Assembly (NCBI RefSeq): GCF_000017845.1
Contig: NC_010546.1
Location: 1,890,001 to 1,922,000 of the forward strand
DNA: 32,000 nucleotides
Reading direction: 5' to 3'
Source of the DNA: Crocosphaera subtropica ATCC 51142
Lineage (GTDB): Bacteria > Cyanobacteriota > Cyanobacteriia > Cyanobacteriales > Microcystaceae
Under the pieces are notes generated by a model. That model was not told the DNA's origin, searched no databases, and worked only from the letters and a program-made list of their open reading frames with translations. The translations under genes and the position numbers were made by a program. Shown piece after piece: positions 1 through 32,000 of the stretch. How positions within the stretch are numbered: the stretch's first letter is position 1; the number at the start of each line of letters is the position of its first letter.

Positions 1-167
1 TCTAAAATAGGGATAGTGTCAATCTTAGAGTGACTGGCAAAAGCAACCGTTAAAGGAGTTGAACGAGATCCAGGACAAATAACAGCAGTGGTTAAACCTA
101 AACGAGATAATGTCTCTACAATAATAGAAGACCATAAAGTATTAATATTGCGAAAATCAAGCTGCAT
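1..167 (-). CDS. menD: MenD (SEPHCHC synthase) N-terminal fragment; the gene runs off the left edge of the window
   Basis: Reverse-strand translation from the ATG at 167-165 gives [55 protein letters not shown]. This is the typical MenD/ThDP-enzyme N-terminus, including the [10 protein letters not shown] motif. It is absent from the ORF track because the window truncates it. Confidence 0.7.
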
Positions 168-789
168 TCTTTATTAATTAATAATTTCCTATTCGTTATC
201 TATTATCCCTTGTTTAATTCGATGATAACGTTCAATTGTCCATTAATTGTTAATGTTTTTGTTGGAAGTTGTACTATAATTTGTTAGATTCTGATATACA
301 TTTTTGTTTTTTTGTCAAGTAATGAGTGATTATACTTGGCTTTTGCTTAGTACAAATGGTCAAAATAATTCGTTAAAACAGCAATATTTTAGTTCATGAG
401 GAACTTGGAATAACCAAATAATAGGGGTTGCAGATGCTATTTTAAAAATTAGACACACTGGCTACAGATTTTCATTCTTACTAATCATACCATAAACGCT
501 TGACTTCGTTACTTATTGCGAATAATTCTTATCATTTGTCAAGAGCAGTAAACTTTCAATATTTTGTATTTTAAAAGTAAATCAAATCAATAATAATAAA
601 AACTTATATAATGAGGCAATTTATCATTGTTTCAGGAAAATAGTTCACTTGTCTCTTCCATATTTAGTGTCTTGTGCTTAAGATTGTAGATCCAAACGCT
701 ACATATAGAGCATGGCGAGTTAAGGGGTGAGTCACCTGTTGCCTTGCGTTATGAAGTTTGTGGGAATTCAATTGTCGGGAGAACAAAGT

Positions 790-3700
790 ATGAACCATCA
801 ACAAGAATGGTTAAATAGTTGCGTTGACGAGCAACTAATCGAATTGAATGTGACTACCTTAGAAGGGATGTCCCCTTCGGAGCATTTATTATATTCTGAC
901 GAGCTTCCCCGACGAAATGATGGCAGACTCAGTAACCATATTTTAAAGCGTTATGAACACACAGAACAAGGGGGTTGGTGGTGTTCAGGGGTTGACGTGA
1001 TCACAGGGGATGAAGACCTATGGGGATGTTTTAAACCCAAGCAACCACGACTGAGTTATGACCAGAAAAAGCTAATTAAATATGAACATCCACCCCAAAC
1101 CCCCACAGGCATTTTTGCCTTAAGAGTACCGTTGCATCTTTGGGCTAGTATGGCGCAACAGTATCATATTGAGTTTACCCTAGACAGGGTTGATCCGACT
1201 CAACCAGACGGAGGGTTTTGGCAATGGGTGATGGATCATCCTTCGATTCCCTTATGTATTACAGAAGGGGCTAAAAAAGCAGGAGCCTTGTTAAGTGCTG
1301 GATATGTAGCGATCGCCCTTCCTGGCATTAATAATGGCTATCGTACACCCAAAGATGAACAAGGAAATCGTCTCGGTAAATCTTATTTGATTCCTCAGTT
1401 AAAGAAGTTTACTAAGGGGAGACGAGAAATTTATATTACTTTCGACCAAGATAGTCAACCCCATACCATCAAAGCAGTTAATCAGGCCATGAGAAAGCTA
1501 GGTTATTTGTTAACTCAAACCGAATGCCAAGTTAAAGTGATCCATTGGAACCCAGAACAAGGAAAAGGGGTTGATGATCTTTTGAGCAATTATGGAAAAA
1601 AAGCATTTGATGACTGTTATCAAAAAGCTTTACCTTTGGAGATATGGAAAGCCAAAGAATTTACTCGGTTAACCTATGGAGCAAGTTTAGAAGTTAATCA
1701 TCGTTATCTTCCGAATTTAACCATTCCCGAAACGGCTAAATTAGTGGGGATAAAATCTGGTATTGGTACGGGAAAAACCGAAGGGTTAGGGAAAATTGTC
1801 AAACAGGCGATCGCCAACCATCAAAAAGTTTTAGTCATTGGACATCGTATTAAATTGGTTGAACAATTATGTCAACGGTTTGGACTCCCTTATATTACAG
1901 AAATCAATGAATATCCTCATCAGAAATGTTTAGGGTATGGATTATGTATTGACTCTCTCCACGAAAAGTCTCAGGCTAAATTTAATCCTAGTGACTGGCA
2001 AGATGCTGTAGTCATCATTGATGAAATTGAACAGGTCATTTGGCATGGTTTAAACTCTGAAACTTGTAGGAATAACCGTGTTTCTATATTGAGAACATTT
2101 AAGAAACTAATACAAATAGTGTTAGAAACAGAAGGTAAACTACTTGTTGCTGATGCGGACTTAAGTGATGTTTCTTTAGATTACTTAGTAACCTTGTCAG
2201 GAATTGATTTACAGCCATTTATTATCAGAAATAAGTGGAAACCATCTATCAACGATACATGGGAAGCCTATAATTATCCAGAAACAACGCCGAAACGTTT
2301 TATTAAAGATTTAGTCGAGTATATTCGTCAAGGAGGTAAACCATTTATCTGTTTATCTGCTCAAAAGCTAACTAGCAAATGGGGAACTCAAACCTTAGAA
2401 TCTTATCTAAATAAACTATTTCCTGATGCTAAGATTTTGCGAATTGATTCTCAATCATTGACCGATCCTCATCATGATGCGTATCAATGTATAACTCAAC
2501 TGAACGAGATATTAATTAATTATGATATTGTTTTAAGTAGTCCTGCCATTGAAACAGGGGTTAGTATTGATATCAAAGGTCACTTTACTTCTGTTTGGTC
2601 TCTAGCTCAAGGAATACAAACTCCCGCATCCGTTGTTCAATCTTTAGGACGAATAAGAGAGAATATACCCCGTTATCTTTGGTTAGGTTCTTATGGGTTT
2701 AATCAAGTGGGTAATGGTTCAACCTCTATCCCCAATTTATTAACATCCGGTCATCGTTTAACGAACTTAAATATTCGATTTTTACAGCAATCTGATTTAG
2801 AATCTCTAGATGATTTAGATACAGGTTTTCAAGCCGAATCTTTATTATGTTGGGGTAAAATGGCTGTGCGAGTTAATGCACAAATGATTCATTATCGAGA
2901 GAGCATTATTAGTGCTATTCAAGCAGAAAATCACAAAATAAATTTACCCAATAAAAAGAAAAATAATCAGATAAAAGAGACAAAACAAAAGAAACCTAAT
3001 TCCTCTAAAGCAACAAACAAATTAACAGAAACTATTGAAGAAGTCAGACAAAGCAATTATCAATTAGACTGTAAAAAAATCGCCCAATCTCAAGATTTAA
3101 GCGATGAAGAATATCAAATAATCAAAAAATCTTTAGTCAAAACAATTCAAGAACGTAGAAAACTGAAAAAATATGATTTACAACGTCGTTATTGTCTTCC
3201 CGTTACCCCTCAGTTAGTTGCCTTAGATAACGAAGGTTGGTATCAAAAACTTAGACTACATTATTTCTTAACCATAGGACGAAATTATTTAGCCGATAGA
3301 GATACAATAGTAGCCAAAAAACTAATTGAACAAGGACAAGGTAGTATCTTTTTACCCGATTTTAATGGTCGTCAATTTGGTGCTATTATTGGAACGATGG
3401 AAGTTTTAGGAATTCCTATTTTGTTAAATAATATAAATAGAAAACTAATCAATATTGATCCTGATCTTATAAAAATGGCAAATTTAGCTATCAATAATAG
3501 ACAAGATATTAAAACAATTATGGGAATTGGAATTGCTAAAAACGCCAGTCCGATTACAATTATTAGACGATTGTTGGACAAAATAGGATATGGTTTAACC
3601 TGTTGTGGAACGAAAACAATCAATAAAAAAAGGTGTCGACTGTATCAAGTTGTGACCCCCGATGATAAGCGAGACACAGTATTTCAACAATGGTTATTAA

Positions 3701-3864
3701 AAGACCAAAACTCCCCAGGAACCTCCGAACCTTGGTTTGAAGCTTATCAATTGCCACAATCTCAAAATCAAGACCCACAAGATTACAGCAAACATATACA
3801 GTTGAGTCTAGATTTTTCAGCCATCAACCACGGAGATAAAAAAAGACTGGTCACTGATAACTGA
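790..3864 (+). CDS. Toprim (DUF3854-like) primase-type domain fused to a P-loop helicase; homologue of the CyRepA-type cyanobacterial plasmid replication protein, here on the chromosome
   Basis: Track ORF 727-3864. Toprim-like motifs: CITEGAKKAG, ITFDQDS, GKGVDDLL. Walker A is GIKSGIGTGKTE and Walker B is VVIIDEIEQV. There is a Lys/Asn-rich linker around aa 730-760. The ORF-track start at 727 is GTG. I prefer the ATG at 790 (MNHQQEW), which is preceded by GGGAGA 8 nt upstream; the ATG at 751 is also possible. Confidence 0.75.
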   Translation: MNHQQEWLNSCVDEQLIELNVTTLEGMSPSEHLLYSDELPRRNDGRLSNHILKRYEHTEQGGWWCSGVDVITGDEDLWGCFKPKQPRLSYDQKKLIKYEHPPQTPTGIFALRVPLHLWASMAQQYHIEFTLDRVDPTQPDGGFWQWVMDHPSIPLCITEGAKKAGALLSAGYVAIALPGINNGYRTPKDEQGNRLGKSYLIPQLKKFTKGRREIYITFDQDSQPHTIKAVNQAMRKLGYLLTQTECQVKVIHWNPEQGKGVDDLLSNYGKKAFDDCYQKALPLEIWKAKEFTRLTYGASLEVNHRYLPNLTIPETAKLVGIKSGIGTGKTEGLGKIVKQAIANHQKVLVIGHRIKLVEQLCQRFGLPYITEINEYPHQKCLGYGLCIDSLHEKSQAKFNPSDWQDAVVIIDEIEQVIWHGLNSETCRNNRVSILRTFKKLIQIVLETEGKLLVADADLSDVSLDYLVTLSGIDLQPFIIRNKWKPSINDTWEAYNYPETTPKRFIKDLVEYIRQGGKPFICLSAQKLTSKWGTQTLESYLNKLFPDAKILRIDSQSLTDPHHDAYQCITQLNEILINYDIVLSSPAIETGVSIDIKGHFTSVWSLAQGIQTPASVVQSLGRIRENIPRYLWLGSYGFNQVGNGSTSIPNLLTSGHRLTNLNIRFLQQSDLESLDDLDTGFQAESLLCWGKMAVRVNAQMIHYRESIISAIQAENHKINLPNKKKNNQIKETKQKKPNSSKATNKLTETIEEVRQSNYQLDCKKIAQSQDLSDEEYQIIKKSLVKTIQERRKLKKYDLQRRYCLPVTPQLVALDNEGWYQKLRLHYFLTIGRNYLADRDTIVAKKLIEQGQGSIFLPDFNGRQFGAIIGTMEVLGIPILLNNINRKLINIDPDLIKMANLAINNRQDIKTIMGIGIAKNASPITIIRRLLDKIGYGLTCCGTKTINKKRCRLYQVVTPDDKRDTVFQQWLLKDQNSPGTSEPWFEAYQLPQSQNQDPQDYSKHIQLSLDFSAINHGDKKRLVTDN

Positions 3865-4000
3865 ATACCTAACTTGACAGCTAGATAACTGTCTGTAACT
3901 GCAAAGACATCAATAATAAAAAGTTTTATAGTGTAACTACAATGACCCTGTGTATTACTTATCTCTTTTTGAGATTATTTAGTTGCGTTTTGCCTAATTT

Positions 4001-4705
4001 ATGAATATTTCTACCATTAAGAGCGATCAAGTCAAATCTCGCATTTCCCCTTGGCTAATTCGTCTTGTTTATCCCCTCGGATCATGGATCGTACTACCCT
4101 TATATTTTGGTCGCATTACCATTAAAGGTCAAGAACACATTCCCGAAACAGGCCCGGTAATCATTGCCCCTACCCATCGTTCCCGTTGGGATGCGTTAAT
4201 CATACCCTATGCAGTAGGAAGAATGGTTAGTGGTCGAGATGTTCGGTTTATGGTCACTTCAAGTGAAATGGAAGGCATTCAAGGCTGGTTTATTCGCCGT
4301 TTAGGGGGGTTCCCTGTGGATGTGAAACGGCCGGGACCAAGCAGTTTAGAGCATAGTATAGAAGTGCTTAAACAAGGAGAAATGTTAGTTATTTTTCCAG
4401 AGGGAGGAATTTTTCGAGATACGGAAGTTCATCCCCTCAAACGAGGTGTGGCCCGCATTGCCCTAGAAGTAGAATCTCAACAACCTGGTTGCGGTATGAA
4501 AATTTTACCCGTAGCCATTGGATATAGTCAGCCTTTTCCCAGTTGGGGAACCGATGTTACGGTTAATATTGGTTCTGCCCTTGATGTCGCTGCCTATGAC
4601 ACTACCACAATGAAACGTAGTTCCGAAAAGCTAACTCATGATTTAGAATCTGATTTAAAACAAGCATTTAACCATCAATCTGAGGCAATGGTTTTTCAAA
4701 GCTAA
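4001..4705 (+). CDS. 1-acyl-sn-glycerol-3-phosphate acyltransferase family protein (PlsC-like)
   Basis: HX4D acyltransferase motif PTHRSRWDAL, an FPEGG motif (VIFPEGGIFRD), and an N-terminal hydrophobic anchor. Confidence 0.85.
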   Translation: MNISTIKSDQVKSRISPWLIRLVYPLGSWIVLPLYFGRITIKGQEHIPETGPVIIAPTHRSRWDALIIPYAVGRMVSGRDVRFMVTSSEMEGIQGWFIRRLGGFPVDVKRPGPSSLEHSIEVLKQGEMLVIFPEGGIFRDTEVHPLKRGVARIALEVESQQPGCGMKILPVAIGYSQPFPSWGTDVTVNIGSALDVAAYDTTTMKRSSEKLTHDLESDLKQAFNHQSEAMVFQS

Positions 4706-4971
4706 AATCAATGATTAATTTCCTTTTTTGTGTATGACCCCAGAAGGGATTCGTTTCTGATTTATTGTCAGGCGATCGCAGTTTAATATTTAACTGTAAA
4801 AAGTTTTTTGAACTGAATCGTTATTTGGTCAATTATTTAGTCATTATTGATGTCACCCTATGGAGTGTTTAGGGTGAGTTCAAATTAAGTTAATAGGTGA
4901 CGGAAATTGAACCATAGACTATACTTGGTGATACCATATAAAAATAATTTTTTAGAACGTTCTCCAAGGCC

Positions 4972-5811
4972 ATGGAAATTCTTGAAAAACTAGGGAAACC
5001 TAGCTATTTGCTTTTAGGTATCATAGCAGCTATTACTGCTCTTCACTTTACCCTCTTAGAACACGAAGGAAACCAAAACCTAATCAGTGTCAGCATTTTA
5101 ATTTGGTTAACTGCTGCTTCTTTATTATGGGATAAATATCAAGAAAAAAACCTTGATTTAAAAAGTAATCTACCCTCAACTGTATTAGGGATTATTTTGA
5201 TTGTGCTTGCTTTACTCAGAAGCATTTCTACATCAGGTTATCATTTCTTTCTTTGTCCCTTTATTTTTGCCGTTGGTTTAGTCTTACTTACCGCTGGGTT
5301 TAAGGGTTTTCAGTTTTATCGACAAGAACTTTATGTCTTCAGTCTTTTCTTATTATATCCAGCTATCATGCGTTTTTTGGGAATGATAGGAATGGAAAAA
5401 TGGACAGCTATATTTTCTACTTTTATGTTATATATCTTAGGTTTTCAACCCTATCGAGAAGGAGTCTCTATTATTTTACCCACGGGTAGGGTTGAAGTGT
5501 TATATAGTTGCGCCGGGATTGATATTGTTACCCTGATGATTATTTGTTCTATTCTCTTATTTTTTATCGTTCCTTTGAAAACCAGTCAGAAAATATTGTG
5601 TCTTTTCTTAGCTCCAATTATTGGGTTTTTAGTCAATTGTATTCGGATTGGTTTATTAACCTATTTTGTATCTAAATCTGCTGATGAAGCCTTTGAATAT
5701 TGGCATGGACAAGATGGTAGTTTAGCTTTTGCCATGATATCGGTGATCTTATTTGGTTTATTTTGCTGGTTTTCCTATATTCGTCCTCTCACGTTAGAAA
5801 GTCAAGATTAA
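4972..5811 (+). CDS. Cyanoexosortase (exosortase/archaeosortase-family membrane transpeptidase; A or B subtype not resolved)
   Basis: Polytopic membrane protein of about 8 TM helices. It has the family's Cys/Arg/His triad in context: YSCAGIDIV, VNCIRIGLL, EYWHGQDG. The size (279 aa) is typical, and the gene is followed by the usual partner gene. Confidence 0.7.
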   Translation: MEILEKLGKPSYLLLGIIAAITALHFTLLEHEGNQNLISVSILIWLTAASLLWDKYQEKNLDLKSNLPSTVLGIILIVLALLRSISTSGYHFFLCPFIFAVGLVLLTAGFKGFQFYRQELYVFSLFLLYPAIMRFLGMIGMEKWTAIFSTFMLYILGFQPYREGVSIILPTGRVEVLYSCAGIDIVTLMIICSILLFFIVPLKTSQKILCLFLAPIIGFLVNCIRIGLLTYFVSKSADEAFEYWHGQDGSLAFAMISVILFGLFCWFSYIRPLTLESQD

Positions 5812-5845
5812 GTCAATTATTAAGAAATTAAAAAAATAAAGAAAT

Positions 5846-6580
5846 ATGGACACATTACAAACCCACTGGCAAAAAACTAGAGTCAGTCTTTTAGGAGTTT
5901 TACTCTTAGGACTTTTAGGCGTTCTTACTTATAAAATTATTGTCCTAAAAGAAACTGAACAAAGTGAACAAAGTAATGATAACACTGAAACTGTAACAAT
6001 TCCTGACACGGTTCCCCTATCTAATTGGAACTTAATTGACACTAAACCCTTAAACTCCGTGAAAACGGAGGAGGAAGTAACACCAGTTCTAGGGAAAGTT
6101 TATGAATATACGAACAACCAAGAGAGTCTAACCGCAGAAATTCGTTACGCAAAATATAGCGGTAGTTTTAATCACTTTTTGATCAAAGAGATGGGAATGC
6201 CAGCAGCTACCATTAATCCTGATATTTATTATGAGAAAGGAGTGGGACATTATGCTCTGTTTGAATACGAAAATACAACCTATTTAGGGTCATGTATTAA
6301 TGCTAAAGGAGAGGCCACTGTCACATTAGATCAGTATAATAAAAATCGCTATTTACGGGGTTGGGGAGTCACCAGAACTTTTTTATGGTTAATCGGAGAA
6401 CAAGATTTAGTTGAATATCGTTGTTTATGGAGTGTCATGTCTATCCCCAATTCATCAGAATTAGACTTTACTATTAATATCGATCCCAACAATAAAGAAC
6501 TCAATGAAGTTGAGAAAAACCTAGAACAAGCTTGGTTACATTGGTATTCTTGGTGGAAAAATAACTTTCCTGATTATTAA
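5846..6580 (+). CDS. Cyanoexosortase system-associated protein (single N-terminal TM anchor, periplasmic domain)
   Basis: It lies 34 nt downstream of the exosortase on the same strand. It has an N-terminal TM segment (VSLLGVLLLGLLGVLTYKIIVL). Adjacency to a cyanoexosortase is the conserved context of this family. I recognised no catalytic motif. Confidence 0.5.
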   Translation: MDTLQTHWQKTRVSLLGVLLLGLLGVLTYKIIVLKETEQSEQSNDNTETVTIPDTVPLSNWNLIDTKPLNSVKTEEEVTPVLGKVYEYTNNQESLTAEIRYAKYSGSFNHFLIKEMGMPAATINPDIYYEKGVGHYALFEYENTTYLGSCINAKGEATVTLDQYNKNRYLRGWGVTRTFLWLIGEQDLVEYRCLWSVMSIPNSSELDFTINIDPNNKELNEVEKNLEQAWLHWYSWWKNNFPDY

Positions 6581-7482
6581 TTTAGTAATCCTAAAGTCTC
6601 GGTAAGCTTTGAGAAAACATTTTCAACTAAATCAGGAGATGTGGTATCAAACCACTCGATTTCTGGATAAGCACGAAACCAAGTTCGTTGACGTTTAGCA
6701 AACTGTCGGGTATGTAAAATAATTTCTCTTTCTGCTTCGGATAAAGATAATTTTCCTTGCAAATAATTGAGAATTTCTGCATACCCTAACGTCTTGAATA
6801 AAGGTAATTCCCAACCATATTTTTTAACTAACTTTTCTACTTCCTCAACAAACCCCATTTCGAGCATTTTTTTCGTTCTTATTTCAATTCTTCTCTTTAA
6901 TTCTTCAGTCGAACAATCTAACCCAATTTGTACAATAGGATAAGTGGGTGGGTTTTCTCCTTGTTGTTGAGAAATGGGGATTCCAGTCACATAAAATACC
7001 TCTAAAGCACGAAGGGTTCTCACCTGATCATTGGGATGAATTTTTTGACTACTTATGGTATCAACTTGCTGTAAAATTTGATAACATTGTTGTTGTCCTA
7101 AGGCTTCTAACTGGAATCTTAACCTCGGTTGTGGCGCAACTCTTGGAATTTTTAATCCTTTGACAATGGATTTAATATAAAGTCCTGTTCCTCCGACCAA
7201 AAGAGGAAAATTTGTGAGATTTTTATCGATCAAACTTTGTGCTTTTTCTTGATATTCTGCTAAGGTTAAGGTTTCTCTTGGGTCACAAATATCAATTAGA
7301 TAATGGGGAATTAAATCTTGTTCTGCTGGAGTCGGTTTAGCGGTTCCAATATCAAATTCTCGATAAACTTGACGAGAATCTGCACTAATAATAATAGAAT
7401 TCAGAGATTGAGCAATTTCTAAAGCTAAGGCCGTTTTACCTGTTGCGGTTGCTCCACAAATGACAATTAAGCCTCTTGACAT
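6577..7482 (-). CDS. miaA: tRNA dimethylallyltransferase
   Basis: N-terminal P-loop ICGATATGKTALA, the SADSRQVYREFDIGTAKP motif and GGTGLY. Length 301 aa. The stop codon overlaps the stop of the convergent gene at 6577-6580. Confidence 0.95.
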   Translation of the reverse strand: MSRGLIVICGATATGKTALALEIAQSLNSIIISADSRQVYREFDIGTAKPTPAEQDLIPHYLIDICDPRETLTLAEYQEKAQSLIDKNLTNFPLLVGGTGLYIKSIVKGLKIPRVAPQPRLRFQLEALGQQQCYQILQQVDTISSQKIHPNDQVRTLRALEVFYVTGIPISQQQGENPPTYPIVQIGLDCSTEELKRRIEIRTKKMLEMGFVEEVEKLVKKYGWELPLFKTLGYAEILNYLQGKLSLSEAEREIILHTRQFAKRQRTWFRAYPEIEWFDTTSPDLVENVFSKLTETLGLLN

Positions 7483-8035
7483 AATAAAAAATATTACCCG
7501 TTTTTTTTATCATAACAAAATTTCAACTAAATATTAAAATATATGACAAATTCTAACCCCAGACTTGAAGTTTATAGACTTGATGATTTATAGTCATGGT
7601 ACTATCTTGAAGTTTTAGCTAATTTTTATTTCAAAATAGCTAAAATCAATCACTCAAGAAAACACTGTTTTATTCAAAACACCAACAAAGATAAAATAGA
7701 GAAGAGATAGAAGTCCTCAAAAAAAAATGAGGTCTACTTGAATTTTATTTTTCCTCTGTTCAGACGTTCCCTATTCCCTAAAATCAAGAAATTTTCGAGT
7801 TTATTGATCAAGTTCATATTAGGATATTTATCATTAATAAAAGTTAGCGGTATTGTTAAACTTGTCCCTTAGTTGTTAACTTGTATATCCTTTTTATTGG
7901 TCAGTCATCTCTAATCCCTCAGTCAGATGAGAACTGCTATCAATCCAATTACTTATGGTAAGACAAGGATAAATCTTATCCTATGTAATTGCTTCTCAGA
8001 GTTTGAATCCTCTCTAGATTAACCTATGAAATCTT

Positions 8036-9472
8036 ATGGCAGTTTTTATGACCCTACTGAACAGTAAAGTTGGACAGATTATGACTACCCTTATTTTAAT
8101 TATTTTACTAATTGCAGGAGGGGTGGGTTATTTTGCTTGGTACAATTTTAGACGAGAAGTTCCCATTGTTTATAAATCAGCAGAAGATCACTTCAAATAC
8201 GGGTCTATTAATTCTGGGGGCATTCCTTTCTTTATTTGGGAAGTGTTACCCGATCTTTTTGCTGAACATTTACCCGGACCGGGAGGTTATCAATCTCTCG
8301 GATTTATTTGGGAAGAAGGAAAAGAAATGCCCATAGGGGTTTCTAAAAGCATCGTCGGGTTTCCCCGTCAGGGATCAACTTGCGCCCTCTGTCACAGTAC
8401 AACCTATCGCAAAAGTCCTAAAGATACCCCAACCCTAGTCTTAGGGGCCCCGACACAAAAGTTTGATTCTATAGCTAATATTCGGTTTTTAGCAGCCTGT
8501 GGCAATGATGCAAAGTTTACCCCCGACAATATCATACCGGCCATTGAAGCTAACCATCAGTTATCTTGGTCAGATAAGCTTCTGTATCGTTATGTGATTA
8601 TTCCCCAAACTCAAAAAGCCCTAATGGGTTTAGGACTAGGGTTTGCTTGGACTAACTCTCGCCCTGATCCCGGTCCTGGCCGCATTCCTTCGTTTAATCC
8701 AGTAAAATTTATTAACTTTAGGCTACCCCTCGATGACACCATTGATAATGTAGATGATCCTCCGGTCTGGAACCAAAGGAAACATAAAGGATTTGACTAT
8801 CATTGGGATGGGTTAGAAACCAATCTGACCGAAACCACCATTATGGGGGCTTTAGCTGCAGGAACCAAACCCGATAACGTACCCCTGGAAAATTTGCAGA
8901 GGGTTGAAGACTTCATTCGTTTAATTCCTCCCCCCGATTATCCTTTTGATATTGATCCCGTTTTAGCAAGCCAAGGAAAACCTATTTTTGACAATAACTG
9001 TGCCTCTTGTCACGCTTTTGGCGGCGATCGCACAGGAACCGTTATTCCTATCGAAGAAATCGGAACCGATGATCATCGCATCGAAATGTGGACGCAAGCA
9101 GCCGTTGATGGCTATCTAGCAGTAGGAGATGGAGAGGAATGGGATTTTACCCATGTGCAGAAACAAAATGGCTATGTAGCGGTTGCCTTAGATGGGATTT
9201 GGTTAAGGGCCCCGTATTTACACAATGGTTCAGTTCCTTACTTAAGGGATCTCTTAGAAGTCCCAAGCGATCGCCCCTCTACTTTTTATCGAGGTTACGA
9301 TGTCTATAATCCGAATCAAGTGGGCTTTATTTCCCAAGGAAGGGAAGCCCAACAAGAAGGATTTGCATACGATACCAATCTTGAAGGTAACAGTAACCAA
9401 GGCCATTTATATGGAACCAACTTATCAACTGAGGAGAAACAAGCCTTACTAGAGTATCTCAAAACCCTTTAA
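8036..9472 (+). CDS. Membrane-anchored dihaem c-type cytochrome, CCP/MauG-like
   Basis: Two CXXCH haem-binding motifs (CALCH and CASCH). There is a MauG/CCP-like APYLHNGSVPYLRDLL segment after the second haem site and an N-terminal TM anchor TTLILIILLIAGGVGYFAWY. The start is uncertain (8036, 8048 or 8081). Confidence 0.65.
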   Translation: MAVFMTLLNSKVGQIMTTLILIILLIAGGVGYFAWYNFRREVPIVYKSAEDHFKYGSINSGGIPFFIWEVLPDLFAEHLPGPGGYQSLGFIWEEGKEMPIGVSKSIVGFPRQGSTCALCHSTTYRKSPKDTPTLVLGAPTQKFDSIANIRFLAACGNDAKFTPDNIIPAIEANHQLSWSDKLLYRYVIIPQTQKALMGLGLGFAWTNSRPDPGPGRIPSFNPVKFINFRLPLDDTIDNVDDPPVWNQRKHKGFDYHWDGLETNLTETTIMGALAAGTKPDNVPLENLQRVEDFIRLIPPPDYPFDIDPVLASQGKPIFDNNCASCHAFGGDRTGTVIPIEEIGTDDHRIEMWTQAAVDGYLAVGDGEEWDFTHVQKQNGYVAVALDGIWLRAPYLHNGSVPYLRDLLEVPSDRPSTFYRGYDVYNPNQVGFISQGREAQQEGFAYDTNLEGNSNQGHLYGTNLSTEEKQALLEYLKTL

Positions 9473-9578
9473 ACTGTCATCTTGCACCAGTCCATAAAAA
9501 CTCAACAACAAACTAGCAACAATCTATTCTTAAGTAGTTATAGTCAAAACAAACCCTGTTCCCCGTTCCCTGTCTTGG

Positions 9579-9617
9579 GTGTGTCTTGCATTCTGAGGTT
9601 TCCTCAGAATTACACAC
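9579..9617 (+). other. Stable two-tier stem-loop downstream of the cytochrome gene; possible U-tract-less terminator or RNA element
   Basis: ATTCTGAGG (9590-9598) / TTT loop / CCTCAGAAT (9602-9610) form a perfect 9-bp stem. The stem is extended by GTGTGT (9579-9584) pairing with ACACAC (9612-9617). No T-run follows. Confidence 0.3.
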
Positions 9618-9843
9618 TCGCTGTTCCCTTAAAACAATTAAACTTAAGTATTTTAGCCGTGGAATTACTGTTATTTGAAAACCATCATCATTGATCACAC
9701 CGTATTACTAACTAAGTTTAGTCAATTTATGTTGAATAAATATTAAGATGATGTACTTTTTCAGTTCAATTCGGGAATTCTAGGGTTAACCAAAGGAAGT
9801 TAAAATTCCTTGTCGATCTCGTCATCATTACTGAGAAATTCCT

Positions 9844-11106
9844 ATGTTAGCCACATCTTCTTATCACGATATTGATAACCATGATTCTTCTCCAGTTCGG
9901 CCTGTTACAGAGACAGACTCAGACACAGAAAGTAACGAGATCACTAGCGAGTTAGGGGATGATTTGCTTGAACTAGAATTACAAAGCATAGACTTCACAG
10001 AAACCGATCCCTCAACTAATCGAGTGACTACGGATTTAGTCCGTTTATATCTTCAAGATATTGGTCGGGTTCCCTTATTAAAAAAAGAAGAAGAAGTTAG
10101 TAAATCTAAACAAGTTCAACGCTATGTTGAATTACTAGATATCAGAAACCAAGCAGCAGAAGCAGATGATCCGATCATGGGTCAATTTGTTAAAGTTCAC
10201 AGTATTCATGATCAATTAATGGCCTATTTAGGTCATCGTCCCTCCTGGGAAAAATGGGCAAAAGCCAGTGAAGTTTCAGTATTTGAATTAAAAGAAATTT
10301 TAGCCCAAGGAAAACAACAATGGGCTACTTTAGCTAATATTGATATTCAGGAATTAGAGGAAATTCAAAAGTCAGGAATCCGATCCAAAGATGAAATGAT
10401 TAAAGCTAATTTACGTCTGGTGGTTTCTGTGGCTAAAAAGTATCAACATCGAGGGTTAGAATTACTAGATTTAATCCAAGAAGGAACCCTCGGATTAGAA
10501 AAAGCCGTTGAAAAATTTGATCCCATTAAAGGATATCGTTTTTCTACCTATGCTTATTGGTGGATTCGTCAAGGAATTACTAGGGCGATCGCTACTCAAA
10601 GTCGTATTATTCGTCTTCCTGTTCATGTGACAGAAAAACTCAATAAAATTAAACAAGTTCAACGACAAATTTCCCAAGCAAAAGGTCGCAATGCTACCCT
10701 AGAAGAAATTGGTAAAGAACTGAACATGACACCGACACAGGTTCGAGAGGTGTTCATGAAAATTCCCCGTTCGGTTTCTTTAGAAATTAAAGTTGGCAAA
10801 GAAAAAGATACAGAATTAGTGGATTTATTAGAGTCAGAAGATATTTCTCCAGAAGAAAATTTAGCCATTGAATCTTTGCGTCGAGATATCGGGATTTTAT
10901 TAGAAGACTTAACGGAAAGAGAACAGGAAGTCATAAAATTACGGTATGGGTTTGAAGATGGGGTTTCTTATTCTTTAGCTGATATTGGCCGAACCTTAGA
11001 TTTATCAAGAGAACGAGTTCGCCAAATCGAAGCTAAAGCTTTACAAAAGTTACGTCAACCTCGAAGACGGAACCAAATTCGAGATTATTTTGAAAGTTTG
11101 ACTTAA
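9844..11106 (+). CDS. RNA polymerase sigma-70 family factor, group 2 type
   Basis: Region 1.2 DLVRLYLQDIGRVPLL, region 2 ANLRLVVSVAKKY / DLIQEGTLGLEKAVEKFD / YAYWWIRQGITRAI, and region 4.2 TLDLSRERVRQIEAKALQKLR. There is an acidic N-terminal extension. Confidence 0.9.
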   Translation: MLATSSYHDIDNHDSSPVRPVTETDSDTESNEITSELGDDLLELELQSIDFTETDPSTNRVTTDLVRLYLQDIGRVPLLKKEEEVSKSKQVQRYVELLDIRNQAAEADDPIMGQFVKVHSIHDQLMAYLGHRPSWEKWAKASEVSVFELKEILAQGKQQWATLANIDIQELEEIQKSGIRSKDEMIKANLRLVVSVAKKYQHRGLELLDLIQEGTLGLEKAVEKFDPIKGYRFSTYAYWWIRQGITRAIATQSRIIRLPVHVTEKLNKIKQVQRQISQAKGRNATLEEIGKELNMTPTQVREVFMKIPRSVSLEIKVGKEKDTELVDLLESEDISPEENLAIESLRRDIGILLEDLTEREQEVIKLRYGFEDGVSYSLADIGRTLDLSRERVRQIEAKALQKLRQPRRRNQIRDYFESLT

Positions 11107-11198
11107 TCTTAAGATCACTGAGGTAAATAGTTAAGTTTTCGTCAAGGATGGCAATCTGAATTTTGCTAATATTGAGAAATATTAGGATAAAATTTCAA

Positions 11199-12590
11199 AT
11201 GTCATCTTCTCAAGAATTTCACTCGCAAACCAAACTGAAGTTTTCGACGAAGTTAGCTTATGGAATTGGGGAATTAAGTGGATCGTTACCCAGTAATATT
11301 TTAGTTTTCTTTTTTCTCTTTTTCTTGACAGATATTGCTGGTCTTAAACCTGGAGTGGCTGGTATTATTGTCATGATTGGAAAAATTTGGGATGCTATCA
11401 ATGATCCCTTGATTGGTTGGTTAAGCGATCGCACTCGTTCTCGCTTTGGCCGTCGCTATCCTTGGATGATTTTAGGCGCAATTCCTTTGGGGTTGAGTTG
11501 TGTTTTGTTGTGGACAATTCCCCCGAATAATCATCAAACCTTTATGATTATTTATTATACTTTAATTGCTTTAGTTTTTTATACAGCATTTACTGCCGTT
11601 TTACTTCCCTATAGTGCCTTATCTGCTGAGTTGACCCAAGATTATAATGATCGAACTAATTTAATTAGTTTTCGTTCTGCTTTTAGTATTGGGGGAAGCA
11701 TTTTTTCTCTCGTTTTGGCTGAGTTTATTTTTGCTTGGATTAATAATGAGCAAAAACAATATTTAATTTTAGGCTTAATGGCTGGTTTAATTGCGACGTT
11801 TTCTGTTTATGCCAGTGTGTTTGGAACCTATCAACGTTATCATCAAGTTCAAGACAACTATCGTAATTATAATCGATCATCTACGTTATCGATTCAGGAA
11901 AAATTACGTTTGATTTTCACTAACTTCCCTTTTATTTGTGTGATGATCATTTATCTTTGTTCTTGGTTAAGTGTACAAACCATTGCAGCTATTTTACCCT
12001 ATTTTGTGATTAATTGTATGGGGTTATCTGAAGAACATTTTACTCGGATGGCAATTATGGTTCAAGGAACTGCTTTAATCATGATGATAGTGTGGAGTCA
12101 TCTTAGTCATCGTTTAGGCAAAAAGATTATTTATTTAATGGGAATTCCTTTTACCATCGTGGCTGAATTAGGCTTATTCTTATTACAACCCGGACAAGTT
12201 ACCTTAATGTATATGATTGCAATCATGGCAGGGGTGGGTATTGCAACAGCATATATTGTTCCTTGGTCAATGTTACCTGATGTTGTGGATTTAGATCAAC
12301 TGAAAACAGGAGAAAGACGTGAAGGTATTTTTTTTGCATTGGTGGTTCAATTACAGAAAATTGGCATTGCTGTTGCTTTATTCGTGGTGGGTAAAATACT
12401 AGATAGTGCCGGCTATATTCCTGGAAGTACAGGACAACAACCCGATACGGCTTTATGGGCAATTCGCATGATCATTGGTCCTTTACCCATTACTTTATTA
12501 ATTATTAGTTTTGTGTTTGCTTATCTATATCCTATTACCCAGGAAATTCATCAAGATATCGTATCTAAAATTTATCAAAAAAATCGTTAA
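11199..12590 (+). CDS. MFS transporter of the glycoside-pentoside-hexuronide (GPH):cation symporter family
   Basis: 12-TM profile and the GPH signature DAINDPLIGWLSDRTRSRFGRRYPWM. The track ORF starts at TTG 11163; the ATG at 11199 (MSSSQEF) is preferred. Confidence 0.85.
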   Translation: MSSSQEFHSQTKLKFSTKLAYGIGELSGSLPSNILVFFFLFFLTDIAGLKPGVAGIIVMIGKIWDAINDPLIGWLSDRTRSRFGRRYPWMILGAIPLGLSCVLLWTIPPNNHQTFMIIYYTLIALVFYTAFTAVLLPYSALSAELTQDYNDRTNLISFRSAFSIGGSIFSLVLAEFIFAWINNEQKQYLILGLMAGLIATFSVYASVFGTYQRYHQVQDNYRNYNRSSTLSIQEKLRLIFTNFPFICVMIIYLCSWLSVQTIAAILPYFVINCMGLSEEHFTRMAIMVQGTALIMMIVWSHLSHRLGKKIIYLMGIPFTIVAELGLFLLQPGQVTLMYMIAIMAGVGIATAYIVPWSMLPDVVDLDQLKTGERREGIFFALVVQLQKIGIAVALFVVGKILDSAGYIPGSTGQQPDTALWAIRMIIGPLPITLLIISFVFAYLYPITQEIHQDIVSKIYQKNR

Positions 12591-12611
12591 TTAAATTAAT
12601 TTTTTTTATTT

Positions 12612-13100
12612 TTACCATAAAAAATCTGATTTTGCAACTATTTTTATAGTTTCTTCTGCAAAGGGTTCACGTTCTTTCAGTGTCCAGCTTTTTACTTCAG
12701 CAATTTTACCCTGTCTCAAAGAAGCAATAAGATAGGAATATTGAGGCCAAGCAATTTCTTGATCAAACGCTGATGGAATGGCAGGATAATCAGGATGAGA
12801 ATGATAAATACCAATAATCATTAAACTGCGATCGCGGACTTCTTTTTGTACTTGTAATAAGGTATAAGGATCAATACTAAAACGATTTTTTTTACTTAAA
12901 GGTTGCTGGTTAGAACTAGGAACATTAGATAAGTTTTTATTCATCTCACTTGTCCAACTATTTTCCGTTTCTCGAACTTCTATCACCCGTTTATAATTCT
13001 TTTCACGGTTTCCTAACAATAAACCACAACATTCTTCGGGATAAGTGATTTCAGCATGGCGGTGAATTTGTTGTAATTGTTGACTAGAAAGATAAATCAT
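12612..13100 (-). CDS. Mov34/MPN/PAD-1 (JAMM) family metalloprotease
   Basis: The EECCGLLLG glutamate motif plus the JAMM motif HSHPDYPAIPSAFD (H-x-H-x7-S-x2-D). An insert of about 30 aa (SWTSEMNKNLSNVPSSNQQPLSKKNRF) lies between them. Confidence 0.85.
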   Translation of the reverse strand: MIYLSSQQLQQIHRHAEITYPEECCGLLLGNREKNYKRVIEVRETENSWTSEMNKNLSNVPSSNQQPLSKKNRFSIDPYTLLQVQKEVRDRSLMIIGIYHSHPDYPAIPSAFDQEIAWPQYSYLIASLRQGKIAEVKSWTLKEREPFAEETIKIVAKSDFLW

Positions 13101-13164
13101 CAGGGGTTGTTGTGTAAAATCTAAGTATACTAAGATTAGTAATGTAAAAATAGCAAAAACAGCT

Positions 13165-13353
13165 ATGCAAACAACAGCAGATTATACTTGTGCTTTTTGT
13201 GGAGAAACCAATACAACTTTTATTGATATTAGTGGGGGGAACTATCAATCTTACATCGAAGATTGTCAAGTATGTTGTCGTCCTAATATTCTTTATTTAA
13301 CAGTGGATGAAGACACCCTAGAGGTAACGATTAATAGTGATTATCAAGAGTGA
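13165..13353 (+). CDS. CPXCG-type cysteine-rich (zinc-ribbon-like) small protein
   Basis: 62 aa with two Cys pairs, CAFCG and CQVCC, about 27 residues apart. This is the layout of the CPXCG-motif small-protein family. It is divergent from the JAMM gene. Confidence 0.6.
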   Translation: MQTTADYTCAFCGETNTTFIDISGGNYQSYIEDCQVCCRPNILYLTVDEDTLEVTINSDYQE

Positions 13354-13367
13354 GTTTAACAGAATCA

Positions 13368-15467
13368 TCAACTATTAATTAATTGGTTCATATCATCTAC
13401 AGCTAAAGGTTTAGAAAATAAGTAACCTTGACCATATTGACAGTTTAATTGTTTCAGTAATTTTAATTGTTCGTCCGTTTCAATCCCTTCGGCAACAATA
13501 TCCATATTCAAATTCCTTCCTAAATTGATAATGGTTTTAACAATTTCTAAACCTTCTTTATTTTTGCTCAAATTGCTAATAAACGAGCGATCAATCTTAA
13601 GAGTATCCACTGGAAAATAATGTAAATAACTCAAGGATGAATAACCGGTTCCAAAGTCATCAAGGGATAATATAATCCCTAAATCTTTCAATTGATTGAG
13701 AATAACAATAGCAGAATCAGGATCTTGAATTAAAGCCGTTTCTGTTATTTCTAGAGTTATGTTACTTGGATTTAATCCCGTTGTAGATAAAATTTTTCTA
13801 ATTTTTTGGGTTAAATTTTTCTGTAAACACTGATAACTTGAAATATTAATACTTACCTTAGAAAATTGACAATTGGAACCAAGGGTTAACCATTGTTTCA
13901 TTTGATGACAAGCTGTTTCTAAAACCCAATTATCGATGGCTAAAATATACCCTGTCTCTTCGGCGATGGGAATAAAAAATTGAGGAGAAATTAACCCGTT
14001 TTGAGGATGTTGCCAACGCACTAAGGCTTCGACTCCCTGAATCATTTGCGTTTCTAAATCAAAAATAGGTTGATAATAAAGGGTTAATTCTTCTTTTTCA
14101 ATTGCTCCTTTTAAGTCATTTTCGAGACGAGAGGCGGAGATAATTTCTTGGGCTACCACGGGATCAAAAATAGCGTAACACGCTCTTCCTTTTGCTTTTG
14201 CACGGTACATAGCAATATCTGCATCCCGAATTAAGTTATCCATTGATAAATAACCATTGGAACTTAAAACAATACCAATACTACTATTAGTAAAAACCTC
14301 TTTCCCATCGATAATAAAAGGGGAATTCAGACTGTCATTAATACGTTGAGCAACATGAATGGCATCGTCACGGGAGTGAATGTCTTCGAGAAGAATGGCA
14401 AATTCGTCTCCGCCAAAACGGGCAACGGTATCAATGGAACGTAAGAGATGGGTTAAACGTCGAGAAACCTCATTTAATAAGCGATCGCCCATTTGATGTC
14501 CCAAGCTATCATTAATCACTTTAAAGCGATCTAAGTCTAAAAATAGAACAGCAAATAAATAATTGGAGTTGCGTTTTACCCGTTCAATGGCATCAATTAA
14601 TCGTTCTTGAAACCAACGACGGTTGGGCAAGTTAGTCAGGGAATCATAAAAAGCTTGTCGATGTAGTTTTTGAGTGGTTAATTTATATTCTGTGATGTCT
14701 CGAAAAACTAAGACAACGCCAGTACATTGATCGCCATTATGACTTAGGGAAGTTGTCTGTTTATATTCATAAATTGGGGCAGCATTATCACCAATAGCAA
14801 TGGCTTGGCCATCTTTTTTGACTAATAGGGTATGACTCGGTAAGGTTAGCATTTGACCGTTCTCTAGCACTTGCTCAATAGGAGAAGGAAGAGATTGATG
14901 GGTGGTTTCATTAATCAATTTAAAGACTTCTGTTACTGGTTTTCCTATGGCTTCTGATAATGTCCATCCCGTCAGTTGTTCTGCCATAGGATTAAGATAA
15001 GTGATTTGATGGTTAATATCTGTGGTGAGTACCCCATCTCCCACACTGTTTAGAATAGTTGATAACCATTGTTTCTGTTCGATTAGTTGTTGTTTAATTT
15101 CATGTTTATAGAGAGCAATTTCTAGGGTAATGCGTAAATCTTGTTCCACAAATGGTTTAATTAAATAACCATAGGGATCGGTTAATTTAGCTCTGGCGAG
15201 GGTTTCGTCATCTCCATGAGCCGTCAGATATATAATAGGAATATTGAACTCTTGGTTAATAATTTCTGCTGCTTCAATGCCGTCCATTTTCCCAATTAAT
15301 CGAATATCCATTAAGATTAAATCGGGTCTAAATTTAGCAGCGTTTTTAATGGCTAATTCCCCTGAATCAGCGATAACAGGAACTATATATCCTAATTCTT
15401 CCAAGGTCATTTTAATATCTTGGGCAACGATACTTTCATCTTCAACAACTAGGATATTAACGGTCAT
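13368..15467 (-). CDS. Response regulator with REC-PAS-GGDEF-EAL architecture (c-di-GMP turnover)
   Basis: REC: ILVVEDE, DLILMDIRL, LIKP. PAS: LSTILNSVGDGVLTTD. GGDEF: RFGGDEFAIL is intact. EAL: VEALVRW, DDFGTGYSSL and EGIETDEQ are intact. Confidence 0.9.
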   Translation of the reverse strand: MTVNILVVEDESIVAQDIKMTLEELGYIVPVIADSGELAIKNAAKFRPDLILMDIRLIGKMDGIEAAEIINQEFNIPIIYLTAHGDDETLARAKLTDPYGYLIKPFVEQDLRITLEIALYKHEIKQQLIEQKQWLSTILNSVGDGVLTTDINHQITYLNPMAEQLTGWTLSEAIGKPVTEVFKLINETTHQSLPSPIEQVLENGQMLTLPSHTLLVKKDGQAIAIGDNAAPIYEYKQTTSLSHNGDQCTGVVLVFRDITEYKLTTQKLHRQAFYDSLTNLPNRRWFQERLIDAIERVKRNSNYLFAVLFLDLDRFKVINDSLGHQMGDRLLNEVSRRLTHLLRSIDTVARFGGDEFAILLEDIHSRDDAIHVAQRINDSLNSPFIIDGKEVFTNSSIGIVLSSNGYLSMDNLIRDADIAMYRAKAKGRACYAIFDPVVAQEIISASRLENDLKGAIEKEELTLYYQPIFDLETQMIQGVEALVRWQHPQNGLISPQFFIPIAEETGYILAIDNWVLETACHQMKQWLTLGSNCQFSKVSINISSYQCLQKNLTQKIRKILSTTGLNPSNITLEITETALIQDPDSAIVILNQLKDLGIILSLDDFGTGYSSLSYLHYFPVDTLKIDRSFISNLSKNKEGLEIVKTIINLGRNLNMDIVAEGIETDEQLKLLKQLNCQYGQGYLFSKPLAVDDMNQLINS

Positions 15468-15541
15468 TTATTTTGATCTAATTAAGAAAGGTTAGGAGAA
15501 CGAAGAAATTCGGTTTTAGAGGGAATACTTAAAACTAAAAA

Positions 15542-18500
15542 TCATGGGTTGATTCTGGTTAAAGTAATTTTAAAATGGGTTCCCTGCTTATTTCCTAGTA
15601 TAATCTGTCCTCGCAGTTGATTTGTCAAGGTCTTTACTAATTGTAACCCCAAAGTTTTTACTTGGTCTAAATCAAAGTCTTTAGGTAATCCTTTTCCGTT
15701 ATCTTTCACTGTTAATATGATTGATTGCTCATTATTCATCATAGCCTGTAACGTAATTTCTCCTTGAGTTCCTGGAGCAAAGGCATATTTATAAGCATTA
15801 GAAATTAATTCATTGATAATTAAACCACAGGGAACAGCAATATCAATGGTCAAAAAAATCATCGGATTAATATCTGTCTTTAGATTGATTTTGGTTGTAA
15901 CATTTTTATAGGCATTAGCAATATTTTTTGCTAAATCTTGAAGATAATCAGCTAAATTAATACTGGCAATATTTTCAGAGCGATAAAGTTTTTCATGAAC
16001 AAGAGACATGGCTCTAACACGGTTTTGACTCTCTCGTAATAGTTCTTTAATTTGAGTATCTTCTACGGAACGAGCTTGTAAATTGAGTAAGCTACAAATA
16101 ACCTGTAAATTATTTTTAACCCGATGATGAATTTCTCGGAGTAATACTTCTTTTTCCTCAAGAGAGGTTGTTAGTTTATTTTCAGCTTGTTTGCGATCGC
16201 TGATATCGACTAAATAGCCTAAACTTTCTCTAGGATTACCCTTTTCATCTCGTATTAAACGCAGTTGTGCCAATAACCAACGATAATTTCCATCGGCGTG
16301 TAAAAAGCGATATTCATGGTTATAAAAGTCCTGTTCAAAGAGTTGGGATAAATTAGATAAAATACGCTCACGATCATCAGGATGAACCCGATCTACCCAA
16401 AACTTAGAATCTTTTAAAAAATCCTCTGGTTTATACCCTAATAAATTCGTCACATTTTCACTAATATAAGTCGCTGGAAAATCATCATAGGGTTGACAAC
16501 CAAAAATAACCACAGGAGAAGAACGAATTAAATATTGCAGTCGTTGCTCACTGTTTTTTAATGCTGCTTCTATTTTTTTATTTTCATTAATATCTTCTTG
16601 CACTGCCACTAAGACTTTGCCATACTCAGGATGGTTAAAACAACTGGTAGTAGCACGACACCAAAAAGCTGTACCATCTTTTTTCACATTATAAACTTCA
16701 TAGGTGTATTCTCCTTTTTCTAATACATTGTGCCTAATTTCTTGATTAACATCTTCAGCACTTTTACGCTCATCTTCATAATTAACAATAGAAACGTGCT
16801 GTCCTTTTAATTCGCCTATTTCATAGCCAAACATCCGTTCAAATTTAGGATTAGCATAAACTAATTCTCCAGTATCAGCACTTACTAAACAAACCCCTTC
16901 GGCCATATTTTTGACGATGACATCTTGTAGTTCTAAGGTTTGTTGAATGGCTTTTCTTTCCGTAATATCTTCAGCAATACCAGCCACTCTATAAATGTTA
17001 CCTAATTCATCAAAAACAGGATAACTTCTTGACCAAATCCAGCGTATTTCTCCATTGGGCCGAATAATACGATATTCTTCATTATATTGACCCTGTGAAA
17101 TCCTATTTTCAAAGGCAATTCTCACCCGTTGGCGATCATCAGGATGAATACAATTTATCCAAGCATAGGGGTTTTTATAGACGGTTTCACAAGATATTCC
17201 CCAAAGGTCTTCAAAAGCAGGACTAATATAAAGAACTTGATAGGTTTGAGCATCATGAATATACAAAACATCTTTGACATTATCGATTAATTGACGAAAT
17301 TTGAGCTTATTTTCTCGTAAAGATTCTTCTATTTGTTTGAGATGGGTAATGTTACGAAGACTAATCACCACCCCCGAAATAGTTTTATTGTTTTCAAAAT
17401 AGGGGACAAAATTAGCACTAATAAACTGTTTTCCCAACCCAGGTAACTCAAACCAATTTTGAAATTCTTGGCTAATTCCGCTAAAACTACGATCAATATA
17501 AGGCTTTACTTTGGTTTCAAAAACGGTTTTTCCTAAAATTTCAACAACAGAGTGACCGATAACTTCTGTATCAGTTTTTTGATGTAAGTCTAAATAAGAT
17601 TGATTGACTAATTGATAGTTATAATTCCGATCTAATAAAACAATTCCATCACTGGCCGCTGAAATAATGCGCTTATACTGTTGTAATTTTGCCTCTGCTA
17701 CTTTGCGATCGCTAATATCTTCAATCATGGCAAACCCATAACGGGGTTGTCCTTGTTCGTCTTTTAACAAAGCTGCTGTTAGCATAACCCAAAGGATCTG
17801 ACCTTGTTTTGTCACATAGCGTTTTTCTAAGGAATAAGAGGGAATTTCTTGTTGATATAATTGTTGTGCTAAGTTGACATCCTTATCAATATCGTCAGGG
17901 TGAGTAACATCCACAAAGGTTAATTCTAATAATTCTGAGGCCAAATAGCCTAACATTTGACATAGGGTATGATTAACATCAATAAACCGATAATCTAACC
18001 CCACAATAGCCATTCCTAACGGGCCATCTTCAAACACTTTGCGAAACCTTTGTTGATGTTCGTAGATCGCTTGTTCTCGCTGTCGGCGATCGCTAATATC
18101 TCGCAAAAACACTGTCACAATGGTTTCTTCTGATAAATCTAATTTAGCAATGGATGCTTCTGCTAGAAACTCGGTTTGATCCTGGCGTAAGCCAAAAATC
18201 TCCCGTTTTTTTCCCATCTTTCTCGTTATATCAGAGGACTGCTGAAACTGATTAACGTATTGTTGGTGAGAGACAATAAAACGCTGAGGAAGTAAACAGT
18301 TTAGGGATTTTCCGATGATGTCTGAAGCGTTCCAACCAAAGATTTTTTCGGCCCCTCGATTAAAAAGGGTAATCTCTTGTTTAGCATTGAGGGAAATGAT
18401 GGCCTCTTCTGCCATGTCTAAAATACTCTCTAAACGCCGTTGGGAGGTTCGCAGGGCTTTTTCTACGGTTTGACGCTGCTTGATTTCTTCTTCTAAGGCT

Positions 18501-18880
18501 TCGGTACTGGGAAGGGCTAAAATTTTAGGAAGGAGGGGAATGAGGACAATAGCGGTATAAATGGAACTAATGGCGGTGATGGCTTTAATGATGCCAGAAA
18601 CCCAATAATCAGGATGCCACAGGGTCCAGATAGCCATCAGATGAGTGGTTCCACAGGAAACAATAAACATCCCAAATAACAGAAAAACCCAATTATAGGG
18701 GAAATTGTGCCGTTTTTGCACAAAATAAACCAGGGTTAGGGGAATAGAATAATAAGCGAGGGCAATCATCCCGTCAGAAACCAGATGCAGTCCCACTAAT
18801 GGGGTTTGCCACAGATAACAATAACCATGAGGCATTAACCCCAAGACAAGATAGGAAAAGAGGGGAGTTAAAAGAGTCAT
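15542..18880 (-). CDS. Sensor histidine kinase: ETR1-like ethylene-binding-type membrane domain, six PAS domains, and a HisKA_2/HWE-type kinase core
   Basis: The N-terminus VSDGMIALAYYSIPLTLVYFVQKRHNFPYNWVFLLFGMFIVSCGTTHLMAIWT matches the ETR1 ethylene-binding domain. There are six PAS-like repeats. The H-box is EIHHRVKNNLQVICSLLNLQ (HisKA_2). The HATPase N-box is ELISNAYKYAF, and G-boxes are VKDNGKGLP and LGLQLV. Confidence 0.9.
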   Translation of the reverse strand: MTLLTPLFSYLVLGLMPHGYCYLWQTPLVGLHLVSDGMIALAYYSIPLTLVYFVQKRHNFPYNWVFLLFGMFIVSCGTTHLMAIWTLWHPDYWVSGIIKAITAISSIYTAIVLIPLLPKILALPSTEALEEEIKQRQTVEKALRTSQRRLESILDMAEEAIISLNAKQEITLFNRGAEKIFGWNASDIIGKSLNCLLPQRFIVSHQQYVNQFQQSSDITRKMGKKREIFGLRQDQTEFLAEASIAKLDLSEETIVTVFLRDISDRRQREQAIYEHQQRFRKVFEDGPLGMAIVGLDYRFIDVNHTLCQMLGYLASELLELTFVDVTHPDDIDKDVNLAQQLYQQEIPSYSLEKRYVTKQGQILWVMLTAALLKDEQGQPRYGFAMIEDISDRKVAEAKLQQYKRIISAASDGIVLLDRNYNYQLVNQSYLDLHQKTDTEVIGHSVVEILGKTVFETKVKPYIDRSFSGISQEFQNWFELPGLGKQFISANFVPYFENNKTISGVVISLRNITHLKQIEESLRENKLKFRQLIDNVKDVLYIHDAQTYQVLYISPAFEDLWGISCETVYKNPYAWINCIHPDDRQRVRIAFENRISQGQYNEEYRIIRPNGEIRWIWSRSYPVFDELGNIYRVAGIAEDITERKAIQQTLELQDVIVKNMAEGVCLVSADTGELVYANPKFERMFGYEIGELKGQHVSIVNYEDERKSAEDVNQEIRHNVLEKGEYTYEVYNVKKDGTAFWCRATTSCFNHPEYGKVLVAVQEDINENKKIEAALKNSEQRLQYLIRSSPVVIFGCQPYDDFPATYISENVTNLLGYKPEDFLKDSKFWVDRVHPDDRERILSNLSQLFEQDFYNHEYRFLHADGNYRWLLAQLRLIRDEKGNPRESLGYLVDISDRKQAENKLTTSLEEKEVLLREIHHRVKNNLQVICSLLNLQARSVEDTQIKELLRESQNRVRAMSLVHEKLYRSENIASINLADYLQDLAKNIANAYKNVTTKINLKTDINPMIFLTIDIAVPCGLIINELISNAYKYAFAPGTQGEITLQAMMNNEQSIILTVKDNGKGLPKDFDLDQVKTLGLQLVKTLTNQLRGQIILGNKQGTHFKITLTRINP

Positions 18881-18882
18881 GA

Positions 18883-18938
18883 GTAAACAGTGATCAGTGA
18901 TCAGTGAACAGTAAACAGTGATCAGTAATCAGTGACCT
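18883..18938. repeat. Heptamer tandem repeat (STRR-like), 8 units of GTRAWCA
   Basis: GTAAACA GTGATCA GTGATCA GTGAACA GTAAACA GTGATCA GTAATCA GTGACCT. It begins 3 nt upstream of the kinase start codon, in its leader. Confidence 0.85.
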
Positions 18939-19066
18939 ATGATTTTAACGGTTAATTGATCATTAACCCTTTTATTTTCCCCAAATTTTAATGATTAAGT
19001 TTTATTTATTAATTATTAATGATATAGCGTTTCCCGAACTCATAAGGTACACCTAAAATTCAACTG

Positions 19067-19087
19067 CTGACTCCTGACTCCTGACTC
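19067..19087. repeat. Heptamer tandem repeat CTGACTC x3
   Basis: CTGACTCCTGACTCCTGACTC read directly, in the intergenic region between the Slt stop and the kinase start. Confidence 0.8.
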
Positions 19088-19134
19088 CCAAAACTAGAAA
19101 ACTTTGTACCTCACCAGTATGGGAATTGCTATAT

Positions 19135-21333
19135 TCATTGTTTAGCATATCTTTGCAATAATTGAGAAATTTCTGGGTTATAAATTCGGAGATAATTCCA
19201 ATAATTACCAAACACAGATTCTACATAACCTTTTGTTTCTCCAAAGGGTATTTTTTCCACAAACACATCAGGATCACTGACTCGATATCGTTTAACCCAT
19301 TTTGACACATTACCCGGTCCTGCGTTATAACTGGCAATGGCCAATAACGAATTATTACTATATTCAGAATGGGTATAATTTAAGTACCAAGTTCCTAAAT
19401 TAATATTGTCATTGGGATTGGTTAAAGAATAATCTTTTAAATTAATTTTATTAGCTACCCATTCCCCTGTTGCTGGCATCACCTGCATTAATCCTGTTGC
19501 CCCAACCGGTGACTTAATTTCAGGTTCAAAACGGGATTCTTGGCGCATTAACGAAGTGACTAATAGAGGATTTAATTGACGACGTTGAGTCCATTCAATG
19601 ATGTTATCGTAGAAAGGAAAAGGGAACAAAGCGTGCCAATATTTGTCCGTTTGTCTGAGTTGTTGCCATTCTTTTTCTTGTTCAGGATCATCTTTATTCT
19701 GAAGATACCAAACTTGATTAATCCCTTGAAGATTTTTCCCTTGAACTAACTTTAATAGCGCATCCGTAAACCCTTCATTGACGCTTAAGGTTTGGCGATC
19801 GCCCATTTCTGCTTGGAATAAGGTAATAGCATCCTCATCCTGTCCCAAACGGTACAACTCCTTAAACATTTCTGAACCCGCCGGGGGAAGGGGTCGGGTG
19901 TCAGGTTTATTCACCTGGGGCAATATTTGACGAACATTGTTAAAATTCCCCACATTCCACCCTAACTGTACGGCTGATCGCCAAGCATAGTAAGATTCAG
20001 GATGACGGGCAACGACGTGTTCAAAAGCTGCTTGAGCATCTTCTATTCTGCCTAACTGCTGCGCCCATTTTCCTACCCAAAAGGCTGCTTTCGGGGCGAT
20101 AGAACTCTCAGGGTTATTGGTGGTGATGGGTTGGGCCCAAGTCCAAGCTTTTAGTGCGTCTCCTGTTTCGGCTGCGTCTTGGGCCACTTGCCAACGATAT
20201 TCCGCCGTTGCATCAGACTTAGAATATTTGGATAAAAGGGTTTGACGTACCTTTGCTGCTTCTGCCTTTCGATTCAACTTATCGAGCAACGCAGCCTTAT
20301 CTAGAAGGGCTTCTGGAGCCTGTTCGGGGAATTTTTGGATAATTTCATCAAGATAAGTAATGGCGGTCTGTGGTGGGGATAATTGAGCCAGTCGTTTTAA
20401 AGCTAGGGCTGTTTCTTCGGCTTTCGGAAAGCCAAACATTAACTGGCGATAAGCAGCGATCACCGTTTCTTTATTATCCCCTGGGGGTTGGACTTGTTGC
20501 CCCCTAGCGATGCGGTAATAATTTTGGGGGCTTTTGTCCGCTTGTTGATAAGCCATGGCCGCTTTGTAGAACTCATTGACTTCCCAGTAACCGTCTGCGA
20601 TCCGTTGCCAGTCTTCGGGGGTGAGTTGATCGGCATAGTCATTCACTAAGCGATCGCGGATACTATTGGTGTTAGGGTCGTAGGGGGCATATTTGGCCAA
20701 CAACAATAATAATTCGGGTTGTTTTGGATTTTCTTTTAACCGTTCACGGATTACCTTTTGAATACTGGGATGTTGAGGAAATGTTTCGATGCCTTGATCC
20801 CAATAACTAGCATCGTATTTTCCTAACTCATACAAGGCTTCTGCTGAGGCCAAAGAGTCGGGATAGGTTTCTATCAGTTCTTGCCAGGTTTCTTGGGCTA
20901 ATGCCGTGTCATTGGTTAATTCGTAGCCTCGGCCTCGTTTGAGGAGAATATAGGGGACAAGGGTAGGATATTCTTTTTCTAACCCTTCGAGTTGTCTTAA
21001 TGCCGGGCCTCCTTCATACTCTTTAAGGAGATCGTTAGCCAATAGATAACGGGCCCGACTTCTTTCGAGGGAGAGGGTTTCAGAAGAAGCGATCGCTTGA
21101 AGTTGTTCTCGTCGTTGTTGGGCAGGAACTTCAGCTAATGTGAAGACAACGGAGGGTTTGTTAAGATCCTCTTTTAGCGTTGTTTCGATTTTAGCCTGTT
21201 GTCTTTGTTCGAGCCATTCTACCATTCTTGGAGTTAGAACCAGGGTACTAATGGCACCAGCTAAGAGTATACTAGAAGCAATAATCAGAGGACGTTTCTG
21301 TTTTAGTGGCTTAAGCATTCCATTCCCGCACAC
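19135..21333 (-). CDS. Soluble lytic murein transglycosylase (Slt70-like; superhelical N-domain plus SLT catalytic domain)
   Basis: C-terminal SLT motifs LMRQESRFEP (catalytic Glu), GATGLMQVMP and AIASYNAGPGNV. There is a long TPR/alpha-superhelical N-terminal region and a signal-anchor LIIASSILLAGAISTLVL. The start may be the internal MLKPLKQ (21318). Confidence 0.85.
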   Translation of the reverse strand: MCGNGMLKPLKQKRPLIIASSILLAGAISTLVLTPRMVEWLEQRQQAKIETTLKEDLNKPSVVFTLAEVPAQQRREQLQAIASSETLSLERSRARYLLANDLLKEYEGGPALRQLEGLEKEYPTLVPYILLKRGRGYELTNDTALAQETWQELIETYPDSLASAEALYELGKYDASYWDQGIETFPQHPSIQKVIRERLKENPKQPELLLLLAKYAPYDPNTNSIRDRLVNDYADQLTPEDWQRIADGYWEVNEFYKAAMAYQQADKSPQNYYRIARGQQVQPPGDNKETVIAAYRQLMFGFPKAEETALALKRLAQLSPPQTAITYLDEIIQKFPEQAPEALLDKAALLDKLNRKAEAAKVRQTLLSKYSKSDATAEYRWQVAQDAAETGDALKAWTWAQPITTNNPESSIAPKAAFWVGKWAQQLGRIEDAQAAFEHVVARHPESYYAWRSAVQLGWNVGNFNNVRQILPQVNKPDTRPLPPAGSEMFKELYRLGQDEDAITLFQAEMGDRQTLSVNEGFTDALLKLVQGKNLQGINQVWYLQNKDDPEQEKEWQQLRQTDKYWHALFPFPFYDNIIEWTQRRQLNPLLVTSLMRQESRFEPEIKSPVGATGLMQVMPATGEWVANKINLKDYSLTNPNDNINLGTWYLNYTHSEYSNNSLLAIASYNAGPGNVSKWVKRYRVSDPDVFVEKIPFGETKGYVESVFGNYWNYLRIYNPEISQLLQRYAKQ

Positions 21334-21365
21334 AACAATTTAAAGATACATTATACCTTCAAGTT

Positions 21366-21782
21366 TCATCTAGGTACGTTGGGATATAATCGATCAATTT
21401 CTTGCTGTTGAAGTAATCGTTGATCGATGAGAGCATCTTGTTGGTTCATGGTTTCAATACGCTCAAGGTACTGACCGCAGTTAGCATCAATAGGTGGGGG
21501 AGGGGTGGTAATAGTGCGCTCTAAACAAGCTCTTTCGGTGCGTTCCCGATGAAAATGTTGCAAAATCTTTTCAGGGGTCTGAAAATACAGTTGACGGTTA
21601 TGGCGCATATTTTCACGGTGAATTTCAGCATCGCAGTCCACTGCCGAAGGAATACATTGTCTGGGTGGAACAGAAATATTCGGGCCAATATTACGCAGTT
21701 GTGCGTTAGTTTTCACGGGGACGATTAAACTCAGTCCTGTTGTCACCAAGAATATCCAACCCAGAGGAGAATTAAGTTTCAT
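21366..21782 (-). CDS. Hypothetical secreted protein (signal peptide, 4 Cys, PPPP linker)
   Basis: Track ORF 21366-21803. I prefer the ATG at 21782 (MKLNSPLGWIFLVTTGLSLIVPVKTNAQ), which is preceded by GGAG 8 nt upstream. No recognisable domain. Confidence 0.55.
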   Translation of the reverse strand: MKLNSPLGWIFLVTTGLSLIVPVKTNAQLRNIGPNISVPPRQCIPSAVDCDAEIHRENMRHNRQLYFQTPEKILQHFHRERTERACLERTITTPPPPIDANCGQYLERIETMNQQDALIDQRLLQQQEIDRLYPNVPR

Positions 21783-21918
21783 AGCATTAGCTCCTAACGT
21801 CAAAGATTAATCACAAAAATAATTGAGATTACTTCTGTATTAATTCATGACTTTAATTTTATCAAGGTTAGAAAATCGATTTAGTTAATCGAGTGTCCTT
21901 TTTTTACTTTGGCATTAG

Positions 21919-22461
21919 TTATTTTTTGTTTCTTCGAGAACGACGTTTTTTAGGCTTTTTTTGAGACTGTTTAAAATGACTAACCCAATAATCGCTCAGA
22001 CTATGACTCATAGCTCCCAATTCTAAGCCAATAAAGGTAACAATGGCTTCCCCTAAATATTGATTTTTTAGTGTATTAAAGTTATATTCGGCAACATTTC
22101 GCCAATTCCAGGGAAATCCCCAAATGAATTGGGCGATGGCTACAACAAAAATGGCTACAATGACAATAATACTAAAAAGATAGATAACTCGGATCACCGT
22201 TCCTACAATCAACCCATGTGAAAAAAAAGAACGATGTTTAAAACAAGATTGATAAGGCAGCCAAATCCAGCGTATCATGCCCCAACGTTTGTATTGTAGG
22301 GAATAAATATCCAAATCAGGACCAAACATCAATCCACTGAATAAATAAGCCCCACTCAACCATAATAGCCATTCTCCCCGACCCGTGAGGAGATAAGCGA
22401 TGACAGCTAAGGGAGGTAAACTCAGGTAAGTAATGCGATCGTGAGTACGGCCAGAAGGCAT
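21919..22461 (-). CDS. Membrane metal-binding protein family (DUF2227-like)
   Basis: The N-terminus MPSGRTHDRIT is followed by several TM helices, SHGL and SHSLSD His motifs, and a basic tail KKPKKRRSRRNKK. This resembles the small cyanobacterial family annotated as metal-binding protein. Recognised from memory only. Confidence 0.5.
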   Translation of the reverse strand: MPSGRTHDRITYLSLPPLAVIAYLLTGRGEWLLWLSGAYLFSGLMFGPDLDIYSLQYKRWGMIRWIWLPYQSCFKHRSFFSHGLIVGTVIRVIYLFSIIVIVAIFVVAIAQFIWGFPWNWRNVAEYNFNTLKNQYLGEAIVTFIGLELGAMSHSLSDYWVSHFKQSQKKPKKRRSRRNKK

Positions 22462-22540
22462 AATCTAAATAGGGTTGAATCCTTGTACTCTTAGACGGTT
22501 CCCTGTTCTGAAGTTTCCTGAAAAAAGAATAAAAAAGGTG

Positions 22541-22568
22541 TTGCGTTTTCTGCTAGATATGTTATGAT
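22541..22568 (+). promoter_or_regulatory. Candidate sigma-70 promoter of tRNA-Val
   Basis: TTGCGT (22541-22546), a 16-nt spacer, then TATGAT (22563-22568). It lies 16 nt upstream of the tRNA 5' end. Confidence 0.4.
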
Positions 22569-22584
22569 AGCAAAGCATGAGTAA

Positions 22585-22656
22585 GGGCGATTAGCTCAGC
22601 GGTAGAGCTCCTGCCTTACAAGCAGGCTGTCACTGGTTCAAATCCAGTATCGCCCA
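22585..22656 (+). tRNA. trnV: tRNA-Val (anticodon UAC), no encoded CCA
   Basis: The cloverleaf folds by hand. Acceptor GGGCGAT/ATCGCCC; D arm GCTC-AGCGGTA-GAGC; anticodon arm CCTGC-CTTACAA-GCAGG; variable CTGTC; T arm ACTGG-TTCAAAT-CCAGT; discriminator A. Confidence 0.95.
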
Positions 22657-22657
22657 T
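22612..22657 (+). repeat. attL core (inside the intact tRNA-Val)
   Basis: TGCCTTACAAGCAGGCTGTCACTGGTTCAAATCCAGTATCGCCCAT, identical to 28892-28937. Confidence 0.9.
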
Positions 22658-22751
22658 TGTTTTGCGTGACCATAAAGAGTGTCATGACCCTTAAATTATT
22701 ACATATTTTGATGTATAGCTGTTTATCTATAGTTTCACCATGCAATGATAG

Positions 22752-22787
22752 ACAAAAATAAATCCCTCTACCGGTCAAGGTAAAGGG
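22752..22787 (-). terminator. Candidate intrinsic terminator of the prim-pol/helicase gene
   Basis: On the minus strand: CCCTTTACC-TTGACC-GGTAGAGGG (9-bp stem, one mismatch) followed by ATTTATTTTTG. It lies 14 nt after the stop at 22801. Confidence 0.4.
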
Positions 22788-22800
22788 TTCTAGTCTGTAT

Positions 22801-25800
22801 TTAAGAAAATGAGGGCTTGGTATCTTTCAAAAATTGGAAGTCTGATAACGGTTGATTTTTTTGATGGCCATCCTCATGAATGGCGATCGCAAAAACTTCT
22901 TTTCCCTTCTGATATTCGTACTGTATTTTGTACCATTCTCCTGTAGGAAGATGTAGTACACTCCATCCTTGGTGTGTTAAATCTATGGCGTGTTGGTTCA
23001 TTTGTTCTGTTGACGTTTTTGTAGCAAGAAAACTTTTCTTACTCCCTTCTCCTGTAGTATGTCCGTAACCCATTTCGGTAAGGTCATCAAACATTTTTCG
23101 GATGTCAGCCATCGAATAAGACTTAAAAACTCGACTTGCCATTTTTACGTCTCTAGCCTTAATTTCCCCTTTCTTCAAAGAAAAGTCATAGATTTTCTTT
23201 AACTCAGGGGTCAAATCCCCAGTGACCTCTAAAATGTCCTGATAGATAAGGTCAAATTGGTTTTGGTATATCTTTATGAGTTCGATAGCCTTTTCTAGAT
23301 GCTTACGAGATATCACATACCGTTCTAACTCTATTGGTTTAAATGCCTTTTCTATCGCCTCATCAATCATCTTTTTGAACTCATCAAGGGATAACCTTGT
23401 TGCTGTTATTCCTTTGATGTAAGCAGTATCGATTAAGGACAAAATTAAGGCAATATCCCCCACAAAAGCAGTGTGTTTAGAGAATATCTTACTCTTATAC
23501 GTTCCCTCTCCCTTAACCTTCTCTTCTTGGCAATATTCAAACCATTCCCTGTAAAGTTCTTTAGCATCGGGACTTAATTCGGCTCTATAAGCAGGTAAAG
23601 CTATTAAGTTGAGGTAAATACCTTTAAGTAAGGGATACAACCCAGAATCATAGTCATTTTCTGGAAATATGGCTTTTTTGGTGGGACGACAACACATTAA
23701 AAACCTTGCCCAATACCCGTTAGGATCAGACCCATCTCCCATTTGTTGCTTAAGGATATCGGGTTGAATCCCCCCTACGATGCTATAGGTTGACCGCAAA
23801 GCAAAAACGCTACTATCAACCCTTTCAGTGTGTGGAAAAGTACCGTCCCTTGCTTGCAGTAAGTTCTCAATATCACGTCCTTTTCCCCCTTTATACTGGT
23901 TTGCTCCCTTTAATAAGGCAGAAAGTTCGTCAAACTCCAAAAGAAACCCTCTATCTTGCTGTCTCGCTTGTAGTCTTACTAATGCCTCCCCAGTCGTATC
24001 ATTTACATAAAACCTTTGAGGATCGAATGGAGTGATAGGCTTTTCTTCCCTTTCTTCTGTAGGTGTCGCTTTCCATTGGTCTAGTGCTTCACTATAAAGT
24101 TGGGTTGACCGTTCCCACATTTCTTGTGCTGTTGCTTGGAACTCTTCAAGGGGCTTTTTCAGGGTCTTTAGGGTAGGGGACTTTGCACAACCACTTCCCC
24201 CTACAATCCCAGACCAGATGATAGGATGCCTCTTAAAGTCACTAGCCTTTATCAAAGTTAGATGAGTATTAGCATTAATTAGGGACGAAGCAATGGGTAG
24301 TAAACAGGTTAACAAACCCAGTTCAGTCGTACCCAAAATAGATGATATATTTTTGAGCTTGACAGCTAGTCCAGAAGGTATATAATGACCTAAATCTATA
24401 TCTTTGGTCTGAACCTGTAGTAAGTGGTCTAGCGTACGCTTGAGGTCTGGGAGTTGTTCTTTATACTCTGCCTCCTGTATCCACTGGGTATAAGTTGACT
24501 CAACCCATTGAACACGATGACCCACTAATTTAGCTAGACTACCTAATTCAAGAGTTAAAGCAGTACCCGTCAAGTTTGAGTTATAGAACTCTTCAAAGTA
24601 TTGAAGTAGGGACACTTTTAACTCTTCTGTGTCGATACTGTTTTTAGTAGTACCTTGAAAAACACTGGGTAGTAGCAGGTCACTACCAGTCAGATTGTAA
24701 AAAGCTTGCTTTAGGGCAGGTATGCCGAAAGCTCCTGTAGTAGAGTCGTTAACCTGCTCCCAGTCCCCTGTACCGTGGGGTAGTAACGGACTAAACAACT
24801 CTAGTGCTTTATTTTTATCTCCGAGTATATTGCCTGATGCTCCTAAAGCCACTCTATAGGAATCATAGGTATTTGTCCCTGCTACTCTTGTAGGTAGATT
24901 GGTGACTACATATCTGATTAGTTCTAAACAGTTTTCTTCCCCATACTTCTTAATGTAGTCAATGGTACTGGTTGAGGAGATACTACTAGATTCCCATACC
25001 TTACATTTATTTGTAATAGTATGTTTTGGTAGGGTCTTTCCTAGTCCTGTAACTATACTCTCAAGGTTATTTTTTAACTCTTCAAAGGTAGGGAATTTTC
25101 TTTTTATTTCCTTCCCTAAAGGGTTTAGAGAAGTCTCAGGAGAAAGGTATAGTAAGGCTTGCTCTTTTTCTTTGTCCTTACGATAAAAACTAGGAACCCT
25201 CATTTGTTGAACTACATTATTACAAGGTTTAGGGTCAACATATCCGTCATAGATAGCCATCAACAAAGACATCAAATAAGCCCAATCATGCTTATTAATT
25301 GAATGACTTAATTTAATGGTTGTATGGTAGGATTTATTACCTGAATGATGGACTGCTAAACCTTTCCAGGGATAGTCTTTTATGAATGCTTTTAAAAGAG
25401 ATTCTTGTTCTGTTTGGGTTCCTTTGTCGAACTCTATTTGAAGGACATCAGTTTGCTTGAAACGGTCTGATGTAGGTGTAAAAGGAACTTGAGAAGGAAT
25501 CCAAGTGACCCCTTTTGTTCCTGGTTTCTCTGACAATTCTCTGATGTATTCATAGGCTAAATGGTATCCCCCAACTTCTTTCCTAGTCTCTTTCTTCCCT
25601 TTTTCTTCCTTCTGAGTAAGAATAACCTTTAAACTGAGTGGATCACCGTCATAGGTTCCTTTGTAGAACTCAGGGGCTTTACCCTCGTACTGAACAATAA
25701 ACCAGATATTTTGTGGAGGCGAATAGGTATCTGTAAGAGTGAAAAAGGTTTTAGCAAAAGCTTCAAAAGCATCCTTTTTTGTTAGGATATCTTGTCCTAA

Positions 25801-25866
25801 ACCATTACTTGCTATAGTAGAATTAAGCAAGTCGAAACCATTACTTGCATGGCTATTGTTTCGCAT
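22801..25866 (-). CDS. Replication protein: N-terminal archaeo-eukaryotic primase (prim-pol) domain fused to a DUF3987/SF3-like P-loop helicase domain
   Basis: AEP motifs: acidic LQIEFD, HHSGNKSYHTTI (sGxxxH), and VDPKPCNNVVQQMRVPSFYRK (D...R-x-P-[GS]). The P-loop is GIVGGSGCAKSPTL (Ala replaces the usual Gly before Lys). The Walker B-like motif is FLLEFDELSALL. Length 1021 aa. Confidence 0.7.
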   Translation of the reverse strand: MRNNSHASNGFDLLNSTIASNGLGQDILTKKDAFEAFAKTFFTLTDTYSPPQNIWFIVQYEGKAPEFYKGTYDGDPLSLKVILTQKEEKGKKETRKEVGGYHLAYEYIRELSEKPGTKGVTWIPSQVPFTPTSDRFKQTDVLQIEFDKGTQTEQESLLKAFIKDYPWKGLAVHHSGNKSYHTTIKLSHSINKHDWAYLMSLLMAIYDGYVDPKPCNNVVQQMRVPSFYRKDKEKEQALLYLSPETSLNPLGKEIKRKFPTFEELKNNLESIVTGLGKTLPKHTITNKCKVWESSSISSTSTIDYIKKYGEENCLELIRYVVTNLPTRVAGTNTYDSYRVALGASGNILGDKNKALELFSPLLPHGTGDWEQVNDSTTGAFGIPALKQAFYNLTGSDLLLPSVFQGTTKNSIDTEELKVSLLQYFEEFYNSNLTGTALTLELGSLAKLVGHRVQWVESTYTQWIQEAEYKEQLPDLKRTLDHLLQVQTKDIDLGHYIPSGLAVKLKNISSILGTTELGLLTCLLPIASSLINANTHLTLIKASDFKRHPIIWSGIVGGSGCAKSPTLKTLKKPLEEFQATAQEMWERSTQLYSEALDQWKATPTEEREEKPITPFDPQRFYVNDTTGEALVRLQARQQDRGFLLEFDELSALLKGANQYKGGKGRDIENLLQARDGTFPHTERVDSSVFALRSTYSIVGGIQPDILKQQMGDGSDPNGYWARFLMCCRPTKKAIFPENDYDSGLYPLLKGIYLNLIALPAYRAELSPDAKELYREWFEYCQEEKVKGEGTYKSKIFSKHTAFVGDIALILSLIDTAYIKGITATRLSLDEFKKMIDEAIEKAFKPIELERYVISRKHLEKAIELIKIYQNQFDLIYQDILEVTGDLTPELKKIYDFSLKKGEIKARDVKMASRVFKSYSMADIRKMFDDLTEMGYGHTTGEGSKKSFLATKTSTEQMNQHAIDLTHQGWSVLHLPTGEWYKIQYEYQKGKEVFAIAIHEDGHQKNQPLSDFQFLKDTKPSFS
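24428..24443. repeat. Island palindrome copy 4 (15/16), inside the prim-pol/helicase CDS
   Basis: TCTAGCGTACGCTTGA versus the consensus TCTAGCGTACGCTAGA. Confidence 0.7.
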
Positions 25867-25897
25867 GATATTCTTTTAAAAAATTAAGTTTTTTCTA

Positions 25898-25933
25898 GAA
25901 CCTTGTAGGATGTGTAAAGACCCTTCAAGGTTC
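25898..25933. promoter_or_regulatory. Inverted repeat GAACCTTG-N20-CAAGGTTC upstream of the prim-pol/helicase start
   Basis: Perfect 8-bp arms at 25898-25905 and 25926-25933, 32-67 nt upstream of the start codon at 25866. The function is unknown (operator, leader hairpin or origin element). Confidence 0.25.
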
Positions 25934-26111
25934 GATTTTAAACTATACCTTAGAGGTTTTGTGACGACAACTCGCATAAATAAGTAAAAGCCCCGAAAAA
26001 CATCTTTAAATTGATGAATTCAAGGGCTTTGAGGGTATATACTTTATTTATTAGATTTTTTCTCTACTTAGCGGAGTTATCCCACTAAGTAATCCTCTGA
26101 TCACAAGGGTT

Positions 26112-26516
26112 CTATTTCTTGTTTTCAGGGGGTTTTCCGTTGCTTGAAGACTCTAGAAGTCTTCTTATTTCTTTTAGTTCTAATTCCATTTCTTCCTGTT
26201 TTCTTATGGAATGAGCTAAAGCATTATGCACTGATTGTTCGACTTCAAATTGCTTGGTTAGTAGAAACTCCATTTTTCCTTCTCCGATATTAATTCCCTT
26301 GGCATGGTGGATCACGGTTCGCCCCGTAGTGGATAAATTAGGTAAACCCTCTTTGAACTCTTTTCCATCATGAAGCAGGTCGATGACCTTGCAAATAATC
26401 AGTCTAGCGACAGTAGCTCTAGTATTTCCCATTCTTTCAGCAAGTTCTATTAACTTGTCGTTGTAGTCATCGTCTAATTGGACATTAAACCTTGTCGTTG
26501 TTAGTTCCTTAGCCAT
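26112..26516 (-). CDS. Ribbon-helix-helix (CopG/Arc/MetJ-type) DNA-binding protein with a C-terminal coiled coil
   Basis: The N-terminus TRFNVQLDDDYNDKLIELAERMGNTRATVARLIICKVIDLL fits the beta-strand / helix A / G-x-[ST]-R turn / helix B pattern. The start overlaps the upstream stop as ATGGCTAA. Confidence 0.65.
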   Translation of the reverse strand: MAKELTTTRFNVQLDDDYNDKLIELAERMGNTRATVARLIICKVIDLLHDGKEFKEGLPNLSTTGRTVIHHAKGINIGEGKMEFLLTKQFEVEQSVHNALAHSIRKQEEMELELKEIRRLLESSSNGKPPENKK

Positions 26517-26805
26517 TAGTTTTATGCTCCTCTGAGAGTGTTTTTATCATGTTTTGGGACTCAAGCCCTTTAACCATCAAATCAAGGCTCATAGACCCTG
26601 ATTTCTTCCTACGCTTTGTTTTTTCAGCTAGTTCCTGTAAGTCATCCTTCCTGATAACGATAAACTCTTCATTGTCATCTAGCATTTTGGCCACTGCGAT
26701 TAGAAAAGTAATAAATTTATCAGGAACCCTGACAGGTCTGCTTGGCTGTGTTTTCCATTTTGGTTTTTGAGGGTTTAGGTTCTTAATTTGTATCTCTGTA
26801 GGCAT
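26509..26805 (-). CDS. Hypothetical basic protein (98 aa), first gene of the leftward operon
   Basis: Track ORF 26509-26844. The first 13 codons merely translate the 16-bp palindrome, so I prefer the ATG at 26805 (MPTEIQIKNL). It overlaps the RHH gene by 8 nt, consistent with translational coupling. Confidence 0.5.
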   Translation of the reverse strand: MPTEIQIKNLNPQKPKWKTQPSRPVRVPDKFITFLIAVAKMLDDNEEFIVIRKDDLQELAEKTKRRKKSGSMSLDLMVKGLESQNMIKTLSEEHKTNG

Positions 26806-26811
26806 CTTCCC

Positions 26812-26827
26812 TCTAGCGTACGCTAGA
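26812..26827. repeat. Island palindrome copy 1 (16/16)
   Basis: TCTAGCGTACGCTAGA, perfectly self-complementary, 7 nt upstream of the ATG at 26805. Confidence 0.9.
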
Positions 26828-26876
26828 AATGTAGGGGTAAACAAGCACCAATTTTAGGTATATTATAGGGATGTTG

Positions 26877-26892
26877 TCAAGCGTACGCTAGA
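26877..26892. repeat. Island palindrome copy 2 (15/16)
   Basis: TCAAGCGTACGCTAGA, 8 nt upstream of the ATG at 26901. Confidence 0.85.
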
Positions 26893-26900
26893 GATTAATC

Positions 26901-27251
26901 ATGGTTTCTCTTCCTAAAAAACAGTCTGAGACAAAAAAACTAAAGAAGCTTCCTAGAGGACAATATTTCGTAAAAGACTTTAACCCAGAAACTAAAGAGG
27001 CCATTGTCCAAAACTATGTAGGAGAGTATTTTGGACAGAGCATCATAGAAACCATACCAGTTAGGATCAATACTAATATCCCTCGGTGCTGTACCGTAGC
27101 AGGGGTTTTAATTGCTTCGGATGGGCAAGGAAGTGTCTGTGATCGCATAACTATTCCTAGGGACTCCTACGGTGATCCCGTTCCTTTCCTTCATATTGAA
27201 AGGGTTGTGTCGGTTCGCTTTTACTCTGAGGTGGCATCAGACCTACAATAA
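26901..27251 (+). CDS. Hypothetical protein (116 aa), the only rightward gene of the element
   Basis: A complete ORF with an ATG start and a basic N-terminus KKQSETKKLKKLPRG. No recognisable domain. It is bracketed by palindrome copies 2 and 3. Confidence 0.5.
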   Translation: MVSLPKKQSETKKLKKLPRGQYFVKDFNPETKEAIVQNYVGEYFGQSIIETIPVRINTNIPRCCTVAGVLIASDGQGSVCDRITIPRDSYGDPVPFLHIERVVSVRFYSEVASDLQ

Positions 27252-27260
27252 ATCTGTTTT

Positions 27261-27276
27261 TCTAGCGTACGCTAGA
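27261..27276. repeat. Island palindrome copy 3 (16/16)
   Basis: TCTAGCGTACGCTAGA, 9 nt after the stop of the 116-aa gene. It overlaps the stop codon of the convergent 75-aa gene. Confidence 0.9.
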
Positions 27277-27499
27277 GCCGTGACCAATAAACCCAATAAG
27301 GAACAACCGCTTTTATGGGTATTGGTTTAACAGGAATATTATGGTCGGGGGGTAATACTGGTTTCGGGAACGGCAAACCCTGTAATGACGAGGCTTCTGA
27401 CGATTTTCCGTTGACAAATTCGTGAACGGAGCCAGACCTTTTTCCAATCGCATCAGCCACTTGAGTTTGACTCATCACATAGGAACCATCGGGTAGCAT
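27272..27499 (-). CDS. Small Cro/XRE-like helix-turn-helix protein (regulator or excisionase candidate)
   Basis: MSQTQVADAIGKRSGSVHEFVNGKS fits a helix-turn-helix of the XRE/Cro type. The C-terminal half is Pro-rich. It lies downstream of int on the same strand. The start is either 27499 or the internal Met at 27475. Confidence 0.45.
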   Translation of the reverse strand: MLPDGSYVMSQTQVADAIGKRSGSVHEFVNGKSSEASSLQGLPFPKPVLPPDHNIPVKPIPIKAVVPYWVYWSRL

Positions 27500-27646
27500 A
27501 AAAACTTCAAAGGGACATACCCAGGTATATGAGGTATGTTAGGACAGGTAGTGTACCAAGTACATTGTTTGTTGAGTTTACGATAAGGTAGTTTTGGCAT
27601 AGAGATACGACTCGGATATCTAAGGTCAAAGTAACTTTTTTGCTTG

Positions 27647-27675
27647 CACTGCAAAAAACACTGCTACTACACTGC
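27647..27675. repeat. Three phased CACTGC direct repeats between int and the HTH gene
   Basis: CACTGC occurs at 27647, 27659 and 27670 (spacing 12 and 11 nt). The repeats overlap an A/T hairpin, TTTTTTGC-N7-GCAAAAAA (27636-27658). Confidence 0.3.
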
Positions 27676-27680
27676 AATGC

Positions 27681-28835
27681 CTAGACAGGTTTAATAGTAC
27701 CCGTATCTCCCAGGTAATGTTTCTCTATCACCCTTACTGAGTTATCACACCACTTAGCTACTATGGCAGGGGGTATGCCCTGCTCTATCTGTTTAGTAAT
27801 AAAGGTGTCCCTGAGATTGTAGGGAGTGTAATCAGTAGTTGTCTTACTCCAATACCTACGTTTAAAATTAATATAATCTATAGGTTTACCTTCACGACTT
27901 AGGAATACTAAGTTCCAATGGTTATCTATGGGTAGTAGTTTGTTTAGTAGTTCCCTTAGCTTACCAGTCATGGGGAACTTTCTTATAGTTCCGTTCTTAC
28001 TGGTAGCTATAGTCACCCATTGCCCTTTAATCCTTTCAATACTAGAACCTAAAAGTATGTATTCATCGTGAATAGCATCCCATGTTAATCCTATAGCCTC
28101 CGAAGGTCTGCATCCTGTTAAAACCATAAATTCTACTAGATGCCCAAAAGGAGGGTGTGTTAGGTATAGGGCATCTAGTATAGCTTGTAGCTCTATATCG
28201 GGTATAGGTTTAATAGTAGTATGCGGATTCACTGTTGGTTTTTTCTTTTTTAATGCCTTAGTGATAGGGGCATAAGGGTTAGGTTCATTAGGGTATTCTT
28301 TAAATATGTACTTATAGATAGTGGACAATCTATTGATAACCCTTATAGTAACATCTAGTGTTGTTCCTCTTTTTATTATTTCGTAAACACTCTTAGCATT
28401 AGATATGGGTTGACTGCCTACCCTTTTAATATGTGGTTGTACTGTTGTCTCAAGATATTTGGTAGTAGTAGGCTTAACAAGGTCTTTAATATCCTTAAGA
28501 TATGACTCCCAAGCATCCCATACGGACACAAACCTTAGTTGATGCAACGCTTTTGTTTTTACCCTATTTTCTTTATCTAGGTGGGGTAGGTACTTAAGCA
28601 TAGTCGAGTCGTACCTATCAAAAAGATAATCACTTTCTATCTTGCTGATAATATCTCTTGCCCTAGCTCTACCATCTTCAGTATTAGGCAAGTTGAGTGA
28701 GTAATAACGTCTAGGGTTAGATTCAATTGTACTAGGTGTTTTTACATAGAGTCTATTCTTTAATTTATATAGTACAAAAGAACCTTTTTTTATGGGTCTA
28801 GAGTCTATTCTTTTGAACCTTTTGGTGACTACCAC
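27681..28835 (-). CDS. Tyrosine recombinase / phage-type integrase
   Basis: Catalytic-domain motifs: LTGCRPSEAIGLTW (Arg I), TSKNGTIRKFPM (Lys), YNLRDTF (Arg II) and VIEKHYLG (Tyr nucleophile). GTG start at 28835. It lies 56 nt from attR. Confidence 0.85.
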   Translation of the reverse strand: MVVTKRFKRIDSRPIKKGSFVLYKLKNRLYVKTPSTIESNPRRYYSLNLPNTEDGRARARDIISKIESDYLFDRYDSTMLKYLPHLDKENRVKTKALHQLRFVSVWDAWESYLKDIKDLVKPTTTKYLETTVQPHIKRVGSQPISNAKSVYEIIKRGTTLDVTIRVINRLSTIYKYIFKEYPNEPNPYAPITKALKKKKPTVNPHTTIKPIPDIELQAILDALYLTHPPFGHLVEFMVLTGCRPSEAIGLTWDAIHDEYILLGSSIERIKGQWVTIATSKNGTIRKFPMTGKLRELLNKLLPIDNHWNLVFLSREGKPIDYINFKRRYWSKTTTDYTPYNLRDTFITKQIEQGIPPAIVAKWCDNSVRVIEKHYLGDTGTIKPV

Positions 28836-28891
28836 TACCTTGAACCCCTATAATGTATGTGTACCGTCACATACACCCTTCTGTGAATCTG

Positions 28892-28937
28892 TGCCTTACA
28901 AGCAGGCTGTCACTGGTTCAAATCCAGTATCGCCCAT
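28892..28937 (+). repeat. attR core (duplicated 3' portion of tRNA-Val)
   Basis: Identical to 22612-22657. The sequence upstream of 28892 diverges from the tRNA 5' half, so this copy is not a functional tRNA. Confidence 0.9.
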
Positions 28938-28999
28938 AAAAAAGCAAAAAAGTCGATTAATAGTTACTAGAAATAATGATTAAGTCAGGGTTTCTTTTA

Positions 29000-29046
29000 A
29001 TTAATACCTAAATGACTAATTTAAGGTATTAATCTAGGCTTTTTTC
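29000..29046 (+). terminator. Possible original tRNA-Val terminator, displaced by the insertion
   Basis: ATTAATACCT (29000-29009) pairs with AGGTATTAAT (29024-29033). A T6 run lies at 29040-29045, but it is 6 nt from the stem, which is atypical. Confidence 0.3.
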
Positions 29047-29069
29047 CATAGATGGCAATACAAAATCAT

Positions 29070-31523
29070 TTACTTAAAATAAGCTAACGTTACCCCAGAT
29101 CCTCCTTCTTTTTGAGAAGCTAACTCAAACCTGTGAATCTGAGGATGACCTTTCAAAAACTCATGAACCCCTTGACGCAACTTGCCAGTTCCTTTACCGT
29201 GAATGATCCATAATACCCCTGACTCGGTAGCTTGGGCGATCGCATTTTCTAAATCAGCTTCTGCTTCTGCTACTCGACTTCCCCGAATATCAATGGTGTT
29301 TCGAGAGGTGCGAATAGCTGGAACATCTTTGGGTTTAGAGGGTTGCGGTGGCGGTGTAATCGGTTGTTTTTTCTCTTTTACCTTAGTTTCTACCTTTTGG
29401 CCGTCTAAGGACTCAATATCCTTAAAAGAAACGGTCATTTTCATCAGTCCAAACCGAACCATTACCTCTTCATCTTCGGGAGAAACCGCCAACACTTCGG
29501 CAGTTTGTCCTAAGTTAGAGAGGCGAATTTTCTCTCCAACTTGAGGTTGATAACTAACCTTGGGTTTCGCTTTTTTGGGTAGCTGACGTTGACTAATATT
29601 AGTAATTGCTTCTGTTGCTTGTTGCGCTTTTTGACTGCTTTTTTTGCCTTTTTGTAAACTACGAATGACTTGGGCGATCTCTTCTTTCGCTTCGGCGATC
29701 GCTTTTTGGACTTCTTGTTCTTGATACCGTTTTAAGTCTTGTTCCCTTTGTTGCAAAGCAGTAGCTTTTTCTGAGACTTCAGTATAAAACTTCTCCGTTT
29801 CTTGCAACAATTTTTGAGCTTCTTGGGCTTTTTCTTCCTGTTCTCTACGTTGTGCTTCTAACCCGGCAATCACATCATTAACGTCCTGAGATAGTCCCCC
29901 AATGCGAGTTTTAGCCTCATCAATAATATCTACATCTAACCCCAAACGCTGAGCAATACTCAGGGCATTAGACCGCCCCGGAATGCCCCACAACAGCCGA
30001 TAAGTAGGGGAAAGGGTGCGATCATCGAATTCTACCGAAGCGTTCTCAAAACGCGAATCTTCGTATTTCAGGGCTTTTAATTCTCCGTAGTGGGTAGTCG
30101 CAATGGTTAACTGTGCGTGATCGGCTAAATGGTGCAATAAGGCGATGGCCAAGGCACTTCCTTCGGCCGGATCGGTTCCTGCGCCCACTTCGTCGAGGAG
30201 TATTAGGGATGGGTGTGGGGTGTGGGGTGTTTCAGATAAAACTGTTTTCTGTTCCCCTCCCCCATTAGTAAGGGGAGGATCACCTGTTCCCTCCAACGCT
30301 TCTAAAATACGAACAATGCGACGAATATGACCGGAAAAGGTGGATAAATTTTGTTCGATGGACTGTTCGTCGCCAATATCAGCTAAAATTTGCTCAAACC
30401 AAGGGAGTTCTACGGGTTCTTTGGCCGGCACAAATAAGCCAACTTTGGCCATCAACGCAGCTAACCCCACGGTTTTGAGGGTAACGGTTTTTCCGCCAGT
30501 GTTAGGGCCTGTGATAGCAATTACCCGAATATCTGGATTAATCTGTACATTGATAGGAACTACAGGTGATCCTTGTTCGTGTCTTTCTTGCCAAACTAAT
30601 AAGGGATGGTGTAACTGTCTGAGGGTGATAGTTTCTGTGTCTTCTATAAATCTGGGGGCGTTTCCGCCTAACCAAAAGCTATAGCGGGCCCTAGCGGTAG
30701 CTAAGTCAAGAACAGTGGCGATGGCGAGTAAATACTCTAAATCTTCGGCTACCTCGGCTACTTGTTCGGTCAAGCTGCGTAAAATGGCTTCTTCTTCTCT
30801 TTCTTCTTGTCGCAAGTATTGACGGCGTTTATTGCCCATCTGTACAACGGAGTTGGGTTCGATGTAAAAGGTTCCCCCTGTGCCGGATGTATCGTGAATA
30901 ATTCCTGGAATTTGCTCTTTTTGCCCTGCTTTGACGGGAAGGACAAAGCGATCGCCCCGTTGAGTAATCACGGTTTCTTGGATCGCTCCTCCTTTTTGCT
31001 GCATAATATTTTGCAGTTTCTCATAGATGCGATCCCGAATCTCCTTCAGATTATGACGGATTTCTCCTAGTTTGGGACTGGCGCGATCGGCGACTTTTCC
31101 AGCTTCATCGATGCAGTGATGAATAGCTTTTTCCAGTTCGGGATAGGTCCGAATATCAGCTACTAAGTCGGTTAAAACGGGTAAGTCTTCACAATCATCA
31201 ATAATTCTCCTTAATCGTCGCATTCCTGCCAAAGTTGTGGCAATGTTTAGCAGTTCCTGTCCTGAGAGGTTACCCTTTAAGGTTGCTCTTGTGAGGGAAT
31301 CTCCCACATCGGTTATTCCTTCAAAAGTCCATTTTATTTCTAAATTCTGCTCTAAACCGTAAATTTCTTGAGTTTGGGCTAAAAGTTCTTTACTTTCTTG
31401 CAAACTGGTCGGAATCGGTAAGTTACGGGCTGCTGTTGCACCCATTTTTGTGGCTGCAAAGGTGGCTAACTGCTGGCAAAGGCGATGCCATTCTAATAAG
31501 TTTAAAGTTTCTTTGTAAATCAC
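29070..31523 (-). CDS. mutS2: Endonuclease MutS2 (MutS domain plus C-terminal Smr domain)
   Basis: Walker A GPNTGGKTVTLKT, Walker B LILLDEVGAGTDPAEG, a coiled-coil linker, and a C-terminal Smr domain IDIRGSRVAEAEADLE...LWIIHGKGTGKLRQGVHEFL. GTG start. Confidence 0.95.
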   Translation of the reverse strand: MIYKETLNLLEWHRLCQQLATFAATKMGATAARNLPIPTSLQESKELLAQTQEIYGLEQNLEIKWTFEGITDVGDSLTRATLKGNLSGQELLNIATTLAGMRRLRRIIDDCEDLPVLTDLVADIRTYPELEKAIHHCIDEAGKVADRASPKLGEIRHNLKEIRDRIYEKLQNIMQQKGGAIQETVITQRGDRFVLPVKAGQKEQIPGIIHDTSGTGGTFYIEPNSVVQMGNKRRQYLRQEEREEEAILRSLTEQVAEVAEDLEYLLAIATVLDLATARARYSFWLGGNAPRFIEDTETITLRQLHHPLLVWQERHEQGSPVVPINVQINPDIRVIAITGPNTGGKTVTLKTVGLAALMAKVGLFVPAKEPVELPWFEQILADIGDEQSIEQNLSTFSGHIRRIVRILEALEGTGDPPLTNGGGEQKTVLSETPHTPHPSLILLDEVGAGTDPAEGSALAIALLHHLADHAQLTIATTHYGELKALKYEDSRFENASVEFDDRTLSPTYRLLWGIPGRSNALSIAQRLGLDVDIIDEAKTRIGGLSQDVNDVIAGLEAQRREQEEKAQEAQKLLQETEKFYTEVSEKATALQQREQDLKRYQEQEVQKAIAEAKEEIAQVIRSLQKGKKSSQKAQQATEAITNISQRQLPKKAKPKVSYQPQVGEKIRLSNLGQTAEVLAVSPEDEEVMVRFGLMKMTVSFKDIESLDGQKVETKVKEKKQPITPPPQPSKPKDVPAIRTSRNTIDIRGSRVAEAEADLENAIAQATESGVLWIIHGKGTGKLRQGVHEFLKGHPQIHRFELASQKEGGSGVTLAYFK

Positions 31524-31631
31524 GTTCTATTAAACTAAAAAACCCATAAATTTTATGAGCTAATTTTGTTTATTATGGTAATTGAATTCATAGATATTCG
31601 TCAACTCATTGCTTAATAATATATATAGAGG

Positions 31632-31658
31632 GATAATACCCATCCATAGGGTATTATC
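31632..31658 (-). terminator. Hairpin downstream of the coiled-coil gene (candidate terminator)
   Basis: GATAATACCC (31632-31641) / 7-nt loop / GGGTATTATC (31649-31658) form a perfect 10-bp stem. It lies 36 nt after the stop at 31695. On the minus strand it is followed by a U/A-rich tract, CUCUAUAUAUAUUAUU. Confidence 0.35.
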
Positions 31659-31694
31659 TCCAATGCTAGGGATTAAAATCTAGCTGATATATGT

Positions 31695-32000
31695 CTATTG
31701 AAACTTTTTACTAGCATTTTCAAAGGAGGTTTGTAGGTCTTGCCAAGCTAACTCAAATCCAGTTTGAATGTCTTTCCAAGCATCCTCCCCTGCTTGTTGC
31801 AGTTCCTTTAATTTATCAAAGGCCTCATCTCTTTTTGTGGTTAATTCTTCAATTTGATTCTGATATTGAATTTCTGTATCAGCTTTTGCTTGTCTAGCTT
31901 TGGCTTTCAGTTCATCAATTTGAGCGTTTAACTTATCTAATTCAGCTTTAACTCTTTCTTGATAAGCTTGTTTACTTAAGTTGGTAGGTGTTTGAGTAGT
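31695..32000 (-). CDS. Coiled-coil hypothetical protein, C-terminal fragment (the gene continues past the right edge)
   Basis: Reverse-strand frame open over 101 codons: ...TNLSKQAYQERVKAELDKLNAQIDELKAKARQAKADTEIQYQNQIEELTTKRDEAFDKLKELQQAGEDAWKDIQTGFELAWQDLQTSFENASKKFQ*. Heptad-rich. It is absent from the track because it is truncated. Confidence 0.6.
   Translation of the reverse strand, partial: TTQTPTNLSKQAYQERVKAELDKLNAQIDELKAKARQAKADTEIQYQNQIEELTTKRDEAFDKLKELQQAGEDAWKDIQTGFELAWQDLQTSFENASKKFQ

Follow-up and report, generated by a model that had tools for sequence, protein, structure and literature searches.

In Crocosphaera subtropica ATCC 51142, a tRNA-Val(UAC) gene carries a 6.3-kb mobile element comprising the genes cce_1882–1887. 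All coordinates given here refer to the window, i.e., the whole 32,000-nt stretch of DNA that was analysed. The tRNA gene (22585–22656, + strand; anticodon tac) was intact according to ARAGORN and Rfam (RF00005, 73.6 bits), and its 3′-terminal 45 nt together with the next base recurred as an exact direct repeat (D2) with a spacing of 6280, confirming the 46-nt distal repeat 6.28 kb away that an earlier note on this DNA had described. This repeat, the longest in the region, runs from tRNA position 28, within the anticodon stem, to the first base past the tRNA. At the attL junction (core: 22612–22657, +), the 3′ 45 nt of the intact tRNA come from the element side, and the attR core (28892–28937, +) is the displaced tRNA-Val 3′ fragment, at which ARAGORN called no tRNA gene. 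The element unit of 6,280 bp consists of 6,234 bp of unique DNA and one 46-bp core. The flanks were ordinary chromosomal DNA, with genes for DUF2227, an SLT-TPR transglycosylase, a PAS histidine kinase, a GGDEF/EAL protein and a sigma-70 factor on the left and MutS2 on the right. The composition of the element was foreign, with a dinucleotide distance to the flanks of 131 compared with 25–65 for equally sized windows of the flanks, and only one HIP1 site was observed against about 4.4 expected.

The rep gene (cce_1882; 22801–25866, −) encodes a protein of 1021 aa in which an AEP primase domain (aa ~48–280; window ~25027–25725, −) is followed by a PriCT-like helical region (aa ~313–400), a DUF3987 MCM-like AAA+ helicase (aa ~420–950; window ~23017–24609, −) and a small C-terminal domain. 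Pfam assigned no family to the AEP domain at E ≤ 0.1, and its sequence matched just a small cluster among the DUF3987 proteins retrieved. An alignment of the N-terminus (A1) contained invariant E145, D147, S179, D211 and R223 and a near-invariant H181 (motifs ExD, SxH and D plus an Arg motif), and the top PDB matches of its AF2 model in Foldseek were all AEP primases, led by RepB′ (probability 1.0, TM 0.66) and including S-2L PrimPol (TM 0.68), CAPP, LigD and, as a weak structural match at rank 19, the pRN1 primase. In the helicase part, Pfam DUF3987 matched aa 522–876 (E = 2e-35), and the C-terminal model (pLDDT 85) matched MCM helicases in structure. A Walker A-like GGSGCAKS occurs at aa 556; the invariant K143 and D227-E228 of alignment A3 correspond to Rep residues 562 and 646–647, and D646-E647 in LLEFDELS is the probable Walker B. 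A DUF3987 protein has been demonstrated to be a 5′–3′ helicase, and the family has been placed in superfamily 6 (PMC11724360). The prim-pol/helicase fusion proposed in the earlier note was therefore upheld, its inferred prim-pol half by both fold and motifs. A terminator-like hairpin with a T run (22764–22787, −) lies just past the rep stop codon. Relatives of the helicase were found mostly on plasmids or plasmid-like contigs. Matches were present in 49 plasmid records, in which the organisms named were cyanobacteria; one of these was a 7.6-kb plasmid whose sole large gene encodes a DUF3987 protein. The closest full-length homologue (P0135) is located beside ParA and has a small NikA-like RHH gene directly upstream.

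The leftward operon is headed by an orphan ORF (26509–26844, −; 111 aa from a TTG start, given in RefSeq as 98 aa from the ATG at 26805) with no family match in Pfam, PHROGs or other profiles. It overlaps by 8 nt the start of cce_1883 (26112–26516, −; 134 aa), a CopG/RHH-like regulator located 245 nt upstream of rep. Although its profile matches were weak (RHH_1, E = 0.015; TraY, E = 0.016; RelB-like, E = 0.002), they agreed with the RHH gene previously placed before rep, as did the RefSeq name “CopG family transcriptional regulator”. The divergently transcribed cce_1884 (26901–27251, +; 116 aa) is a true orphan, matching only itself in a collection of 5.8 billion protein sequences and no family among Pfam, PHROGs, NCBIfam and PADLOC profiles; two orphans had also been counted in the earlier note. 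The ORF described as a Cro-like HTH gene, cce_1885 (27272–27499, −; 75 aa), is present, but its HTH identity is weak: the sole match was phrog_6223 (“transcriptional repressor”, E = 0.007), with none in Pfam even at E ≤ 1, making it a weak HTH or repressor-like candidate.

A 16-bp palindrome, TCTAGCGTACGCTAGA, occurs in four copies with no more than one mismatch, all within the element, against 0.00 expected. Copies 2 (26812–26827) and 3 (26877–26892) bracket a leftward promoter (TTGACA-18-TAAAAT; 26880–26851, −) in the divergent control region (26812–26892), which also contains weaker rightward promoter-like sites. This divergent promoter region with palindromes had been pointed out earlier, and two of the four copies indeed flank or overlap it. 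Copy 4 (27261–27276) is perfect and lies where the ends of cce_1884 and cce_1885 converge. Copy 1 (TCTAGCGTACGCTTGA, one mismatch; 24428–24443) lies within rep, 41 nt past the −10 box of an antisense sigma-70 sequence of perfect consensus (TTGACA-16-TATAAT; 24359–24386, +), the only such match in the window against 0.02 expected. The palindromes may act as operators at the divergent promoters, and the consensus within rep is a candidate antisense or regulatory promoter.

The tyrosine integrase gene int (cce_1887; 27681–28835, −; PF00589, E = 1e-11; phrog_1, E = 1e-30) is located at the attR end, facing inward, 56 nt from the distal repeat against which it had been reported to lie. Its product (384 aa) fits the length of its homologues (372–388 aa), and 16 family members share the conserved catalytic positions R243, K280, Y339-x-x-R342, W362 and Y374. 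A repeat search detected a 15-nt direct repeat, TAGAGTCTATTCTTT, at 28747 and 28799 (span 28747–28813) in the 5′ end of int; the two copies are candidate arm-type or autoregulatory sites. In the closest relatives (L001 and L002), a tRNA-Val 3′ fragment, but no full tRNA, precedes int by about 80 nt and looks like an attP. The integrase of the Crocosphaera element and its arrangement with attP match unannotated elements of ~21 kb, which carry the closest integrases, consist of unannotated small ORFs and a collagen-repeat protein and gave no PHROG matches at all. The position of int beside the tRNA fragment, regarded as unusual in the earlier note, was correctly described but recurs: the fragment lies on the same side of int in L001/L002, and a marine element (L100, see below) shares the layout. 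The named sources of 96 integrase relatives were filamentous or other unicellular cyanobacteria, with no picocyanobacterium among them. Downstream of int lies a 41-aa ORF (27475–27600, −) whose N-terminal ~28 aa align, by tblastx and tblastn, with the start of an 84–86-aa protein from the same ~21-kb elements (50% identity over 28 aa, E = 3e-7); being truncated relative to these homologues, it may be a decayed accessory gene. None of the ORFs in the element matched a capsid, terminase, relaxase, T4SS or transposase in Pfam, PHROGs, NCBIfam or PADLOC, consistent with the absences listed earlier, and none matched a defence gene in these collections. No origin of replication was identified in the element.

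The near-identical strain ATCC 51472 has the same element proteins, and no insertion polymorphism is known. A proposed check of sister strains for tRNA-Val joined directly to the right flank yielded no empty attB: in 12 other Crocosphaera species, synteny ends at the mutS2 stop codon and tRNA-Val is not near mutS2. A Logan contig of 6,294 nt resembles a free element (it spans the interior and extends 30 nt into each repeat) but is uninformative on excision, because a k = 31 assembly graph yields the same contig at a 46-nt repeat. A search for homologues of Rep flanked by int and tRNA repeats, also proposed earlier, revealed two further tRNA-flanked elements with int and DUF3987. One (L077; 10.43 kb) is associated with tRNA-Val(CAC) and carries int, an AEP-DUF3987 Rep and a 49-nt repeat, with int placed opposite to that in the Crocosphaera element. 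The other is the marine L100 (11.1 kb), inserted in tRNA-Arg, in which int adjoins the tRNA fragment in the same layout as in Crocosphaera.

The anatomy of the locus, the folds and motifs of its proteins, its foreign composition, the integrity of its genes and the sibling elements found elsewhere are consistent with a horizontally acquired, integrated, self-replicating plasmid-like element that is still intact, and we consider this explanation probable. The core of the earlier reading, a minimal integrative element with a primase-helicase replicase, a tRNA-Val integrase and small regulators, was supported in every test run. We infer its excision, replication, protein–site pairing and transfer route as follows. 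Recombination by the integrase would join the 46-bp core of attP to the 3′ part of tRNA-Val(UAC); since the element brings a replacement 3′ half, the tRNA would remain intact at attL, and the displaced fragment would be left at attR beside int. Once the circle is excised, the element's own Rep would replicate it, with the AEP primase(-polymerase) priming and the DUF3987 MCM-like helicase unwinding. Expression might be set through the four palindromes by a dimeric DNA-binding regulator, a role for which the CopG-like cce_1883 is favoured over the other candidate, cce_1885. Lacking packaging and transfer genes, the element must presumably rely on another agent for movement between cells, such as a helper phage, vesicles or transformation.

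Such reliance raises the question of a helper-dependent phage satellite with a PICMI- or VEIME-like lifestyle, an explanation that we regard as unlikely. The chromosomal copy would then stay repressed until a cyanophage, either infecting or induced, triggered excision; Rep would amplify the element, and concatemers would enter the helper capsids. The size and gene set resemble those of PICMI115 (6.1 kb, six genes, int and a DUF3987 “primase”; PMC10803314), the control region is of a repressor-operator style, and transfer and packaging genes are lacking, as they would be in a satellite. Moreover, the int and attP module is closest to the ~21-kb elements, which could be small viruses, and L100 has DUF5681 beside int and DUF3987. 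However, the viral label for the ~21-kb elements is a guess because they had zero PHROG matches, and the nearest relatives of Rep occur in plasmid or plasmid-like contexts rather than in phages, from which only three matches, all weak, were obtained. No excisionase or AlpA-type protein was recognised in the element by Pfam, including a relaxed threshold of E ≤ 1, nor was a terS, a cos or pac signal or an interference gene found there. The suggested search of viromes also gave no match to the Rep peptide patterns in IMG/VR, where the nearest integrase relative was just 34% identical.

The lack of a recognised excisionase could also fit an inert relic, once mobile but now fixed in the chromosome and no longer excising or replicating, as could the apparently truncated accessory ORF, the presence of the element in both near-identical strains and the undocumented free form. 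This seems to us very improbable: the 46-nt repeats are 100% identical, rep (1021 aa) and int (384 aa) are full length with conserved catalytic motifs, the composition is still strongly foreign, and the four palindromes are nearly perfect, none of which is expected after long decay. The intact, self-replicating plasmid-like element remains our preferred reading.

The parallels drawn earlier to pRN plasmids, P4 and PICMI hold as analogies but not as memberships. Archaeal pRN-family plasmids are small replicons with a CopG-like RHH gene upstream of a large prim-pol and helicase Rep, and integrated copies occur in tRNA genes. The Crocosphaera element shares this gene order, small size and tRNA-gene integration, the sole tested link being the weak pRN1 structure match; however, its host is bacterial, its helicase is DUF3987/MCM-like rather than of the pRN1 type, and there is no sequence-level relationship. 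SSV-type integration was rejected: attP lies outside int, so integration leaves the gene in one piece. P4 membership was rejected on the absence of psu, sid and delta. PICMI satellites of Vibrionaceae likewise have ~6 kb, about six genes, a tyrosine integrase, a “primase” that is a DUF3987 protein, short direct repeats at the flanks and no capsid or packaging genes (PMC10803314). They nevertheless require AlpA, always insert downstream of fis, and have been shown experimentally to be induced by phage (PMC10803314), whereas the Crocosphaera element, known from sequence alone, has no AlpA match, a tRNA-Val site not next to fis and a cyanobacterial host; PICMI membership was therefore rejected.

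Tycheposons of Prochlorococcus and other marine bacteria share a cyanobacterial host and site-specific tRNA-gene integration that leaves part of a tRNA behind; they too have a tyrosine recombinase pointing inward from one end, with a small primase/helicase module for replication at the opposite end (bioRxiv 10.1101/2020.12.28.424599). Described as tRNA-integrating elements of marine picocyanobacteria, they are defined by a recombinase clade specific to their lineage, by hallmark gene profiles held in common and by cargo or PICI-like modules (bioRxiv 10.1101/2020.12.28.424599). In contrast, the Crocosphaera element has no recognisable cargo and no picocyanobacterium among its named integrase relatives, and tRNA-Val is outside the seven target genes listed for Prochlorococcus. 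DUF3987 proteins of free cyanobacterial plasmids, e.g., pCYAN10605.01 (Cyanobacterium aponinum) and pOSC7112.05 (Oscillatoria nigro-viridis), are homologous to the helicase half of Rep (27%–33% identity over about 540 aa) and are also preceded immediately by a small gene, with a recombinase gene nearby in pCYAN10605.01. They differ in having a zinc-finger and Toprim-type N-terminus instead of an AEP domain, and pCYAN10605.01 also encodes ParA/ParB. CyRepA and CyRepX, the cyanobacterial Reps that have been characterised by experiment, fall into different families (DUF3854 plus DEXDc; PMC10079941, PMC10899382). tRNA-integrated elements with AEP primases fused to DUF3987 have been surveyed by Kazlauskas et al. 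2018 (PMC5862659), and AgaPP/AgaPH is a tRNA-integrated element with an AEP primase and a DUF3987 helicase (PMC11724360). These elements, in which primases of the PrimPol-PV1 supergroup are fused or paired with DUF3987 helicases, share with the Crocosphaera element AEP motifs I–III together with a conserved arginine motif, DUF3987 preceded by a PriCT-like region, a tyrosine integrase, tRNA-gene insertion with direct repeats and a replicase inferred to replicate the element itself. Most of those described are much larger than the Crocosphaera element, in which no cargo such as pAgo, conjugation or virion genes could be recognised. The earlier claim that no such element had been characterised in cyanobacteria was thus overstated, given tycheposons and related work (PMC5862659; PMC10803314), and the Crocosphaera element is a tidy, not unprecedented, example of a known integrative plasmid or satellite-like kind.

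The tRNA duplication on which the earlier note had based the boundaries was borne out. ARAGORN placed the only tRNA of the window, a tRNA-Val(UAC), at 22585–22656; Rfam concurred and recorded nothing besides it. Positions 28–72 of this tRNA plus one flanking base form an exact 46-mer at 22612–22657 and 28892–28937, the two copies lying 6,280 bp apart and representing the longest direct repeat in 21000–30500. The block of identity begins in the anticodon stem and reaches the tRNA 3′ end, an arrangement reportedly common when an integrase makes its crossover in the anticodon loop. A tRNA target, direct repeats on either side and an integrase gene are all in place.

The tRNA-Val gene that received the element is flanked by a DUF2227 gene and mutS2; the left neighbours encode, besides the DUF2227 protein, an SLT-TPR lytic transglycosylase, a PAS histidine kinase, a GGDEF/EAL protein, a JAB protein, an MFS transporter and a sigma-70 factor, and the right neighbour encodes MutS2. 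A tRNA-Val gene running directly into the sequence at 28938, proposed earlier as a check in sister strains, was not found: no sister-strain contig carried an empty site (attB), and in 12 further Crocosphaera species no tRNA-Val occurred within 10 kb of mutS2. The similarity of these 12 mutS2 loci to the window stops exactly at the mutS2 stop codon (29070). The adjacency of tRNA-Val and mutS2 may be specific to C. subtropica or the product of a rearrangement. The left-flank genes of the window were also absent within 10 kb of mutS2 in those species. Separately, 31696–31982 matched twice in the mutS2 loci of several relatives and 1–206 matched two Crocosphaera assemblies at a site ca. 9 kb upstream of mutS2; short dispersed repeats are the probable explanation for both stretches.

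The repeats enclose six substantial ORFs: rep (cce_1882; 22801–25866, minus strand, 1021 aa), cce_1883 (26112–26516, minus, 134 aa), an ORF of 111/98 aa (26509–26844, minus), cce_1884 (26901–27251, plus, 116 aa), cce_1885 (27272–27499, minus, 75 aa) and int (cce_1887; 27681–28835, minus, 384 aa). An exact-sequence look-up identified them as cce_1882 to cce_1887 of C. subtropica (formerly Cyanothece sp.) ATCC 51142, and identical proteins are recorded for strain ATCC 51472. A collection of ca. 15 billion proteins contained no close relative at 90% identity, and no paper found in a literature search for cce_1882–1887 mentioned these genes. Searches with Pfam, PHROGs, other protein families and PADLOC detected no capsid, terminase, relaxase, T4SS, transposase or defence gene within or adjoining the repeats, which upholds the earlier statement that the first five are missing and extends it to the region beside the repeats.

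The long Rep had been described as a primase-polymerase/helicase fusion, and several lines of evidence support this description. Pfam assigned to Rep only DUF3987 (PF13148, aa 522–876, E = 2e-35), with no match to the N-terminal archaeo-eukaryotic primase (AEP) domain; a word-index search with Rep gave no match. An exhaustive HMMER search returned 7,798 relatives, nearly all aligning from ca. aa 420 onwards, that is, with the helicase half; of the 150 best, only three matched the N-terminus by sequence. Iterative searching over these 150 linked ca. 30 N-terminal domains to that of Rep, with E-h-D, S-G-G-K-S-x-H, D and R-x-M-R-x-x-G as common motifs. In their alignment, E145, D147, S179, D211 and R223 were invariant and H181 nearly so. 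These residues correspond to the published AEP motifs I (hhhDhD/E), II (sxH) and III (hD/E) and to a conserved arginine motif, the defining mark of the PrimPol-PV1 supergroup (PMC5862659). In some relatives, PriCT_2 or PriCT_1 directly follows the AEP domain. The AlphaFold (AF2) model of aa 1–420, with a pLDDT of ca. 80 for aa 30–280, matched only AEP primases at E ≤ 0.01 in a Foldseek search against the PDB, including RSF1010 RepB′ (E = 1.6e-5; TM 0.66 on the target), cyanophage S-2L PrimPol (TM 0.68), the CRISPR-associated Prim-Pol (CAPP) and LigD; the pRN1 primase was weaker, at rank 19.

The model of aa 420–1021 (pLDDT 85, pTM 0.79) matched eukaryotic and archaeal MCM helicases with a probability of 1.0. 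DUF3987 has been assigned to helicase superfamily 6, and a PriCT-DUF3987 protein has been shown to be a 5′–3′ helicase requiring its Walker A and B motifs (PMC11724360); the MCM-like fold of the Rep C-terminus agrees with both the placement and the demonstration. Rep carries GGSGCAKS at aa 556, and the alignment of the DUF3987 part showed invariant residues at K143 (Rep K562, of GGSGCAKS) and D227–E228 (Rep D646–E647, of LLEFDELS).

Among 72,556 plasmids searched with tblastn, 49 records matched Rep, all through the helicase half only, and the organisms named in this output were cyanobacteria. The 7.6 kb pOSC7112.05 of Oscillatoria nigro-viridis has a DUF3987 protein as its sole large gene, and pCYAN10605.01 of Cyanobacterium aponinum encodes a recombinase, small ORFs, a DUF3987 protein and ParA/ParB; in both plasmids, the DUF3987 protein begins with a zinc finger and Toprim and has no AEP. 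Across the cyanobacterial plasmid proteins and closest relatives examined, P0103, L009 and L010 among them, three kinds of N-terminus were seen fused to DUF3987: Pfam Prim-Pol with PriCT_2, the Pfam-invisible AEP type found in the Rep of the element, and zinc finger with Toprim. The primase module is exchangeable, having been swapped in front of a common helicase. The closest full-length homologue of Rep, P0135, adjoins ParA and has a 53-aa NikA-like RHH gene immediately upstream, an arrangement that echoes the cce_1883–rep pair. The relatives closest in the helicase lie on short Crocosphaera contigs, adjoining a recombinase or ParB. Rep scans of genome, viral and metagenome contig collections yielded no relative. 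Membership of Rep in CyRepA or CyRepX was rejected because the domains differ; these characterised cyanobacterial Reps represent other families (PMC10079941, PMC10899382).

The integration module has a separate set of relatives. Int is a tyrosine integrase (PF00589, E = 1e-11, and PHROGs) of full length, at 384 aa against 372–388 aa in its homologues, and the gene is intact, with the att core 56 nt outside it. When Int was aligned with 15 relatives, R243, K280, R342 and the nucleophile Y374 of the catalytic R-K-H-R-H/W-Y set were invariant and W362 nearly so. The position of the usual first catalytic His was occupied by Tyr (Y339) in 16 of the 16 sequences, and is therefore a lineage trait rather than a lesion. 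The named relatives belong to Nostoc, Calothrix, Thermosynechococcus, Gloeothece and similar genera, with no picocyanobacteria among them. The closest (48%–40% identity) lie on contigs of 20.5–21.7 kb, L001–L003, which are filled with small ORFs and encode more than 20 ORFs with no recorded Pfam match as well as a collagen-repeat protein; records for these contigs include SRR28022903 and GCA_029979825.1 (JARPNO010000148.1). The stretches noted on them were 1–16356 of L001, L002, and 1–11868 of L003. PHROGs returned nothing informative for ten larger ORFs of L001, the one match being to a family of unknown function at E = 0.0018. These contigs may represent an undescribed cyanobacterial integrative element or small virus.

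In L001 and L002, a 33-nt copy of the tRNA-Val 3′ half (97% identity) precedes int by ca. 80 nt, with an orientation relative to int that matches the one in the window. This arrangement is attP-like, since there is no full tRNA there. The position of int beside the tRNA fragment, described earlier as unusual, is thus a real feature of the layout but not a unique one; its recurrence in L001 and L002 indicates a trait of this integrase lineage. Taken together, the sequence relationships suggest a mosaic: the replication module is of plasmid type, and the integration module looks derived from a larger, uncharacterised element. No arm-type repeat of at least 9 nt was common to both ends of the element. 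The first ca. 30 codons of int contain a 15-nt direct repeat, TAGAGTCTATTCTTT, with copies at 28747 and 28799, as well as GAACCTTTT at 28780 and 28815.

The proposal that Rep homologues recur with an integrase and tRNA half-repeats held for two loci. P0224, one of the three proteins with an N-terminus directly matching Rep, lies on the 10.66-kb metagenome contig L077 (1–10660) in the order tRNA-Val(CAC), tyrosine integrase, small ORFs, Rep, further small ORFs and repeat. The repeat is an exact 49-nt copy of the tRNA 3′ part (91–139 and 10520–10568, 10,429 bp apart), delimiting a 10.43-kb element. Here int adjoins the intact tRNA, the opposite of the window layout, but the design is otherwise the same. 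An iteron-like cluster (TGTTGGCTAA...AGCCAACA) follows rep at 6483–6770, and a repeat, TGGCCGGAAAAATTGGCCGGAAGG, found near both ends resembles arm-type integrase sites. On the Tara Oceans scaffold L100 (6391–17567), tRNA-Arg(CCG) is the target of an 11.1-kb element whose repeat measures 51 nt. Its P4-type integrase again adjoins the tRNA fragment, and other genes encode a stand-alone 505-aa DUF3987 protein, a zinc-ribbon protein and a DUF5681 protein. Among the other 24 metagenome loci, many of them on short contigs, most showed neither a tRNA nor an integrase of this family when searched with a family-specific integrase profile.

Four copies of the palindrome TCTAGCGTACGCTAGA at ≤ 1 mismatch were found, all in the element, where none was expected. 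Two of them, at 26812 and 26877, lie on either side of the 56 bp that separate the divergent operons, and one of the two overlaps the −35 box of the leftward promoter TTGACA-18-TAAAAT. A third sits where cce_1884 and cce_1885 converge, between their ends. The last is inside rep, 41 nt past a perfect TTGACA-N16-TATAAT antisense to rep (24359–24443 including the palindrome), the sole perfect sigma-70 consensus in the 32-kb window. A dimeric regulator could thus control both operons and perhaps the antisense transcript as well, the candidates being the CopG-like cce_1883 (weak family matches, with an RHH match below threshold at E = 0.015, and a RefSeq name) and cce_1885 (weak match). A well-known form of plasmid copy control pairs a CopG-type repressor with antisense RNA, as in pMV158; by this analogy, such control in the element is only a lead. 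The predicted antisense transcript shows no unusual degree of structure (z = −0.11).

We consider it probable, overall, that the element is intact and plasmid-like. Several features speak for an active element: the two repeats show no difference, neither rep nor int is shortened and both keep their conserved motifs, and the palindromes are near-perfect. Host-like composition, which would have pointed to a decayed remnant, was the opposite of what was found: the interior is compositionally foreign, with a dinucleotide distance to the flanks of 131, whereas flank windows of the same size gave 25–65, and with one HIP1 site against ca. 4.4 predicted from flank density. This composition argues against an old, ameliorated remnant. 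That the element is a decayed, inert relic therefore seems quite improbable, although two features are consistent with decay. Pfam searches of the small ORFs at E ≤ 1 gave nothing useful and recognised no excisionase. In addition, a 41-aa ORF downstream of int (27475–27600, minus) shares its first 28 residues with an 84–86-aa protein of the ca. 21-kb elements, and by this comparison is apparently truncated. No sign of excision was obtained. The 6,294-nt Logan contig L004 was rejected as a free circle: it equals window 28921–22628, made up of the interior and 30 nt from either repeat, and ends there because a k = 31 graph breaks at the 46-nt repeat, an assembly-graph artefact. The remaining Logan contigs span attR or stop within the repeat, and the apparent novel junction in L006 (1801–1825) was discarded because its terminal bases, AGATCGGAAGAGCACACGTCTGAAC, are Illumina adapter. 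As the repeat is longer than k, attP and attB contain no unique k-mers, so short-read k-mer assemblies cannot decide on excision.

A further reading holds that the element is a working phage satellite, or another helper-dependent hitcher, of a diazotrophic unicellular cyanobacterium, with the ca. 21-kb "dark" elements as its helper virus or parent lineage. A common integrase clade, the attP layout with a tRNA-Val fragment upstream of int and the shared part of an accessory gene link the two. On the viral side, three phage matches to Rep were obtained, all weak, and IMG/VR contained nothing matching the peptide patterns of Rep. We regard this reading as unlikely. If true, it would reveal a satellite–helper pair outside the marine picocyanobacteria and the enterobacterial and Vibrio models, and a satellite built from a plasmid-type replicase.

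The practical value of the element lies in a possible integration and replication toolkit for a model diazotroph. C. subtropica (Cyanothece) ATCC 51142 serves as a model of unicellular nitrogen fixation and is hard to manipulate genetically. Its native 46-bp attB and the cognate integrase, together with a compact replicon from a family not yet used in cyanobacterial vectors, could be developed into a system for site-specific integration or a shuttle vector. The minimal int plus AEP/DUF3987 layout, known from Vibrio satellites and a bacteria-wide survey, extends to non-picoplanktonic cyanobacteria, and elements of this kind look like mosaics, here with a Rep helicase half akin to proteins of cyanobacterial plasmids and an integration module akin to the uncharacterised ca. 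21-kb element. The conceptual gain over known systems is small unless a helper can be identified and the element turns out to be its satellite.

The suggestion that such an element is new to cyanobacteria was overstated, since the general kind is known from AEP-DUF3987 elements, PICMI, VEIMEs and tycheposons (PMC5862659, PMC10803314, PMC9618062). The parallels drawn earlier with pRN plasmids, P4 and PICMI stood as likenesses of layout but not as membership. PICMI satellites carry int, AlpA and a DUF3987 "primase" in ca. 6 kb, their primase definition including DUF3987 (PMC10803314). The element has an integrase of an accepted type (PF00589, PF00239 or PF07508) in PF00589, and PF13148 as the DUF3987- or DUF5906-type primase; however, AlpA (PF05930 or PF12728) had no match in the element ORFs at E ≤ 0.1 or the small ORFs at E ≤ 1, and the element lies in tRNA-Val instead of downstream of fis. 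PICMI membership was thus rejected. It shares int and a primase-helicase with P4-like satellites, but this protein is non-homologous to alpha, and psu, delta, sid, epsilon and alpA had no match in PHROGs or Pfam, so this assignment also failed. For pRN-type plasmids, a candidate CopG-like gene does precede the prim-pol/helicase Rep, but its RHH match is below threshold and pRN1 has no sequence-level link to Rep; int is not split by integration as in the SSV type, and the host is bacterial, so this assignment was likewise rejected. Cyanobacterial tycheposons combine an inward-facing recombinase, from a clade specific to them, with a primase/helicase module and with cargo or a PICI-like packaging module (bioRxiv 10.1101/2020.12.28.424599). 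The element resembles them in its site-specific integrase at a tRNA gene, the partial tRNA left behind and an int reading inward from attR with rep at the opposite, attL end, but has no cargo, terS or capsid gene recognisable with Pfam, PHROGs and other family searches. AEP primases with DUF3987 on tRNA-integrated elements are already known (PMC5862659, PMC11724360), and the element shares with this PrimPol-PV1-type class the AEP motifs, AEP fold, DUF3987, tRNA insertion and integrase. We therefore file it as an unusually compact member of the tRNA-integrating replicons that combine int with AEP/DUF3987.

Follow-up and report, generated by a model that had tools for sequence, protein, structure and literature searches.

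In the Sulfolobus plasmid pRN1 and in pMV158, a small ribbon-helix-helix (RHH)-type repressor gene (orf56 and CopG, respectively) lies directly upstream of a co-oriented replicase gene (orf904 and RepB), with an inverted-repeat operator at the operon promoter. The promoter region of pRN1 orf56/orf904 is essential, and the pRN1 origin is of the stem-loop type (PMC4234260). PICI/tycheposon-like integrative elements (bioRxiv 10.1101/2020.12.28.424599) combine tRNA integration and a partial tRNA repeat with a tyrosine integrase, a divergent switch with small regulators and a primase/helicase-type replicase. Here we describe a 6.28-kb element at tRNA-Val of Crocosphaera subtropica ATCC 51142, with six genes (cce_1882 to cce_1887; Table 1), that resembles both types and carries four copies of a 16-bp palindrome.

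The element was analysed within a 32-kb stretch of DNA (hereafter, the window). Like the PICI/tycheposon-like elements, it has the parts of a tRNA-integrating replicative element, namely a tyrosine integrase, a 46-bp att repeat containing the 3' part of tRNA-Val and a DUF3987 replicase. It differs from them in being only 6.3 kb long, in small proteins that are all orphans, in having no known link to a helper phage and in carrying no capsid, terminase or cargo genes (no match among the six genes in Pfam, PHROGs, NCBIfam or PADLOC). No related element was found in any collection searched. The helicase half of protein A matches DUF3987 (Pfam, E = 2e-35) and is akin to cyanobacterial plasmid replicases, the C-terminal part is winged-helix-like and the N-terminal 420 amino acids are almost without relatives. 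The original prediction had called A a prim-pol/helicase; a profile recovered the helicase half, whereas none confirmed the prim-pol. Genes A and B, both on the minus strand, are 245 bp apart, with a possible separate promoter and hairpins in the spacer, which is itself an alternative candidate origin, terminator or leader. Proteins C and D match no family, and the structure model of D is poor. The label 'Cro-like HTH' given to protein E proved weak: its Pfam search was empty, its matches to PHROG 'repressor' families were weak and the one real relative is a 198-aa Pseudanabaena plasmid protein, to whose N-terminal part E is 38% identical.

Table 1 Features of the element and its integration site (positions in the window)
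Feature	Position	Strand	Description
tRNA-Val(TAC)	22585..22656	+	Integration target
Left att copy	22612..22657		Last 45 nt of tRNA-Val plus the next base
Gene A (cce_1882)	22801..25866	-	Replicase, 1021 aa
P4	24428..24443	.	15/16 copy TCTAGCGTACGCTTGA within replicase gene A, codons 475-480 (LKRTLD)
Spacer B-A	25867..26111	-	AT-rich, strongly structured (z = -3.8), no palindrome copy
Gene B (cce_1883)	26112..26516	-	134 aa
Gene C (RefSeq WP_024750286)	26509..26805	-	98 aa from ATG 26805; 8-nt overlap with B
P1	26812..26827	.	Perfect TCTAGCGTACGCTAGA; 6 nt upstream of gene C ATG (26805)
Rightward promoter-like site	26838..26866	+	TAAACA-17-TATTAT, 9/12 consensus match; overlaps leftward site
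Leftward promoter-like site	26851..26880	-	TTGACA-18-TAAAAT, 11/12 consensus match
P2	26877..26892	.	15/16 copy TCAAGCGTACGCTAGA; 8 nt upstream of gene D ATG (26901)
Gene D (cce_1884)	26901..27251	+	116 aa; only plus-strand gene of the element
P3	27261..27276	.	Perfect copy, between convergent genes D and E
Gene E (cce_1885)	27272..27499	-	75 aa
Gene F (cce_1887)	27681..28835	-	Tyrosine integrase (Phage_integrase, E = 1e-11)
Right att copy	28892..28937	+	46 nt, identical to left copy

The palindrome TCTAGCGTACGCTAGA is perfect over its 16 bp at P1 and P3 and occurs with one mismatch at P2 and P4. Scanning the window with up to three mismatches allowed returned these four copies and no fifth, against 0.02 expected, and 0 of 100 shuffles reached four. 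The 8-mer core GCGTACGC is confined to the same sites (0.08 expected in the window), the half-site ACGCTAGA does not occur in the window outside them and any further perfect palindromes in the window do not exceed 14 bp. Three of the copies fall within 465 bp, as first described, and all four lie between the att repeats. The original observation of four element-confined palindromes, absent with their core from the rest of the 32 kb and beyond chance expectation, is correct, and 'island-specific' holds within the window. In DNA from other sources the exact 16-mer is very rare and always single: 596 Gb of genomes contain two unrelated loci with one site each, and among viral contigs a single site occurs in one levivirus contig. 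A search of metagenomes with a four-variant pattern found single sites only, apart from two unrelated two-site contigs, one in which the sites are a tandem duplication (L023) and one in which the second site has two mismatches (L038). None of these loci, in genomes, viral contigs or metagenomes, encodes a relative of any protein of the element.

This distribution bears on the suggestion that the palindromes are parS-like centromere sites, or sites of a host factor (restriction-modification or nucleoid), and not sites of an element regulator, which we consider extremely unlikely. Several perfect 16-bp palindromes, some of them intragenic, are the pattern of parS sites bound by ParB; a Cyanobacterium aponinum plasmid has an 18-bp palindrome in three copies around parA/parB, and the six-base palindromic core, CGTACG, is the sort of sequence that restriction-modification systems recognize. 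However, the element encodes neither ParA nor ParB (no Par family match among its six proteins) and has no defence-system match, and a host-factor site would be expected in host DNA too, where the window has no copy in 25.7 kb even at three mismatches. The dispersed palindrome that the host does have, HIP1 (GCGATCGC), is a different sequence and nearly absent from the element, with 1 copy inside and 18 in the rest of the window. HIP1 was also rejected as the identity of the 16-mer: although the core GCGTACGC differs from this 8-bp GC-rich palindrome in the central two bases only, the 16-mer is twice as long and has the reverse, element-confined distribution.

The centres of P1 and P2 are separated by 65 bp, in near mirror symmetry about the middle of the 95-bp region between C and D, and the pair brackets two overlapping divergent promoter-like sites. 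The leftward site, from which C, B and perhaps A would be transcribed, is the best sigma-70-like match in the 3.2 kb from 25800 to 29000; it lies between P1 and P2, with its -35 box overlapping P2 and with P1 at about +18 to +33. Relative to the rightward site, which would drive D, P2 is at about +5 to +20 and P1 at about -46 to -61. Both sites are consensus matches only, among 13 found in the scanned region against 8.5 expected. The -35 box is often missing in cyanobacterial promoters. P3 follows the stop codon of D (27249-27251), contains the TAG stop codon of E (27272-27274) and, when inverted, has 19 nt in common with P1. P4, just inside the start of the gene A region that is homologous to other DUF3987 replicases, is the 16-mer of P2 in the opposite orientation.

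On the minus strand, P2 has a perfect -35 hexamer, TTGACA, where the consensus palindrome would give TAGACA; this is its sole mismatch. The sole mismatch of P4, at the symmetry-equivalent position, gives AAG in place of an in-frame TAG, so that a stop codon in gene A is avoided. Each departure from the consensus is thus explained by a competing constraint, which suggests that selection preserves the remaining bases of each site. Because the variants are one-armed and uncompensated, and hairpin energies are ordinary, the palindromes probably serve sequence-specific recognition of duplex DNA and not a structural role. It is very unlikely that they act as RNA hairpins, masking the ribosome-binding region or protecting the 5' end for C and D, and providing 3'-end protection against exonucleases or termination for D and E. 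Such hairpins would suit the placement of P1 and P2 close to start codons (6 and 8 nt upstream), the overlap of one P1 arm with the Shine-Dalgarno-like GAGGGAAG and the location of P3 at a convergent gene junction, but their stability is that of shuffled sequence (z of +0.05 to -1.75), the stem is nearly lost in P2 and P4 and Rfam returned no match. Structure alone would also not demand 15-16 identical bases at four sites. Intrinsic terminators were rejected, as the terminator scan was empty at the palindromes, no T-run lies downstream in either direction and folding energies are ordinary.

The best explanation, to which we give a probability of about 0.5, is that the four palindromes are operators for a two-fold symmetric, element-encoded DNA-binding protein, most likely the RHH-like protein B. 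This explanation, already proposed in the original prediction, fits the anatomy, in which P1 and P2 flank the divergent promoter-like sites and adjoin both start codons. We infer promoter function of the consensus matches, protein binding at the palindromes, the identity of the binder and looping. The binder could equally be C, D, E or A, the last through its winged-helix-like C-terminal part.

Four independent weak signals make the RHH assignment of protein B plausible, but it falls below threshold in every test. B scores 15.7 bits against Pfam RHH_1 (cutoff 20.5), E values for Pfam RHH_1 and TraY are about 0.015-0.016 and the NCBIfam RelB-like match (E = 0.002) is far short of the curated cutoff. 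The best PDB match, a weak one (E = 0.49), is pRN1 ORF56. AlphaFold places a strand at residues 7-13 and helices at 16-29 and 33-50 (pLDDT about 60-66 there) in a model of low overall confidence (mean pLDDT 61.6). Foldseek returned nothing under E = 0.05, with RHH proteins (TraY, AvtR, PutA and TacA) recurring among its weak matches. The model also has a long C-terminal helix (residues 88-125, pLDDT about 90), which could oligomerize dimers and bridge sites.

In the mechanism that we propose, the binder would be a symmetric oligomer encoded by the element, with protein B favoured, its gene being just upstream of the replicase. Occupancy of both P1 and P2 would switch off the leftward C-B(-A) replication operon as well as rightward transcription of D. 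For B, this would be autorepression that limits the supply of replicase, as with CopG of pMV158 and ORF56 of pRN1. P3 and P4 would have an auxiliary role: by looping to P1/P2, they could keep additional repressor close to the switch; alternatively, they could block read-through along gene A or from the integrase-E operon, which shares its strand with C-B-A. Operators at such distances (0.4 and 2.4 kb) have precedents in other systems, but a CopG-type repressor that used them would be unusual. An extended form of this idea, which we regard as quite unlikely, has all four palindromes joined by a single orphan protein in one looping network that physically links the P1/P2 switch with P3, where the integrase-E operon ends, and with P4, inside the replicase gene. 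If true, one occupancy state would jointly set transcription, host-to-element read-through and replicase production or origin firing, and a cyanobacterial element of 6 kb would have a minimal long-range switch of the lambda kind, built from proteins without detectable relatives.

The main alternative, on balance rather unlikely, is that the palindromes are recognition sites of replicase A, serving as origin, autoregulatory sites or both. A would then assemble through its C-terminal winged-helix-like region, P4 would be the origin or part of it and P1/P2 would mediate self-repression by A. No 8- to 10-mer of the element outside the palindrome is strongly repeated, which leaves no other repeated motif for the replicase to bind and favours this alternative. 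The closest relative of A, the Rep of the C. aponinum plasmid noted above (33% identical over residues 420-957), has the motif TGTTGACA clustered in its own gene (23 matches against 8.7 expected), and one copy is 5 nt off the position homologous to P4, a coincidence with a chance of about 15% given about 10 copies in 3.4 kb. Origins within initiator genes are established (lambda O), as are palindromic origins of helicase-type initiators (papillomavirus E1 and SV40 T antigen), and the initiator P4 alpha binds two distant loci, ori and crr. Against this, the sites are unclustered, with one in A and three spread over 465 bp at gene boundaries, and no AT-rich unwinding stretch adjoins them (GC of 41-47% around P3 and P4). 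As an origin, of the pRN1 stem-loop type, the spacer directly upstream of A is the stronger candidate. The original prediction had also offered iteron-like origin sites; the arrangement gives these no support, because the sites are dispersed and palindromic, without a cluster or a neighbouring AT-rich stretch, and the element lacks the at least three clustered, regularly spaced direct repeats with an AT-rich region that mark an iteron-type origin, although the closest relative of the replicase does carry iterons within its gene. Looping between the switch region and the copy in the replicase gene, a further suggestion of the original prediction, is possible.

If the operator explanation is confirmed, palindrome and binder would form a compact cyanobacterial regulator-operator pair unrelated to known ones, usable as a tightly defined switch in cyanobacteria, a group with few genetic parts. 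In addition, the element would be a small integrative replicon with a replicase of the plasmid DUF3987 type. The palindromes are real yet ordinary: the biology is otherwise as expected for the control region of a mobile element, and no long-standing open questions hang on them.

Among known systems, iteron plasmids share with this element the location of sites in the replicase gene, as in the related cyanobacterial plasmid Rep, but iterons are clustered short direct repeats by an AT-rich region, whereas the palindromes here are dispersed over promoters and gene ends. P4 alpha resembles A as an initiator of primase-helicase type with a C-terminal DNA-binding region and sites at separated loci. 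The likeness to pRN1 and pMV158 extends beyond the order of genes B and A: the pRN1 replicase is of the primase-helicase type and has a winged-helix domain, and the operator at the operon promoter has its counterpart in P2, which overlaps the predicted -35 box, and P1, in the predicted leader. The element differs from both plasmids in having four identical sites of 16 bp, of which two are 0.4 and 2.4 kb off the promoter and one is within the replicase gene, in the extra gene C before B, the divergent gene D and the extra C-terminal domain of B; the RHH assignment of B does not reach threshold, and there is hardly any sequence similarity. The arrangement of sites is matched by lac O1/O2/O3 and lambda OL-OR, in which a main operator pair at the promoter is accompanied by identical auxiliary sites hundreds to thousands of base pairs away. 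The proteins are unrelated, and looping or a tetrameric repressor would be hypothetical for this element. The spacings of the palindromes (65, 384 and 2384 bp) are comparable to those of the lac operators (92 and 401 bp) and of lambda (about 2.3 kb), and, as with O2 in lacZ, one auxiliary site is intragenic, in this case P4 in the replicase gene of a mobile element.

The original prediction described four copies of the 16-bp palindrome TCTAGCGTACGCTAGA, two perfect and two with a single mismatch, and we recovered all of them (P1-P4, Table). It also held that neither the palindrome nor its core GCGTACGC recurs in the 32-kb window, and this stands: no further copy appears even at three mismatches, and both the core and the half-site ACGCTAGA are limited to P1-P4 within the window. 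Only 0.02 matches would be expected where four were found, and 0 of 100 shuffles reached four. All four copies lie inside the element, which is inserted in the chromosome of Crocosphaera subtropica ATCC 51142 and where the palindrome is the sole strongly repeated sequence among 8- to 10-mers. P2 and P4 are the identical 16-mer in opposite orientation, and P1 and P3 have 19 bases in common, in inverted orientation. The set of repeats is real and statistically beyond doubt.

Table. Positions of the mobile element, its genes, the palindrome copies and the promoter-like sites in the window.
Feature	Locus tag	Position	Strand	Description
tRNA-Val(TAC)		22585-22656		insertion site of the element
att repeats		22612-22657 and 28892-28937		identical 46-bp repeats bounding the 6.28-kb element
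Gene A	cce_1882	22801-25866	-	1021 aa; helicase half matches DUF3987, E 2e-35
Gene B	cce_1883	26112-26516	-	134 aa; RHH-like
Gene C		26509-26805	-	98 aa with RefSeq start
Gene D	cce_1884	26901-27251	+	116 aa
Gene E	cce_1885	27272-27499	-	75 aa
Gene F	cce_1887	27681-28835	-	tyrosine integrase
P1		26812-26827		perfect copy of TCTAGCGTACGCTAGA
P2		26877-26892		one mismatch, begins TCAAGC
P3		27261-27276		perfect copy of TCTAGCGTACGCTAGA
P4		24428-24443		one mismatch, ends GCTTGA
Leftward promoter-like site		26880-26851	-	TTGACA 26880-26875, 18 nt, TAAAAT 26856-26851; consensus match
Rightward promoter-like site		26838-26866	+	TAAACA from 26838, 17 nt, TATTAT to 26866; overlaps the leftward site; consensus match

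Two of the copies frame the divergent genes C and D, the start codons of which are separated by 95 bp. The edge of P1 is 6 nt from the ATG of C and that of P2 is 8 nt from the ATG of D, placing the two sites, 65 bp apart from centre to centre, in near mirror symmetry about the midpoint of the spacer. The top sigma-70-like match in 25800-29000 also falls between P1 and P2, on the minus strand, with 11 of 12 consensus positions. If the promoter-like matches are taken at face value, the leftward putative promoter would have P2 at about -33 to -48 and P1 at about +18 to +33, and the rightward one would have P2 at about +5 to +20 and P1 at about -46 to -61. P3 lies at the junction of the convergent genes D and E, 9 nt past the D stop codon and with the E stop codon inside it. 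P4 occupies codons 475-480 of A, barely inside the start of the region that can be aligned with DUF3987 replicases. A plus-strand promoter-like sequence, TTTACT-18-TACAAT (27220-27249), is a chance-level match; P3 sits at about +5 to +20 of it, the same spacing as that of P2 to the rightward site, and transcription from this putative promoter would yield RNA that is antisense to E and to the integrase gene.

The two imperfect copies are instructive. Without its single change, P2 would read TAGACA where it now has the perfect -35 hexamer TTGACA; the one in P4, at the symmetry-equivalent position, gives AAG (Lys) in place of an in-frame TAG that would interrupt the replicase gene. Both departures from the consensus are explained by a competing constraint, and the rest of each site is consensus; we therefore infer that selection keeps all four sites, including the in-gene P4. 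As the changes affect one arm only and are uncompensated, the stems of P2 and P4 are nearly lost as RNA, a pattern that fits protein recognition of the duplex sequence and not a structural role. The idea that the palindromes act as RNA hairpins is accordingly improbable, as RNA folding at the sites is no better than that of shuffled sequence (z from +0.05 to -1.75). Intrinsic terminators were also rejected, since no copy is followed by a T-run and a terminator scan reports none at the sites, as was a known RNA family, the Rfam matches being to the tRNA only.

We consider it about an even bet (probability roughly 0.5) that a protein encoded by the element, B being the likeliest, binds the palindromes as a symmetric oligomer and uses them as its operators. 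Four independent weak signals suggest that B is RHH-like. Pfam gave RHH_1 and TraY at E about 0.015, under the cutoffs; NCBIfam gave a RelB-like antitoxin at E 0.002; and a PDB search gave the pRN1 RHH repressor ORF56 at E 0.49. A single-sequence AlphaFold model of B, which is only suggestive, places a strand at 7-13, helices at 16-29 and 33-50, and a long C-terminal helix at 88-125 (pLDDT about 90). Foldseek returned no significant match with this model; among its weak matches, RHH proteins such as TraY, AvtR, PutA and TacA came up repeatedly.

The other proteins offer less to go on. The original prediction also named E as a candidate, as a Cro-like protein; the evidence for E consists of weak PHROG 'repressor' matches and a 71-residue alignment, at 38% identity, with the N-terminal part of a 198-aa protein from a Pseudanabaena plasmid (L130 4935-5531), so this label is not established. 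The gene for the 198-aa protein is located upstream of a DUF3854 replicase. E matches just the first half of this protein and ends at the TAG within P3, and may represent a larger protein in truncated form. For C and D there was no family, profile or homologue match, and the structure model of D was unusable (pLDDT 41).

With B as the presumed ligand, occupation of P1 and P2 would silence the two overlapping putative promoters, resulting in autorepression of the C-B(-A) operon and repression of D. P3 and P4 would act as auxiliary operators, which could cooperate with P1 and P2 by looping mediated by the long helix of B. Alternatively, they could block read-through, which is conceivable because F, E, C, B and A share one strand.

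A second possibility, which we regard as about half as probable, is that replicase A is what binds the palindromes, which would then serve as its origin, as autoregulatory sites or as both. No other repeat in the element could serve A, and the closest Rep relative of A, on the Cyanobacterium aponinum plasmid pCYAN10605.01 (L129), has its own motif, TGTTGACA, clustered in its own gene (23 matches versus 8.7 expected), with one copy at a distance of 5 nt from the P4-homologous position. These TGTTGACA clusters (L129 3552-3867 and 5349-5452) lie in the Rep reading frame in opposite orientation, flanking the helicase domain, and are likely to be iterons of an origin inside the Rep gene. The C-terminal part of A can be aligned with the corresponding region of this Rep and by inspection appears to resemble a winged helix. 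Against such a role, the palindrome sites are unclustered and adjoin no AT-rich stretch, and the palindrome-free spacer between B and A (25867-26111) is more promising as an origin of the pRN1 stem-loop type. In window 25860-26115, this AT-rich spacer of 245 bp, upstream of A, folds far better as single-stranded DNA than shuffles do (-32.5 versus -19.4 kcal/mol, z -3.8); it contains three stem-loops and a promoter-like TTGTCG-17-TATAGT, and could serve the replicase gene as origin, terminator or leader.

Partition or host-factor sites are a still more doubtful proposal, and parS sites in particular were rejected as the element has no Par genes. The C. aponinum plasmid does carry a parS-like set, the 18-bp palindrome AGGTGAAACGTTTCGCCT, present three times (L129 8254, 8913 and 9506) in and around its parA and parB genes. 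A defence feature was dismissed, there being no match to a defence-system family, and so was a variant of the HIP1 palindrome GCGATCGC, from which P1-P4 differ in sequence as well as in distribution. HIP1 itself occurs 19 times in the window, 18 in host DNA and once in the element (22658-28891; binomial P = 0.09). CTAG is commoner in the element, which has 36 of the 91 CTAG sites of the window, and 30 of 85 when those in the palindromes are left out (P = 5e-4). This HIP1 scarcity and CTAG enrichment hint at a foreign origin of the element.

We also searched widely for relatives. Each of the six element proteins falls in a cluster that has at most two members, near-identical and from C. subtropica, and a word-index protein search with B returned B alone. 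In an exhaustive search of representative sequences, A had no match above 42% identity besides a fragment of A itself; in almost all relatives at or below that level, the helicase half alone was covered. Against plasmids and phages, tblastn of B, C, D and E gave one weak match, for E only, and blastn of the whole element gave none; scans of viral and metagenome contigs revealed no relatives of A. A literature search found no paper mentioning cce_1882 to cce_1887. The element is also present, at 100% identity, in public read assemblies (L001-L003). Contig L001 corresponds to window 22628-28921, made up of the unique part with 30 nt of an att copy on either side, and its ends are an assembly-graph break at the att repeat, not evidence for a circular form; contig L002 terminates at 26818, within P1.

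The exact 16-mer occurred in 596 Gb of genomes (host masked or absent) at two unrelated single sites only, L004 and L005 being one site read on both strands, and once in a levivirus contig in the viral contig scan. In metagenomes, a four-variant pattern yielded chance single sites besides contigs L023 and L038. None of the sites in genomes, viral contigs or metagenomes was near a relative of any element protein. The two-copy L023 was rejected as a related locus, since what is duplicated in tandem there is a long hairpin unrelated to the element: at 4740-4920 of this metagenome contig, the palindrome TCAAGCGTACGCTTGA starts each 79-bp unit and in the first unit forms the centre of a long inverted repeat. 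L038 was attributed to chance.

The most economical reading is that the palindromes form the ordinary operator set of the control region of a small mobile element. What is unusual is that the in-gene copy P4 is preserved as far as coding permits, and that the small proteins of the element are all orphans. The C. aponinum plasmid resembles the element in gene order (integrase, opposed small genes, and a small gene plus Rep), but its integrase and small proteins are non-homologous and it has no palindrome in common. A 7.6-kb Oscillatoria plasmid differs in layout, and its palindromes are HIP1 only; neither of these distant plasmid relatives sheds light on the palindrome. The proposed regulation would follow the logic of CopG on pMV158 and ORF56 on pRN1, in which a small repressor precedes the replicase, as we propose for B and A; in pRN1, the promoter region is essential (PMC4234260).
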